A DNA stretch of 64,000 nucleotides from Neocallimastix sp. 'constans' (Eukaryota). The notes below the pieces were generated by a model. That model made no database searches and was not told where the DNA came from. It saw only the letters and a list, made by a program, of their open reading frames with translations. The stretch covers positions 1 through 64,000 of the forward strand of contig JBODTK010000104.1 of assembly GCA_050613775.1 (NCBI GenBank), written 5' to 3'. The translations under genes were made by a program, and so were the position numbers. Positions 1-64,000 of this stretch are shown here, piece by piece; positions within the stretch are counted from its first letter, which is position 1; every line of letters begins with the position of its first letter.

Positions 1-237
1 ATTTATATAATAAGAATTTCTAAATTCATTTCGGTTGAATTACGAACCGAAAGAATCTTTAACTTTCTATAATTTTATACAGAAAGAATATTCAAGAAGA
101 TATTATTAATAATTAATAAAATAATTAATAAAATAATTATTAATGCAAAATGGGTTGAGGTGTGAGTCGAACCCATGAAGTATTGGTCATGGTCATGTAA
201 CTAACCATTGAACCAAAGTTCTAATTTTACTAACTGT
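1..237 (-). mobile_element. Partial LTR related to element B (minus strand), carrying a tRNA-like A-box/B-box cassette
   Basis: The reverse complement reads AAAATTAGAACTT-TGGTTCAATGG...GGGTTCGACTCACACCT...TTTCTGTATAAA. This matches, in order, blocks of the B LTR (17590-17760), including 17 identical nt around the B-box. Confidence 0.65.
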
Positions 238-733
238 TGATAAGAATGTACTAAATAATGCATTCTTAATTAAATCTACGATTTATTTCTAATACATTAT
301 GTGTACATTATTATTTTTGTACTTTAATAAATTTTTAAATCCAAAGATCAAAAATTAAATCAAAAATTATATTAAACTTTATATTTTTATATTAAATCTT
401 ATATTAATAGTAATATTTTTATATATTTAAAACTTATATTAGCAATATTAATAATAAATCTTATTTTTTTTATATTAATAATGAAAATTTATATTAATAA
501 TATTTTTATATATTGATAATTAAAAATTTATATATTATATTTTAACTTTTTATTATAAAATTTTATATCGAAATGTTTTATTTTATATTGAAAAATATTT
601 TATTTTATTAAAAACCTTTATATTAGAATAGTATTTTTATTTTTATTTGAATATTTTAACAGATTGTAATAAAAATTATAGCCAATTAAATAAATTCTTA
701 TTAGTAATATTTTAGATATTTTTAAATAAATAA

Positions 734-786
<53 letters not shown>

Positions 787-1085
787 TTTTATTAATATTA
801 TAAATGTATTTTATTTATATTGTTATAATTAAATTTTATATAATTAATTATAAAAATCAATTTAAATTTAATAGTTTTTAAAAAAAAAAAATAAATAAAA
901 TGTAATTTAGTGGCAAGAACAACTTTTATGCCTTGAAAAAAAGTATAAATAGTTGTAAATTTTGCTACTAATTTTTAAATATCATCAAATAAAATCAAAT
1001 AAATTTATAAATAAAAATAATAAATAAATAAATAAAATTTGTGTTTCCTTACTTTATTTTTATTTAATTCTCTAAAACCTTAACA
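238..1085 (+). repeat. 5' LTR of A1
   Basis: TG...CA ends; near-identical to 8004-8850 and 15164-15989; TATA-like GTATAAATAG near 943. Confidence 0.93.
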
Positions 1086-1091
1086 TTTATA

Positions 1092-1111
1092 TGGTGGAGA
1101 TATCGGGGAAT
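1092..1111 (+). promoter_or_regulatory. Primer-binding site, tRNA-Ala type (also at 8857, 16794, 29670)
   Basis: TGGTGGAGATATCGGGGAAT is complementary to a tRNA 3' end ...CCCCGATATCTCCA-CCA, typical of eukaryotic tRNA-Ala. It is identical in families A and C. Confidence 0.8.
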
Positions 1112-1776
1112 TAAATAGAAATAATAGTAAATAACATAGATTTTTTTTTAATTTTTTTTTTATTTTATATTGATAAACAAGTAAGTCGTTAATCCTTTGA
1201 TTAACCCATGGCGCTTGTTTGATATATATATATAAAAAAAATTTTTTTTAAATAAGTAAAATTAAGATTCTAAAAAAACAAATTTTGTAAAATTATAACA
1301 AGGAGCGGATAGAGCTCATACACAGTGTATTCTCAGATAGCAACAAATTAACTCTATTCATAGTAGGTTATTGAATAGTAGTTAATTTGGAGATTAATTG
1401 GAAAGTAGACGAAGGTATTTGGTTACCGACCCGGTAATAATAGTTCAACCTTCAACGTTTCAACACACGAAGGTGCGGGTACTTTCCAAGCACTGGCGAA
1501 TAAGGAGCTTACGTCACCGAAGGCGTAAGATTGTTTTTTTTATATAATTTTTTTTACTTTTCTTTGTGCTAGTTATAAGGCACTTTATTATATAAAGTAT
1601 CAGACTTTGGCTAACTTCGCCATTTAAATTTTTTTTATTTTTTTTTATTACTGGTACTTTATTTGTTATATAATTCCTGTAATAGAATCTTAATTTACTT
1701 TGAAAATATTGTGTTTTTAGTTAATTTTTATTAGTTAATAAAAATATTATTGAATACTTTTAAAATTTTTTTATTC

Positions 1777-1936
1777 CGTACATAGATTATCGGATTAAGT
1801 TTATCCTACATAGTAATTGGGCTAGTGGGCTCTGAACTGCTATATTTTATATTGAATATAGTAATCGTGGCACACGCGTGGCATGACACCATTAGGTAAG
1901 CTGCACGTCAGACAGTGTGTACTATCAGATTGTACG
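1777..1936 (+). ncRNA. Conserved structured RNA element in the A/C leader (copies at 9542-9701, 23651-23814, 30359-30518)
   Basis: Apart from the PBS it is the only leader block clearly conserved between A and C. It shows compensatory changes, e.g. CGTACA/TGTACG versus CGTGCA/TGCACG. Confidence 0.65.
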
Positions 1937-2106
1937 ACAATAAAGATTATTTTTTTGTATTTAATAATTATAATTAATTAATAATTTTATTAGCTATAAC
2001 AATACAATATTTATCGTTTAAAAAGAAAAATTTTTGAAAGGTGAAAATAATAAATAAAACTTTGCTTCTAAATTTATTACTACAAATATACTAAATTACA
2101 AAATTC

Positions 2107-2294
2107 AAGTGGTCGATAAAGATTTCGAGCTTGAAAAATATTCTATTAAGTTGTCGATAAAGATTTCGAACTTAAAATTATTCTATTAAGTTGTCGATAA
2201 AGATTTCGAACTTAAAATTATTCTTAAAAAAGTAGTCGAAAAGAACCTCGTGCTTTATAATTTCTACTAAGTTGTCGATAAGGATTTCGAGCTT
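2107..2294 (+). repeat. Five ~40-bp tandem hairpin repeats in the A leader
   Basis: Unit AAGTTGTCGATAAAGATTTCGAACTT plus an AT-rich linker; present in all three A copies. Confidence 0.85.
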
Positions 2295-2476
2295 ATACTT
2301 ACTAAAGAAAGCAAATAAAATTATTATTTTCAAAAATTACTAAGATATATTGTTTTAAAATTTGATTCGATATTAAATTACTTGTTAAATTATATTTTTA
2401 AAGTTGGACTTTCAAATTTATTCGTATTTAATAACCTCGTTAATTTACAATAAAAAAATTATTAACTAAAAACGAA

Positions 2477-3382
2477 ATGTCTACTAAAAGTACTTTAAGT
2501 TTTAAAGAATTAAAGAAAGAATTACGAGACATAGTGAAGCTTAGCAAGGACAATTTAGATATAAAGTCCTGGGCTACTGAATTAAAACTTTGGATCAAGA
2601 TACAAGGTATCACAGATCCGGAAACAATATTTAATGCTTGTTTACTTACCAGCTCTGGTGAAGTACAACGCGTTATTGAAGATTTGGGAGAAGATAGTGA
2701 TGATGAAAGTGATGATTCATCAGATGAAGAAGAAGATGATGAAGAAGAAAATGTTGATGATGATAAATTTCCTTCTCTTGAAAAAATTATTTCAAGTCTT
2801 GAAAATTTTTACGGTATTAAAGAAGACCAAAATTTACTTCTTAAAGAACTTCGTGCAATGCGAATTAAAAGAAACGAAAAGATTAAAGACTTTAATGTAA
2901 GATATAGAACTTTGTACACTAAACTTGATAAAAAGAGAAGAAAGCGCATTGGTGTACTAGATTATATTGACTCTATTCAAAATAATTATGAAGCCTGGAA
3001 GAAATTATCCCTTAAAGATGATATAAGTATGGAGAAAGCTTTCAAAATTGCCGAGAAAGTAGATAGACTTTCTGTAAGGAACAATAATATTAATACCTAT
3101 AATGTTAATAATTCCCAGCATAATCAAAATAATCAAAACAGTACTACTTCAAGACTTTATCCTAAAAGAAGAAACGAAACTTTCCAAACAAGTCAAACAA
3201 ATAATAAACTGAAACCTCAAGATATTATAGAAGAATCAACCCAGAAAATGAGAAATTTATCTGTTAAAACTTGCTTCTTCTGTAAGGAAGAAGGTCATTA
3301 CTCATACTATTGCCCTCAATTAAATAAGATTATGGAAAAAAATAAAAAAGAAATATATTCCAAAAAGTCTTTAAACTTCTAA
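2477..3382 (+). CDS. gag: Gag, family A copy 1
   Basis: 301-aa ORF with an acidic tract and a C-terminal CCHC knuckle (CFFCKEEGHYSYYC), lying between PBS and pol. Confidence 0.93.
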   Translation: MSTKSTLSFKELKKELRDIVKLSKDNLDIKSWATELKLWIKIQGITDPETIFNACLLTSSGEVQRVIEDLGEDSDDESDDSSDEEEDDEEENVDDDKFPSLEKIISSLENFYGIKEDQNLLLKELRAMRIKRNEKIKDFNVRYRTLYTKLDKKRRKRIGVLDYIDSIQNNYEAWKKLSLKDDISMEKAFKIAEKVDRLSVRNNNINTYNVNNSQHNQNNQNSTTSRLYPKRRNETFQTSQTNNKLKPQDIIEESTQKMRNLSVKTCFFCKEEGHYSYYCPQLNKIMEKNKKEIYSKKSLNF

Positions 3383-3422
3383 ATGGGAGCAGAAGCACTC
3401 CCAATGACAAAACAATAGCTTC
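3370..3422 (+). promoter_or_regulatory. -1 ribosomal frameshift signal (UUUAAAC + H-type pseudoknot); copies at 11135, 24878, 31952
   Basis: In-frame T TTA AAC, a 7-nt spacer, stem TGGGAG/CTCCCA, and loop GAAGC pairing with downstream GCTTC. The -1 frame is open into pol. Confidence 0.85.
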
Positions 3423-6400
3423 ATTAAATAATTTACAAAATAATACTTTTACCAAGAATACCCCAATTGATAATAATTCCTTTAATAAAGAATCTGAAGA
3501 ATCTGATTTTAGTGACACAACTGAAAGTGAGGATGATATCATTATAAATGCTATAAAAAGAAAAATGAATGATAATAACAGCGAAAAGGAAGAAAATAAT
3601 TCCAAGAAAGTACATAAAAGTTTAAAAAGATAATCCACGTCCTTTCGCAACTCCTGCTTTAAGAAAGAAGAAAGAAAATGAGCTACATAATAAACCAAAT
3701 AAAGTTTATAAAAATCAAATACTTCCTTCAATTTTAACTCAACCAAATATTAACAAAGAAAAACAAAAAGAAAAGGAATTAAGAAAAATAAACAAGAGTA
3801 AGAGAAAGTAAAGAAGAAAACAACAATTATTCATCAAAAGGAAAGGAAAAAGTTGAATCTGAAGATATACTCGTAATCGATAATGAAATAGAAGATCTAG
3901 AAATGAATAAAGATAATCAACAAAATAAAACTAATACTTTGGAAAAATTAATTTCAACAAAAACTAAAGAAACTAATAATGGAAATACTCAGTTAGTAAA
4001 AAGGAATATTAAAATGATGAATAATAAAGAACCTTACAATATTATGGATGATTTAAAATAATCTTAAATCCAGTATTACGATAGGTCAACTCTTGAATGC
4101 ATGTCCGAAAATTCGTTCACAATTAACTCAAGGTTTAAAGTTAGAAAAGTCTAAAATAATTGGGACTGTAGACAATGTAATAGCACGAACTTTATTAGTA
4201 AATAACTATGATCATAGCTACATAAGTAAAAGTAATGAAGTAGCCGAAGAAGACTTAGCAATGGTTGATGCAAGTGTTGACGGAGTACTAGGAAAACTTT
4301 TAATTGATTCTTGTAGTAACCTAAGCATCGTTACTAAGCAGTATTTTGATAAATTACCTGGTGAATATGAAACAGTTGGAAAAAGTCGTGGAAGAATCCA
4401 ACTAGCAACACAAGATGAAGAATACTCGGAAGGAATTATTGTTCAATTACCAGTAAAAATTAATAATTATGAATTTAATGCGGACTTTAGAATTATTGAG
4501 AAAGAAGACTCATTTTATGATATGTTAATAAACTTTAAAACTCAAATCGATCATTGTTTATTTATTCATCCGACCTTAAACAGTTTATGTAAACTTTTGT
4601 CAGAAAGTGAATACGAAGAAATAGCTAAAATAAATAATCAATATTATGATGAAGAAAGTATAATTTGCACTATTAGAAAAGTTAAAGAAACGAATAATGA
4701 AAAGGAAATTATAAAGGAATTAACTCCAATGGAATTTATTGAGAGTGATGAATTTTTAAGTACCTTAAATAAAGATTATAAAGAACAAATTATTAAAATT
4801 CTCAAAGAAATGATTGACATAGTTGCCACTTCAACAGAAGAACTAACTCCTTCTAAACTTTCACCACATAAGATCCGTTTGAAAGCAAATGCAAAGCCAG
4901 TAAAATTAAGAAGTTATAGGTTAACTAAATTAAAATCAGATATCTTAAAAGAAGAACTTACAAAGCTTATTAAGAAAGGATTGATAGAACCATCCTGTTC
5001 AGAATGGTCATCTCCAGTAGTACTCATTCTAAAACACAATGGAAAGTGGCGCTTGTGTATTGACTACCGAAAAGTCAATGATATGACAGAAAAAGATTCT
5101 TATTCAGTTCCATATATAGATGAAATTTTTGATAGTCTCGGAGGATCTAAAATATTTACAACTCTTGATTTATTTTCTGGTTTTCACCAAATCTTAATGG
5201 ATGAAGAAAGCGTTGAAGTAACCACTTTCACTACTAAGTTTGGAAATTATCAATTTAAGGTTATGCCTTTTGGACTTACTGGAGCTCCCTCAACCTTCCA
5301 AAGAGAAATGAATAAAATTTTATTCCCTTTTATTGGTGAATTTGTTTATGTATTTATTGATGATGTTTTGATCTATTCAAAAAGTATCGAAGAACATTTA
5401 ATTCATATTAAACAAGTATTAGAAGTATTTAAAGAAAACAAGTTAAAAATTAATATTGAAAAGTGCCATTTTCTTCAAACTGAAGTTGATGTATTAGGTC
5501 ACAAACTTACTACTAAAGGATTAAGTCCCATGGAAAGTAAAATAACAGCTATTAAGAAGTGGGAAGCCCCTTCATCAATTCATGAATTAAGATCATTTCT
5601 AGGAGCAATAGGGTATTATCGTGACTTTATCCCTAAATATGCTCAAATTACCTCACCTTTATGTAAATTATTGAAAAAGAATACTAAATATGAATGGAAT
5701 AAAGAACAACAAGAAAGCTTTGAACTCCTAAAAGAAAAATTAATCAATGCACCTATTCTAAAATTTCCGTCATTTGACAAACCTTTTATCATTAGAACTG
5801 ATGCTTCGTATAATGGAATTGGTGGAGTTCTTTTACAAAAAGAAGAAGAAACCGGTAAGGAGCATCCAATACACTTTATAAGTAGAAGTTTGAAGAAAAC
5901 TGAAAAGAATTATGGTATCACAGATTTGGAAGGAACAGCTTTATTTTACTGTATGACTAAATTTAAATCTTATATTGAAGGAAATCCATTACCTACAACT
6001 ATTTACACAGATCATAAACCATTAGTTGGTTTATTTAAGAATAAAGAACCTTTGAATGCAAGGCAAACAAGATGGTGTCTAACCGCTAGTATGCTTGGAA
6101 TTAATATAAAATATGAATCAGGCAAAAAGAATGTGTTAGCTGATGCTCTTTCAAGAATGAAAAGTAAGGAAGAGAGAAAGATATTATTAACAAAAATTAC
6201 TAATGGAAATAATGAAGAATTATTATCTAAGGTTATAAAGGAATTTATTAATGAAAAGTTTACTGTTATTGATGGTGAAGATTACTTTATCGACAATGGA
6301 AATTATAGAAAATTAATAACGGACGAAAATGAAAGGTTTAAATTAATTTTAGAAGCTCATAATATTGGCCACGAAGGATATTACAAAACATATCAAAGAC

Positions 6401-7383
6401 TTAAGAAAAACTTTTATTGGAATCATATGATTAAAGATATCAAAAGAATTGTTAGTAATTGTGAAAAATGCCAATTAAATCGTCCTCAACCATATCCAGA
6501 ACCAACCGAAAACCATCCAACTAAAGTGGAGGGTCCCTTTGTGCATTTAGGATTAGATATTATAGGACCGTTACCAAAAACAAGAAATAATAATCAATAT
6601 ATTATAGTAACTGTTGATTACTTTACCAAATGGGTTGAAGCCGAACCCACTGAAAACATAACTTCCTCTGATATAATTAAATTTTTAATAAACGTTTTTG
6701 CAAGACATGGTGTACCTCAAGTTATTACTACTGATAATGGAGTCCAATTCACTTCTGATATGACTAAAATCTTTCTTGATCTTTATGATGTATATGTTAA
6801 ATTTGTAGCTACTTACCACCCTGAATCAAATGGCCTTACTGAAAATCGAAATAAAGAAATTGGAAAATTACTCCGTTTATTAGGAAGGAAAAATCAAGAT
6901 TGGGATGAAGTTTTACCTTCTGCTTTATGGGCACTTCGAACTACCAAAAATACAGCTACTGGACATTCTAGTTTTGAATTAGTATATGGAAGAGAAGACC
7001 AACAGCCTTATGATATAGCCATAAGAACAATTGAAAATGCAGGTAAATCATATGATGAAATCTTAATGGAAAAATTTGTTCGTCATTATCAATGGACTAG
7101 AGAAGCATGCGAAAATGTGAAGAATGCTAACAAGTATTGGGCAACAAGACGAGAAGAACAAATAAGTATGAAAAAAGGAAAAGAATTAAAGGCTGGTGAT
7201 CTTGTTCTTGTTAGAAACTTTAGCCGCACTAAGCTAGAACCATATTACAATGGACCATTTAAAATTTTAAAAATTCAATTCAACACGGCAACCCTAATCG
7301 ATCAGAAGACTGGAAAGCAACTCGATAGGAATGTTCACTTTAAAAATTTAGTAAAGTTTAACTCCGCTTACAGAGAAGCTTGA
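3370..7383 (+). CDS. pol: Pol, family A copy 1 (three +1 A-run insertions near 3629, 3790, 4058 relative to A2/A3)
   Basis: PR (IDSCS), RT (FIDD, MPFGL), RNase H (TDAS, TDHKPL), integrase (HHCC, DD35E, GPF). The continuous ORF covers only 4093-7383. Confidence 0.88.
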
Positions 7384-7897
7384 GTCTTCGTCGGGGCATC
7401 TTGATAAGAATGTACTAAATAATGCATTCTTAATTAAATCTACGATTTATTTCTAATACATTATGTGTACATTATTATTTTTGTACTTTAATAAATTTTT
7501 AAATCCAAAGATCAAAAATTAAATCAAAAATTATATTAAACTTTATATTTTTATATTAAATCTTATATTAATAGTAATATTTTTATATATTTAAAACTTA
7601 TATTAGCAATATTAATAATAAATCTTATTTTTTTTATATTAATAATGAAAATTTATATTAATAATATTTTTATATATTGATAATTAAAAATTTATATATT
7701 ATATTTTAACTTTTTATTATAAAATTTTATATCGAAATGTTTTATTTTATATTGAAAAATATTTTATTTTATTAAAAACCTTTATATTAGAATAGTATTT
7801 TTATTTTTATTTGAATATTTTAACAGATTGTAATAAAAATTATAGCCAATTAAATAAATTCTTATTAGTAATATTTTAGATATTTTTAAATAAATAA

Positions 7898-7950
<53 letters not shown>

Positions 7951-10241
7951 TTTTATTAATATTATAAATGTATTTTATTTATATTGTTATAATTAAATTT
8001 TATTGATAAGAATGTACTAAATAATGCATTCTTAATTAAATCTACGATTTATTTCTAATACATTATGTGTACATTATTATTTTTGTACTTTAATAAATTT
8101 TTAAATCCAAAGATCAAAAATTAAATCAAAAATTATATTAAACTTTATATTTTTATATTAAATCTTATATTAATAGTAATATTTTTATATATTTAAAACT
8201 TATATTAGCAATATTAATAATAAATCTTATTTTTTTTTATATTAATAATGAAAATTTATATTAATAATATTTTTATATATTGATAATTAAAAATTTATAT
8301 ATTATATTTTAACTTTTTATTATAAAATTTTATATCGAAATGCTTTATTTTATATTGAAAAATATTTTATTTTATTAAAAACCTTTATATTAGAATAGTA
8401 TTTTTATTTTTATTTGAATATTTTAACAGATTGTAATAAAAATTATAGCCAATTAAATAAATTCTTATTAGTAATATTTTAGATATTTTTAAATAAATAA
8501 ATAAAAAAAAAAAAAAAAAAAAAAAATAAAAAAAAAAAAAAAAAAAAAAATGTTTTATTAATATTATAAATGTATTTTATTTATATTGTTATAATTAAAT
8601 TTTATATAATTAATTATAAAAATCAATTTAAATTTAATAGTTTTTATAAAAAAAAAATAAATAAAATGTAATTTAGTGGCAAGAACAACTTTTATGCCTT
8701 GAAAAAAGTATAAATAGTTGTAAATTTTGCTACTAATTTTTAAATATCATCAAATAAAATCAAATAAATTTATAAATAAAAATAATAAATAAATAAATAA
8801 AATTTGTGTTTCCTTACTTTATTTTTATTTAATTCTCTAAAACCTTAACATTTATATGGTGGAGATATCGGGGAATTAAATAGAAATAATAGTAAATAAC
8901 ATAGATTTTTTTTTAATTTTTTTTTTATTTTATATTGATAAACAAGTAAGTCGTTAATCCTTTGATTAACCCATGGCGCTTGTTTGATATATATATATAA
9001 AAAAAATTTTTTTTAAATAAGTAAAATTAAGATTCTAAAAAAACAAATTTTGTAAAATTATAACAAGGAGCGGATAGAGCTCATACACAGTGTATTCTCA
9101 GATAGCAACAAATTAACTCTATTCATAGTAGGTTATTGAATAGTAGTTAATTTGGAGATTAATTGGAAAGTAGACGAAGGTATTTGGTTACCGACCCGGT
9201 AATAATAGTTCAACCTTCAACGTTTCAACACACGAAGGTGCGGGTACTTTCCAAGCACTGGCGAATAAGGAGCTTACGTCACCGAAGGCGTAAGATTGTT
9301 TTTTTTATATAATTTTTTTTACTTTTCTTTGTGCTAGTTATAAGGCACTTTATTATATAAAGTATCAGACTTTGGCTAACTTCGCCATTTAAATTTTTTT
9401 TATTTTTTTTTATTACTGGTACTTTATTTGTTATATAATTCCTGTAATAGAATCTTAATTTACTTTGAAAATATTGTGTTTTTAGTTAATTTTTATTAGT
9501 TAATAAAAATATTATTGAATACTTTTAAAATTTTTTTATTCCGTACATAGATTATCGGATTAAGTTTATCCTACATAGTAATTGGGCTAGTGGGCTCTGA
9601 ACTGCTATATTTTATATTGAATATAGTAATCGTGGCACACGCGTGGCATGACACCATTAGGTAAGCTGCACGTCAGACAGTGTGTACTATCAGATTGTAC
9701 GACAATAAAGATTATTTTTTTGTATTTAATAATTATAATTAATTAATAATTTTATTAGCTATAACAATACAATATTTATCGTTTAAAAAGAAAAATTTTT
9801 GAAAGGTGAAAATAATAAATAAAACTTTGCTTCTAAATTTATTACTACAAATATACTAAATTACAAAATTCAAGTGGTCGATAAAGATTTCGAGCTTGAA
9901 AAATATTCTATTAAGTTGTCGATAAAGATTTCGAACTTAAAATTATTCTATTAAGTTGTCGATAAAGATTTCGAACTTAAAATTATTCTTAAAAAAGTAG
10001 TCGAAAAGAACCTCGTGCTTTATAATTTCTACTAAGTTGTCGATAAGGATTTCGAGCTTATACTTACTAAAGAAAGCAAATAAAATTATTATTTTCAAAA
10101 ATTACTAAGATATATTGTTTTAAAATTTGATTCGATATTAAATTACTTGTTAAATTATATTTTTAAAGTTGGACTTTCAAATTTATTCGTATTTAATAAC
10201 CTCGTTAATTTACAATAAAAAAATTATTAACTAAAAACGAA

Positions 10242-11147
10242 ATGTCTACTAAAAGTACTTTAAGTTTTAAAGAATTAAAGAAAGAATTACGAGACATAGT
10301 GAAGCTTAGCAAGGACAATTTAGATATAAAGTCCTGGGCTACTGAATTAAAACTTTGGATCAAGATACAAGGTATCACAGATCCGGAAACAATATTTAAT
10401 GCTTGTTTACTTACCAGCTCTGGTGAAGTACAACGCGTTATTGAAGATTTGGGAGAAGATAGTGATGATGAAAGTGATGATTCATCAGATGAAGAAGAAG
10501 ATGATGAAGAAGAAAATGTTGATGATGATAAATTTCCTTCTCTTGAAAAAATTATTTCAAGTCTTGAAAATTTTTACGGTATTAAAGAAGACCAAAATTT
10601 ACTTCTTAAAGAACTTCGTGCAATGCGAATTAAAAGAAACGAAAAGATTAAAGACTTTAATGTAAGATATAGAACTTTGTACACTAAACTTGATAAAAAG
10701 AGAGGAAAGCGCATTGGTGTACTAGATTATATTGACTCTATTCAAAATAATTATGAAGCCTGGAAGAAATTATCCCTTAAAGATGATATAAGTATGGAGA
10801 AAGCTTTCAAAATTGCCGAGAAAGTAGATAGACTTTCTGTAAGGAACAATAATATTAATACCTATAATGTTAATAATTCCCAGCATAATCAAAATAATCA
10901 AAACAGTACTACTTCAAGACTTTATCCTAAAAGAAGAAACGAAACTTTCCAAACAAGTCAAACAAATAATAAACTGAAACCTCAAGATATTATAGAAGAA
11001 TCAACCCAGAAAATGAGAAATTTATCTGTTAAAACTTGCTTCTTCTGTAAGGAAGAAGGTCATTACTCATACTATTGCCCTCAATTAAATAAGATTATGG
11101 AAAAAAATAAAAAAGAAATATATTCCAAAAAGTCTTTAAACTTCTAA
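10242..11147 (+). CDS. gag: Gag, family A copy 2
   Basis: 301 aa, differs from A1 gag by one residue; CCHC knuckle. Confidence 0.93.
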   Translation: MSTKSTLSFKELKKELRDIVKLSKDNLDIKSWATELKLWIKIQGITDPETIFNACLLTSSGEVQRVIEDLGEDSDDESDDSSDEEEDDEEENVDDDKFPSLEKIISSLENFYGIKEDQNLLLKELRAMRIKRNEKIKDFNVRYRTLYTKLDKKRGKRIGVLDYIDSIQNNYEAWKKLSLKDDISMEKAFKIAEKVDRLSVRNNNINTYNVNNSQHNQNNQNSTTSRLYPKRRNETFQTSQTNNKLKPQDIIEESTQKMRNLSVKTCFFCKEEGHYSYYCPQLNKIMEKNKKEIYSKKSLNF

Positions 11148-14100
11148 ATGGGAGCAGAAGCACTCCCAATGACAAAACAATAGCTTCATTAAATAATTTA
11201 CAAAATAATACTTTTACCAAGAATACCCCAATTGATAATAATTCCTTTAATAAAGAATCTGAAGAATCTGATTTTAGTGACACAACTGAAAGTGAGGATA
11301 ATATCATTATAAATGCTATAAAAAGAAAAATGAATGATAATAACAGCGAAAAGGAAGAAAATAATTCCAAGAAAGTACATAAAAGTTTAAAAGATAATCC
11401 ACGTCCTTTCGCAACTCCTGCTTTAAGAAAGAAGAAAGAAAATGAGCTACATAATAAACCAAATAAAGTTTATAAAAATCAAATACTTCCTTCAATTTTA
11501 ACTCAACCAAATATTAACAAAGAAAAACAAAAAGAAAAGGAATTAAGAAATATAACAAGAGTAAGAGAAAGTAAAGAAGAAAACAACAATTATTCATCAA
11601 AAGGAAAGAAAAAAGTTGAATCTGAAGATATACTTGTAATCGATAATGAAATAGAAGATATAGAAATGAATAAAGATAATCAACAAAATAAAACTAATAC
11701 TTTGGAAAAATTAATTTCAACAAAAACTAAAGAAACTAATAATGAAAATACTCAGTTAGTAAAAAGGAATATCAAAATGATGAATAATAAAGAACCTTAC
11801 AATATTATGGATGATTTAAATAATCTTAAATCCAGTATTACGATAGGTCAACTCTTGAATGCATGTCCGAAAATTCGTTCACAATTAACTCAAGGTTTAA
11901 AGTTAGAAAAATCTAAAATAATTGGAACTGTAGACAATGTAATAGCACGAACTTTATTAGTGAATAACTATGATCATAGCTACATAAGTAAAAGTAATGA
12001 AGTAGCCGAAGAAGACTTAGCAATGGTTGATGCAAGTGTTGACGGAGTACTAGGAAAACTTTTAATTGATTCTTGTAGTAACCTAAGCATCGTTACTAAG
12101 CAGTATTTTGATAAATTACCTGGTGAATATGAAACAGTTGGAAAAAGTCGTGGAAGAATCCAACTAGCAACACAAGATGAAGAATACTCGGAAGGAATTA
12201 TTGTTCAATTACCAGTAAAAATTAATAATTATGAATTTAATGCGGACTTTAGAATTATTGAGAAAGAAGACTCATTTTATGATATGTTAATAAACTTTAA
12301 AACTCAAATCGATCATTGTTTATTTATTCATCCGACCTTAAACAGTTTATGTAAACTTTTGTCAGAAAGTGAATACGAAGAAATAGCTAAAATAAATAAT
12401 CAATATTATGATGAAGAAAGTATAATTTGCACTATTAGAAAAGTTAAAGAAACGAATAATGAAAAGGAAATTATAAAGGAATTAACTCCAATGGAATTTA
12501 TTGAGAGTGATGAATTTTTAAGTACCTTAAATAAAGATTATAAAGAACAAATTATTAAAATTCTCAAAGAAATGATTGACATAGTTGCCACTTCAACAGA
12601 AGAACTAACTCCTTCTAAACTTTCACCACATAAGATCCGTTTGAAAGCAAATGCAAAGCCAGTAAAATTAAGAAGTTATAGGTTAACTAAATTAAAATCA
12701 GATATCTTAAAAGAAGAACTTACAAAGCTTATTAAGAAAGGATTGATAGAACCATCCTGTTCAGAATGGTCATCTCCAGTAGTACTCATTCTAAAACACA
12801 ATGGAAAGTGGCGCTTGTGTATTGACTACCGAAAAGTCAATGATATGACAGAAAAAGATTCTTATTCAGTTCCATATATAGATGAAATTTTTGATAGTCT
12901 CGGAGGATCTAAAATATTTACAACTCTTGATTTATTTTCTGGTTTTCACCAAATCTTAATGGATGAAGAAAGCGTTGAAGTAACCACTTTCACTACTAAG
13001 TTTGGAAATTATCAATTTAAGGTTATGCCTTTTGGACTTACTGGAGCTCCCTCAACCTTCCAAAGAGAAATGAATAAAATTTTATTCCCTTTTATTGGTG
13101 AATTTGTTTATGTATTTATTGATGATGTTTTGATCTATTCAAAAAGTATCGAAGAACATTTAATTCATATTAAACAAGTATTAGAAGTATTTAAAGAAAA
13201 CAAGTTAAAAATTAATATTGAAAAGTGCCATTTTCTTCAAACTGAAGTTGATGTATTAGGTCACAAACTTACTACTAAAGGATTAAGTCCCATGGAAAGT
13301 AAAATAACAGCTATTAAGAAGTGGGAAGCCCCTTCATCAATTCATGAATTAAGATCATTTCTAGGAGCAATAGGGTATTATCGTGACTTTATCCCTAAAT
13401 ATGCTCAAATTACCTCACCTTTATGTAAATTATTGAAAAAGAATACTAAATATGAATGGAATAAAGAACAACAAGAAAGCTTTGAACTCCTAAAAGAAAA
13501 ATTAATCAATGCACCTATTCTAAAATTTCCGTCATTTGACAAACCTTTTATCATTAGAACTGATGCTTCGTATAATGGAATTGGTGGAGTTCTTTTACAA
13601 AAAGAAGAAGAAACCGGTAAGGAGCATCCAATACACTTTATAAGTAGAAGTTTGAAGAAAACTGAAAAGAATTATGGTATCACAGATTTGGAAGGAACAG
13701 CTTTATTTTACTGTATGACTAAATTTAAATCTTATATTGAAGGAAATCCATTACCTACAACTATTTACACAGATCATAAACCATTAGTTGGTTTATTTAA
13801 GAATAAAGAACCTTTGAATGCAAGGCAAACAAGATGGTGTCTAACCGCTAGTATGCTTGGAATTAATATAAAATATGAATCAGGCAAAAAGAATGTGTTA
13901 GCTGATGCTCTTTCAAGAATGAAAAGTAAGGAAGAGAGAAAGATATTATTAACAAAAATTACTAATGGAAATAATGAAGAATTATTATCTAAGGTTATAA
14001 AGGAATTTATTAATGAAAAGTTTACTGTTATTGATGGTGAAGATTACTTTATCGACAATGGAAATTATAGAAAATTAATAACGGACGAAAATGAAAGGTT

Positions 14101-15145
14101 TAAATTAATTTTAGAAGCTCATAATATTGGCCACGAAGGATATTACAAAACATATCAAAGACTTAAGAAAAACTTTTATTGGAATCATATGATTAAAGAT
14201 ATCAAAAGAATTGTTAGTAATTGTGAAAAATGCCAATTAAATCGTCCTCAACCATATCCAGAACCAACCGAAAACCATCCAACTAAAGTGGAGGGTCCCT
14301 TTGTGCATTTAGGATTAGATATTATAGGACCTTTGCCAAAAACAAGAAATAACAATCAATATATTATCGTTACAGTTGATTATTTCACCAAATGGGTTGA
14401 AGCTGAACCCACTGAGAATATAACTTCCTATGATGTAATTAAATTTTTAATAAACGTTTTTGCAAGACATGGTGTGCCTCAAGTTATTACTACTGATAAT
14501 GGAGTCCAATTCACCTCCGACATGACAAAAATCTTTCTTGACCTTTATGATGTTTATGTAAAATTCATAGCTACCTATTACCCTGAATCCAATGGTCTCA
14601 CTGAAAACCGAAATAAAGAAATTGGAAAATTGCTTCGTTTATTAGGAAGGAAAAATCAAGATTGGGATGAAGTTTTACCTTCTGCTTTATGGGCACTTCG
14701 AACTACCAAAAATACAGCTACTGGACATTCTAGTTTTGAATTAGTATATGGAAGAGAAGACCAACAGCCTTATGATATAGCCATAAGAACAATTGAAAAT
14801 GCAGGTAAATCATATGATGAAATTTTAATGGAAAAATTTGTTCGTCATTATCAATGGACTAGAGAAGCATGCGAAAATGTGAAGAATGCTAACAAGTATT
14901 GGGCAACAAGACGAGAAGAACAAATAAGTATGAAAAAAGGAAAAGAATTAAAGGCTGGTGATCTTGTTCTTGTTAGAAACTTTAGCCGCACTAAGCTAGA
15001 ACCATATTACAATGGACCATTTAAAATTTTAAAAATTCAATTCAACACGGCAACCCTAATCGATCAGAAGACTGGAAAGCAACTCGATAGGAATGTTCAC
15101 TTTAAAAATTTAGTAAAGTTTAACTCCGCTTACAGAGAAGCTTGA
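11135..15145 (+). CDS. pol: Pol, family A copy 2 (entered by -1 frameshift; first ATG 11330)
   Basis: Uninterrupted PR-RT-RH-IN reading frame. Confidence 0.95.
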   Translation, partial: FKLLNGSRSTPNDKTIASLNNLQNNTFTKNTPIDNNSFNKESEESDFSDTTESEDNIIINAIKRKMNDNNSEKEENNSKKVHKSLKDNPRPFATPALRKKKENELHNKPNKVYKNQILPSILTQPNINKEKQKEKELRNITRVRESKEENNNYSSKGKKKVESEDILVIDNEIEDIEMNKDNQQNKTNTLEKLISTKTKETNNENTQLVKRNIKMMNNKEPYNIMDDLNNLKSSITIGQLLNACPKIRSQLTQGLKLEKSKIIGTVDNVIARTLLVNNYDHSYISKSNEVAEEDLAMVDASVDGVLGKLLIDSCSNLSIVTKQYFDKLPGEYETVGKSRGRIQLATQDEEYSEGIIVQLPVKINNYEFNADFRIIEKEDSFYDMLINFKTQIDHCLFIHPTLNSLCKLLSESEYEEIAKINNQYYDEESIICTIRKVKETNNEKEIIKELTPMEFIESDEFLSTLNKDYKEQIIKILKEMIDIVATSTEELTPSKLSPHKIRLKANAKPVKLRSYRLTKLKSDILKEELTKLIKKGLIEPSCSEWSSPVVLILKHNGKWRLCIDYRKVNDMTEKDSYSVPYIDEIFDSLGGSKIFTTLDLFSGFHQILMDEESVEVTTFTTKFGNYQFKVMPFGLTGAPSTFQREMNKILFPFIGEFVYVFIDDVLIYSKSIEEHLIHIKQVLEVFKENKLKINIEKCHFLQTEVDVLGHKLTTKGLSPMESKITAIKKWEAPSSIHELRSFLGAIGYYRDFIPKYAQITSPLCKLLKKNTKYEWNKEQQESFELLKEKLINAPILKFPSFDKPFIIRTDASYNGIGGVLLQKEEETGKEHPIHFISRSLKKTEKNYGITDLEGTALFYCMTKFKSYIEGNPLPTTIYTDHKPLVGLFKNKEPLNARQTRWCLTASMLGINIKYESGKKNVLADALSRMKSKEERKILLTKITNGNNEELLSKVIKEFINEKFTVIDGEDYFIDNGNYRKLITDENERFKLILEAHNIGHEGYYKTYQRLKKNFYWNHMIKDIKRIVSNCEKCQLNRPQPYPEPTENHPTKVEGPFVHLGLDIIGPLPKTRNNNQYIIVTVDYFTKWVEAEPTENITSYDVIKFLINVFARHGVPQVITTDNGVQFTSDMTKIFLDLYDVYVKFIATYYPESNGLTENRNKEIGKLLRLLGRKNQDWDEVLPSALWALRTTKNTATGHSSFELVYGREDQQPYDIAIRTIENAGKSYDEILMEKFVRHYQWTREACENVKNANKYWATRREEQISMKKGKELKAGDLVLVRNFSRTKLEPYYNGPFKILKIQFNTATLIDQKTGKQLDRNVHFKNLVKFNSAYREA

Positions 15146-16972
15146 GTCTTCGTCGGGGCATCTTGATAAGAATGTACTAAATAATGCATTCTTAATTAAA
15201 TCTACGATTTATTTCTAATACATTATGTGTACATTATTATTTTTGTACTTTAATAAATTTTTAAATCCAAAGATCAAAAATTAAATCAAAAATTATATTA
15301 AACTTTATATTTTTATATTAAATCTTATATTAATAGTAATATTTTTATATATTTAAAACTTATATTAGCAATATTAATAATAAATCTTATTTTTTTTTAT
15401 ATTAATAATGAAAATTTATATTAATAATATTTTTATATATTGATAATTAAAAATTTATATATTATATTTTAACTTTTTATTATAAAATTTTATATCGAAA
15501 TGCTTTATTTTATATTGAAAAATATTTTATTTTATTAAAAACCTTTATATTAGAATAGTATTTTTATTTTTATTTGAATATTTTAACAGATTGTAATAAA
15601 AATTATAGCCAATTAAATAAATTCTTATTAGTAATATTTTAGATATTTTTAAATAAATAAATAAATAAAAAAAAAAAAAAAAAAAAAAATGTTTTATTAA
15701 TATTATAAATGTATTTTATTTATATTGTTATAATTAAATTTTATATAATTAATTATAAAAATCAATTTAAATTTAATAGTTTTTATAAAAAAAAAATAAA
15801 TAAAATGTAATTTAGTGGCAAGAACAACTTTTATGCCTTGAAAAAAGTATAAATAGTTGTAAATTTTGCTACTAATTTTTAAATATCATCAAATAAAATC
15901 AAATAAATTTATAAATAAAAATAATAAATAAATAAATAAAATTTGTGTTTCCTTACTTTATTTTTATTTAATTCTCTAAAACCTTAACACATGATAATAC
16001 AGAATGAACAAATAATACTAATTGTGCTAGAATAATATAAATTATTCTAACCTTATAGATTATTCTATTCTATATAATTGGAACTTTCCAATATTCTTCA
16101 AATATTACTAAATAGAAAATCTTAAGTTAATAAATCACTAATTAACTTATAATTCCTTTTTGAATTATCGATCCGATTCCATTATAATGTATTAAAAATC
16201 TTTAGCCAAGAATATTGTCCTTGCCCACTTAATATATTAATATTATATTTCTTTTGTATTATGTTATATTGAAAATAATCAAATCTATTTAATTAGTTAT
16301 TAAAATTTTCGTTATCAATTTAAATTTATTTTTAATTACTAAATTTAACTAAACCACAATAAAATATTCTGTATAATCTCTTTATTTTTATTTTATATAT
16401 ATTAGTATTAAACTATTATTAAATAATTAATAATTCAATAATATATAACTACTATTTATAACAATAATATTATTAACTAAAATAATAATTCAATTTCAAT
16501 TTAAATGTTTTATTTATAAAAATAATTAGTAATTAGTTTATTAAAAAAATAGTTAGGCTTTACAAATTTTAATTTGATAAAAAAATATAAATACATGTAA
16601 TTTTAGTGAAATAAAATATAATCAAAAAAACTTTCTTTTTATTAAATAAATAATTATATTATTATTTTTTTTTTATAAATTTAAATAAATAAATATTGAT
16701 TTTAAAACAAATTATTTTTTTTTATTGTAATTTTATTATTTGTGTTAATTATTATTATATTCCTAAAATTATATGAACCATACCATGAAAAATTGGTGGA
16801 GATATCGGGGAATATAATAATAAATTAATACATTGGGGATAAAATTATAATATTAATAAATAATTTTTCTAATAAAACAAATATTTTTTTTTAAAAAAAG
16901 AAAACAATTTTTATATTTTTAACTAATTATTATTAATTGTTAAAAATATTAATTAATGTAACGAATCTTAAA

Positions 16973-17587
16973 TGATACGATATTTTATTAAATACCGTAT
17001 ATGTTAGTTGGGCGTTTGTGCAAAAGGGAATTACTCCAAGAATATTATATTACAATAATTATATTTACTTTTTATTTATTTATCTTTTATTATTTTATTT
17101 ATTATATTTTATCATAAAAAAAATACATGTTTTATTATTATTCCTTAAAAAAAAAGAAAATATTTATTTATAAATTATTTTCATAATTATATTTTTTACT
17201 AATTTTATAAATTTTATTTATCGAAACACTAAAATTAATTAATAAATATAAATATCCATAACTTTTTACTTATAACTATTAATTCATCTTGTTTAACATT
17301 ATTTAAAAATTATTTTAATATTAACATCAATTTAATTAAACATTCAATCTCCGTTATAATTAATATAACTAATTTTACTATATTATCAACAATTCTTTTA
17401 ATATTTTTAATATTATTATTTAATTTAATATTTTAATAATTAATAATAATAAATTATCTTTAATAATATATTAATAATATATTTTAAGATTCATTATATA
17501 AAATTAATTTTTAATAAATATTTATATTAATAATTTTTCTAAATAATTTTTCTATTATTTTCTATTATTTTTACTGGACATGCATCA
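16973..17587. mobile_element. Solo LTR inserted in the 5' LTR of B
   Basis: 615 bp absent from the 3' LTR of B; ends TGATAC...GCATCA; 4-bp TSD TAAA. Confidence 0.85.
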
Positions 17588-17610
17588 TAAAAAATTAGAA
17601 ATTAGAATGC

Positions 17611-17663
17611 TGGCATAGTGGTTAGTCACTATGACCTCAGCCTGAACCACTAGGGTTCGACTC
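17611..17663 (+). promoter_or_regulatory. tRNA-type Pol III internal promoter inside the B LTR (second copy 23052-23104)
   Basis: A-box TGGCATAGTGG and B-box GGTTCGACTC at tRNA-like spacing, with a T4 run shortly downstream; no cloverleaf. Confidence 0.75.
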
Positions 17664-18182
17664 ACACCTTTACTAAAATTTTATATCATTTAAATTTTAA
17701 AGAATTTTTATACTTCATTTCTGTATTTGTTTCTGTATTTGTTTCTGTATAAATTTCTGAAAAAATTAACAAAAGACATTCTTAGAAATTAATAGAAACA
17801 AATCAGATAGAAATTCTATTTTAATTTATCTTTTATCATTATTTCTTTTAGATTCTTTTTAACCGAAAATAATCAATTTTTATGAAACTTTTTAATGATT
17901 TTATGGTTTTAAATTTTTATGGATTTAAATTTTGAAAAACTATAAATAGGAGTGAATTTCGCAGCCAAAAAAAAAAAATATTTTAAAAATTGTGTTTTTA
18001 TTAATTATTGAATTAATTAATAAGTAATTCGAAATATTACAATAATTAATCTTTATAATTAATATTTTTAAATTTCTTAATTAATAAAACTATATTTTAA
18101 AAAACCAAATTACTTATTAATCAAAAAGTGCTTACCTATTGTGTTACACTCTTTAAAACACGGATATTCCAATATTCGTTAC

Positions 18183-18193
18183 AATAAAAACAC
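18183..18193 (+). promoter_or_regulatory. Self-priming PBS of B
   Basis: AATAAAAACAC is complementary to GTGTTTTTATT at 17992-18002, about 50 nt downstream of TATAAATA (17941). There is no TGG tRNA-type PBS. Confidence 0.75.
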
Positions 18194-18230
18194 CACTAAA
18201 CTAAGCACAATACCTTTGCACTTTTACTCT

Positions 18231-18470
18231 TTTTGGAACCCCATTAAGGAATCCCATTTTCTACTACTATTTTTGGAACCCCGTTAAGGAATCCCATTTT
18301 CTACTACTATTTTCGGAACCCCGTTAAGGAATCCCATTTACTACTATTCTTTTTTGGAACCCCGTTAAGGAATCCCATTCTCTACTACTCTTTTTGGAAC
18401 CCCGTTAAGCAATCCCATTCTCTATTACTCTTTTTGGAACCCCGTTAAGGAATCCCATTTTCTACTATTT
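18231..18470 (+). repeat. Six ~40-bp tandem repeats in the B leader
   Basis: Unit TTTTGGAACCCCGTTAAGGAATCCCATTTTCTACTACT. Confidence 0.9.
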
Positions 18471-18702
18471 TTGAAACCACTTACCATTACTATAAATTTT
18501 TCTACCAAAATTCATTCATGAATTTATAAATTCAATCGGAACCCTTGAATTTTACTATATATTAAAATTATTAATATTTTCAATAATCCATATAACCATC
18601 CTTGAAATTAAAATTATTTATATTGAAATTAAATATTTACTTCTTCTAATAATTAATTATATTGTATATTTATTATTCAATCAAAATCAATAATTATAAT
18701 AA

Positions 18703-18746
<44 letters not shown>

Positions 18747-18803
18747 ATAATAATAATTTAGATATTTAATAGTTTTAATATAAATAACCAATTGAATAAT
18801 TAG

Positions 18804-22705
<3,902 letters not shown>

Positions 22706-23972
22706 ATATAAATCATTTAATCAAAAATAAATTTTATTTCATCAAAGTACTATTAATCATTCTAACTTATGATTATTTTAAAAAAAAAAAAAAATTATTT
22801 TATATTATTCAAAAACATTTATTCTAGATAGTTTTATTTTTATACTTTATTTTTAAAACTTAAAATTCATGTAATTTTTATTATCCAATGTATTAATTAA
22901 ATTATCACTCCTATAAGTAATTTAGTTATAGTTTATTATTATAAAAGTTAGAATTAGAAATAGTTTAGATTTAAAGCAAAAGATTCGTCTGGCATCCGAA
23001 TCCTAGAGGAGGACCATGTAACGAATCTTAAAAAATTAGAAATTAGAATGCTGGCATAGTGGTTAGTCACTATGACCTCAGCCTGAACCACTAGGGTTCG
23101 ACTCACACCTTTACTAAAATTTTATATCATTTAAATTTTAAAGAATTTTTATACTTCATTTCTGTATTTGTTTCTGTATTTGTTTCTGTATAAATTTCTG
23201 AAAAAATTAACAAAAGACATTCTTAGAAATTAATAGAAACAAATCAGATAGAAATTCTATTTTAATTTATCTTTTATCATTATTTCTTTTAGATTCTTTT
23301 TAACCGAAAATAATCAATTTTTATGAAACTTTTTAATGATTTTATGGTTTTAAATTTTTATGGATTTAAATTTTGAAAAACTATAAATAGGAGTGAATTT
23401 CGCAGCCAAAAAAAAAAAAATATTTTAAAAATTGTGTTTTTATTAATTATTGAATTAATTAATAAGTAATTCGAAATATTACAATAATTAATCTTTATAA
23501 TTAATATTTTTAAATTTCTTAATTAATAAAACTATATTTTAAAAAACCAAATTACTTATTAATCAAAAAGTGCTTACCTATTGTGTTACACTCTTTAAAA
23601 CACGGATATTCCAATATTCGTTACAATTAATATTAAATTAAACTAATATTCGTGCATAGATTTCCGGGTTAAGTTTATCCTACATAGTAATTGGGCTAGT
23701 AGGCTCTGGACTGCTATTTTTTATATTGAAAATAGTAACCGTGGCACACGCGTGGCATGACACCTTTCAAGAGGTAAGCTGCACGTCAGACAGTGTGTAC
23801 TATCAGATTGCACGATTATTATAATTTAATAAGTGATTAACAATAATAAATAATTAATAATTTTATTAGTTAAAAGATTTATTTTTTTTAATTTTTTTTA
23901 TTTTTACTTTTTTTTATAACAATTTATACATTACGAGGTTTAGCATTCTATAGATACAATAAATTTTATTTT

Positions 23973-24890
23973 ATGAGAACATCCAGTACTTCCAGTACTC
24001 CAACAGAGAGTACTCCAGAAAGTAAGCTTAGCTTCAGAGAATTAAAGAAAGAATTAAAAGATTTTGAAAAGCTTACTAAACAAAACCTTGACATCAACTC
24101 CTGGGCAAATGAGTTAAAGGCATGGATAAAATACCAACATATCAAGGATCCTGAAACTATTTTTACTGCTTGTATATTAACGGCTTCTGGAGAACCAAGA
24201 GAAATTATCCAAGAACTAGAAGATGGAAATGACCTTACTGAAGATGAAGATTCTGATTTCGATAGCGATAGTGAAGGAGAAGATGATGAAGAAAGTGAAT
24301 CTACTACCACCTACCCAAGCCTTGATGAAATCATAAATCATCTGAAGACTTTCTATGGACTTAAAGAAGATCAAACCAACTTGTTACGAGAATTGCGTTC
24401 CATGAAAATAAAGAAGAACGAGAAAGTTAAAGATTTTAATGTCCGTTATAGATCTTTGTACCATAAATTGGATAAAAAGAGAAGAAGAAAAATTAGTGTT
24501 TTAGATTATGCAGATTCCTTAACCAATAATCCTGACGCATGGAGAAAGGTTATGCTTAAAGACAATATTTCTATTACCAAAGCATTCGCTATAGCTGAAA
24601 AAGTTGATCGTTTATCTATTAAAAATAGTACTGAATATTATGATAAGACTCGTTACAATCTCCTTAACTCTAAAAGTAATTTTAATAAGAACATTTCAAA
24701 TGATTTTAACAAACCAAAAACCCACAAAAATGTATCTATAGAAAATCTCACTAACAAGATGAAAGAAATGAAAATTAGTACTTGCTGGTTTTGTAGCAAT
24801 GAAGGACATACCAAACGAAACTGTCCTAAATTAAATTCTATATTGGAAAATAACCGCAAGAAGTTTTATGAAAATTATTTAAACCACTAA
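23973..24890 (+). CDS. gag: Gag of element C
   Basis: 305 aa, aligns with A gag (LSFRELKKEL, DPETIF); CCHC CWFCSNEGHTKRNC. Confidence 0.92.
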   Translation: MRTSSTSSTPTESTPESKLSFRELKKELKDFEKLTKQNLDINSWANELKAWIKYQHIKDPETIFTACILTASGEPREIIQELEDGNDLTEDEDSDFDSDSEGEDDEESESTTTYPSLDEIINHLKTFYGLKEDQTNLLRELRSMKIKKNEKVKDFNVRYRSLYHKLDKKRRRKISVLDYADSLTNNPDAWRKVMLKDNISITKAFAIAEKVDRLSIKNSTEYYDKTRYNLLNSKSNFNKNISNDFNKPKTHKNVSIENLTNKMKEMKISTCWFCSNEGHTKRNCPKLNSILENNRKKFYENYLNH

Positions 24891-27800
24891 AAGGGAGTAG
24901 AAGCACTCCCATCGTCAAAAAAATTGCTTCAGTCTGCCATCGTCCCAAAACAGTTGACTTAAAAGAAGATGATGATTATGAAGAAATTGCTGATTTCCAA
25001 GAAGGTACTACTACGGATTATTACGAAGATTTTGATGATGAGTCGGATGGTTCCAAAGAATTGGATTACTTAGTAAACGTTATAAAGAGAAAGGCAAATC
25101 CTAAAGATGAAGAGACTAGTGACCAAAGAGGAAAGAGGGTTCACCGTAGTCTAAGAGATGATCCTAAGCCAATAGTTACTCCAGGTTTACGAAAACAAAA
25201 AGAAAATCAATTAAGGGGAACATCGCGACCAGTCAAAAAGCCAACAACTCATTTACATCCTTCGATTATAGCTCAACCCAGAATAGAGAAAGAAAAGAGG
25301 ATTGAGAAAGAGCTAAGAGATAAGGAAAGAGCTAGTACTAGTACTTCTGTGGAAAATAATAAAAATAGTATTGTTAATATTATTAATGAAGAAACTTCTC
25401 AGGAAGGAAATAATTCTAAACAAACTTTAAATAAATTAATTCAAGAAAAATCATCAGAAAAGTCAACTGAAATTATGCCAACTAGAATTCCAAAAAGAAT
25501 ACAAATGCAAACTGATTGTGATAGTCATGACGTGATCAAAGATTTAAACTCCAGTAATTGCAATATTACATTTGGACAATTATTGGACGTTGCTCCAAAG
25601 ATACGGTCTCAAGTATCACAAGGACTTAAATTAGAAAAGAATAATACTAAAATTTCAGGTGCAGTGGATAATATGTGTGCTACTACAATAATAACGAACA
25701 ATATAGATCATACATATAAAAGTAAACATCATGAACCACAAGAAGATGATATTGCTATGGTTGATGTAATAGTAGATGGAGTTCGTGGTAAGGCTTTAAT
25801 AGATTCATGTAGCAACTTAAGTATTATCACAAAGCAATTTTTAGATAAATTACCTTATCAGTATGAACCTATAGGAGTTAGTGCAGGACGAATACGTTTA
25901 GCAACGATGAATGATGATTACTCAGAAGATGTGTTAATCAAAGTTCCCGTAAATATTAATGAACTAGAACTACTTGTTACGTGTAGAATTATAGACAAGG
26001 AGGATCCATTCTATGATATATTAATCAACCTCAAAACTCAAATTGATAACCAGTTATTTATACATCCAATTAGATATAGTCTTTGTCGATTTAATGATCA
26101 AGGTTTAATTGAAGAAATTGCACCTATTAATAATGAATATGATGACGAAGAAAAATTATTATGTGTAATCAAAGCATTGAATCACCAAGAAGCTAAGCAA
26201 CAATTGAAAACGATTGAAGGATTACCACCCATAAAATATATATATGACACAGTTTTTCAAAGTACAATTAATTCAAATTATAGAGAAGCTATTACTAAAT
26301 TACTTGAAGAATATATTGATATAATTGCAACTTCTTCTGAAGAATTAACACCTTCAGATTTATCACCACACAAAATTATTCTTAAGGAAGGAGTTAAACC
26401 TATTAAACAAAAATTTTATCGACTTAGTAAATTAAAAACAGATATCTTAAAAGAAGAATTAACCAAACTCATATATAAACGATTAATTGAACCTTCATGT
26501 TCAGAATGGTCATCACCAGTAGTACTTGTGCCTAAAAAGAACGGTAAATGGCGCCTGTGTATTGACTATAGGAAAGTAAATGAAGCAACTAAGAAGGATT
26601 CTTATTCTTTACCAAATATTGAGGAAATTTTTGATAGCTTAGATGGAGCGAAAATCTTCTCAACATTAGATCTTTATTCCGGTTATCATCAAATATTAAT
26701 GGATGATGATAGTGTTGAAATCACTACCTTTACAACTAAGTTCGGAAACTACCAATTCAAGGTAATGCCCTTCGGTTTAACAGGTGCTCCAGCTACATTC
26801 CAAAGAGAAATGAACCGTATACTATTTCCCTTAATAGGAAAATGCGTCTATAACTTTATCGATGATATTTTAATCTACTCAAGAACTGAAGAAGAACACC
26901 TAGAACATCTTAAACAAGTCTTAGAAATATTCAAGGAACATAAGTTAAAAATCAATATCGAAAAGTGTTCTTTCATGCAAACTGAAGTAGAAGTACTTGG
27001 ACATAAAGTATCCTCAGAAGGTTTAAGTCCATTGGAAAACAAAGTTGAAGCTATTAAAGAATGGAAGGCTCCCTCTAACATTCATGAACTTCGATCATTT
27101 TTAGGAGCCATTGGATATTATAGAAATTTTATTAAGGACTTTGCAAAAGTTACTGCTCCTCTCTGCACTCTATTAAGAAAAGGTATTAAGTTTGAATGGA
27201 AAAAGGAACAAGAAGAAAGCTTTAAAATTCTTAAGGAAAGATTAATCAATGCTCCAATATTAAGATTTCCTAGATTCGATAGAGAATTTATTATAAGAAC
27301 AGATGCTTCCTATGATGGTATAGGCGGTGTGCTTTTACAAAAGGATGATGAAACTGGAAAGGAACATCCGGTTCATTATATTAGTAAAAGTTTATCTAAA
27401 TCGGAAAAGAATTATGGAATTACGGATCTAGAAGGTGCTGCTCTAATTTACTGTATTAATAAATTAAAATCTTATATTATGGGAAATCCTAAGCAAACTA
27501 TAGTATATACAGATCATAGACCATTAATCGGATTACTTAAAAGTAAGGAACCACAAAATTCTCGTCATACTAGATGGTGTTTGACTATCAGTATGTTAGG
27601 AATTGATTTACGATATGAAACTGGAAAGAATAATGTTGTCGCAGATGCTCTATCAAGAATGAAAAATGAAAAAGAAAAAGTTGTCTTAACAACACAAATT
27701 ATCAAGAAACAAGATGAAAACCTGCTTTCAAGAACCATTAAGGAATTTATTGAAGAAAAATTTACGACAATTGATGGTGTGGACTACTTTGTTGATGGCA

Positions 27801-28624
27801 ATAATTATAGAAAATTAGTTACAGATACAAAAGAAAAACTTCAATTAATTTTTCAAGCACACAGTATAGGACACGAAGGCTATTACAAGACATACCAACG
27901 TTTGAAAAAGAGCTACTATTGGAACAATATGGTTAATGACATTAAGCGAATTATAGGTAAATGTGAAAAATGTCAATTAAATAAATCTCAACCATACCCT
28001 GAACCAACGGAAGATAAACCAACTGAAGTGGAAGGACCATTTACACACTTAGGATTGGACATTATAGGACCTCTAAGTAAAACCAGAAATAATAATCAAT
28101 ATATAATCGTTGTGGTTGATTATTTTACTAAATGGGTTGAGGCAGAGCCCACTGAAAATGTTACTTCTCAGGATGTGATAAAATTTTTAATTAATGTATT
28201 TGCTCGACACGGTGTACCTCAAATTATCACTACTGATAATGGAACACAATTTACATCAGATATGACAAAAATCTTCCTTGATTTATATGATGTATATGTT
28301 AAATTTATCACTCCATATCATCCTGAAAGCAATGGTTTAGTTGAGAATCGTAATAAAGAAATTGGAAAATTATTACGATTACTAGGACAACAACACAAAG
28401 AATGGGATGAAATTTTACCATCTGCACTTTGGGCTTTAAGAACTACTAAAAACTCAATCACCAACCATTCAAGTTTTGAATTAGTTTATGGAAGGGAGGA
28501 CCAACAACCTTTTGACATTGCTGCCAGACCAACTAAGGGTATAAATAAGTCTTCTGACGAAATTCTACTGGAAAAATTTGTATCACACTACCAATGGGTA
28601 ATATTTATATATAAATCTATATAA
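24878..28624 (+). pseudogene. pol: Pol of element C, integrase C-terminus lost
   Basis: PR IDSCS, RT FIDD, RH and IN core are present. The frame runs into unrelated AT-rich sequence after about 28598. Confidence 0.88.
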
Positions 28625-28721
28625 TATAATAAAAAAAATTATATATATATATATATAAATCTATATAAAATAATAAAAAAAAAAAAAAAATTTTTTATTT
28701 ATCTATAAAAAAACTACCGAA

Positions 28722-28794
28722 TACCCAAACCCGGGTTCGAACCGGAGACCTTTTGCGTGTAAAGCAAACGTGATAACCACTACACTATTTGGAT
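28722..28794 (-). tRNA. tRNA-Val (anticodon UAC)
   Basis: ATCCAAA-TAGTGTAGTGGTTATCAC-G-TTTGC-TTTACAC-GCAAA-AGGTC-TCCGG-TTCGAAC-CCGGG-TTTGGGT-A: a full 73-nt cloverleaf followed by a T-run terminator. Confidence 0.95.
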
Positions 28795-29297
28795 ATTTCT
28801 TGCCATGAATTGATAAGAATGTACTAAATAATGCATTCTTAATTAAATCTACGATTTATTTCTAATACATTATGTGTACATTATTATTTTTGTACTTTAA
28901 TAAATTTTTAAATTCAAAGATTAAAAATTAGATCAAAAATTATATTAAACTTTATAATTTTTATATTAAATCTTATATTAATAGTAATATTTTTATATAT
29001 TTAAAACTTATATTAACAATATTAATAATAAATCTTATTTTTTTATTTTTATATTAATAATGAAAATTTGTATTAATAATATTTTTATATATTGATAATT
29101 AAAAATTTATATATTATATTTTAACTTTTATTATAAAATTTTATATCGAAATGTTTTATTTTATATTGAAAAATATTTTATTTTATTAAAAACCTTTATA
29201 TTAGAATAGTATTTTTATTTTTATTTGAATATTTTAACAGATTGTAATAAAAATTTTAGCCAATTAAATAAATTCTTATTAGTAATATTTTAGATAG

Positions 29298-29338
<41 letters not shown>

Positions 29339-31052
29339 TATTAATATTATAAATGTATTTTATTTATATTGTTATAATTAAATTTTATATAATTGATTAT
29401 AAAAATCAATTTAAATTTAATAGTTTTTATATATAAAAAGAAAAATAATAATAAAATGTAATTTAGTGGCAAGAACAACTTTTATGCCTTGAAAAAAAAA
29501 GTATAAATAGTTGTAAATTTTGCTACTAATTTTTAAATATCATCAAATAAAATAAAATAAAATAAAATAAAATAAAATAAATTTATAAATAAAAATAATA
29601 AATAAAAAAAATAAAATTTGTGTTTCTTACTTTATTTTTATTTAATTCTCTAAAACCTTAACATTTATATGGTGGAGATATCGGGGAATTAAATAGAAAT
29701 AATAGTAAATAACATAGATTTTTTTTAATTTTTTTTTATTTTATATTGATAAACAAGTAAGTCGTTAATCCTTTGATTAACCTATGGCGCTTGTTTGATA
29801 TATATATAAAAAAATTTTTTTTAAATAAGTAAAATTAAGATTCAAAAAAAAAAAAAAAAATTTTGTAAAATTATAACAAGGAGCGGATAGAGCTCATACA
29901 CAGTGTATTCTCAGATAGCAACAAATTAACTCTATTCATAGTAGGTTATTGAATAGTAGTTAATTTGGAGATTAATTGGAAAGTAGACGAAGGTATTTGG
30001 TTACCGACCCGGTAATAATAGTTCAGCCTTCAACGTTTCAACACACGAAGGTGCGGGTACTTTCCAAGCACTGGCGAATAAGGAGCTTACGTCACCGAAG
30101 GCGTAAGATTGTTTTTTTTATATATATTTTTTTTTTACTTTTCTTTGTGCTAGTTATAAGGCACTTTATTATATAAAGTATCAGACTTTGGCTAACTTCG
30201 CCATTTAAATTTTTTTTATTTTTTTTTATTACTGATACTTTATTTGTTTAATAATTCCTGTAAAAGAATCTTAATTTACTTGAAAATATTGTGTTTTTAG
30301 TTAATTTTTATTAGTTAATAAAAATATTATTGAATACTTTTAAAATTTTTTTTTATTCCGTACATAGATTATCGGATTAAGTTTATCCTACATAGTAATT
30401 GGGCTAGTAGGCTCTGAACTGCTATATTTTATATTGAATATAGTAATCGTGGCACACGCGTGGCATGACACCATTAGGTAAGCTGCACGTCAGACAGTGT
30501 GTACTATCAGATTGTACGACAATAAAGATTATTTTTTTGTATTTAATAATTATAATTAATTAATAATTTTATTAGCTATAACAATACAATATTTATCGTT
30601 TAAAAAGAAAAATTTTTGAAAGGTGAAAATAATAAATAAAACTTTGCTTCTAAATTTATTACTACAAATATACTAAATTACAAAATTCAAGTGGTCGATA
30701 AAGGTTTCGAGCTTGAAAAATATTCTATTGAGTTGTCGATAAAGATTTCGAACTTAAAATTATTCTATTGAGTTGTCGATAAAGATTTCGAACTTAAAAA
30801 TTATTCTTAATAAAGTAGTCGAAAAGAACCTCGTGCTTTATAATTTCTACTAAGTTGTCGATAAGGATTTCGAGCTTATATCTACTAAAGAAAGCAAATA
30901 AAATTATTATTTTCAAAAGTTACTAAAATATATTGTTTTAAAAATTGATTCGATATTAAATTACCTATTAAATTATATTTTTAAAGTTGTATTTCCAAAT
31001 TTATTCTTATTTAATCACCTCATTAATATACAACAAGAAATATTTAAACAAA

Positions 31053-31964
31053 ATGTCCAAGGAAACAACTTTGAGCTTTAAAGAATTGAAAAAAGAATTA
31101 AGAGATATTGTGAAACTTAGCAAGGACAATTTAGATATTAAGTCCTGGGCTACTGAATTAAAACTTTGGATCAAGATACAAGGTATTACAGATCCAGAAA
31201 CAATATTTAATGCTTGTTTACTTACCAGCTCTGGTGAAGTACAACGCGTTATTGAAGATTTGGGAGAAGATAGTGATGATGAAAGTGATGATTCATCAGA
31301 TGAAGAAGAAGATGATGATGAAGAAGAAAATGTTGATGATGATATTAAATTTCCTTCCCTTGAAAAAATTATTTCAAGTCTTGAAAATTTTTACGGTATT
31401 AAAGAAGACCAAAATTTACTTCTTAAAGAACTTCGTGCAATGCGAATTAAAAGAAACGAAAAGATTAAAGACTTTAATGTAAGATATAGAACTTTGTACA
31501 CTAAACTTGATAAAAAGAGAAGAAAGCGCATTGGTGTACTAGATTATATTGATTCTATTCAAAATAATTATGAAGCCTGGAAGAAATTATCCCTTAAAGA
31601 TGATATAAGTATGGATAAAGCTTTCAAAATTGCCGAGAAAGTAGATAGACTTTCTGTAAGGAACAATAATATTAATACCTATAATGTTAATAATTCCCAA
31701 CATAATCAAAATAATCAAAACAGTACTACTTCAAGACTTTATCCTAAAAGAAGAAACGAAACTTTCCAAACAAATCAAACAAATAATAAACCGAAACCTC
31801 AAGATATTATAGAAGAATCAACCCAGAAAATGAGAAATTTATCCGTTAAAACTTGCTTCTTCTGTAAGGAAGAAGGTCATTACTCATACTATTGCCCTCA
31901 ATTAAATAAGATTATGGAAAAAAATAAAAAAGAAATATATTCCAAAAAGTCTTTAAACTTCTAA
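31053..31964 (+). CDS. gag: Gag, family A copy 3
   Basis: ATG at 31053 (MSKETTLSFKEL) chosen by alignment with A1/A2; CCHC knuckle. Confidence 0.92.
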   Translation: MSKETTLSFKELKKELRDIVKLSKDNLDIKSWATELKLWIKIQGITDPETIFNACLLTSSGEVQRVIEDLGEDSDDESDDSSDEEEDDDEEENVDDDIKFPSLEKIISSLENFYGIKEDQNLLLKELRAMRIKRNEKIKDFNVRYRTLYTKLDKKRRKRIGVLDYIDSIQNNYEAWKKLSLKDDISMDKAFKIAEKVDRLSVRNNNINTYNVNNSQHNQNNQNSTTSRLYPKRRNETFQTNQTNNKPKPQDIIEESTQKMRNLSVKTCFFCKEEGHYSYYCPQLNKIMEKNKKEIYSKKSLNF

Positions 31965-34900
31965 ATGGGAGCAGAAGCACTCCCAATGACAAAACAATAG
32001 CTTCATTAAATAATTTACAAAATAATACTTTTACTAAGAATACTCCAATTGATAATAATTCCTTTAACGAAGAATCTGAAGAATCTGATTTTAGTGACAC
32101 AACTGAAAGTGAGGATGATATCATTATAAATGCTGTAAAAAGAAAAATGAATGATAATAACAGCGAAAAAGAAGAAAATAATTCCAAGAAAGTACATAAA
32201 AGTTTAAAAGATAATCCACGTCCTTTTGCAACTCCTGCTTTAAGAAAGAAGAAAGAAAATGAGCTGCATAATAAACCAAATAAAGTTTATAAAAATCAAA
32301 TACTTCCTTCAATTTTAACTCAACCAAATATTAACAAAGAAAAACAAAAAGAAAAGGAATTAAGAAATATGACAAGAGTAAGAGAAAGTAAAGAAGAAAA
32401 CAACAATTATTCATCAAAAGGAAAGGAAAAAGTTGAATCTGAAGATATACTTGTAATCGATAATGAAATAGAAGATCTAGAAATGAATAAAGATAATCAA
32501 CAAAATAAAACTAATACTTTGGAAAAATTAATTTCAACAAAAACTAAGGAAACTAATAATGGAAATACTCAATTAGTAAAAAGGAATATCAAAATGATGA
32601 ATAATAAAGAACCTTACAATATTATGGATGATTTAAATAATCTTAAATCCAGTATTACGATAGGTCAACTCTTGAATGCATGTCCTAAAATTCGTTCACA
32701 ATTAACTCAAGGTTTAAAGTTAGAAAAGTCTAAAATAATTGGAACTGTAGACAATGTAATAGCACGAACTTTATTAGTAAATAACTATGACCATAGCTAC
32801 ATAAGTAAAAGTAATGAAGTAGCCGAAGAAGACTTAGCAATGGTTGATGCAAGTGTTGACGGAGTACTAGGAAAACTTTTAATTGATTCTTGTAGTAACC
32901 TAAGCATCGTTACTAAGCAGTATTTTGATAAATTACCTGGTGAATATGAAACAGTTGGAAAAAGTCGTGGAAGAATCCAACTAGCAACACAAGATGAAGA
33001 ATACTCGGAAGGAATTATTGTTCGATTACCAGTAAAAATTAATAATTATGAATTTAATGCGGACTTTAGAATTATTGAGAAAGAAGACTCATTTTATGAT
33101 ATGTTAATAAACTTTAAAACTCAAATCGATCATTGTTTATTTATTCATCCAACCTTAAACAGTCTATGTAAACTTTTGTCAGAAAGTGAATACGAAGAAA
33201 TAGCTAAAATAAATAATCAATATTATGATGAAGAAAGTATAATCTGCACTATTAGAAAAGTTGAAGAAACGAATAATGAAAAGGAAATTATAAAGGAATT
33301 AACTCCAATGGAATTTATTGAGAGTGATGAATTTTTAAGTACCTTAAATAAAGATTATAAAGAACAAATTATTAAAATTCTCAAAGAAATGATTGACATA
33401 GTTGCCACTTCAACAGAAGAACTAACTCCTTCTAAACTTTCACCACATAAGATCCGTTTGAAAGCAAATGCAAAGCCAGTAAAATTAAGAAGTTATAGGT
33501 TAACTAAATTAAAATCAGATATCTTAAAAGAAGAACTTACAAAGCTTATTAAGAAAGGATTGATAGAACCATCCTGTTCAGAATGGTCATCTCCAGTAGT
33601 ACTCATTCTAAAACACAATGGAAAGTGGCGCTTGTGCATTGACTACCGAAAAGTCAATGATATGACAGAAAAAGATTCTTATTCAGTTCCATATATAGAT
33701 GAAATTTTTGATAGTCTCGGAGGAGCTAAAATATTTACAACTCTTGATTTATTTTCTGGTTTTCACCAAATCTTAATGGATGAAGAAAGCGTTGAAGTAA
33801 CCACTTTCACTACTAAGTTTGGAAATTATCAATTTAAGGTTATGCCTTTTGGACTTACTGGAGCTCCCTCAACCTTCCAAAGAGAAATGAATAAAATTTT
33901 ATTCCCTTTTATTGGTGAATTTGTTTATGTATTTATTGATGATGTTTTGATCTATTCAAAAAGTATCGAAGAACATTTAATTCATATTAAACAAGTATTA
34001 GAAGTATTTAAAGAAAACAAGTTAAAAATTAATATTGAAAAGTGCCATTTTCTTCAAACTGAAGTTGATGTATTAGGTCACAAACTTACTACTAAAGGAT
34101 TAAGTCCCATGGAAAGTAAGATAACAGCTATTAAGAAGTGGGAAGCCCCTTCATCACTTCATGAATTAAGATCATTTTTAGGAGCAGTGGGATATTATCG
34201 TGATTTTATTCCTAAATATGCTCAAATTACCTCACCTTTATGTAAATTATTGAAAAAGAATACCAAATATGAATGGAATAAAGAACAACAAGAAAGCTTT
34301 GAACTCCTAAAAGAAAAATTAATCAATGCACCTATTCTAAAATTTCCGTCATTTGACAAACCTTTTATCATTAGAACTGATGCTTCGTATAATGGAATTG
34401 GTGGAGTTCTTTTACAAAAAGAAGAAGAAACCGGTAAGGAGCATCCAATACACTTTATAAGTAGAAGTTTAAAGAAAGCTGAAAAGAATTATGGTATTAC
34501 CGATTTAGAAGGAACCGCTTTGTTTTACTGTATGACTAAATTTAAATCTTATATTGAAGGAAATCCATTACCTACAACTATTTACACAGATCATAAACCA
34601 TTAGTTGGTTTATTTAAGAATAAAGAACCTTTGAATGCAAGGCAAACAAGATGGTGTCTAACCGCTAGTATGCTCGGAATTAATATAAAATATGAATCAG
34701 GCAAAAAGAATGTGTTAGCTGATGCTCTTTCAAGAATGAAAAGTAAGGAAGAGAGAAAGATATTATTAACAAAAATTACTAATGGAAATAATGAAGAATT
34801 ATTATCTAAAGTTATAAAGGAATTTATTAATGAAAAGTTTACTGTTATTGATGGTGAAGATTATTTTATCGACAATGGAAATTATAGAAAATTAATAACG

Positions 34901-35962
34901 GACGAAAATGAAAGGTTTAAATTAATTTTAGAAGCTCATAATATTGGCCACGAAGGATATTACAAAACATATCAAAGACTTAAGAAAAACTTTTATTGGA
35001 ATCATATGATTAAAGATATCAAAAGAATTGTTAGTAATTGTGAAAAATGCCAGTTAAATCGTCCTCAACCATATCCAGAACCAACCGAAAACCATCCAAC
35101 TAAAGTGGAGGGTCCCTTTGTGCATTTAGGATTAGATATTATAGGACCGTTACCAAAAACAAGAAATAATAATCAATATATTATAGTAACTGTTGATTAC
35201 TTTACCAAATGGGTTGAAGCCGAACCCACTGAAAACATAACTTCCTCTGATATAATTAAATTTTTAATAAACGTTTTTGCAAGACATGGTGTGCCTCAAG
35301 TTATTACTACAGATAATGGAGTCCAATTCACTTCTGATATGACTAAAATCTTTCTTGATCTTTATGATGTTTATGTAAAATTCATAGCTACCTATCACCC
35401 TGAATCCAATGGTCTCACTGAAAACCGAAATAAAGAAATTGGAAAATTACTTCGTTTATTAGGAAGGAAAAATCAAGATTGGGATGAAGTTTTACCTTCT
35501 GCTTTATGGGCACTTCGAACTACTAAAAACACAGCTACCGGACATTCTAGTTTTGAATTAGTATATGGAAGAGAAGACCAACAGCCTTATGATATAGCCA
35601 TAAGAACAATTGAAAATGCAGGTAAATCGTATGATGAAATTTTAATGGAAAAATTTGTTCGTCATTATCAATGGACTAGAGAAGCATGCGAAAATGTGAA
35701 GAATGCTAACAAGTATTGGGCAACAAGACGAGAAGAACAAATAAGTATGAAAAAAGGAAAAGAATTAAAGGCTGGTGATCTTGTTCTTGTTAGAAACTTT
35801 AGCCGCACTAAGCTAGAACCATATTACAATGGACCATTTAAAATTTTAAAAATTCAATTCAACACGGCAACCTTAATCGATCAGAAAACTGGGAAACAAC
35901 TCGATAGGAATGTTCATTTTAAAAATTTAGTAAAGTTTAACTCCGCTTACAGAGAAGCTTGA
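31952..35962 (+). CDS. pol: Pol, family A copy 3 (via -1 frameshift; first ATG 32147)
   Basis: Uninterrupted PR-RT-RH-IN. Confidence 0.95.
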   Translation, partial: FKLLNGSRSTPNDKTIASLNNLQNNTFTKNTPIDNNSFNEESEESDFSDTTESEDDIIINAVKRKMNDNNSEKEENNSKKVHKSLKDNPRPFATPALRKKKENELHNKPNKVYKNQILPSILTQPNINKEKQKEKELRNMTRVRESKEENNNYSSKGKEKVESEDILVIDNEIEDLEMNKDNQQNKTNTLEKLISTKTKETNNGNTQLVKRNIKMMNNKEPYNIMDDLNNLKSSITIGQLLNACPKIRSQLTQGLKLEKSKIIGTVDNVIARTLLVNNYDHSYISKSNEVAEEDLAMVDASVDGVLGKLLIDSCSNLSIVTKQYFDKLPGEYETVGKSRGRIQLATQDEEYSEGIIVRLPVKINNYEFNADFRIIEKEDSFYDMLINFKTQIDHCLFIHPTLNSLCKLLSESEYEEIAKINNQYYDEESIICTIRKVEETNNEKEIIKELTPMEFIESDEFLSTLNKDYKEQIIKILKEMIDIVATSTEELTPSKLSPHKIRLKANAKPVKLRSYRLTKLKSDILKEELTKLIKKGLIEPSCSEWSSPVVLILKHNGKWRLCIDYRKVNDMTEKDSYSVPYIDEIFDSLGGAKIFTTLDLFSGFHQILMDEESVEVTTFTTKFGNYQFKVMPFGLTGAPSTFQREMNKILFPFIGEFVYVFIDDVLIYSKSIEEHLIHIKQVLEVFKENKLKINIEKCHFLQTEVDVLGHKLTTKGLSPMESKITAIKKWEAPSSLHELRSFLGAVGYYRDFIPKYAQITSPLCKLLKKNTKYEWNKEQQESFELLKEKLINAPILKFPSFDKPFIIRTDASYNGIGGVLLQKEEETGKEHPIHFISRSLKKAEKNYGITDLEGTALFYCMTKFKSYIEGNPLPTTIYTDHKPLVGLFKNKEPLNARQTRWCLTASMLGINIKYESGKKNVLADALSRMKSKEERKILLTKITNGNNEELLSKVIKEFINEKFTVIDGEDYFIDNGNYRKLITDENERFKLILEAHNIGHEGYYKTYQRLKKNFYWNHMIKDIKRIVSNCEKCQLNRPQPYPEPTENHPTKVEGPFVHLGLDIIGPLPKTRNNNQYIIVTVDYFTKWVEAEPTENITSSDIIKFLINVFARHGVPQVITTDNGVQFTSDMTKIFLDLYDVYVKFIATYHPESNGLTENRNKEIGKLLRLLGRKNQDWDEVLPSALWALRTTKNTATGHSSFELVYGREDQQPYDIAIRTIENAGKSYDEILMEKFVRHYQWTREACENVKNANKYWATRREEQISMKKGKELKAGDLVLVRNFSRTKLEPYYNGPFKILKIQFNTATLIDQKTGKQLDRNVHFKNLVKFNSAYREA

Positions 35963-36467
35963 GTCTTCGTCGGGGCATCTTGATAAGAATGTACTAAATA
36001 ATGCATTCTTAATTAAATCTACGATTTATTTCTAATACATTATGTGTACATTATTATTTTTGTACTTTAATAAATTTTTAAATTCAAAGATTAAAAATTA
36101 GATCAAAAATTATATTAAACTTTATAATTTTTATATTAAATCTTATATTAATAGTAATATTTTTATATATTTAAAACTTATATTAACAATATTAATAATA
36201 AATCTTATTTTTTTATTTTTATATTAATAATGAAAATTTGTATTAATAATATTTTTATATATTGATAATTAAAAATTTATATATTATATTTTAACTTTTA
36301 TTATAAAATTTTATATCGAAATGTTTTATTTTATATTGAAAAATATTTTATTTTATTAAAAACCTTTATATTAGAATAGTATTTTTATTTTTATTTGAAT
36401 ATTTTAACAGATTGTAATAAAAATTTTAGCCAATTAAATAAATTCTTATTAGTAATATTTTAGATAG

Positions 36468-36506
<39 letters not shown>

Positions 36507-36835
36507 TATTAATATTATAAATGTATTTTATTTATATTGTTATAATTAAATTTTATATAATTGATTATAAAAATCAATTTAAATTTAATAGTTTTTATAT
36601 ATAAAAAGAAAAATAATAATAAAATGTAATTTAGTGGCAAGAACAACTTTTATGCCTTGAAAAAAAAAGTATAAATAGTTGTAAATTTTGCTACTAATTT
36701 TTAAATATCATCAAATAAAATAAAATAAAATAAAATAAAATAAAATAAATTTATAAATAAAAATAATAAATAAAAAAAATAAAATTTGTGTTTCTTACTT
36801 TATTTTTATTTAATTCTCTAAAACCTTAACAGAAT

Positions 36836-37437
36836 TGATACGGTATTTACCCAAATACCTTAAATTATAATAATTTTAATATTTCTCCATATAAATATGT
36901 TTTAAATCTATTTTATTAATTAATTATTATCTTTATTAACTTTATCAATATTTCCTTTATTATTATATAAATATATATATTATTAATTATTAATATTTTG
37001 CTATAAAATAAATATTTTATTATATTCTTATTATATTTTTATTATACATTTGATAAATTTTATTTTATATTATAAATTTTTTTATTATTTTTATTATTAA
37101 TATTCATATCTAAAATTTTATTATTATTTTATTGTTACACAAAATTATTTTTAACTAATCAATGTATTACCAAAATTTATAAAATATTTTGTAATAATAT
37201 TATTTTAAATCTCTCTCTTTTCTTTTTTTTATGTAATGGAGGAATAAATAAATAAATGAACAAATAAATAAATGGATGAATAATATATAGTTAAATAAAT
37301 TTTTAAATAAATAAATTAATAAATAATCAATAAATAAATAAATAAATATTGTATAAGTTTTTCGTAATTTTTATACGTCCACTATCTATTTACCAATATA
37401 TTATTATACATCCATCAATTTCAAAAGTCCTGTACCA
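36836..37437. mobile_element. Solo LTR at the same target site as A3
   Basis: Ends TGATAC...GTACCA, flanked by GAAT on both sides (36832-36835, 37438-37441). Confidence 0.75.
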
Positions 37438-38767
37438 GAATGATAAATTTTAGAAATTATCTTAATTTTAATATAGAATTAAAAAGTGATTGTGTTAAAA
37501 AGTAAACAGGTTGAATTTAACGAGGAATCAGGTTGATATATCTATATAATATAACTATATAGATATAAGTAAATTACTAAAATAAAAGAGTTATAAAGTT
37601 AAATTTGTTAATTTAACACTTAATTAAAACTAATAATTGGTTTGATATGATAAAAATTTTTATTTATTAATAAAAATATATAGTTATATTATAATAGGTT
37701 AACTATAACCTTACAAAGGACAAAAAGATAAATTTGAATTTTCTTTTTATACTTTGTAGGTTTGAGAATATTGATAATAATAATATAAAGTTGATAATAA
37801 TAATATTTAGTATAAGAATATGTTTAATATAAATAAATTATATTTTTTAATCTAATATATTAGCTAATATATATAATATAATATTAAATTTAAATATTTA
37901 ATATAGTAATTAATAATTAATAATTAATTAAATCAATATAACATAAATTAATACATAAACATTAATTTATGAATCAAGGATGACATGACCAAATGATTCA
38001 TGTTAATAAATATTTTATTTATTAATAATATTTAAGTTTAATATGATATCATTAGAATCAGTAGGCCTAAGCTGGTCCTAAGATGATCAAATAACTTATA
38101 ATATTATAAAATAAATAAAATTTAAAGAATAATTAATGAATTATAAATTTTTATTAATTATTTTGTTTTTAATAATTTTAATTGAAATTAATTGAAATTG
38201 AAATTTAATTCAGTTGTAATTTCGACAACGCCCTTCCACAAAAATCGGATTCCAGACGATTTTGTGTAACGTTACATAAAGAAATTATTATATTTATAAA
38301 ATTGTATATTTTAAAAAATTTTTTTTTTTTTTTTTTTTTGAAGTAAAAAGGTCACATGAGTCCTTTAAAGAACACATTACAAGTGGCCATTTCATGGAAA
38401 TTTCGAAATTGTCAAAATTTACTGAAATTAAAATTTTGTTATAAAATTAAATATCGAGAAATATAATGGTGTGAATTTTATTAAAAATTTCGTTGAAAAA
38501 ATGTAAAATTGAAATTTTGAAATTGAAATTGAAATTTCATCTTAATTTTATGCATTAAATTGAAAATTTTTAAATATAATGAAAATTTATAATTTAATGA
38601 ATATAATAATGTAAAAATAAATAAAGTATTATTAAATTTCGATTTTTTAAAAATTTTTGAAATTTTGAAATGTAAAATTTTAAATTAACTAATTTAATTT
38701 TGAAATATTATTATTTAATATACTATTTATAGCTTAAGTATAATAATTTTTTTTTTTTTTTTTTTTT

Positions 38768-41700
38768 TTAATTATAAGAAAGAGAAGTGAATTTTCTATT
38801 ATTCTTTAAATATTCTTGATATATTCTTTGATTCCTTGGATTATTTTCAACTTCATAAGAAGGCACCCAATTACTTGAACTTTTATATTTGTATCTAACT
38901 CTATATTCGTAGCAGTTTTTCTTGTAGTTTGTCCTAAATCCAGAAATTTCAATAATATCATTAATGGATTCATTGTGCGAACTTCTATTTAAAAACTTTT
39001 GCGGAGTTGGGACATAAGGTTCCAATTCAGAGATATGAAAGATTGGATGATGTTTTGGAAAAGGTGACTTTTTAAGATCAATTTTATAATTATTATTCTC
39101 TAAAACATCGATTACCTTGTAAGGTCCATATTTGCAAGGAGCGAGTTTAGAACAATCTTCAATATTTAAGGAAGGAGGTGCTTGAATCCAAACCAAGTCA
39201 CCTTCTTTTATTACAGGAGGTGGCATCCTTTTCTTATCCGCATAATTTTTATATAATTCTTTAGATCTTAATAAGACATCTTTAATATGATTAAAACTTG
39301 TACTTACATTTTTAATAAATTTACTATTAGTATCAACTTGGGGTAGTAAGAAATATTCGTCCATAGATGGATGAAATCCATAGTTAATAAAGAAAGGTGT
39401 TTCTTTTGTAGATTCATTGACTGAATTATTATAAGCGAACTCTGCAAGATAGATCCAATTAATCCAATCGTCGTGATAATAAGATCTTGAATAAGCTCTT
39501 AAATACTGTTCAATAAAGGAGTTACATCTCTCAACTTGACCAACAGTCTCATGATGATCTGTTGTAGCTAATTTGGATTTAATATTAAGTAATTTCATGA
39601 ATTCTTTCCAAAGTGCACTTGTAAACTGAGGACCTCTATCTGTATACATATCATAAGGAAGGCCATGTAATTTATAAACATTATTCATAAATGCTTTGGC
39701 AGTTTGTTTTGCATCAGGAATTTGTTTGAAAGGTATTAAGTGAATCATTTTAGAGAAACGATCCACTACAACCATTATTACCGTATATCCCTTTGAATCC
39801 GGGAGGCCACATAAAAAGTCAACTTCTATAGATTTCCAAGGTCTATCAGGTGTTTCCAACGGTTGTAGAAAGCCATATTTCCTATGTCTATTAATTTTGT
39901 TTCTTGCACAACATTCACAGGAATTGACAAATTTTATAACATCATCTTGCATTTTGGGCCACCAAAAGTTTCTTGTAATTAATTCAAGAGTTCTTTTAAT
40001 TCCAAGATGACCAGCGGAAGGCTTTTCATGATATTTAGTTAAGATTTCTAATCTTAAAATTTCAGGAATATAAATTAAATTATTATATAATATAATATTA
40101 TCCTTTATTTTGAACTTATTCATTTTCCTAAAGGGTTTATAGGACATATCATTTTTAATATTCTGTGGGCTAAAATAGAGTCTAATATCATCAGCTGTGG
40201 CATCTGTTTTTGTAGCTTCTATAATTCTTTCTAAAAGATCGCTAACAACACCAATAAAACATGGAACTTCCTTTACATTTTTTATGTCAAGAATATTTTC
40301 GGTTTTAGTTTCTTCATTATTTTTTATATAATCTGGTCTTCTTGAAAGAGAATCAGGTTTTCCATTATTGGAACCTTGTCTATAAATTAATTCAAAATTA
40401 TATTCTTGGAAGAACATATGCCATCTATGTTGCCTTTGATTACCAATTTTACCACCAAGGGTATATAATAAGTTCCTATGATCAGTATAAACAGTTACTT
40501 TGTATTTCGCACCAAGTAATAAATGTCTCCATGCCAAAAAGGCTTCTCTAATAGCTAACAACTCCTTGTCTGTAATAGTATAATTAATTTCTGCACCTTG
40601 TAAGCTTCTTGAGAAATATGCAACTGGATGTAATTTATTATTATCATCCTTTTGTGATAAAACAGCACCAAGGGCAAAGTTACTTGCATCACATTCAACA
40701 ATAAATGGTTTATTATTATCCGGATGGAATAAAACTGGAGAACTGGTTAATCTTTTCTTTAATTCTGAGAATGATTCTTCACATTTGTTATTCCAATTAA
40801 ATTTAATATTTTTTCTGGTTAAATTATGTAAAGGTTTTGCAATTTTTGCAAAATCTTTAACAAATCTTCTATAATAATTGCAAAGACCTAAAAACCTCTG
40901 TACGTCCTTTAAGTTATTTGGTTGAGGCCAGTCTTTAATTGATTCTATTTTCTTCGGATCGGTAGTGACACCTTGACCTGATAATACATATCCAAGGAAT
41001 TCAACTTTCTCTTTATCAAATTCGCATTTTTCTAATTTTGCATATAAGTTATTATTAATTAATGCTTGCAAAACCTCCCTAACTTGTTTATGATGTTCTT
41101 TTAAATCTTTGGAGTAGATTAAAATATCGTCTAAATAAAGAATAACACTTTTTTCTAAATATGGTCTTAGTACCGAATTAATAAACGATTGAAAAGTAGC
41201 TGGTGCGTTTTTTAAACCAAATGGCATAACTAAGTATTCATAGTGACCATATTTAGTTCTGAAAGCTGTCTTGTATTCATCCCCTTCCTTAATACGGATT
41301 AAATTATAGGCTGAACGTAAATCTAATTTTGTAAAATACTTTGCTCCTTTAACCTTTTCAATAATTTCATTAATAAGAGGTATGGGGTACGAGTTTCTTA
41401 TAGTAACAGCGTTTAACTTCCTATAGTCTACGCATAACCGAAGTGTACCATCTTTTTTCTTTTGGAATAGAACTGGATAACCTGCAGGTGATTCAGATGG
41501 TCTAATAAATCCTTTTTTTAGGTTTTCTTTTATATATTCTTTCAAAACTTTATTTTCCTCTTCGGTTAAGGGATAGATTGGACCATAGTGAAGGGAAGCG
41601 TCCTTCTCCAGCACTATTTTGCAGTCGGTTAAACGATGTGGGGGAAGTTTATCGGCTTCGGCTTTACTAAAAACAATAAATAGATCGCGATATTGAGGCG

Positions 41701-42670
41701 GAATATCTTCAATATTTGGATCTTCATTGTCATTTTTATTAATTTCTTTATTTGATAAGAAGGAATATATTAAAAAATTGTAATTATAGTCATTGTTTAA
41801 ATTAAAATTGTTTTTTAAATATTTATTTTGTTTTTTGAAATAATATTTATATTTATTAATAAAATAATGATTTTTATTAAAAAATTTTTTATAATTAAAT
41901 TTATCACAAAATTTTGAAAATTTATTAAGGTTAAGGTTATTAAGTTTTTTATTAAAAAATTTTTTATTATAATTAAACTTCTGATCAAATTTTTTTAAAT
42001 TTTTTGAAAAATTTTTATAATTAAATTTTTTTATTGATTTATTAAAAAGTAAATAATTTTTTAAAATTTTATTTTTCATCGACTGTAGATATAAATTGTT
42101 TTTGCAATATTTATTAGGATTTTTGTTATTTTTATTTGAAAAATAATAATTTAAGTAAGAATATAATATATTCTTATCATAATTATAGTGAATTTTGAAT
42201 TTTCGCATGAATTGATTACCAAAAAGTAGATCAGTTGGTATGCAATTTGTTATTAGAAATTTTTCATTGTAATTTTTAAAATAAAATTTTTTATTCTTTT
42301 GTATTTTTATTTGAAATTTTAGCCAAACGTACTGATCTATCTTAGTAGTAGAACCAGATATACCTTTGACTGAAATTTTATTTTTTAAATTATAAATTTT
42401 TAAATTTAGTTTTTGAACTAAATTTTTTGTAATAAAATTACAAAATGATCCAGAATCTAGCATAGATTCAGATGTAATTTTTTGGTTATTTTTAATTTTT
42501 AATTTATTATTATTAATTGGTAGTCTTGTTGGAATGTAGCAATGGAATAAAAGAAAAGTTGAAGGTAGTTTTTGGGTTGTGATGTTATCAAATGAAGGAA
42601 AGTTATAATAAATTGTTTTTACATTTTTTGATGAATTGGACTCCGAGTGAAGTCCTTCATTTAGTTTTTT
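38768..42670 (-). CDS. pol: Pol of D (via -1 frameshift at A AAA AAC; ORF-track ATG 42463)
   Basis: PR LDSGS, RT YLDD, RH, IN with GPY, and a divergent chromodomain-like tail. The -1 frame is open from the slippery site. Confidence 0.93.
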   Translation of the reverse strand, partial: KKLNEGLHSESNSSKNVKTIYYNFPSFDNITTQKLPSTFLLFHCYIPTRLPINNNKLKIKNNQKITSESMLDSGSFCNFITKNLVQKLNLKIYNLKNKISVKGISGSTTKIDQYVWLKFQIKIQKNKKFYFKNYNEKFLITNCIPTDLLFGNQFMRKFKIHYNYDKNILYSYLNYYFSNKNNKNPNKYCKNNLYLQSMKNKILKNYLLFNKSIKKFNYKNFSKNLKKFDQKFNYNKKFFNKKLNNLNLNKFSKFCDKFNYKKFFNKNHYFINKYKYYFKKQNKYLKNNFNLNNDYNYNFLIYSFLSNKEINKNDNEDPNIEDIPPQYRDLFIVFSKAEADKLPPHRLTDCKIVLEKDASLHYGPIYPLTEEENKVLKEYIKENLKKGFIRPSESPAGYPVLFQKKKDGTLRLCVDYRKLNAVTIRNSYPIPLINEIIEKVKGAKYFTKLDLRSAYNLIRIKEGDEYKTAFRTKYGHYEYLVMPFGLKNAPATFQSFINSVLRPYLEKSVILYLDDILIYSKDLKEHHKQVREVLQALINNNLYAKLEKCEFDKEKVEFLGYVLSGQGVTTDPKKIESIKDWPQPNNLKDVQRFLGLCNYYRRFVKDFAKIAKPLHNLTRKNIKFNWNNKCEESFSELKKRLTSSPVLFHPDNNKPFIVECDASNFALGAVLSQKDDNNKLHPVAYFSRSLQGAEINYTITDKELLAIREAFLAWRHLLLGAKYKVTVYTDHRNLLYTLGGKIGNQRQHRWHMFFQEYNFELIYRQGSNNGKPDSLSRRPDYIKNNEETKTENILDIKNVKEVPCFIGVVSDLLERIIEATKTDATADDIRLYFSPQNIKNDMSYKPFRKMNKFKIKDNIILYNNLIYIPEILRLEILTKYHEKPSAGHLGIKRTLELITRNFWWPKMQDDVIKFVNSCECCARNKINRHRKYGFLQPLETPDRPWKSIEVDFLCGLPDSKGYTVIMVVVDRFSKMIHLIPFKQIPDAKQTAKAFMNNVYKLHGLPYDMYTDRGPQFTSALWKEFMKLLNIKSKLATTDHHETVGQVERCNSFIEQYLRAYSRSYYHDDWINWIYLAEFAYNNSVNESTKETPFFINYGFHPSMDEYFLLPQVDTNSKFIKNVSTSFNHIKDVLLRSKELYKNYADKKRMPPPVIKEGDLVWIQAPPSLNIEDCSKLAPCKYGPYKVIDVLENNNYKIDLKKSPFPKHHPIFHISELEPYVPTPQKFLNRSSHNESINDIIEISGFRTNYKKNCYEYRVRYKYKSSSNWVPSYEVENNPRNQRIYQEYLKNNRKFTSLSYN

Positions 42671-43737
42671 GAATTATTATTATTTGTACTATTATTACTG
42701 TTATTATTAATTTTATTAAAGTTATTATTATTATGGACTTTATTATAATTATTATTATAATATTTGTTATAATTATTATTATTATATTTATTATTATTGT
42801 TGTTGTTGTTATTGTGGACATTAGAAGGCTTTTTCTTTAAATTTTTATTACCATTAGATTTTAATTGACCTTTAGATTTCAAGGAATTTTCGTAAAGAAT
42901 ACATCTAGTATAAATAGTACTAAGATCAGAAGGAAATTCATCCATTTTTTCTATTTCTTCCTGGAACCTTGGGTGCAATCCATTATAAAAGAATAAAACT
43001 AAAGCTTCTTCATTCCAATTCAAACATGTTGTAAGGGTTCGAAATTCATCAATATAATCATTAATTTTCCCAAATGTGTGAGAAATTTTTGCGAGTTGGA
43101 TCATGGCTAATTTCTTACTGGCAACATTATTAAAAGCTTTCCTTAATTCTTTAATCAATTCTTCTAATGTTGCTGGACTTCTATCTTTATATTTGGCATA
43201 ATACCAATTACGAGCACCATCTCTTAAGCGTGACTTAACATAATTAATTTTTACATCCATAGTAGATTCACAGTTAGGATAAGTCTTAAAAGTATCTTCA
43301 CAGAGCTGACAAAAGAGATCGGTTTCCTTAGTATCCCCAGTGAAAAATCCAGGTTCTGGGACTTCTTGAAGTGTATTGGGAATAGTATTCCTCATTATTA
43401 CATCATTGTCTGCCTCTCTTCTTGTTGATATAGAAGCGTTATCATCTTGATTTTGAGAAGCATTAACATTAGGAATAAAATCGAATTTCTGATTTAAAAT
43501 GCTGGTAATAGAAGAAAGTTGTTTTATGATATTCTTGTTATCCCTATTTAAAGTAAAAAGTTTCTTTTGAAGATCTTCATTATATTTATTAAAATCTTCT
43601 CTTGATAAGAATGTAACTTCTGCATCTTTTGCCAGTTCAGAGACAGTAATCTGAGCGTCTGTTCTTAGCTTATTTACTTCTGACATAGGAGCAAAGTCAG
43701 GATAGGAGTTTGCCCACACGTTATTATAAAGGGACAT
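42661..43737 (-). CDS. gag: Gag of D
   Basis: 358 aa with a retrotransposon capsid-like core (LRDGARNWY, FFYNGLHP) and an Asn-rich tail without CCHC. Confidence 0.9.
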   Translation of the reverse strand: MSLYNNVWANSYPDFAPMSEVNKLRTDAQITVSELAKDAEVTFLSREDFNKYNEDLQKKLFTLNRDNKNIIKQLSSITSILNQKFDFIPNVNASQNQDDNASISTRREADNDVIMRNTIPNTLQEVPEPGFFTGDTKETDLFCQLCEDTFKTYPNCESTMDVKINYVKSRLRDGARNWYYAKYKDRSPATLEELIKELRKAFNNVASKKLAMIQLAKISHTFGKINDYIDEFRTLTTCLNWNEEALVLFFYNGLHPRFQEEIEKMDEFPSDLSTIYTRCILYENSLKSKGQLKSNGNKNLKKKPSNVHNNNNNNNNKYNNNNYNKYYNNNYNKVHNNNNFNKINNNSNNSTNNNNSKN

Positions 43738-45223
43738 ATCAAGGTGATTCTCTTTTCTAAGGTAAGGTTATTGTTAAAAAGTAAACAGGTTGAATTTAAC
43801 GAGGAATCAGGTTGATATATCTATATAATATAACTATATAGATATAAGTAAATTACTAAAATAAAAGAGTTATAAAGTTAAATTTGTTAATTTAACACTT
43901 AATTAAAACTAATAATTGGTTTGATATGATAAAAATTTTTATTTATTAATAAAAATATATAGTTATATTATAATAGGTTAACTATAACCTTACAAAGGAC
44001 AAAAAGATAAATTTGAATTTTCTTTTTATACTTTGTAGGTTTGAGAATATTGATAATAATAATATAAAGTTGATAATAATAATATTTAGTATAAGAATAT
44101 GTTTAATATAAATAAATTATATTTTTTAATCTAATATATTAGCTAATATATATAATATAATATTAAATTTAAATATTTAATATAGTAATTAATAATTAAT
44201 AATTAATTAAATCAATATAACATAAATTAATACATAAACATTAATTTATGAATCAAGGATGACATGACCAAATGATTCATGTTAATAAATATTTTATTTA
44301 TTAATAATATTTAAGTTTAATATGATATCATTAGAATCAGTAGGCCTAAGCTGGTCCTAAGATGATCAAATAACTTATAATATTATAAAATAAATAAAAT
44401 TTAAAGAATAATTAATGAATTATAAATTTTTATTAATTATTTTGTTTTTAATAATTTTAATTGAAATTAATTGAAATTGAAATTTAATTCAGTTGTAATT
44501 TCGACAGATTGTTGAAATTATAACTGAATTGAAATCTCAATTTCAGTTATTTACATTTCAATAATTAAAAATATTATTTATTTAATTATAAATAATATAT
44601 ATAAATAATATATATATTTAAATAATTAATAATTAATATAAATTCTTGTTTAATATTTAAAGGGTTATCTTAGGCCTAATAATCCTGAGAATATTAATAA
44701 ATAAGGTTTATATTAATAATTAATTTCAATGATACATTTGACGTCACGTGTATTTTATTTATATTATGTTTTTATATATGTTTACAACATATCTATATTA
44801 AATTCAATTATTCAAATTAATTATATAATTAAATTTATCCTTATATTTTATTATTATTTATATTATTATTATCTTATAATTAAATATTATTATTATGTAA
44901 CTTACAAAGTATAAAAGAAAGATGTAAAAATCTATCTTTTATGTTCTTTGTAAGGTTATTGTAAAATTACCTTAATAGTAATATATTATAGATATTTTAT
45001 TATTAAATAAAATCAATAAATTTAAAATCAAATTAATTTGATAATTCTAATTATCAAAGTTTATTATAAATAAATTTTTATTAAACTAAACATTTAAATA
45101 TTTATTATTATTATTATATATCTATATAGTATATTACTATATAGACATATCGACTTAGTGAATATTTTTATTAAAACATATTATTTTATTTAAATTTAAA
45201 TTATAAATTATATCAAAATCTTA

Positions 45224-45236
45224 ACAATAACCTTAC
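45224..45236 (+). promoter_or_regulatory. Self-priming PBS of E
   Basis: ACAATAACCTTAC pairs over 13 bp with GTAAGGTTATTGT at 44950-44962, about 40 nt downstream of TATAAAAG. Confidence 0.82.
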
Positions 45237-45260
45237 CCTAGTTTTAGTTGCTACCTTGAT

Positions 45261-46337
45261 ATGTCTTACTATACGAACGTCTGGGCTAGTTCAATACCTG
45301 ACATTGCCCCAATGTCAGAAGTTAATAAGTTAAGGTCTGACGCCCAAGTTACCGTATCAGAATTAGCTTCTTCTGTTAATGATAGCTTTTTATTAAAAGA
45401 AGATTTTAATAAATATAATCAAGACTTACAGAAAAAACTCTATACACTTAATAGAGATAATAAAAATATTATTAATCAACTTTCTAATTTAACTAAAATA
45501 TTCAATGAAAAATTAGATATAAAAATTAGTACCAATGATGATCCCTCTTCTAGCCAATCTGTACCACAAAATCAAGATGATAACGCCTCTATTTCTACCA
45601 GACGTGATGCAGACAATAATGTCATCATGAAAAATAGTTATTCTAATAATTTGCAACAAGTACCTGAACCTGGATTCTTCTCAGGTAACACTAATGACAC
45701 TGATTTATTCTGTCAATTATGTGAAGATACTTTCTCAACTTATCCCAACTTAGGTTTACCAGAAGAAGTAAAAATAAACTTTGTTAAATCTCGTTTGAGA
45801 GACGGTGCAAGAAATTGGTATATTGCTACCTATAACGAGAACAATCATCCAGGAACACTAAAGAAATTATTAAGTGATATAAAGAAAACTTTCACGAATG
45901 TTGCAAGTAAAAAATTGGCTAAAATCCAGTTAGTAAAATTAAAACATTCGTATGGGAAAATAAATGATTATATAGAAAAGTTTAGAACGTTAACTACTGG
46001 TCTGTCTTGGGACCAAGAAGCTTTAGTCTTATTTTTCTATAATGGACTTCACCCAAAGTTCCAAGAAGAAATAGATAAAATGGAAGAATTCCCTACAAAG
46101 CTTGGTGATATTTATACTAAGTGCATCTTATTTGAAAATAATATTAAAAGTAAGGACCAATTAAGAAATAATATTGGTAATAAAAATTTGAGAAAGAAAC
46201 ATTCAAGCCCACATGTAAACAATAGCAAGAATTATAATAATAATAATAATTATTATTATACTAAAAATAAATCTAGCAATAATTATTTTAATAATAATAA
46301 CAATAATAATAATCAACATAATAACCAAAAAAACTAA
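45261..46337 (+). CDS. gag: Gag of E
   Basis: 358 aa, clearly homologous to D gag. Confidence 0.9.
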   Translation: MSYYTNVWASSIPDIAPMSEVNKLRSDAQVTVSELASSVNDSFLLKEDFNKYNQDLQKKLYTLNRDNKNIINQLSNLTKIFNEKLDIKISTNDDPSSSQSVPQNQDDNASISTRRDADNNVIMKNSYSNNLQQVPEPGFFSGNTNDTDLFCQLCEDTFSTYPNLGLPEEVKINFVKSRLRDGARNWYIATYNENNHPGTLKKLLSDIKKTFTNVASKKLAKIQLVKLKHSYGKINDYIEKFRTLTTGLSWDQEALVLFFYNGLHPKFQEEIDKMEEFPTKLGDIYTKCILFENNIKSKDQLRNNIGNKNLRKKHSSPHVNNSKNYNNNNNYYYTKNKSSNNYFNNNNNNNNQHNNQKN

Positions 46338-49300
46338 TTGATGGACTTCAAAAGGAGTCCAGAACATCAAAAAATTTAAAAACAATTTATTATAATTTTC
46401 CTACACTTGATTCAATTAATGAATCAAATCTCCCATCTACTTTCCTTTTATTTAAATCCTATATTCCTATTAAATTTTTAAATAATTTTACAATTAAAAA
46501 TGAAAAAAATCAAAAATTAACATCTGAATCTATGTTAGATTCAGGATCTTTTTGCAATTTTATCACAGAAAAATTAGCAAATAAATTAAAACTAAATATT
46601 CAAAAAACAAAAAATAAAATCCTAGTTAAAGGTATTTCAGGCAGAACTACCAAATTAGATCAATTTGTTTGGTTAAATTTTCAAATTAAAATTTTTAAAA
46701 ATAATAAATTTTATTTTCAAGATTTTAAAGAAAAATTTTTAATCTCAAATTGTATTCCTACTGATTTACTTTTTGAAATCAGTTTATTAGGAAATTCAAA
46801 ATACATTACAATTATAAAAATAATACCTTATATTCTTATTTAAATTATAATTCTTTAAATGATCATAAAAATAAATCCATAAAATATAAGGGAAATAATT
46901 TTTATTTAAACTCGTTGAAAAGAAAAATTTTTAAAAATAAATTTTTTAAAAGAAAAATAAAAAATAAATTTTATTATAAAAATTTTTCAAAAAATCGATC
47001 AAAAAATAATTCAAAAAATATCTCCAAAAAATTTAATTTAAAAAATTTAAAAAATTTTTCAAAAAATCCAAAGTTTAATAAATATAAAAATTCTATTAAT
47101 AAAAATTCTAAAATTTATGTATATGTAAAATATTTAAATAAATCTAAAAGTAAATTTTCTTCCAAAAAATTTAACAAAAATCATCTAGATTTATATAATA
47201 ATAAAAAAGAATTTAGTTATAATTTTTTAATATATTGTTTTCTTTCAACGAAAGATAAAGTTGAAATTGAAAATGAGGAACCAAAAATAGAAGAAATTCC
47301 TCATCAATATCAAGATTTAGCAATCGTATTTAGCAAAAAAGAGGCAGATAAATTACCTCCTCACCGTTTAACCGACTGTAAGATTGTTTTAGAAAAAGAC
47401 GCTACACTCCATTACGGCCCAATTTATCCATTAACTGAAGAAGAATCACAAGTTCTTAAGGACTATATAAAAGAAAATTTAGAAAAAGGATTTATTAGAC
47501 CATCAGAATCTCCTGCTGGATATCCTGTCCTTTTTCAAAAGAAAAAAGATGGTTCCCTTCGGTTATGTGTAGACTATAAAAAATTAAATGCAGCAACTAT
47601 AAGAAATTCATATCCTCTCCCTCTAATAACAGATATAATAGAAAAAGTAAAGGGAGCAAAATATTTTACGAAATTGGATTTACGTTCTGCTTATAATTTA
47701 ATAAGAATTAAAGAAGGTGATGAATATAAAACTGCGTTTAGAACTAAATATGGTCATTATGAATATTTAGTTATGCCGTTTGGATTAAAGAATGCGCCTG
47801 CCACTTTCCAATCATTTATTAACTCTATTCTTAGACCATACTTGGAAAAATGTGTAATCTTATATTTAGATGATATTTTAATTTATTCCAAAGATTTAGA
47901 GGAACATCATAATCAAGTCAGAAACGTCCTTCAAACTTTAATTAATAATAATTTATATGCAAAATTAGAAAAATGTGAATTTGACCAGAACAAAGTTGAA
48001 TTTTTAGGTTACATTTTATCTGGTGATGGTGTATCTACTGATCCAAAGAAAATTAAATCAATAGAAGAGTGGCCAAGGCCAGAAAATTTAAAAGATGTTC
48101 AAAGATTTATTGGCCTATGTAATTACTATAGAAGATTTGTTAAAGATTTTGCAAAAATTGCAAAACCCTTACATAATTTAACAAGGAAAAATATTAAATT
48201 TATATGGACAAATGAATGTGAAAATGCTTTTAAGGAATTAAAGAAAAGATTAATTACTTCCCCAATTCTACTTCATCCTGATATTACAAAACCTTTTATA
48301 GTAGAATGTGATGCAAGTAATTATGCTATTGGTGCTGTTCTATCTCAAAGGGATAAAGATAATAATTTACATCCAGTAGCATATTATTCTAGAAGTTTAC
48401 TAAACGCCGAAATAAATTATACAATAACTGATAAAGAACTACTCGCTATAAGGGATGCTTTTATTGCTTGGAGACATCTACTCCTTGGTGCTAAATACCA
48501 GATTACTGTTTATACAGATCATAGGAACTTAATATACACATTAGGAGGAAAGGTTGCAAATCAAAGACAACATAGATGGTACCTTTTCTTCCAAGAATAT
48601 AATTTTATAATAAAGTATAGGCAGGGAAACAAAAACGGAAAACCTGACAGTCTATCTAGGAGACCTGATTATATTAAAAACAACATTGAAGAAAAACCTG
48701 AAAATATTTTAGACATTAAAAATGTTAAAGAAATTCCATGTTTTGTTAGTATTGTTAGTGATCTTTTAGAAAGAATTATTGATGCTACCAAGTCTGACGC
48801 TACAGCTGAGGATATTCGACTTTACTTTAGTCCTCAAAATGTAAAAAATGATATGTCCTATAAGCCCTTCAGAAAAATGGAAAAGTTTAAAATAAAAGAC
48901 AATTTAATACTTTATAATAATCTAGTCTATATTCCTGAAGTTCTCCGACTAGAAATATTAACTAAGTATCATGAAAAGCCTGCTGCCGGTCATTTAGGAA
49001 TTAAAAGAACTTTAGAGTTAATAACAAGAAACTTTTGATGGCCTAAAATAAAAGAAGATGTAACCAAATATGTAAACTCTTGTCAGTCCTGTGCAAGAAA
49101 CAAAATAAATAGGCACAGAAAATATGGTCTTCTACAACCTTTGGATACTCCCGAAAGACCTTGGAAATCTATTGAAATCGACTTTCTATGTGGTCTTCCC
49201 GATTCTAAAGGATATACAGTAATAATGGTAGTTGTAGATCGTTTTTCTAAAATGATCCACTTAATTCCCTTTAAACAAATACCTGATGCAAAACAAACTG

Positions 49301-50226
49301 CTAAGGCTTTTATGAATAATATCTTTAAACTACATGGTTTACCTCAAGATATTTATACAGACAGAGGATCACAATTTACAAGTGCTCTTTGGAATGAATT
49401 TATGCACTTATTAAAAATTAAAAATAATATAGCTACCACAGATCATCATGAAACCGTCGGACAAGTTGAAAGATGTAACTCTTTTATTGAACAATATCTT
49501 AGGGCTTATTCAAGAGCTTATTATCATGATGACTGGATAGATTGGATCTACCTTGCAGAATTTGCATATAATAACTCGGTTAATGAATCTACTAAGGAAA
49601 CACCTTTCTTTATAAATTATGGGTTCCATCCTTCCATGGACGAATTCTTTTTATTACCTCAAATGGATACTAATTTTAAATATATAAAAAATATAAATAC
49701 TAGTTTTAATCACATTAAAGACGTCTTACTACGTTCCAAAGAATTATATAAAAGACATGCTGATAAGAAAAGATTAGAACCTCCTGTTTTTAAAGAAGGT
49801 GACTTAGTATGGGTTCAAACTCCTCCTTCTCTTAATATCGAAGATTATTCTAAATTATCACCTTGTAAGTACGGACCTTATAAAGTACTTGAAGCTTTAG
49901 ATAATAATAATTATAAAATAGATTTAAAAAGATCTCCTTTCCCTAAACACCATCCAATATTCCATATATCTGCGCTCGAGCCTTTCATTCCTACTCCTCC
50001 AGAATATAGAAAAAGAAGATCTCATAATGAATCTATTAAAGATATTATAGAAATAGCAGGATTTAGGACCAATTATAAGAAAAAATGTTATGAATATCGT
50101 GTAAGGTATAAATATAAAAATTCATATGATTGGGTTCCTTCAGAAGAAGTTGAAAATAACCCAAGAAATCAAGAGATTTATTTATTATATTTAAAGAATG
50201 GAAGGAAGCTTACTTCGATAGCTTAT

Positions 50227-50232
<6 letters not shown>
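46328..50232 (+). pseudogene. pol: Pol of E with a frameshift (~46775) and a nonsense codon (49036-49038)
   Basis: Three ORF pieces are collinear with D pol. LLFGNQ is broken by a 1-nt loss, and FWWP reads TTT TGA TGG CCT. Confidence 0.9.
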
Positions 50233-50267
<35 letters not shown>

Positions 50268-53139
50268 GAAATTTTATTTTTTATTATTAATTTTTTAACT
50301 TTTACTTTATTATTATCTATTTTTTTAGTTAATTTTAATTTTTCAATATTTCTAAAATGAAATTTCAATTTCAAAATTTCAAAATTCAAAAATTCAAAAA
50401 TTCAAAAAATATAGCTATATTACACTCTTAACAATCAATTTATAATTCAACATAATCAAAATTTTATAAATTATTATAATTTTCATTTTTTTAAAATTTA
50501 ATGCAACAAATTAAGAAGTTAATTGAAATTAAATTTCAAAATTTCAATTTCAAAAATTCTAAATCAAATTCATTCAAAAATGGTACCATTATATTCACAA
50601 CTATCAATTTCATTAACTAAATTTTAATTTTACTAAATTTTAGAAATTTCAAAATTTCAATGAAATGGTCACTTGAAATGGGGGTTCCTATAAAAATTTA
50701 AAAGGACTCAAGCGACCTTCTTCCTTTGAAATTAAAAAATTTTTAATTTATGAAATTTCAAAAAATTTTTTAATAAAAATTTAGACCTCCGTATCGTTAC
50801 ACAAAAATCGTCTTGAATCCGATTTTTATGGGAGGGCGTTGTTGAAATTATAACTGAATTGAAATCTCAATTTCAGTTATTTACATTTCAATAATTAAAA
50901 ATATTATTTATTTAATTATAAATAATATATATAAATAATATATATATTTAAATAATTAATAATTAATATAAATTCTTGTTTAATATTTAAAGGGTTATCT
51001 TAGGCCTAATAATCCTGAGAATATTAATAAATAAGGTTTATATTAATAATTAATTTCAATGATACATTTGACGTCACGTGTATTTTATTTATATTATGTT
51101 TTTATATATGTTTACAACATATCTATATTAAATTCAATTATTCAAATTAATTATATAATTAAATTTATCCTTATATTTTATTATTATTTATATTATTATT
51201 ATCTTATAATTAAATATTATTATTATGTAACTTACAAAGTATAAAAGAAAGATGTAAAAATCTATCTTTTATGTTCTTTGTAAGGTTATTGTAAAATTAC
51301 CTTAATAGTAATATATTATAGATATTTTATTATTAAATAAAATCAATAAATTTAAAATCAAATTAATTTGATAATTCTAATTATCAAAATTTATTATAAA
51401 TAAATTTTTATTAAACTAAACATTTAAATATTTATTATTATTATTATATATCTATATAGTATATTACTATATAGACATATCGACTTAGTGAATATTTTTA
51501 TTAAAACATATTATTTTATTTAAATTTAAATTATAAATTATATCAAAATCTTAACATAAAAATATTGAGATTATTACTGGACATTTTAATTAATTTTTTT
51601 TTTATTATATAATATACGTTTATTGAAATTGAAATTTTAGAAATTTATTTGGTATTAATTAAAACCACTTTCAAAATTTACCTTTTACTCTATAAAATAC
51701 TGAAGGGTTAGTATTATTAAATTTTACTATATAAAATAGTTAAGGGTTAAAATGTATTTATCAATATGGCGTATAATATATTTAACATAAAGCCATACAT
51801 TTTTAAAATATTCTTTACAAACATAAATAAATATATAAATAATAATATATTTTTACCATTAAATTATACTAAATAACTTTTTCAAAAGAAGTAATAATAT
51901 ATTCTATTAAAAAAGAATTATTAAAAATTACTTTTACAATTGAATATTGATAAAATTATATATATAAAAAAGGAATATTTATTATTTATTTAATTTTTAT
52001 TTATCTAATTATTATCTAATTAATTGTTACAAAAATAAGCCACATATAAAATGCGCCATAAATTCAAAATTTAAGTATTGAATTTCAGAACGTGGCTTTT
52101 AAACAAAAAGTTAATTAGTAATTTAACTCCATACTTTTTTCTTTTTTTTTTCTTTTTTTTTTTTTTTTTTTTGAAAGATTGTAAATAAATAAAAATAGAA
52201 ATAAATATAAATGGGTTAATTTTTTTTTTTTAAAAAATAAAAATAGAAATAAATTTAAATGGATTAATTGTATTTTTTTTTTTTTTTTTTTAAACATCAA
52301 AAAAAAAACTTCTTATAAACACATTATTTATAATAAATATTTATTATTATTTTAACAAAGATATTAAAATATATCTTAAATACTAAAAAATATCTTTAAA
52401 ATTAAATATTATTTTATATTTTATTATATATATTTATTAGTATTTTAACAAAAAATACAAAAATATATCGTTAAAATTTAAAATTAAATACTATTATATA
52501 TTATTGTAACTAAAGAGATATTAAAGTTTTTTTTTTTTTATTAAATATTAATTAAATATTATTTCATTGCTTTTTATTTTTTACTAAAAATTTAAATATT
52601 GCTATTAATTTATTAAGCCACCTAACAGTGTTAAAAGTACGCCTCATTTTTATTAAAGCCACGTTACGAAATGCACCGCTCCCAAAAATATACTATATAA
52701 AATACTGAAGGGTTAAAATTTTATAAAAAAAAAAATTAATTTCAAATAAAATTTAATAATTAATAATTATATTACAATATATATAAAAATATTACCATGT
52801 AAAAATAAAACCAACAATGGAAATAAGGGATAATTTCTTAAATAATGAATATACACCGATAAATCGATAAAACTGGTATCGTCAGAAAGCTCAGCTCGAA
52901 ATCTACAAAAGATCCAAATTGCAGCCTTCTAGCTTCACTGGATCTCGAGATATTCCAATTCTAAGATTGATTTATAATAAATTAAAATTTCTTATTTTCC
53001 AAAAGTTACATTTATACTAATATAAAATATTCATTCTATAAATAACATTTATTAGATTCTTTCAATTATTAGATTCTAATATTTTCCAGTTATAATAAAG
53101 TTAATAAAATATCAAATCAGTTGATTTATAAATAGAAAA

Positions 53140-53900
53140 TTTAATAGTGGAACCAATAGTAAATTATCATACATCAATAATCAATTTATTAAATATATAT
53201 ATTAAATATAATAAAGATTATTATTAATCAATTTATAGCAAGATCGATATTTTTTTTGTCATCATTGTAAAGATACTTTTAAAATATATATTCAAATTCT
53301 GAAACTAATGAAGATGTAAAAATAAATTTTGTTAAATCTCGCTTAAGAGATTGTGTGTGCTCGTAATTGGTAATTTAACTACTTATAAAAATAGCATACC
53401 AAGAAGACTTTTAGAATTAATCAAGGAATGACAAGAGATATTCTAGAATATTGAAAGTAAAAAATTAGCCCCAAGATTCAATTAGTAAAATTAAAACAAT
53501 ACTTATGGTAAAATAAACAAATATGATGAACGATTAAAGACCTTATCTACTAGTATTAGATTAAATGAAGAAGCCTTAGTCTTATTATTTTTTTTTTATA
53601 ACTGTCTACACCCAAAATATCAATTGGAAATTGAAAAAAAAAAAAATGGAAGAATTTGTAGTTGATCTTGGGGAACTATTTATACTAAATGTATTTTACT
53701 GGAGAGCACTTTAAAAAACAAAAAATCAAATAAGAGCAAATAATAACACACCAAAAAAATACAAAAGACAAAAAATCAAATAGGAGTAAATAATAACACA
53801 CCAAAAAAAATACAAAAACCAAAAATTCTAAACCTCCATATGTCCATACTAATAATAATAAAAAGTATTATAATTATAATGACCTTTATAATAATAAATA
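53140..53900 (+). pseudogene. Decayed D/E-like gag relic
   Basis: Recognisable remnants (EDVKINFVKSRLRD, ARNW, EEALVL, LHPKYQ, IYTKCIL) interrupted by many indels; boundaries approximate. Confidence 0.75.
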
Positions 53901-55135
53901 CAATCATTATAATAATAATTATAATGATAACAAAACTAGTTGCAATATAAAATAAAAATATTATTAAAAGAAATAGAAATAAAAATTATAATCATTTATA
54001 TATAAAAAGAAAAAAAGTATTAAATTTATTATATTAAATCTATTATTATAATCATTTAACCCTTTGTATTTTTTTTTTTTTTTTTGCTAAATTATTTTTA
54101 TTATTTAATACATAAATCTGGCAATAAATTAAATTAAATTATGTATTTATTATTCAATAATAAATAATAAATAATAAATAATAATAAATAATAATAAATA
54201 ATAAATAAATTATAAATAATAAATAATAAATAATAAATAATAAATAACAACTAATCTAGTATTTATTAATAAATAATAATAAATAATAAATAATAATAAA
54301 TAATAAATAATAATAATAATTATAATTAATAATAAATAATAATTAAATAATGAATAATGAATATTTGAATAATAAATATAATAAACAATAATAATAAATT
54401 AGTTTAAATCTTTTATTTATACAGATATATTTAAAAATAAATAAATAAAGAAATAAAGAAAATAAAGCATGAATTGGTGATTAAAATAAAGTTTTTTTTT
54501 TTGTCATTTTAGAGTTTATTGTTAAATTATTTTTGGTCCCTCCTTTTTCAACCTCTAAAACGTAATTATTTATTTAATTTTAATTTTATTTTTATTTTAT
54601 TTTTATTTTATTATTATTTTATTTTTTTTTTAAGAAATTTTTATGTATATATATGTATATTTATATATATTTTATTAGTACTTTTTTTTTTTTTTTTTAT
54701 AATAAATGTTTTTTATTTATGGGTAATACAATTATAACTTTAAATTTTTAAAATATATATATATATATATATATATTAATTTTTATATTATATATAATAA
54801 TTTTAAAGTTTATAATAAATATATCAAATATTTATATAAATATTTTTTTGATAGATAATAATTCATTTTTTTTTTTTTATACAAAATGTAAAAAATAGTT
54901 TTATTGGAAATACTAATTTTTATACTGATGTTTAGTAGTTAGTTGCTATAGTTTTATAATTGCATGAATTAATTTTTATTAAAATATAATTAATTATAAG
55001 AGTTACCTCCTCTCCTTTTTTTTAATAACATATCATACCTTAAATATTAATTATACCAAAAAAATTTGACTCACGTTCATTCTTGCTTTAATTATTTTTA
55101 AAAAAATCATATATATAAGATGACTTTATATTAGT

Positions 55136-55170
<35 letters not shown>

Positions 55171-55461
55171 TTTATTTTATTTTTTTTTTTAGCTATTGAA
55201 TAAACTTTATTTTATAGTATTTATTAAGGAAAAATATATGAAAGTAAAATACATGAAATTTTTTAACCATTAAGATTAAAAAAATTACATTATAAGTTTT
55301 GAAAACAAAATGACCTCTAACTCTTTCCATTCATTTTATGGATGATAATTCTATGTGAATAAAAATTATTATTCAAAATCTGTATTAGAATTTCTTCTTT
55401 GCCTTTATCATTTCGACGTCAAAATGATAGAGGTTGAATAAATTTTTTTTAAGACTAAATA

Positions 55462-55497
<36 letters not shown>

Positions 55498-55618
55498 TTT
55501 TTATTATTTTGATCTAATCGTAGGGGTACTCGAATAATGTATATTTTCCTAGTAAAACATCTGTATTTTCTTAAAGGAAGTTTATTACTGTGTTTGTGTA
55601 TTATTGTTAATCTACATG

Positions 55619-55652
<34 letters not shown>

Positions 55653-56651
55653 TCCGTTAATAATGTGAAAGTATTGGTATTTTTTTTGACTTAACGAAAA
55701 ATAATATAAGATGATTCTTTCCATTTATTAAAGCATCGAATCATCGCCTTAGCACATAAAATTAGTTATAGGAGGTATATAAAGTTCCTTTGGCATATAA
55801 TTAATATTTGTATTGGAAATCTCATTATTAAACTCAAAACTCCAAAACAAAATCTCGATTAATAGCAGTTTTGTTTTCAGTGTTCTTTTTATTAGATCCT
55901 CTTTCTTAGGAATAGAAAACAATCGAAGCAGAATTGAATTCATTTGGCTCAAATTTTATTAAATAATAAAAGTTGACATTTTGCAAAGTCAGAATAATTA
56001 TTTTCTTGATTAGAATCAATATGAGGAGAAGTGACGCTCCCAGAATTAAAAAAATTATTAAAAAGTTCTGTTAGTACCCAAGCGCTTTGTCATTTTTCAT
56101 TGAAAGAACAATAGATTGAATTCGTAACATTGTAATTGATTGATAGATGTCTCACGATTCCCTGAGAAGAAAAATTGTTCTTTCCTTCAATATACAAAAT
56201 TTTACTTCAATTTTAAAATAAATTTGCATATTTTATATACGATATTTATTATAACAAAAAGATATCTTTATATTTTTATATAATTTAGAAAAAAAATTAA
56301 CACACAGTTCAAATTACTATTTTTTAACACATATTCTTACAATCAATAAGAATAATAATAATAATAAAAAAAAAAAAAAAAACTATTTTTTAATTTATTT
56401 GTTATTTTGTTTATTTTATTTTAGATTTATTATTTTATATATCTTTAAGCTATTAAAATATTAATAGTTAAAAAAATAATTTTATTTGGTTTATTTTTTT
56501 TATTATTAACATTTTTCAAATAAAAAACAATTGGATATATTATTTTGTTTATTATGTGATTATTTATTCACATTTTAAATATTATTTTATGTTTATAAAT
56601 TATAAATATTTTTTTTGTATGTGTTATATTTTGATTTTACAATTCTCTATT

Positions 56652-57985
<1,334 letters not shown>

Positions 57986-59869
57986 TTTTTATTATTTGTT
58001 TATTTACTTTATAAAAAACAAAGTATAAAAAAAAAAAAAATTATTTTTAGATACTATTTATTATTTATATATTTCTGTTTTTTTTTTTATTTCTTTTTCT
58101 TATTTAATATTTATTATATAAAAATAAAAAAATAAACCATTAAGTACATATGTAGATATGTATAAATAAATCCTATCAATCTTTGTTTTTATTACAAATT
58201 AATATATGTTTGATTCATAAAATATGATTAATCTATTATTAATATATTAATCTATAATAAATTATATTCATAATATATTAGTGTATAAAAATTTTTTATA
58301 ATTAATTAATATATAAATCCAATCTATATTTATATAAATGATCAATATAATATATTATATAATATATGAATAAGGAAATATTTAAATAATTAATATATTT
58401 TTGGAGCAATTAATTATAACCATCAAAAAATAGACATATATTATATTATATTACATAGTATATAAAATTCATATTGAAAATATATTTAATATAAAAGAAT
58501 TTTTTCTAAAATATATATAATAGAATAAAATGGTAAAAACATAATTATATTATAACATATATTACTAATATTCAAATTTATATATTAATGGAAAATTAGA
58601 TTTTAAGAATATTTATTTTATTTATATAATATATTATTAATATATTATTAAGTATATTATCAATTAAATAAAAATAGCTTAATTGAGTCGTTAAACAATA
58701 TTGAAAAACCAAAAAATTTTATTTTAATTATTATTTAATATATCTTTATATTTATATTTAAATTGAAATGCTTATCATTAAATGATTATGCTTATTATTT
58801 ATAAATATAAATAATGAATAAATAATTGAATAATAAATAATAATAATAATAAATAATAAAAATAATAATAATAAATAATAAATAATAATAAATAATAAAT
58901 AATTGAATAATAAATAATAAATAATAATAATAAATAATAATTAAGTAAATAAATATATAAAATTTGGTTTTAAATAATTCTAATATCCTTTTGTTTATAT
59001 AAAATGCTTATTTATTCTTTTTTTTTTTTTATTATTATTATTATAACTATTAAGAGAATTAGTAAAAAAATAAATAATAGAAAAGGTCAATTATTCTTTT
59101 ATATGGAATTCTCTCCTTTATTTATTTATTCAAAAATATTTATTCAAAATTGAACTAAAAAATAAATATTAAATAAATATATAGTAAATAAATATTAAAT
59201 AAATATATAAATAAATAAATAAATATTAAATAAATATAATAATAATATTAAATGTTTTTAGAAACCTGGTTTATTTTACTTAATTAATAATTATATTTAA
59301 GATTTCTTATTGACCATTAATTTTGAATATTATTTATTATGAATATTTTTTAATAAGTATCATATTATAATATGATATATATATTTCATAACAACTATTA
59401 CTAATATTTAATTATTTAAGTATTTATTTATTATTAATAAATATTAATAAAATTATTATTGATTATTTATGTAATTTTTTTTTTTTAAAAAATGTTATTA
59501 ATATAATAAATATTAATTACTTAAAAATTAATTACTATCAATTATTAATAATTATCAAAATAAAAGAAAAGAAGAAGAATAAATATTAAAGAAAAAAAGG
59601 AGAATAAATATTAAAGAAAAAAAGGAAGAAAAAAGAAAGAAAAATAACTAACATGGAATCTTTTTTTGACACCTAAAAAAGTTTTATTTATAATATTTAA
59701 AATAAATATATTATTCTAATTTTATTCTAATTTCCACCAATGACCGTTTTCCTATCAGAAATAAATAAGCCACTAATATATTATTTATTACAAATTGAAA
59801 AAAATGATGAATTATTAATATAAATTGTGCAATATTAATAAAAAAATTTTTTTCCGTAAATATCTGTAA

Positions 59870-60545
59870 TTGTTTAATAATAAATAAATAAATAATAAAT
59901 AAATAAATAATAAATAAATAATAAATAAATATAAATAATAAATAAATAAATAATAAATAATATATAATAATAATAATAAATAAATAAATAAATAATAAAT
60001 AAATAAATAATAAATAAATAAATAATAAATAAATAAATAAATAAATAATAAATAAATAATAAATAATAAATAATAAATATTTGAATAATAAATAATAAAT
60101 ATTTGAATAATAAATAATAAATATTTGAATAATAAATAATAAATATTTGAATAATAAATAATTAAATAATGAATAATGAATAATAAATAATTGAATAATA
60201 AAACCTGTTATTTAATTGAAATATAGCTGTTGTGACTGTATATCAACTATATGGTTTTGATGTTAATATTAGCAATATATGCAGTCATTGTTGTTATTAA
60301 TGTTCCAGAATAATGACGATATTGATAAACATATGCATATATTATTAATAAATAATGAATAATAAATAATTGAATCATGAATAATAAATAATAAATAAAT
60401 AATAAATAAATAATAAATAAATAATAAATAATAAATAAATAATAAATAAATAATAAATAAATAATAAATAATAAATAAATAATAAATAATAAATAAATAA
60501 ATAATGAATAAATAATAAATAATAAATAAATATATAAATAATAAA
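59870..60545. repeat. TAA/TAAA simple-repeat tract (similar tracts at ~54155-54360, 58810-58950, 62670-62910)
   Basis: Directly visible (AAT)n/(AAAT)n mosaics. Confidence 0.85.
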
Positions 60546-63532
60546 TATCACAGATTAGTAATCGCTATAACATAACATAATGCTTACTTCAACCTCAACA
60601 ATCACATTTGTATCGTGAGGTATTTAAAACATGGAAATTTTGAGTAAAAATGAGATCATGAATATGACTAATGAATATTACATCGAATTCTACTGCATAG
60701 ATAATTACTGTGTCGTCGTGAAGACACAGGCAATATAATTCGATATATAATTAAAGGACAGATCTTCATATATTTATTGGGGAAAGAGATATGACTAAAA
60801 ATGTCAAGGTGACGAGGTACGCTCCTCGTTAATTTGCACGTCTGAACATATATGTTCCACCAAAAACTTCTGGGCCCTCGGAAAGTAAAAACGGAAGGTA
60901 TACGCCGCTAATATTAGTAGTTTCCACAAATTCAGTAATTAACTGCTGGTGTTGCTATCGAAAGAGAGGTACAAGTACACCGATAAATATACCGTAGTGT
61001 TTGGCAACTGCCACGCATATATTAAAAGCAAAAGTGCAGTGAGGATATTCAATACAGTCAGAGACATAGCTGAAGACCCATAAACCATACATTAGTAATT
61101 AGAGCACACAAATGGCATACACCTTGATAAAACAATGTTCAAACGATTATATATACTATATGTACTAACATTGATACACATTAAAATAACCATAGTAAAC
61201 TTTCACATTACAATATTGGATACTCTATATTCATCATATTCTGGTGAAGTAGGGAACAACGTTACACAAATAAATGAATACAAGAGAATAATATTTATAT
61301 TATATAGATATATATAGCTAATATAAATAATAAATTTATGTGAATATTTTAAAATTTTAAAGTCTTTTTTTTTTCTTTTTTTTTTTTTTTTCTTTACAAC
61401 AATTTTAATATAAAGGAAAAAGAATATTATTATAAAGAAGTTATGTCCATTTATTTTTTTATTTATTTATTTTTTATTTAAAAAAAAAAAAAACTTAATA
61501 CCGCTATATTAAAAACAGTAATAGAATTATTCCAATTTTATTAGTTCAAAGTATTATTTTTTATTAATATTTTTTTTTTATATCAACTGATTTAACTTTA
61601 AAAATGATTATATATATTTTTTAAGTACATGAAATTTCTTCAAGTAATTAAAAAATAATTGAAAAAGATTATTTATTAAATAAAAATTTTCAATAATTAA
61701 TTTTAACTTAAAAGAAAAAAAAAATAACATTAAATATTACTCATAATAATATGAAGTTTTTCGGTTGTAATAAATGTTATTATTGAATAGAATAGTATAA
61801 TTGAGACTCTTGACACCAATTTTTTAAATAAATCTAAATTTATTTATTTATTTATTTATTTGTTTATTTATTTATTTAAATATAGTATAATATTATGAAT
61901 ATCTTTTAACATTATTAAGAATATAAATAAAAAAGTTTATTCATTTAATAATAAAAATATTTAGATATTTTAAAATATAATATTGATATTTTTTCTTCAC
62001 ATAATTTTATAAAAGCATAAAATTATGTAAAATTAATTGTTTCTCTATATATTTTGTATTGTGACATTATAAATAAAATATATATTAACTTAACGCCACA
62101 ATTATACAATATTTATTTTCAGTTACATCAGTATTAATATTGATGAGTATATTGAATTCAATTTTTTAATAATTTTTTAAGTAACACAAGCCACTGATTT
62201 TCGAATTTATATCATTTACCCATTTTCATTTGCATTGTATACAATATTGTTTACCATGTATAGTATAATGAAAATAATTAATTTTTTATTAATTAAACAT
62301 ATTAAAAAATTTGAAATTTTTTTTAGTCACGTCACATCAATATGGGAGATACAAAAAAATAAATTTTACTTGTTATTAATCATTTACTTTTCATCCAATG
62401 AATTTTAATCTATTCAAAAAAAGGTTAAATGAAAGTTATGAAAATCAAAAAAAAAAAATATTAATAAATAAAATTTTTAAAAAATATTTTTTTATTTTTA
62501 AAAAAATAAAATAACTTTAAAAATAAATAAATAAATTAATAAATTAATAAATAAATTAATAATAATAAACTTTATAAAATATAATTTATAAATTTTAATG
62601 AATATAAAATATAATTTTATTGAATTATCACTTTTCCTTTTTTATACAAAGGAAAATGAAATGAAATAAAGTAAATAAACATATAAATAAATATAAATAT
62701 AAATAAATATATATAAATAAATATAAATAAATAAATAAATAAATAAATATAAATAAATATAAATAAATATAAATAAATATAAATAAATAAATAAATAAAT
62801 AAATATAAATAAATATAAATAAATAAATAAAAAGGTATTTCAATATAAATAAATAAATATGAATGAATAAATAAATATAAATATGAATAAATAAATATAA
62901 ATAAATGAATAACTAAAAAGGTTTGAATTATAATTCAACTTAATTTGACACTTTTAATATATTTAAATGTATTAATATGTAAAGGACTTATCTTTCCAAT
63001 AAAACCAAAAAAAATATAAAAAATATAAAAAAAATATAAAAAATATAAAAAAAATTTAATATATATAAAAAAAAAAATTTAATATATATATATATATATA
63101 TATAAAAGGACTGTTTCCCTTGAAGTAATAATAAAATTTTATTAAAATTTAATATAAGTAAAAAAATTAATAAAAATGAATTAGGATAGGATAAAAGAAT
63201 TATTAAATATTTAATTAAAGTCGAAAGTAACAACAACAAATTAAAATATTTATTTATATTTATTTTAATATATTTTGAGGTGATGTAATAATGATCTGAA
63301 TTTTTATATACCATTAAAGGAATTTTTTTTTTCATATATAAAGGAAATAAAGAAGGCCAATAATTAAAATTTTCTAAAAAAAAAAAAAAAAAAAAATAAA
63401 AAAAAAAAAATAATTTTAATAAATAAATAAGAAAAAAAAATTAAATAAAAATTAAATAAAAACTAATAAATAAATTTTAATTTTTTTTTTTGTTATTATT
63501 TTGATAATAATAATAAATTAATTATTTCCAAA

Positions 63533-64000
63533 ATGTTTAAAAAATTACAAAAACATTTTAGTTTAGCACTTGCATTTTCAGTGCTTTCTTTATCTGTTGT
63601 TTCTTGCAGTCCAATTGATACCTATGGTATTACCTTACGTGATACTAAAGAAAAATTCTCAATTTTTACTGAAGGATCAGTTGCTACTGATATTGTAGAA
63701 GAAGAAGATGGTTCAGTATCGTGGGTTGCCACTGCTGCCAATGGTGCTGGTGGTGGTGTAGCCTTCTATGCTAAACCTAACAAAGAAGAAATTAATATTG
63801 GAAATTATGAATCTATTGATGTTGAATTTGATTACAATATCGTTGAAGGTAAGTGGAATCCTGAAGCCTTAAATCCAGGATTTTGTTTGAGAATGCTTCC
63901 ATGGGATTCTACCGGTATGTTTGGTGGTTATGAAGAACTTGAATATGTTGATACTGATGCTAAGTCTGGAACCTTTAAATACAATTTCAAAATTCCATCC
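63533..64000 (+). CDS. Secreted protein, N-terminus resembling anaerobic-fungal feruloyl esterase FaeA (CE1); runs off the window
   Basis: Open frame MFKKLQKHFSLALAFSVLSLSVVSC-SPIDTYGITLRDTKEKF...GAGGGVAFY...LPWDSTGMFGGYE with a signal peptide. It resembles Orpinomyces FaeA as I recall it; the catalytic domain lies outside the window. Confidence 0.75.
   Translation, partial: MFKKLQKHFSLALAFSVLSLSVVSCSPIDTYGITLRDTKEKFSIFTEGSVATDIVEEEDGSVSWVATAANGAGGGVAFYAKPNKEEINIGNYESIDVEFDYNIVEGKWNPEALNPGFCLRMLPWDSTGMFGGYEELEYVDTDAKSGTFKYNFKIPS

Follow-up and report, generated by a model that had tools for sequence, protein, structure and literature searches.

Near the left end of the DNA stretch analysed here (64 kb, hereafter the window), a Ty3/gypsy element without a chromodomain, A1 (238..8003, plus strand; 5' LTR 238-1085, cut 3' LTR 7402-8003), begins a short distance from two boxes that resemble a tRNA promoter. 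Are these boxes part of the LTR of another element, and did they draw A1 to this position? They are carried by a segment, X (1..237, minus strand), which contains an A-box (TGGTTCAATGG, 215-205, minus strand) and a 17-mer (GGGTTCGACTCACACCT, 174-158, minus strand) composed of the B-box core (174-164) and a 6-nt tail. The 17-mer is identical at 17/17 positions to the LTRs of element B, a chromovirus further along the window. Both motifs are present on the minus strand, as the first-pass annotation had reported. A spacer of 22 nt (216..237, minus strand) separates the A-box from the A1 junction, and the first T4 run (147..150, minus strand), 13 nt past the B-box core, is a possible Pol III terminator.

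The layout in X and in B is that of a type 2 Pol III promoter, with an A-box and a B-box at tRNA-like spacing: the gaps are 31 nt in X, 32 in B and 33 in the tRNA-Val gene of the window. The B-box fits GWTCRANNC, the consensus given in PMC4228148 (partial text). PMC7245038 (partial text) offers no A-box consensus fit for use here. With up to three mismatches allowed, the 17-mer has three matches in the window (158, 17653 and 23094), namely X and both LTRs of B, while shuffled sequences had 0.02 matches on average and 0/100 of them reached three. Neither cassette gave a tRNA hit with ARAGORN or Rfam, the latter returning only chance-level matches at both, and the predicted fold is not a cloverleaf.

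As for the nature of X, the first-pass annotation had called it a diverged B-like LTR. The window by itself is insufficient for that call, because past the B-box X resembles B hardly more than chance would allow: as good an alignment score came from 9 of 300 shuffles and an equal or better one from 17 of the 621 control segments of AT-rich DNA, and S, an unrelated insert, did better than X in the same comparison. The window is very AT-rich and consists mainly of Ty3/gypsy elements, with LTR regions of only about 12-15% G+C. Contigs from public runs, outside the window, are more informative. They run over position 1, so that X extends leftward beyond the window, and approximately 13 nt of its LTR tip are gone at the A1 junction. 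A contig of 187 nt in run X4 (depth 241) covers 147-236 with three other letters and one gap, and past 236 it has, instead of A1, a 14-nt LTR tip that by eye resembles TGTAACGAATCTT of B. Upstream of this tip, in that single contig, is a tract identical by eye at 14/16 positions to the polypurine region of B (23001-23016). In run X5, the consensus of three contigs gives the same tip (agreement 0.79). The A1-free contigs (one in X4, the consensus of three in X5) read past 236 into TGTAACGAA-type LTR starts, and the TG start of these uninterrupted copies, found in the loose ends behind 236, is common to the LTR tip of B. The distance between LTR start and A-box is 35 nt both in the uninterrupted X copy and in B. 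Since uninterrupted copies continue into a B-type LTR start and polypurine tract, the outside contigs support the identification of X as the 5' (U3) LTR part of a multi-copy, B-related family, and the proposal of a B-like LTR is borne out. 'Diverged' is an apt description in the sense of a different multi-copy family and a poor one in the sense of a decayed copy.

Contigs that match the cassette core with no other letters reach depths of 7173 in run X6 and 685 in X5, whereas most other listed pieces over the cassette have depths of 24-50 and 4.7-7.9, respectively; although depth does not equal copy number, this fits a young multi-copy family. Most of the X5 and X6 depth has an extra base at 194/195. 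The window copy is thus 1 nt short, and the A-to-B spacing of the X family equals the 42 nt of B. Most runs that contain the LTR of B are faeces or gut metagenomes.

Element B comprises a 5' LTR interrupted by S (16957..18183, plus strand; A-box at 17611, 17-mer at 17653), a gag-pol ORF with a chromodomain (18809..22705, plus strand; 1298 codons), and a polypurine tract (23001-23016) followed by an intact 609-nt 3' LTR (together 23001..23625, plus strand; A-box at 23052). The chromodomain follows the integrase (PF00385, E 9e-18), and the element is flanked by a 5-nt duplication, ATTAA. Gene models labelled Orpsp1, an anaerobic gut fungus, are the nearest relatives with a name for both polyproteins, at 70% identity for B and 51% for A. 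Together with the faeces and gut metagenomes that contain B's LTR, this makes a neocallimastigomycete the likely host. In place of a tRNA primer site, B carries a self-complementary segment of 11 nt at LTR nt 418-428 (17992..18002, plus strand, as derived from the LTR alignment; 3' LTR copy at 23434-23444). It is complementary to 18183-18193, a match length reached by 8 of 2000 shuffles. Self-priming signatures of this kind have been described for Tf1 and Tj1 (PMC4600332, partial text). Tandem, GC-richer repeats occupy 18230-18472 in the 5' leader, just past the primer site. In the same window, two further elements, D (37493-44506) and E (44510-51556), show self-priming-type complementarity of 10-11 nt and have no A/B cassette.

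The B cassette spans LTR nt 36-94, and the RNA start expected from the self-priming site is near nt 418, which would place the Pol II start approximately 325 nt downstream of the B-box; a TATAAA is found at nt 366, and runs of T4 and T5 occur 15 and 41 nt after the B-box core. Because the self-priming site puts the RNA start so far downstream, the cassette is likely not the promoter of B's genomic RNA. The window copy of B is RT-defective, with an in-frame loss of about 112 RT residues that include the xDLxxA(Y/F) motif found in 21/21 aligned relatives, and autonomous members of the family are only putative carriers of the cassette. The two LTRs of this copy are identical bar one indel and the insert S, and a 99% identical protein of the same length as that of B is present in the database (P0001, six members). 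Given these near-identical LTRs and this protein, an RT-dead derivative may be mobilised in trans.

Four A/B-box units are found in the window, and in three of them, X, tRNA-Val and the 5' LTR of B, the end of an LTR lies 22-23 nt from the A-box. The reference is tRNA-Val(TAC), a genuine Pol III gene (28722..28794, minus strand; A-box at 28787): a complete A element, A3 (28811..36831, plus strand), sits 23 nt from its A-box with a 4-nt duplication, GAAT. In the 5' LTR of B, the near end of S, a solo-LTR-like TGAT...ATCA insert of 615 nt (16973..17587) with a 4-nt duplication, TAAA, is also 23 nt from the A-box. S is assigned to the A-like group only by its termini, its 4-nt duplication and a start that it has in common with an LTR-like sequence beside A3; in DNA so rich in A and T, shuffle tests that compared the LTRs of A, F, S and S2 with one another do not discriminate. 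At X, 22 nt intervene between the A-box and A1, whose LTR starts with TGATAAG at 238, like the five other A LTRs. The 3' LTR of B is the sole unit of the four without an insertion upstream. The first-pass annotation had A1 starting at 238, 23 nt from the A-box, in the same geometry as A3. The start is correct and 23 is the coordinate difference, but by that count A3 and S are both at 24, so the geometries differ by 1 nt. The divergent orientation it described is confirmed, with the A1 ORFs on the plus strand and the cassette on the minus strand.

With the A-box taken at +8 (PMC5391098, partial text), the offset corresponds to 15-16 nt upstream of the equivalent of mature-tRNA position +1: 16 nt at tRNA-Val, and 15 and 16 nt at the X and B cassettes. 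Reported distances upstream, counted from the mature tRNA, average 15 bp for DGLT-A and are about 15 bp for Ty3 (PMC5006619, partial text), and intact boxes are required for Ty3 insertion (PMC5911963, partial text). The fixed offset is found at three of the five junction sites of the window. If tRNA-Val is taken as setting the distance, the probability that at least two of the other four sites would fall within 1 nt of it at one of the three cassettes by chance is about 3e-7. The A-clade junctions at 8004 and about 15990 have no adjoining A-box. The LTR spacers have no evident sequence in common with that of tRNA-Val. As the inserts (A1 and S) and the LTR families are both different, the two LTR hits are independent, and the earlier claim that LTR-borne cassettes are targeted recurrently stands, with A1 lacking a matching duplication. 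The tRNA-Val site was probably itself hit twice, since an LTR-like start (36832-36860, TGATACG..., 18/24 like S) directly follows the duplication of A3.

Other elements abut one another in this region. A2 (8004-15989) directly follows A1, whose 3' LTR (7402-8003) ends at LTR nt 602 against the 5' LTR of A2 with no matching duplication; the A1/A2 boundary is a recombination or an assembly join. F, a diverged A-clade element (15990-16815 and 23631-28624), begins 2 nt after the end of A2, has the primer-site motif of A and contains B within its 5' region; its pol stops short just before tRNA-Val, and it has no 3' LTR. On the minus strand, D (37488-44511 with its 5-nt duplication, GATTG) includes in that duplication the first 2 nt of the LTR of E, so that D at E, like A2/F, is an insertion 2 nt inside the start of another LTR.

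The X/A1 junction is one-sided: the sequence to its left is CTGT and the A1-A2 block ends in CATG, so A1 has no matching target-site duplication, in contrast to the 4 nt at A3 and S, and the missing LTR tip of X was not found in the window. A later rearrangement is the simplest reading of the missing duplication, the cut 3' LTR and the absent tip. Three listed contigs cross the junction, two with different sequences in X5 (146-265 and 218-267) and one in X2 (208-263), each falling below the 31-letter bridging rule on at least one side.

Is the cassette maintained by selection? Between the boxes, which the first-pass annotation had described as diverged, X and B agree at 7/8 positions just after the A-box and at the next 6/6, and at only 5/16 just before the B-box; the description therefore applies to the last 16 nt and not to the first part. 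The B-box is a sharp peak of identity, 17/17 flanked by 5/16 and 12/30. The A-box, at 7/11 against 11/22 in the ungapped upstream spacer, forms no clear peak of raw identity, but all four of its changes between X and B fall at degenerate positions of the consensus (p about 0.045). Three further A-box variants were found in loose ends: TGGTCTAGTGG in four contigs, CGGTCTAGTGG in one and TGGTTTAATGG in two contigs in each of two runs. All three keep GG...A.TGG and the 42-nt A-to-B spacing, and one alters the first T; overall, changes are confined to degenerate positions in four of the five variants. Among the contigs listed, differences near the B-box occur at 162-163 and 181 and none in the core (164-174). 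Stretches outside the boxes are also conserved (the LTR tip, TTAGT, TGACC and ACACCT), and the contigs were chosen by their match to the cassette, which biases them towards apparent conservation. The earlier claim that the boxes are under selection is thus supported, if less firmly than the LTR identity and the recurrent targeting, by the B-box peak, the consensus positions and the fixed spacing, and not by raw identity at the A-box. On balance, these comparisons make selection on the boxes probable.

We also looked for the cassette elsewhere. In metagenome contigs (42 of 64 parts scanned), the 17-mer was found at 120 loci, none of which has a G+C below 0.30 around the match; 109 belong to an unrelated GC-rich SINE and 11 are others. 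That SINE (among L004-L123) is tRNA-derived, comes from an unrelated host and has the identical 17-mer in its B-box region. A 16-mer scan of viral contigs gave three loci, all unrelated and GC-rich. Searches with the pol of B returned 64 distant RT matches (24-35% identity) in viral contigs and 28 loci in genome contigs, the top seven of which have short LTR stubs only, with no cassette; no pattern of boxes is seen in these stubs, which come from relatives with 48-50% protein identity. In bacterial and archaeal bins that possibly include fungal contigs, the cassette pattern was detected in 0/5, 0/31 and 0/106 genomes. A DNA search matched mainly AT-rich stretches, none over the B-box, and the loci retrieved were without an LTR-type cassette. 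Some prokaryotic MAGs contain AT-rich gypsy contigs that are probably fungal contamination (L124-L128, L130, L231, L232, L236 and L237). The scans collected no gut-fungal cassette loci for a family alignment free of cassette bias.

Our explanation of the locus is that the cassette of a B-related LTR assembles TFIIIC and TFIIIB and that the Ty3-like element A homed on this complex, 22 nt upstream of the A-box. We hold this to be likely, with good though incomplete confidence. TFIIIC would bind the boxes and place TFIIIB upstream, and the integration complex of A would be tethered at the TFIIIB/TFIIIC site, as for Ty3 or DGLT-A, whose tethering factors are TBP/Brf1 and Tfc4, respectively (PMC6101501, partial text). 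That the mimic recruits the tRNA transcription machinery is the likely reason why A lands at a fixed offset from it. The LTR identity, the boxes, their spacing and the repeated offset are read directly from the DNA; from the analogy with Ty3 and DGLT-A, we infer factor binding and integrase tethering at the cassette. The integrase of A matches that of Ty3 (E 2e-21 over residues 27-357) more weakly than a foamy-virus integrase, and its C-terminus alone has no Ty3 match in the PDB.

Other readings have to be weighed against this one. An origin of X from a decayed tRNA gene or from a SINE, with no connection to an LTR, which the first-pass annotation had also considered, would agree with the near-chance similarity to B downstream of the B-box, and a SINE with the same 17-mer does exist elsewhere. 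We rejected it as barely conceivable: uninterrupted copies have an LTR tip and polypurine tract directly upstream and the 35-nt offset of B, and ARAGORN, Rfam and folding revealed neither a tRNA nor a cloverleaf. It is very improbable that the adjacency of X and A1 reflects a rearrangement or an assembly join and not an integration. The absence of a target duplication, the cut 3' LTR of A1 and the missing LTR tip are what such a join would leave, but the boundary falls exactly at the first base of A1, differing by at most 1 nt from the offset of two sites with 4-nt duplications, and it is crossed by contigs from X2 and X5, albeit below the bridging rule, including the two of different sequence in X5. 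X might alternatively be the LTR of a short, non-coding, Helenus-like element, with the cassette as Pol III promoter of the genomic RNA. Degenerate tRNA sequences of this kind, with the boxes conserved, are present in Helenus LTRs (PMC10886601, partial text), the internal region of X lies outside the window and the window copy of B is itself non-autonomous. Nevertheless, we find this improbable, in view of the T4 runs at 13 nt (X) or 15 nt (B) and the T5 run at 41 nt (B) after the B-box core, the gag-pol ORF between 609-nt LTRs where the longest Helenus LTR has 323 bp (PMC10886601, partial text), and the self-priming site that sets the RNA start of B at nt 418, X having the LTR tip and polypurine tract of B.

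Two more alternatives concern what is selected, if anything. The LTR and its targeting could be as proposed and the cassette a passenger: the head of a tRNA or SINE that was captured a single time, kept without benefit and exploited by A. The weak A-box conservation relative to the upstream spacer, the conserved non-box stretches, the identical 17-mer at the head of an unrelated SINE, the empty LTR stubs of the relatives at 48-50% identity and the fact that the cassette draws insertions that remove the LTR tip all speak for it. We nonetheless regard it as unlikely, as the B-box has stayed at 17/17 where similarity in the LTR downstream of it has fallen nearly to chance, the A-box changes keep to degenerate positions in 4/5 variants at a fixed 42-nt spacing, and a G+C-rich string has been retained amid LTR regions of such low G+C. 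Finally, the selected product might be a short Pol III RNA, about 90 nt long and folded into a hairpin that spans the A-box, with a role in the life cycle or against silencing. In X, the segment 148-222 has a folding z of -3.8, equalled by 1 of 200 shuffles, the same region in B (23045-23120) folds weakly at z -1.65 (15 of 200), and a T run follows the B-box; by eye, one of the loose-end A-box variants could also pair there. However, the fold windows were hand-chosen, the pairing register differs between X and B, and promoter function alone would explain the conservation of the boxes, so we give this idea little credence. Run X15 (RNA) has no contig over 145-216 and is uninformative on a short Pol III RNA.

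If the cassette assembles Pol III factors, as in our explanation, and is likely not a promoter of genomic RNA, a role in chromatin is suggested. It is tempting to regard it as a chromatin boundary that travels with the element, at the host-facing end of U3, and that would keep the Pol II promoter shielded within the heterochromatin to which a chromodomain integrase can be expected to bring the element. In yeast, Pol III complexes serve as insulators and as barriers to heterochromatin (PMC4228148, partial text), and the chromodomain is expected to favour H3K9-methylated chromatin (PMC4600332, partial text). By this analogy, a boundary is the function that we prefer for the cassette, if only tentatively. 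A broader scenario, for which our confidence is lower still, is that a gut-fungus chromovirus lineage domesticated a tRNA promoter as an LTR-tip boundary for its expression in targeted heterochromatin, and that a tRNA-seeking clade lands there and seeds nested clusters. The cost to the carrier may be small, inasmuch as progeny would not receive a copy of an insertion that lies in the 5' U3, like the one in B. In the 3' LTR, a bound Pol III complex could obstruct the Pol II transcript of B itself.

The arrangement is of interest beyond this locus. LTRs with tRNA-like parts have been described as promoters in tiny non-coding elements, whereas here the carrier is a coding chromovirus lineage in which the cassette is probably not a promoter. 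This offers a test of how heterochromatin-targeting elements remain expressible. Insertions at a fixed offset serve as a natural readout, in vivo, that the mimic is recognised, and one transposon here provides the targets of another. If A is truly Pol III-targeted, targeting of the Ty3/DGLT-A type would extend to anaerobic gut fungi, and a site-specific integration tool for these organisms could be envisaged. In the largely open-access full-text literature searched, no paper described chromovirus LTRs, those of the Tf1 type included, with an A/B cassette, a second LTR element that targets such a cassette, or gut-fungal elements that target tRNA genes; Table S1 of the Helenus study and Repbase may list further LTRs of this kind.

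How does this system compare with known ones? Like X and B, the elements Helenus (TRIMp3), Cassandra and Ajax have LTRs with a segment derived from a small RNA, and Helenus in particular has a non-functional tRNA-like sequence conserved at boxes A and B and, in fungi, a 5-bp duplication as seen for B (PMC10886601, partial text). Fungal Helenus elements are known from rusts and agarics, are linked to Copia, and their cassette was proposed to be a promoter; Helenus is non-coding, with a length of 311-1263 bp and LTRs of at most 323 bp (PMC10886601, partial text). B, in contrast, has 609-nt LTRs, a gypsy gag-pol with a chromodomain, self-priming and a cassette far upstream of the predicted RNA start. 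The same study, whose analysis covers TRIMs only, observes that the LTRs in Repbase with tRNA-like parts are 'not a few', so that such LTRs are not without precedent beyond TRIMs (PMC10886601, partial text). The chromodomain and the self-complementary primer site (11 nt in B) ally it with self-priming chromoviruses of the Tf1 type (PMC4600332, partial text). Yeast tDNA and ETC boundary elements have the B-box GWTCRANNC in common with the cassette, and their bound complexes are insulators or barriers (PMC4228148, partial text); they are fixed host loci, however, while the cassette is mobile and its boundary role putative. On the side of the incoming element, Ty3 of S. cerevisiae, DGLT-A of Dictyostelium and Tj1 of S. 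japonicus are gypsy elements that insert about 15 nt upstream of mature tRNAs, as A does, and DGLT-A also has no chromodomain. The A clade differs in its 4-nt duplications (GAAT and TAAA; 5 nt for Ty3 and Tj1), in the lack of a Ty3-like C-terminal match and in having the LTR of another element among its targets. A precedent for such bare boxes is TRE5-A, a tRNA-targeting element that lands at A/B boxes without tRNA context on Dictyostelium rDNA, insertions that were read as evidence of TFIIIC/TFIIIB assembly there (PMC5391098, partial text). Unlike A, TRE5-A is a non-LTR element that inserts about 47 bp upstream, and its A/B loci lie on the rDNA palindrome and not in a mobile LTR (PMC5391098, partial text). 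The closest precedents are therefore Helenus for the cassette, Ty3 and DGLT-A for the geometry, and TRE5-A on rDNA for the use of A/B boxes alone.

Follow-up and report, generated by a model that had tools for sequence, protein, structure and literature searches.

What is the stretch of about 160 nt that two otherwise dissimilar retrotransposon families have in common in their leaders, and what might its RNA do? The window studied here is a 64,000-nt stretch of Neocallimastix sp. 'constans' DNA (contig JBODTK010000104.1), which has a very high A+T content throughout and carries clustered Ty3/gypsy LTR retrotransposons; by Pfam, the domain order in their long ORFs is reverse transcriptase (RT), RNase H, integrase. 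Family A comprises three copies, A1 (about 238-8003), A2 (8004-15989) and A3 (28811-36831), each laid out as a ~850-nt LTR, a primer-binding site, a 1.4-kb leader, gag with one CCHC zinc knuckle, and pol in the -1 frame; the named relatives of its proteins are from Orpinomyces and Neocallimastix, which by itself makes an anaerobic gut fungus the likely host. All features are on the forward strand unless noted. The 5' LTR of A1 (238-1085) has TG...CA ends and a TATA-like motif at 944, and is followed by a 20-nt primer-binding site (1092-1111) and by gag (2477-3382, 301 aa); the 3' LTR of A1 is shortened where A2 begins.

Family C starts near 15992, has its primer-binding site near 16795 (16795-16814), and is cut at its end near 28600; its gag (23973-24890, 305 aa) also encodes one CCHC zinc knuckle. 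The primer-binding site is identical in A1 and C, and we take it to be that of tRNA-Ala. An unrelated chromodomain Ty3/gypsy element, B (16958-23625), interrupts the leader of C; it is inserted 25 nt upstream of the shared stretch (hereafter, the block) and flanked on both sides by ATTAA. Element B has no copy of the block, and the LTR that adjoins the C block thus belongs to B. The 5' LTR of B (16958-18184) is ~600 nt longer than its 3' LTR (23017-23625), the two matching over 17584-18184 plus the first 16 nt. Gag and pol overlap in the -1 frame at 3355-3382, 24860-24890 and 31940-31964, and both A and C have TTTAAAC just before the gag stop, which is likely a -1 frameshift site. The pol frame of A1 (3346-7383) is open only from 4057, and those of A2 and A3 have 1344 codons; pol of C is cut at about 28600, and no 3' LTR was seen for C (28585-28720).

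The initial annotation placed the block at 1777-1936 and described it as nearly identical between families A and C, whose LTRs and leaders do not otherwise align. We located it exactly there, with four copies in the window: A1 (1777-1936), A2 (9542-9701, identical to A1), A3 (30359-30518, one change from A1, U-G to U-A in helix P3b of the fold described below) and C (23651-23814, 93% identical to A1, with two two-sided changes in the core of the fold and one in P1a). Compared with the 93% identity of the block, the A and C proteins are only 55% (Gag) and 74% (RT-RNase H) identical, and fourfold-degenerate pol sites of A3 and C agree at 87 of 220 positions. By self-BLAST, A and C match over at least 100 nt only in gag, in pol and in the block, where the match runs on for ~63 nt on the 3' side; the leaders otherwise have in common the 20-nt primer-binding site. 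The block forms a G+C island (40-45%, versus 6-29% in its flanks).

To place the block beyond the window, we searched metagenome contigs with a 51-row Gag alignment, covering 17 of 64 parts. This small sample yielded at least three loci with a related Gag (L001, L002 and L003), and all three carry the block after the same primer-binding site. Their identities to A1 are 90% for Gag and 96% for the block in L001, 55% and 82% in L002, and 52% and 66% in L003; Gag identity between block-carrying families is 52-60%. A covariance model made without L003 (R1) recovered the L003 block at 43.5 bits (E 1.4e-10), and a second model (R2) includes L003. Across the 81 kb searched with both models there was no further copy, the next-best matches having E 0.62 (R1) and 0.061 (R2); thus, the three other Ty3/gypsy elements of the window lack the block. 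Protein-based scans of viral contigs and genome contigs gave no relative. DNA-pattern searches returned seven viral-contig loci (one plus six), which we rejected because the covariance model was blank at E up to 1; one of them, L004, also has phage-like genes. Two other DNA-pattern searches had no matches. One further homologue, a partial contig in two runs that shares several of the L002 changes, was excluded from all counts.

In all seven copies, that is, the four clade copies in the window and L001-L003, the block lies outside the LTR, between the primer-binding site and gag. The distance from primer site to block varies between 120 and 690 nt, and that from block to gag AUG between 158 and 840 nt.

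The predicted fold consists of two nested three-way junctions: a closing helix, P1, leads to a P1-P2-P5 junction, and P2 leads to a second junction, P2-P3-P4. In copy A1, P1 is made up of P1a (1777-1782/1931-1936) and P1b (1785-1787/1924-1926), and a 5-nt linker (1788-1792) at the P1-P2-P5 junction precedes P2 (1793-1796/1863-1866). The P3 arm contains P3a (1799-1803/1833-1837), a 1x3 loop (U1804/CUC 1830-1832), P3b (1805-1809/1825-1829), a bulged A (A1810) and P3c (1811-1813/1822-1824), and P4 is a hairpin (1839-1846/1855-1862) with a G-U pair at its base. The P5 arm begins with P5a (1867-1875/1915-1922), which includes a bulged G1869 and a G-U pair (1870/1920), and continues through a bulge (1909-1914; 6-12 nt across homologues), P5b (1876-1883/1902-1908), a purine-rich loop (1884-1887/1898-1901) and P5c (1888-1890/1895-1897). 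Invariant bases include the CG at the end of the linker, the U/CUC loop, the bulged A and G, two junction-proximal G-U pairs and the AAG of the loop; the two G-U pairs and the bulged G flank the junctions. Pair positions were mapped by anchors in a script, since MAFFT misplaced the 3' half of L003.

The claim that covariation maintains this structure is supported. The 46-pair core, read from the same sequences that provide the counts, is intact in A3, C and L001 (46 pairs each), and retains 44 pairs in L002 and 45 in L003. Two-sided changes occur at 13 of the 46 pairs, and relative to A1 all 18 double changes keep pairing: 2 in C, 6 in L002 and 10 in L003, where an equal number of changes scattered randomly over paired positions would give 0.08, 0.6 and 1.5. 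Under the same null, the six changes between A1 and C, all of which keep their pairs, would leave a mean of 42.3 pairs (P 0.004); L002, with 16 paired positions changed, would keep 36.5, and L003, with 25 changed, 32.3. Shuffling gave a similar picture, with 10 two-sided pairs versus 3.2 in the plain alignment of five sequences, and 15 versus 4.3 in a model-fitted alignment of six distinct sequences that represent about four independent, related lineages (0 of 500 shuffles reach this value). A measure based on further pair types was not above shuffles in the model-fitted alignment (318/500). The pair types include ten G-U and zero A-C, which points to a fold on the sense RNA.

These counts also bear on the alternative that the block is a recently copied G+C island without function. 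A possible recent exchange between A and C would fit such an island, as would single-sequence folding z-scores of only -1.1 to -1.8. However, the retention of 44 and 45 of 46 pairs in L002 and L003, and the excess of double changes there, go against it; judging from these sequences, the functionless reading is already largely refuted, and we regard it as very improbable. The covariation-supported fold lies 2-12 kcal/mol above the minimum-energy fold of each sequence.

The individual helices named in the initial annotation all fall into place in this fold. Between A and C, the closing stem changes from A-U to G-C at 1780/1933, GATT/AATC becomes GGTT/AACC through the same change at 1794/1865, the GCTATTT/AAATAGT-type difference in C corresponds to A-U to U-A at 1844/1857, and the ACC/GGU hairpin is longer in C. 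The pairing of CCTAC with either GTGGG or GTAGG reflects U-G or U-A at 1807/1827, which varies inside family A as well. Two other proposals fared less well. Crossing helices had suggested a pseudoknot, yet every helix that was named nests in one structure, so a pseudoknot is not needed. Only one loop-loop pairing of at least 4 pairs is common to the four families, that of the P3 loop with the P5 bulge: A, C and L002 have 4 pairs, two of them G-U, and L003 has 5. In L003, however, 9 of 36 segment pairs pass the same bar, so that this weak pairing is within chance and not support; a contact between loop and bulge is possible in the model. The model pairs both halves of the palindrome CACGCGTG, proposed as a dimerization signal. 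L002 and L003 lack this palindrome, and the four families have no 6-nt palindrome in common.

The initial annotation could not match the block by eye to the hammerhead, HDV, twister, pistol or hairpin consensus, and our Rfam searches gave no match to any family. With Rfam 15 at gathering scores, the whole window gave one tRNA only, and at E up to 10 the regions 1000-2500 and 23600-23900 and loci L001-L003 gave five weak matches (E 5.9-9.7), far below gathering scores. In the open-licence literature that we searched, we found no description of the block RNA. Altogether, the model indicates that the block is a real, clade-wide structured RNA in Ty3/gypsy leaders, apparently undescribed: the annotation of an undescribed structured RNA kept by covariation stands and extends to three more elements. 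The block offers a new RNA family to model.

How old is it? A quick RT tree (45 rows) places A3, L001, C and L003 within one 27-row clade (SH-aLRT 98), and a 54-row Gag tree (FastTree), divided at its midpoint, has block carriers in either half. This spread suggests that the block is likely ancestral to a clade of many families, a view drawn from the DNA of only four lineages. Its history does not simply follow that of Gag. The C block is 93% identical to that of A and 80% to that of L002, while the C Gag is nearer to L002 (tree distance 1.06) than to A (1.35), a discord that reflects either module exchange between co-resident families or uneven rates. A and C may have exchanged the block recently. 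The linker and one P2 pair of the C block are common to L002 and L003, and thus it is not a plain copy of the A block. If the block was swapped between families, it would show that RNA modules move among retroelements.

What does the block do? Packaging or dimerization, an IRES and a new ribozyme class had been offered. Packaging fits the position best, and the block is most likely a packaging-type cis element with what the model presents as a new fold; a Gag-binding packaging domain in particular, proposed by analogy, is the leading though tentative candidate. The dimerization argument fell with the palindrome, and the IRES and ribozyme proposals are weighed below. In the packaging reading, the sense-RNA domain with its two nested three-way junctions would be the site where the Gag zinc knuckle binds and selects full-length RNA. 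The full-length transcript would be both the scanned mRNA for Gag and the genome, and the invariant junction and loop bases would hold a tertiary fold in place and thereby expose weakly paired guanosines, as in the packaging signals of retroviruses. Gag bound at the block would then direct the RNA into assembling particles and impede scanning. Since the distances to the primer site and gag AUG are free, the block would act as a self-contained module. A CX2CX4HX4C knuckle is present in all six Gags examined. At about 160 nt, the HIV-1 encapsidation signal is of the same size as the block.

The comparisons that follow draw on excerpts of the cited papers. Retroviral core encapsidation signals (the HIV-1 Psi-CES tandem three-way junction and MoMuLV Psi) lie, like the block, in the leader between primer site and gag, and HIV-1 Psi-CES also shares two nested three-way junctions, G-U pairs next to the junctions and a cognate Gag with a CCHC knuckle (PMC7395439). 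For NC binding, the same source names weakly paired guanosines next to the tandem three-way junction in HIV-1 and a UCUG linker in MoMuLV (PMC7395439), a precedent that favours Gag over a host factor as the ligand of the block. The block differs from these signals in that we saw no sequence likeness, there is no loop palindrome, the gag AUG lies outside the fold, the distances to primer site and AUG are free, and Gag binding is a prediction. The missing conserved loop palindrome counts against packaging, and so does the UCUG at 1831-1834, which is UCUU in L002.

Among fungal LTR retrotransposons, Ty1 offers a parallel, a structured cis-acting 5'-terminal region that is bound by Gag; as excerpted, its packaging and Gag-binding sequences lie in the 5' terminus, and retroviral and Ty1 dimers use palindromes (PMC6844567). 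The Ty1 (Ty1/copia) structure is described there as overlapping GAG and resting on a pseudoknot and the palindromes PAL1 and PAL2, whereas the block is non-coding, nested and palindrome-free. The Ty1 5' pseudoknot is needed for transposition but dispensable for packaging (same excerpts, PMC6844567), and a conserved leader fold is thus not necessarily a packaging signal. For BARE, it is documented that LTR transcripts need to be divided between translation and packaging (PMC3735527), and the choice of RNA for packaging by LTR retrotransposons is called poorly defined, even in Ty1, in the excerpts of PMC6844567. Compact, non-coding and defined by covariation, the 160-nt block is a clean target for structure probing, for assays of Gag binding and for cross-packaging between families whose Gags are only about 55% identical.

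The discord between block and Gag gives no sign of co-evolution with a family-specific Gag, and a host ligand would fit equally well. Position alone fits export or stability roles as well as packaging. A rival reading is a binding site for a host factor that exports, localizes or stabilizes the unspliced transcript, comparable in action to the export elements known from simple retroviruses and from rodent LTR elements. That the block sequence follows Gag phylogeny poorly, that its position is free, and that conservation of its loops and junctions is of the kind expected for one fixed ligand all agree with such a site. Yet no Rfam family was matched, unrelated elements of the same host do without the block, and splice-donor-like motifs were seen only in A-type leaders (two of four whole leaders), with none in the scanned part of the C leader. 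We consider a host-factor site rather unlikely.

The branching of the fold raises the possibility of a ribozyme on a scaffold like that of the Neurospora VS ribozyme, which would make a conditional cut in its own or a partner RNA and could, for example, divert transcripts from the genomic pool. The helix order P1-P2-(P3,P4)-P5 corresponds to VS II-III-(IV,V)-VI, and P5 has a bulge two pairs in and an internal loop further out; in VS helix VI, the bulge is likewise spaced two pairs in. The many invariant unpaired bases, and a fold that is not the energy minimum, as in RNAs stabilized by tertiary contacts, point the same way. According to excerpts of PMC5573960 and PMC4536322, VS helices II-VI share the branching order with two three-way junctions (II-III-VI and III-IV-V), and helix VI, like P5, has both a bulge and an internal loop. 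Because the nesting of two three-way junctions is a common plan, we treat the VS likeness as a resemblance, not as membership.

Several points weigh against the ribozyme. VS needs a substrate, stem-loop I with its G638 loop, and a kissing interaction of that loop with stem-loop V, and neither is conserved at the block: by eye, no conserved substrate stem-loop lies beside it, the flanks being A+T-rich and unalike, and the P4 loop has no conserved kissing partner, with no P4-loop pairing inside the block common to the four families. The VS A756 loop has a G-A pair and an S-turn; the P5 loop, as read from six sequences, is purine-rich with a conserved AAG and is of another size (4x4 or 3x4). VS belongs to a mitochondrial satellite, the block to a nuclear LTR element. 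The block stretch occurs in twenty public runs, eight of them recorded as RNA. In three of four runs, individual contigs reach across the block, and in the fourth, overlapping contigs cover it; only two of the four are recorded as RNA. Spanning contigs speak against complete cleavage, although contigs show no ends and libraries may contain DNA. Because contigs span the block, and because a cut there would be expected to part the primer site from the genome, efficient self-cleavage is disfavoured.

Group I and lariat-capping ribozymes have a core with a P3/P7 pseudoknot and a guanosine site; no such core was matched at the block with Rfam, and in L003 alone can the CUC loop form as many as 4 pairs with the P5 bulge. 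Retrozymes and other ribozyme-bearing retrotransposons (hammerhead in LTRs, HDV-like in R2) resemble the block in having a folded RNA in the non-coding part of a retroelement, but theirs are small ribozymes of Rfam types at the element ends, whereas the block matches no Rfam family and lies inside the genomic RNA. We regard catalysis as improbable, and give the same low standing to its boldest form, in which the modelled block would be a second natural RNA built on the VS scaffold, or would represent a new catalytic class. As an exchangeable module in the leaders of one clade of fungal Ty3/gypsy elements, it would then cleave conditionally or in trans and so allot transcripts to translation or to packaging. 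Catalysis, if confirmed, would make the block a new ribozyme, and an unusually located one.

Could the block instead promote translation of gag, as an IRES, a shunt or an enhancer? The leaders are 0.5-1.4 kb long, and a stable domain in the scanning path would need a bypass; in L002 and L003, an AUG occurs within 10 nt after the block. In an IRES that sets the start codon, that codon follows the structure at a short, constant spacing and upstream AUGs are tolerated; neither feature applies to the block. The gag AUG lies 158-840 nt downstream, L002 lacks the AUG that A, C and L001 have inside the block, and AUGs are scarce upstream of the block too (in A1, 1 seen versus 7.2 expected from dinucleotides). 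Whole-leader counts are 2 AUGs seen versus 16.0 expected in A1, 3 versus 14.2 in L002 and 3 versus 15.0 in L003, compared with 9 versus 8.0 in the LTR U3 control. The reverse word CAT is also mildly low (9 versus 14.4 expected), so the AUG deficit is partly compositional. The variable distance to the gag AUG and the avoidance of upstream AUGs fit scanning from the cap and disfavour an IRES; a translation element of any of these kinds is as doubtful as a ribozyme.

A role in primer loading, the start of reverse transcription or genome cyclization is more doubtful still. In its favour, the block follows the primer site in every copy, and a 5' structure of Ty1 affects reverse transcription according to the excerpts of PMC6844567. 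The distance to the primer site nevertheless varies over 120-690 nt, and a perfect complement of at least 11 nt between the block and the rest of the element is absent in L001 and L003 and consists only of an A/T run in A3. Between the block and the tRNA-Val of the window, there is no complement of 7 nt or more.

The leaders contain other features besides the block. A second, larger covarying domain is present in family-A leaders, at 1297-1535, at ~29876-30113 and in L001 at ~500-738. Of its 74 predicted pairs, 8 have two-sided changes among the three sequences; it has no Rfam match and no BLAST match in L002, L003 or C. Between the block and gag, three lineages have short tandem repeats built on GTCGA...TTTCGA (2100-2300; L001 1285-1500; L003 1165-1270). 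Further G+C-rich, hairpin-like segments, mutually unlike and without an Rfam match, occur in L003 (350-400 and 880-1020) and L002 (893-922).

Sequences related to tRNA genes also occur in or next to the elements. By eye, we spotted tRNA-like sequences with A-box/B-box-like motifs in the LTRs of element B (17608-17670 and 23049-23110), and a similar one just upstream of the A1 LTR (~150-222, minus strand); neither ARAGORN nor Rfam called a tRNA at any of these places. Element A3 is inserted 16 nt upstream of the tRNA-Val gene, which is on the opposite strand, with GAAT on both sides (28722-28811). Targeting of tRNA genes is known for Ty3 and DGLT-A, and the position of A3 suggests such targeting here; A1 may have targeted the tRNA-like sequence upstream of it as if it were a tRNA gene.

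Follow-up and report, generated by a model that had tools for sequence, protein, structure and literature searches.

An A-box/B-box cassette in the LTRs of a Neocallimastix chromovirus is a recurrent insertion site for other retrotransposons at a tRNA-like offset

Element B, an autonomous chromovirus of Neocallimastix sp. 'constans', carries in its LTRs an A-box and a B-box spaced as in a type 2 Pol III promoter, and in elements of this type four junctions with foreign LTRs lie 22-24 nt upstream of the A-box, against 24 nt for the two insertions found at a real tRNA gene. The window, by which we mean the whole stretch of 64,000 nucleotides analysed (positions 1 to 64,000 of contig JBODTK010000104.1, forward strand), has a G+C content of 23% and consists in its bulk of nested Ty3/gypsy elements. 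A sequence-only reading of the same DNA had described one of these insertions and proposed that B-type elements spread target sites for a tRNA-targeting lineage. This proposal survives in part: the four junctions fall within a few nucleotides of each other, and one family, which we call A, is present both at a cassette and at the tRNA gene, but one of the inserts comes from outside the A lineage. The parts of B that matter here are the following.

16957 to 23625, plus strand: element B, autonomous Ty3/gypsy chromovirus, delimited by Pfam domains, target site duplication (TSD) and ends
16957 to 18183, plus strand: 5' LTR of B, interrupted after its base 16 by a solo LTR; the rejoined halves match the 3' LTR
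16973 to 17587: solo LTR of 615 bp with TG...CA ends and a 4-bp TSD, TAAA, on both sides
17611 to 17664, plus strand: occupied copy of the cassette, A-box at 17611-17621 and B-box at 17654-17664
17941 to 18193, plus strand: TATA box at 17941, Pol II start predicted around 17992 and, by complementarity, self-priming primer binding site (PBS)
23017 to 23625, plus strand: 3' LTR of B, 609 bp, with the insertion site empty and the cassette at 23052-23105

Element B lies in the 5' UTR of an A-like element, C, between copies of a 5-bp TSD (ATTAA). Its single gag-pol frame (18809-22705, 1298 aa) is intact and matches Ty3_capsid, RVP_2, RVT_1, RNaseH, rve, SH3_Tf2-1 and Chromo (E 8.7e-18) in Pfam, which gives the order gag-PR-RT-RNaseH-IN followed by a C-terminal chromodomain that defines chromoviruses; the three aromatic residues of the chromodomain (Y, W, Y) are present, as are a polypurine tract (PPT) and 609-bp LTRs with TG...CA ends. 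The PBS, just behind the LTR, is complementary over 11 nt to positions 17992-18002 (LTR +418), about 50 nt past the TATA box, and the relative L001 retains the pairing through a compensatory change, from which we conclude that B is self-priming. Both B and L001 thus have the Tf1-type arrangement, a PBS complementary to the predicted RNA 5' end within the LTR. The nearest named homologues are gene models of Orpsp1, at 69% identity for B and 51-62% for the A family. Runs containing element B are mainly feces or gut metagenomes of herbivores, with RNA runs among them (in contig form). Both observations point to an anaerobic gut fungus as the probable host.

The cassette consists of an A-box (TGGCATAGTGG, position 17611) and a B-box (GGTTCGACTC, position 17654) spaced by 43 nt, and it is repeated in the 3' LTR at 23052 and 23095, so that the A-box stands at LTR +36 and the B-box 43 nt further on in both copies. 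The base after the B-box is A and not the consensus C. No cloverleaf accompanies the boxes, as had been claimed: ARAGORN over the whole window and Rfam over 16000-30000 (E<=5) call no tRNA at the cassette, and ARAGORN calls none in any of the 13 loci examined. Chance does not readily produce such pairs, as the window holds four (three cassettes and the tRNA gene), compared with a mean of 0.01 and a maximum of 1 in 200 Markov-resampled windows. Type 2 Pol III promoters are made of an A-box and a B-box (GTTCRAnYC) 30-60 bp apart (PMC3159450, PMC5391098), and the box consensus and spacing are found in all four subfamilies of B-like LTRs, with start-to-start distances of 42-44 nt. Between subfamilies the cassette (56-58 nt) is 74-88% identical (shuffles, 57-58%), whereas the following 150 nt reach 63-74% (shuffles, 63-66%). 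In the A-box, whose columns read T, G, G, Y, variable, Y, A, variable, T, G, G, variation is confined to the positions that the consensus leaves free. Columns 1-8 lay outside our search pattern; the final A-box bases and the B-box of L001 and L003 were preset by it and say nothing about conservation. We therefore retain the earlier claim of a functional Pol III promoter in a more cautious form: a putative promoter-type unit, suggested by conservation of the type 2 kind and by use at a tRNA-like offset. As to its origin, a tRNA-derived SINE inserted in U3 is possible.

The insertion in the 5' LTR of B was read correctly in all its particulars. The solo LTR ends 24 nt short of the A-box. Nothing is inserted at this site in the 3' LTR, from which the rejoined 5' LTR is separated by a single indel in 609 bp, and the solo insertion is hence younger than the insertion of B itself. 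The equality of this offset with that at the tRNA gene (28811 versus 28787, that is 24) was also borne out. At this reference target the window contains three features.

28722 to 28794, minus strand: tRNA-Val(TAC), called by ARAGORN and by Rfam RF00005 (61.5 bits), with the A-box T at 28787
28811 to 36831, plus strand: element A3, 24 nt upstream of the tRNA-Val A-box, TSD GAAT
36836 to 37437: older solo LTR (F), behind A3, at the same cut upstream of tRNA-Val

A3 stands 16 nt from the 5' end of the mature tRNA. A third GAAT closes solo F behind A3, which indicates that one cut at tRNA-Val was used twice, and both LTRs have an offset of 24 from the A-box. The only tRNA gene of the window, the single case on which targeting by the A family is judged here, thus bears two insertions within about 20 bp upstream. 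A further TGATA start at 37441-37492 overlaps the last TSD upstream of this gene and could be what is left of a third insertion, older than these two. The TSD is 4 bp in A3, in F and in the solo LTR of B, and not the 5 bp of Ty3 proper. The left 25 nt of the solo LTR in B agree with those of F at 19 of 25 positions (p about 1e-3) while identity over the whole length is at the level of shuffles, so a kinship between the two is no more than suggested by their ends.

The most direct support for the pairing of B-type elements with a tRNA-targeting family is a second cassette, B', which the sequence-only reading of this pairing does not mention.

164 to 215, minus strand: cassette B' in a diverged B-like LTR, A-box T at 215 and B-box at 173
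238 to 8003, plus strand: element A1, Ty3/gypsy without chromodomain, with a tRNA-type PBS, 23 nt upstream of the B' A-box

The B' LTR occupies the first 237 bases and runs off the start of the window; its cassette is 74% identical to that of B. A1 belongs to the same family as A3 (96% DNA identity), so that one family is found at a cassette and at a tRNA gene. A right TSD is missing in A1, since the 3' LTR of this element breaks off at 602 bp and is joined to A2. The other two junctions lie outside the window, one in a metagenome contig and the other among the read contigs of sequencing runs. L003, a further B subfamily, bears at offset 24 a foreign 672-bp LTR; we considered it as A-like and rejected this, the LTR being self-priming and outside the A lineage. 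Aligning the contigs of four runs to the 107-nt site gave six loose ends, namely three flanks at the LTR start, two from one copy (in X9 and X12) whose match with the reference ends 3 nt short of the A-box, and one junction in X9, at offset 22, with an A-like TGATA terminus (a 40-nt contig containing 11 letters of insert). The depth is 111 at this junction and 2636 over the LTR; no other junction lies at the site in the four runs, and the solo-LTR junction of the window's own B is in none of them. In X4 and X9 the first base of the main LTR contig coincides with the insertion site, but variants in the length of an A-run explain this, and these contigs were left uncounted.

Four junctions are therefore known, at offsets 24 (solo LTR in B), 23 (A1), 24 (L003) and 22 (X9). 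Under a naive uniform model, the chance that three further junctions fall in the 3-nt window is 1.3e-7 over a 600-nt LTR, and 6e-4 if the model is confined to the 35 nt that precede the A-box. The survey of loose ends in B-like LTRs from which other places would emerge covers 24 of 397 rows, so that some may be hidden. Most copies of the cassette look empty: the assembled empty ones are the 3' LTR of B, L001 and L002, and empty sites also account for most of the read depth. Occupancy looks low, and read-contig depth suggests that B LTRs are abundant, although depth is not copy number.

Our scan of metagenome contigs for the cassette pattern returned three loci: L001, a relative of B (pol 74% identical) with an empty cassette; L002, which is B itself, empty, and breaks at about +119; and L003. 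The same scan returned none in viral contigs and none in prokaryote genomes, and single-protein locus searches of viral contigs returned no relatives of B or A. Of the 107 loci found by an alignment search for the B clade (prokaryote assemblies, 46; viral contigs, 61), 24 were scanned for A- and B-boxes, and in these 24 no cassette lies in an LTR. Four AT-rich relatives (L005, L006, L008 and L015; pol 45-50%) have no A-box at +36 in the 44-76 nt available of their LTR start, and the nearest of the AT-rich relatives (L004, pol 70%) stops before its LTR. These comparisons hint, weakly, that the cassette may be restricted to the B clade. In L001, positions 1-1900 hold an LTR preceded by a PPT and followed by a PBS, the pattern of a tandem pair sharing an LTR or of a collapsed assembly.

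The cassette would most likely act by binding TFIIIC and loading TFIIIB, thereby drawing Ty3-like integrases. By analogy with Ty3, TFIIIC on the two boxes would position TFIIIB, and the incoming integrase would dock on TFIIIB and cut near the Pol III start site. This start would be expected some 18-20 nt ahead of the A-box, and the proximal ends of the TSDs described above fall there. If the A family works like Ty3, as we infer, the junctions report TFIIIB on the cassette. Ty3 itself needs both boxes and inserts 1-4 nt from the transcription start site in both orientations; it docks on TFIIIB, hits the tRNA relic ZOD1 and ignores sites bound by TFIIIC alone (PMC5911963), and its TSDs lie <=20 bp from the tRNA 5' end (PMC6673722). 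The self-priming insert of L003 could be a targeter of Pol III genes like Tj1 of S. japonicus, a self-priming element able to do so (PMC4600332).

What B would gain from such a promoter is a separate question. For self-priming to work, the genomic RNA of B has to begin at LTR +418, which makes the cassette an unlikely source of this RNA. The chromodomain would send B into heterochromatin, and TFIIIC and TFIIIB, bound some 330 nt ahead of the TATA box, would then shield its Pol II promoter, which may be its purpose. We favour a role as a barrier because TFIIIC sites show boundary activity (PMC3159450); given a working promoter, we put this role at somewhat short of an even chance. As a whole, it seems to us fairly probable that the cassette loads TFIIIC/TFIIIB, that insertions 22-24 nt upstream are a by-product, and that B keeps the promoter, most likely as a barrier. 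A wider scenario, in which a clade of autonomous gut-fungal chromoviruses built a TFIIIC/TFIIIB platform into its LTR for insulation in heterochromatin and so scattered mobile Pol III start sites over the genome, where at least two unrelated lineages, one tRNA-primed and the other self-priming, land with precision, tRNA-targeting elements being steered in this way into retrotransposon nests, strikes us as rather unlikely in its entirety.

Other explanations have to be weighed against a promoter kept as a barrier. The cassette could be a Pol III gene for a short element RNA of roughly 85-100 nt, with targeting again as a by-product, as in the microRNA cassettes of foamy virus U3. Its location in U3, the simian foamy virus precedent (PMC3993851) and the conservation of bases beyond the two boxes agree with this, as do the two hairpins that appear in single folds (z -1.7 to -3.3) and the run of four or more Ts found 15-33 nt past the B-box start in all four subfamilies. 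However, such runs are commonplace, with 17 T4 runs in the 609-nt LTR, and in a consensus fold of only four sequences none of the 14 pairs has changed on both sides while six are broken in one sequence. We consider a short-RNA gene improbable, though it is the main alternative. It could also be that the AT-rich termini of LTRs simply attract insertions and that the match with the tRNA offset is coincidental. Element D did insert at the first bases of the LTR of E, which has no cassette, A2 adjoins the start of the C LTR, the L003 insert belongs to another lineage, and distance to the A-box is confounded with distance to the LTR start, fixed as it is at 35 nt in both B and L001. Yet the A family sits at a real tRNA gene with the same offset, the four junctions are within only 3 nt, D went into the terminus itself rather than to +12 to +16, and the conservation of the boxes would be left unexplained; we give this explanation little credence.

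The sequence-only reading had also spoken of a tRNA mimic and of hyperparasitism or a decoy sink. In a selected form of this idea, the landing pad would be maintained because B-type elements soak up tRNA-targeting ones, to the advantage of either the host or B. The repeated use of the site is compatible with it, as are the probable abundance of B LTRs (read from depth, with the caveat given above) and the fact that insertion spares the cassette, the TATA box and R. A selected role of this kind is nonetheless not upheld by our results: the cassettes look mostly empty, and being hit brings B no evident gain, nor do we see a route by which it would favour B. An insertion in the 3' LTR would probably spoil that copy, and one in the 5' LTR would not pass to the progeny of B, because U3 is copied from the 3' LTR. 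A decoy thus deserves even less credence than a plain effect of LTR ends, and a putative promoter kept as a barrier remains our preferred reading.

The separate parts of this arrangement each have a precedent (Helenus and Cassandra, foamy virus U3, Dictyostelium rDNA), and it is their joining that appears to be new. The claim of novelty made earlier stands for the pairing, which we did not find in print, and not for its ingredients. Pol III promoters borne by LTRs are known in the non-autonomous Cassandra, Helenus and Ajax (PMC10886601, PMC10946416, PMC12859917). Like B, these TRIMp3-type elements have their A- and B-boxes inside the LTR, but they are non-autonomous and of 311-1263 bp (under about 1.3 kb), whereas B is a 6-kb autonomous chromovirus; their promoter is proposed, and for Cassandra shown, to transcribe the element, while B has a TATA box and a self-priming start of its own (PMC10886601). 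The Helenus paper (Kojima, 2024) states that 'not a few' Repbase LTRs hold tRNA-like sequence and expects Pol II for autonomous elements, and the text consulted reports no targeting of the cassettes (PMC10886601); its supplements may list autonomous LTRs with tRNA-like pieces. Foamy viruses also have A/B-box Pol III units in the LTR U3 of an autonomous retroelement, but theirs yield abundant processed small RNAs from defined stem-loops (PMC3993851); in our four sequences no covarying pairs are seen.

On the side of the incoming elements, Ty3 of S. cerevisiae, DGLT-A of Dictyostelium and Tj1 are Ty3/gypsy elements that insert <= about 20 bp upstream of tRNA genes, as A3 does (PMC5911963, PMC6673722, PMC5006619, PMC4600332); the distance is about 15 nt in DGLT-A and 16 nt in A3. 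The best PDB match of the A family is Ty3, but only at the general level of the reverse transcriptase, and Tj1 shares with Ty3 the 5-bp TSD. Unlike the targets described for these three, some of the targets here are inside another retrotransposon. A further parallel is found in Dictyostelium, where tRNA-less A/B loci of the rDNA are real integration targets (PMC5391098) and receive TRE5-A at a tRNA-like distance as in our case; these loci, however, belong to a host rDNA palindrome and are not carried by a mobile LTR, and TRE5-A, which inserts about 47 bp upstream, is of the non-LTR type (PMC5391098, PMC3159450). Full-text searches over mostly openly available papers turned up no autonomous chromovirus in which a cassette of this kind serves as a target, and no paper on tRNA-targeting elements in gut fungi.

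If our reading is correct, the sites open to tRNA-targeting elements would not be fixed by the tRNA genes of the host but multiplied by another element, a natural case of one transposon directing the integration of another that would help to explain dense retrotransposon nests. The range of LTR-borne Pol III promoters would then reach beyond very small non-autonomous elements to an autonomous chromovirus whose genomic RNA is unlikely to come from that promoter, and the idea that elements seeking heterochromatin carry their own insulator would become testable. For the engineering of gut fungi, the cassette would offer a multicopy candidate Pol III promoter together with an integration site.

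Several features of the window are worth recording in their own right. A1, A2 and C stand in one row upstream of the B' cassette (238-15989; 15992-28600), with the A1 3' LTR ending at 602 bp precisely at the start of A2 and a gap of 2 bases between A2 and C; this may be three elements stacked on one target, or two sites joined by deletion or misassembly. D (minus) and E (plus) form a head-to-head pair of Ty3/gypsy elements without chromodomain (37493-51556), in which the first bases of the E LTR fall inside the 5-bp TSD of D; E has a self-priming PBS and no matching TSD. A and C have in common a tRNA-type PBS (1086-1110, 16787-16812, 29664-29690) separated from the LTR end by an unusually long gap of 6-8 nt; this PBS may correspond to the 3' end of tRNA-Ala. 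AT-rich Ty3/gypsy contigs within MAGs of rumen prokaryotes (L004-L008, L011, L015, L019, L025) are very likely fungal contamination. The sole host protein gene identified in the window is represented by one exon.

56785 to 57084, minus strand: exon of a ubiquitin-conjugating enzyme gene (PF00179, E 4e-42)

Finally, a 230-nt block of the 5' UTR (1772-1999, 23647-23875) is 85% identical between A and C, whose pol DNA is only 72% identical, and is on this comparison a candidate packaging or translation signal.

Follow-up and report, generated by a model that had tools for sequence, protein, structure and literature searches.

The 64-kb window, by which we mean the whole stretch of DNA analyzed, is a dense nest of elements (Table 1). 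Its host is an early-diverging fungus, as had been proposed, and likely an anaerobic gut fungus. Within the window, a gene for tRNA-Val(UAC), which ARAGORN extends to 28721–28795, lies beside the LTR retrotransposon A3 and the solo LTR S1. A sequence-only reading had described three copies of GAAT around A3 and S1, 16 bp upstream of tRNA-Val. We reproduced these coordinates; the distance from the tRNA's mature 5′ end to the start of the A3 LTR (28811) is 16 nt with the duplication counted.

Table 1. Features of the 64-kb window.
Feature	Position	Strand	Remarks
Target 1, box A/box B pair	164..215	-	homologous to head of chromovirus B LTR
A1 and A2, further A copies in tandem	238..15989	+	A1 LTR start 22 nt upstream of target 1 box A
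Element C, member of A3's clade	15992..28624	+	A-type primer site; interrupted by B; 3′ end lost
Chromovirus B	16957..23625	+	5-bp duplication ATTAA; both LTRs with box A/box B
S2, solo LTR TGATACG..CA inside B 5′ LTR	16973..17587	+	4-bp duplication TAAA; end 23 nt upstream of box A
Target 2, B 5′ LTR box A/box B pair	17611..17663	+	
Box A/box B pair in B 3′ LTR	23052..23104	+	unoccupied; empty-site control
Target 3, tRNA-Val(UAC) gene	28722..28794	-	Rfam 61.5 bits; box A starts 28787
GAAT copy 1	28807..28810	+	4-bp target duplication
A3 5′ LTR	28811..29663	+	TGATA..CA, 853 nt
A3 primer-binding site	29670..29689	+	6 nt past LTR; complement ends CCA
A3 gag	31053..31964	+	303 aa; CCHC knuckle; Gag-like by ESM Atlas
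A3 pol frame	31928..35962	+	protease-like region, RT, RNase H and integrase; chromodomain absent
Predicted -1 frameshift signal	31952..31985	+	TTTAAAC and 6-bp hairpin
A3 3′ LTR	35981..36831	+	
GAAT copy 2	36832..36835	+	
S1, solo LTR of related family, same clade as A3	36836..37437	+	TG..CA, 602 bp
GAAT copy 3	37438..37441	+	

A3 has the LTRs, primer site, gag and RT-RNase H-integrase order of a Ty3/gypsy (Metaviridae) element. Its two LTRs differ by no substitutions and two gap columns, and its gag and pol frames are uninterrupted. The gag protein had no match in Pfam. Pol sits in the -1 frame, and element C carries a predicted frameshift signal laid out as in A3, with hairpin z-scores of just -1.0 and -1.7. 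The primer-binding site is putatively of the tRNA-Ala type. Sites of this type are common to A, C and L002, whereas L007 and L011 have other primer sites; the earlier description of a tRNA-Ala-primed lineage fits the first three and fails for the other two.

S1 had also been read as an LTR, and this held for its ends, which match clade LTR ends, but found no counterpart for its interior in the window. S1 ends in the same 10 nt as the LTR of clade member L007, and 12 of its first 15 nt match both the solo LTR S2 and the L011 LTR. CA followed by GAAT at 37436 is the sole occurrence of this hexamer within 36836–38400 (it occurs 20 times in the whole 64 kb). The interior of S1 had no alignable homologue in the window (z ≤4.8 against shuffles, compared with 11.7 for the related pair D/E), and interior homology among the S1, S2, A and C LTRs was not significant. 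A 3-bp duplication (GAA, with LTRs starting TTG) was rejected, since no T precedes the S2, C and L009 LTRs and the S2 duplication is cleanly 4 bp. We infer that the parent of S1 would have arrived first at tRNA-Val and later been reduced to a solo LTR; A3 would have come second, cutting these four bases again, on the side facing the gene, and displacing S1 outward.

A motif scan of the 64 kb returned four box A/box B pairs, the same four at four stringencies. At three of them, an LTR end of A3's clade lies 22, 23 and 23 nt upstream of box A; the fourth, in the LTR twin of chromovirus B, has no insertion. Measured from the tRNA's mature 5′ end, or from the corresponding position where there is no tRNA, the insertion distance at the three sites is 15–16 nt, within the 13–18 nt that define Pol III start-site-targeting elements. 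The Pol III-position targeting proposed for tRNA-Val recurs at two more sites within the window. Under random placement, the chance of two extra sites is ∼6e-8 (2-nt window) to 6e-6 (20-nt window), a crude estimate with the window picked post hoc. Two of the three occupied targets are not tRNA genes, one of them lying inside a chromovirus LTR; the LTR-borne and window-start box pairs were not called tRNA by Rfam at E up to 10. Relaxed ARAGORN settings yielded noise.

A1 and A3 are directed away from the promoter, and S2 towards it. The duplicated or junction 4-mers differ across the three sites, which led us to reject a target-sequence consensus and indicates that position, not sequence, is likely what is chosen. 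The two LTRs of chromovirus B are identical save S2, one TAAA and one gap, so the empty twin confirms, independently of tRNA-Val, the 4-bp duplication that had been proposed. No matching duplication was present at the far end of the A1/A2 tandem, and neither A2 nor C had a verifiable target duplication. The duplications of chromoviruses B and D are 5 bp long, and neither element is placed at the 22–23 nt box A spacing; in B, the first half of RT is deleted in frame, and the element has a 1287-aa ORF.

One alternative is that the clade inserts loosely, or prefers LTR ends or open chromatin, and that the tRNA-Val stack represents a landing of S1 or A3 beside an existing LTR end. The density of the nest, the 2 nt that separate A2 from C, and the TG-starting repeat that directly follows the L007 3′ LTR would all fit such behavior. 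However, loose insertion leaves unexplained why three unlinked sites, whose 4-mers differ and whose insertions point in opposite directions, share the 22–23 nt box A spacing, and we consider it very improbable. Alternatively, given that all three targets have a consensus box A at constant spacing, the integrase could itself recognize the DNA of box A or of its surroundings, without a host factor. This we find scarcely credible: no extra DNA-binding domain was found in the A3 integrase, box B is also present in all three targets, and, in the accounts given by PMC5911963 and PMC6101501, all of the cases dissected for this position make use of TFIIIB or TFIIIC. We judge it likely that a chromodomain-less Ty3/gypsy lineage inserts upstream of box A, likely via the Pol III initiation factors TFIIIB/TFIIIC.

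Strict single-nucleotide precision, which had also been claimed, did not hold: the distances of 15–16 nt in the window (∼±1 nt) and of ∼13 nt in one contig from another sample are not consistent with it. A single 170-nt contig of run X11 connects the start of the A LTR with a variant tRNA-Val-like sequence. The 30-letter consensus of sequence before the A LTR start contained no box A in X8 (four contigs, agreement 0.59) or X11 (two contigs, 0.63), an outcome that would be anticipated from mixed loci and from insertions whose promoter lies at the opposite end; we do not count this as support. Summed depth, which is not a copy number, was far above that of the tRNA for the LTR, so that many copies may be located elsewhere. 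On the 3′ flank of L007, no tRNA or box pair was present in the 329 nt that follow the LTR.

When a metagenome was scanned for the start of the A LTR, one locus came back, an internal junction; scans of viral contigs gave no match. Contaminant contigs in five prokaryote bins contained clade members, with host flanks nearly absent. In these bins the junction pattern gave 51 matches versus 30 for the reversed control, and none was LTR-junction-like by inspection. The one match clearly at a listed tRNA (G001:C61) sits next to a tRNA that belongs to the bin's prokaryotic host. The LTR-borne box pattern was found in 0 of 5, and the scanned clade loci had no box pair near an LTR.

In an RT-RNase H-integrase tree built without Ty3, DGLT-A and Ylt1 (Ty3 was compared by scores only), A3's clade was monophyletic on a long stem with support of 1.0, and it fell outside the chromovirus grouping. 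The tail after the integrase GPF motif is 40 aa in A3 versus 106–117 aa in B, D and E, with a median of 38 aa in the 39 of 109 relatives that have the motif near the end. In a predicted model of the A3 integrase, a long helix (298–340) is followed by a beta barrel; the model ends after this SH3 barrel, with no chromodomain, canonical or vestigial, behind it. The A3 integrase scored 84 bits against Ty3 and 113 bits against foamy virus, whereas chromovirus D scored 174 bits against Ty3. These scores and the tree position bear out the suggestion of a lineage apart from Ty3.

The targeting could still be real but inherited from an ancestor common to Ty3, DGLT-A or Ylt1. The insertion distance equals that of Ty3 and DGLT-A, the integrase tail of DGLT-A is also short (32 aa in PMC5006619, compared with 40 aa in A3), and the table of a review gives Ylt1 a location close to tRNA starts (PMC5911963). 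We regard such inheritance as rather unlikely, since A3 scores lower against Ty3 than does the untargeted chromovirus D, the well-supported stem of the clade lies outside the chromoviruses, where Ty3 is placed by PMC2864245, and the best matches outside the clade are ∼31–42% identical. Pol III targeting by A3's clade is probably separate in route from that of yeast Ty3. More tentatively, we suggest that it may have originated independently in an active chromodomain-less gut-fungal lineage, together with mobile targets spread by chromovirus LTR promoters.

We propose that the integration complex would be tethered by TFIIIB or TFIIIC bound at the target. Judging from the predicted model, the likeliest contact would be the SH3-like C-terminal barrel of the integrase on its long helical linker, whose Ty3 counterpart touches TBP. 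Any DNA on which Pol III factors assemble could then serve as a target. This would include the box A/box B cassette of the B LTRs, so that B-type LTRs would be mobile landing pads that contribute to the nested cluster. If this is true, one transposon directs the placement of another, and nested clusters are built away from genes. Ty3 passes over sites bound by TFIIIC alone, according to PMC5911963; LTR-borne box pairs are therefore a natural discriminator of TFIIIB versus TFIIIC tethering.

Being intact and young, native to an early-diverging fungus and without the chromodomain used by Ty3, A3 would offer a direct test of whether such precision can come about via another host contact. Gut fungi have few genetic tools, and a safe-harbour integrase could be useful in them. 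Targeting of Pol III start sites by LTR elements has been described for ascomycete yeasts and dictyostelids. Similar to A3, Ty3 of Saccharomyces cerevisiae (and Tyl3/Tyl6 of Yarrowia) has the Ty3/gypsy domain order; 15–17 bp lie between the Ty3 LTR and the mature tRNA 5′ end (PMC5014426), and a long helical linker precedes an SH3-type barrel (bioRxiv 2021.07.27.453949), as in the predicted A3 model. In contrast to A3, Ty3 makes a 5-bp rather than a 4-bp duplication, has an iMet rather than another primer site, and uses a +1 rather than a -1 pol frame. Its Brf1-binding vestigial chromodomain has no counterpart in A3.

DGLT-A of Dictyostelium discoideum inserts 13–18 bp upstream of tRNA genes (PMC6101501) and shares with the A clade the use of either orientation, a chromodomain-less short integrase tail and a TGG primer site (PMC6101501, PMC5006619, PMC5911963). 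It has a single gag-pol ORF versus two reading frames in A3, and its primer site is 2 nt rather than 6 nt from the LTR. No active copy of DGLT-A exists, which makes it unusable for the test above, whereas the A copies are intact and young. Ylt1 of Yarrowia lipolytica makes a 4-bp duplication and has a tRNA-Ala primer; no named Ylt1-like protein was among the matches listed. Like the A clade, it is a non-chromoviral fungal gypsy element with long LTRs (PMC2864245, PMC8307478). Tj1 of Schizosaccharomyces japonicus also inserts immediately upstream of Pol III genes and is found clustered with tRNA genes (PMC4600332), but it is self-primed, Tf1-related and positioned 5–11 bp from the mature end. 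Similar to the LTR of element B, that of Helenus/Cassandra (TRIMp3) carries box A and box B with no functional tRNA fold, and the available text of PMC10886601 describes no use of Helenus as a target for other elements. Helenus is non-coding and at most ∼1.3 kb long, whereas B, a derivative of a chromovirus, is coding and 6 kb in length.

We scanned the 64-kb window for a box A followed by a box B, the Pol III promoter motifs, using consensus patterns at four stringencies, and the same four pairs were recovered at each. Three of the six insertions of the chromodomain-less Ty3/gypsy lineage to which family A and the related element C belong (hereafter, the clade) end directly upstream of one of these box A motifs: the LTR of copy A1 starts 22 nt from target 1, the solo LTR S2 ends 23 nt from target 2, and copy A3 starts 23 nt from target 3. 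The distance to box A is fixed, the target 4-mers differ, both orientations occur, and targets other than tRNA genes are used. If insertions fell at random among the 33,042 bases of the window outside the clade elements, the two sites additional to tRNA-Val would arise by chance with a probability of ∼6e-8 for a 2-nt window or 6e-6 for a 20-nt window, the window having been picked after seeing the data. Of the other insertions, S1, also a solo LTR, is stacked behind A3 on the same four bases, and for A2 and C, both behind A1, no duplication could be verified. The duplications of chromoviruses B and D are 5 bp long, and these two elements lie elsewhere, off the 22–23 nt distance.

Features of the window, with coordinates on the forward strand
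Feature	Position	Strand	Remark
Target 1 box pair	215	minus	
Chromovirus B	16957-23625		
S2	16973-17587		inside 5′ LTR of B
Target 2 box pair	17611		in LTR of B
Fourth box pair	23052		in other LTR of B
A1 pol frame breaks	near 3560-3800		
A1 3′ LTR running into A2 5′ LTR	7401-8004		
C frameshift region	24879-24935		TTTAAAC, 6-bp stem, loop
tRNA-Val(UAC)	28722-28794	minus	sole tRNA gene in window
Target 3 box A	28787	minus	in tRNA-Val
GAAT	28807-10, 36832-35, 37438-41		sequence inspection
A3 LTR start	28811		
Primer-site spacer	29664-29669		
A3 frameshift region	31952-32005		TTTAAAC, 6-bp stem, loop
Non-purine-tract bases before 3′ LTR	35976-35980		
S1	36836-37437		
Chromovirus D region	37493-51556	minus	duplication GATTG
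Decayed gag	53251-53938		D/E-related element
Remainder	51557-64000		largely AT-rich simple repeat

At the tRNA-Val gene, the sequence-only reading had proposed two insertions at one nucleotide, and inspection bore this out: GAAT occurs three times around A3 and S1, and 16 nt separate the A3 LTR start from the first base of the tRNA. The gag and pol frames of A3 are open, its LTRs differ by 0 substitutions and 2 gap columns in pairwise comparison, and its domains are RT, RNase H and integrase, with no chromodomain. S1 is 602 nt long and bounded by TG..CA. Its last 10 nt are identical to the LTR end of L007 (chance ∼8e-6 over the nine LTRs compared), which belongs to the clade with an RT-IN identity of 56%, and its start matches both S2 and the L011 LTR at 12 of 15 positions. 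Because its ends match clade LTRs, S1 is best read, from its sequence, as the solo LTR of a sister family. Homology to clade LTRs lies in its ends; its interior gave no alignment to other LTRs above AT-rich background. Chromovirus D, with identical LTRs, is inserted across the first bases of the LTR of chromovirus E, which started ∼65 nt upstream of tRNA-Val before these insertions. Separately, the A1 3′ LTR ends after ∼603 nt, directly into the A2 5′ LTR; deletion, recombination and assembly error are candidate causes of this junction.

The two non-tRNA targets are related. The target 1 pair is homologous to the head of the B LTR (score 123 versus a shuffle maximum of 71; 0 of 500 shuffles as high), and Rfam made no tRNA call at either the target 1 pair or the B LTR pair. 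Once S2 and one TAAA are removed, the LTRs of B are identical except for one gap; this proves a 4-bp duplication, as had been claimed for the clade, and a very recent S2 insertion. B has an open 1287-aa ORF in which the first half of RT is gone in frame (∼105 aa from the RT start). The protein collection contains the same 1287-aa form, which may come from the same organism; its closest relatives of full length have ∼1390 aa (79–80%). No TGG primer site was found after its LTR, where a short spacer precedes a pyrimidine-rich stretch.

Evidence for targeting from outside the window is thin. In sequencing run X11, one 170-nt contig over 28728-28836 (106 letters over 109 places, 11 other letters and 5 gaps) joins a variant tRNA-Val-like sequence to an A LTR start, with a spacer of ∼13 nt if the gaps fall within it. 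The consensus of loose ends preceding the LTR start showed no box A in X8 or X11, and in X1 and X7 it was the element's own purine tract. A metagenome scan gave one junction, internal to the element. Fourteen loci from prokaryote genome bins contained no tRNA, and L007, the only one with host-side flank, had no box pair in 329 nt. L002–L013 are fungal retrotransposon contigs wrongly placed in several genome bins of bacteria and archaea, and public records list at least two of their proteins as prokaryotic.

In a FastTree phylogeny of RT-RH-IN (37 sequences, 804 columns; reduced from 52 by dropping 4 with short matches and thinning 11 clade members; Ty3, DGLT-A, Tj1 and Ylt1 absent), 13 clade members form one group (support 1.0) with a long stem, separate from B, from D and from the chromoviruses of plants and algae. 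Against Ty3, A3 and D score 84 and 174 bits in integrase, and 283 and 307 bits in RT-RH. The best 150 representatives, five clade members aside, are ∼31–42% identical, and 8 of 10 looked up had no name. Named close relatives of A3 pol are Orpinomyces gene models, and its cluster contains a Neocallimastix lanati protein. The window has a GC content of 23%, and the sequencing runs in which it is found include animal faecal metagenomes. The host is thus probably an anaerobic gut fungus.

Clade LTRs start with TGATA or TGTTA, and 2–9 nt separate them from the primer site. A, C and L002 share one primer-site type, which we take to be tRNA-Ala; the proposed tRNA-Ala priming would hold for these, but L007 and L011 carry others. 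The spacer is unusually long in most members (5–9 nt; A3, L007, L009, L011), and ∼4–5 non-purine-tract bases precede the 3′ LTR (same elements); together these imply long cDNA end extensions. In A3 and C alike, the pol frame is −1 and follows TTTAAAC and a weak hairpin, whose loop could pair with a downstream GCTTC, a possible frameshifting pseudoknot with pairing judged by eye. A3 integrase ends 40 aa past its GPF motif; the motif lies near the end in 39 of 109 relatives (median 38 aa after it, range 18–199, some proteins truncated). The predicted model (pLDDT 77, pTM 0.50) has a long helix and a beta barrel, then ends; its best fold matches are foamy virus integrase, then Ty3 integrase.

Literature searches combining gut-fungus names, retrotransposons and tRNA showed no paper on this subject among the titles listed; supplements, Repbase and most subscription papers lay outside the search, so prior description is possible. 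PMC5911963, PMC5006619, PMC4600332, PMC5014426, PMC2864245, PMC8307478, PMC3248453 and PMC10886601 provide further background, and PMC6875170 describes non-chromoviral choanoflagellate gypsies with 4-bp duplications.

The feature holds up, and its mode of operation resembles that of Ty3 and DGLT-A. By analogy with both, the integration complex would be tethered to Pol III factors. A ruler set by the promoter would leave the newest element nearest the gene, in line with the near-identical A3 LTRs. The SH3 barrel of Ty3 integrase contacts TBP and its vestigial chromodomain Brf1 (bioRxiv 2021.07.27.453949), and DGLT-A binds Tfc4 via RNase H and the integrase N-terminus (PMC6101501). A3 could keep the barrel-TBP contact without the chromodomain-Brf1 contact. 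The membership features of the Ty3 clade, as far as tested, were absent from the A3 clade. Relative to these systems, the added feature is that targets, putative Pol III boxes, are carried by another transposon, as seen at two sites in one window.
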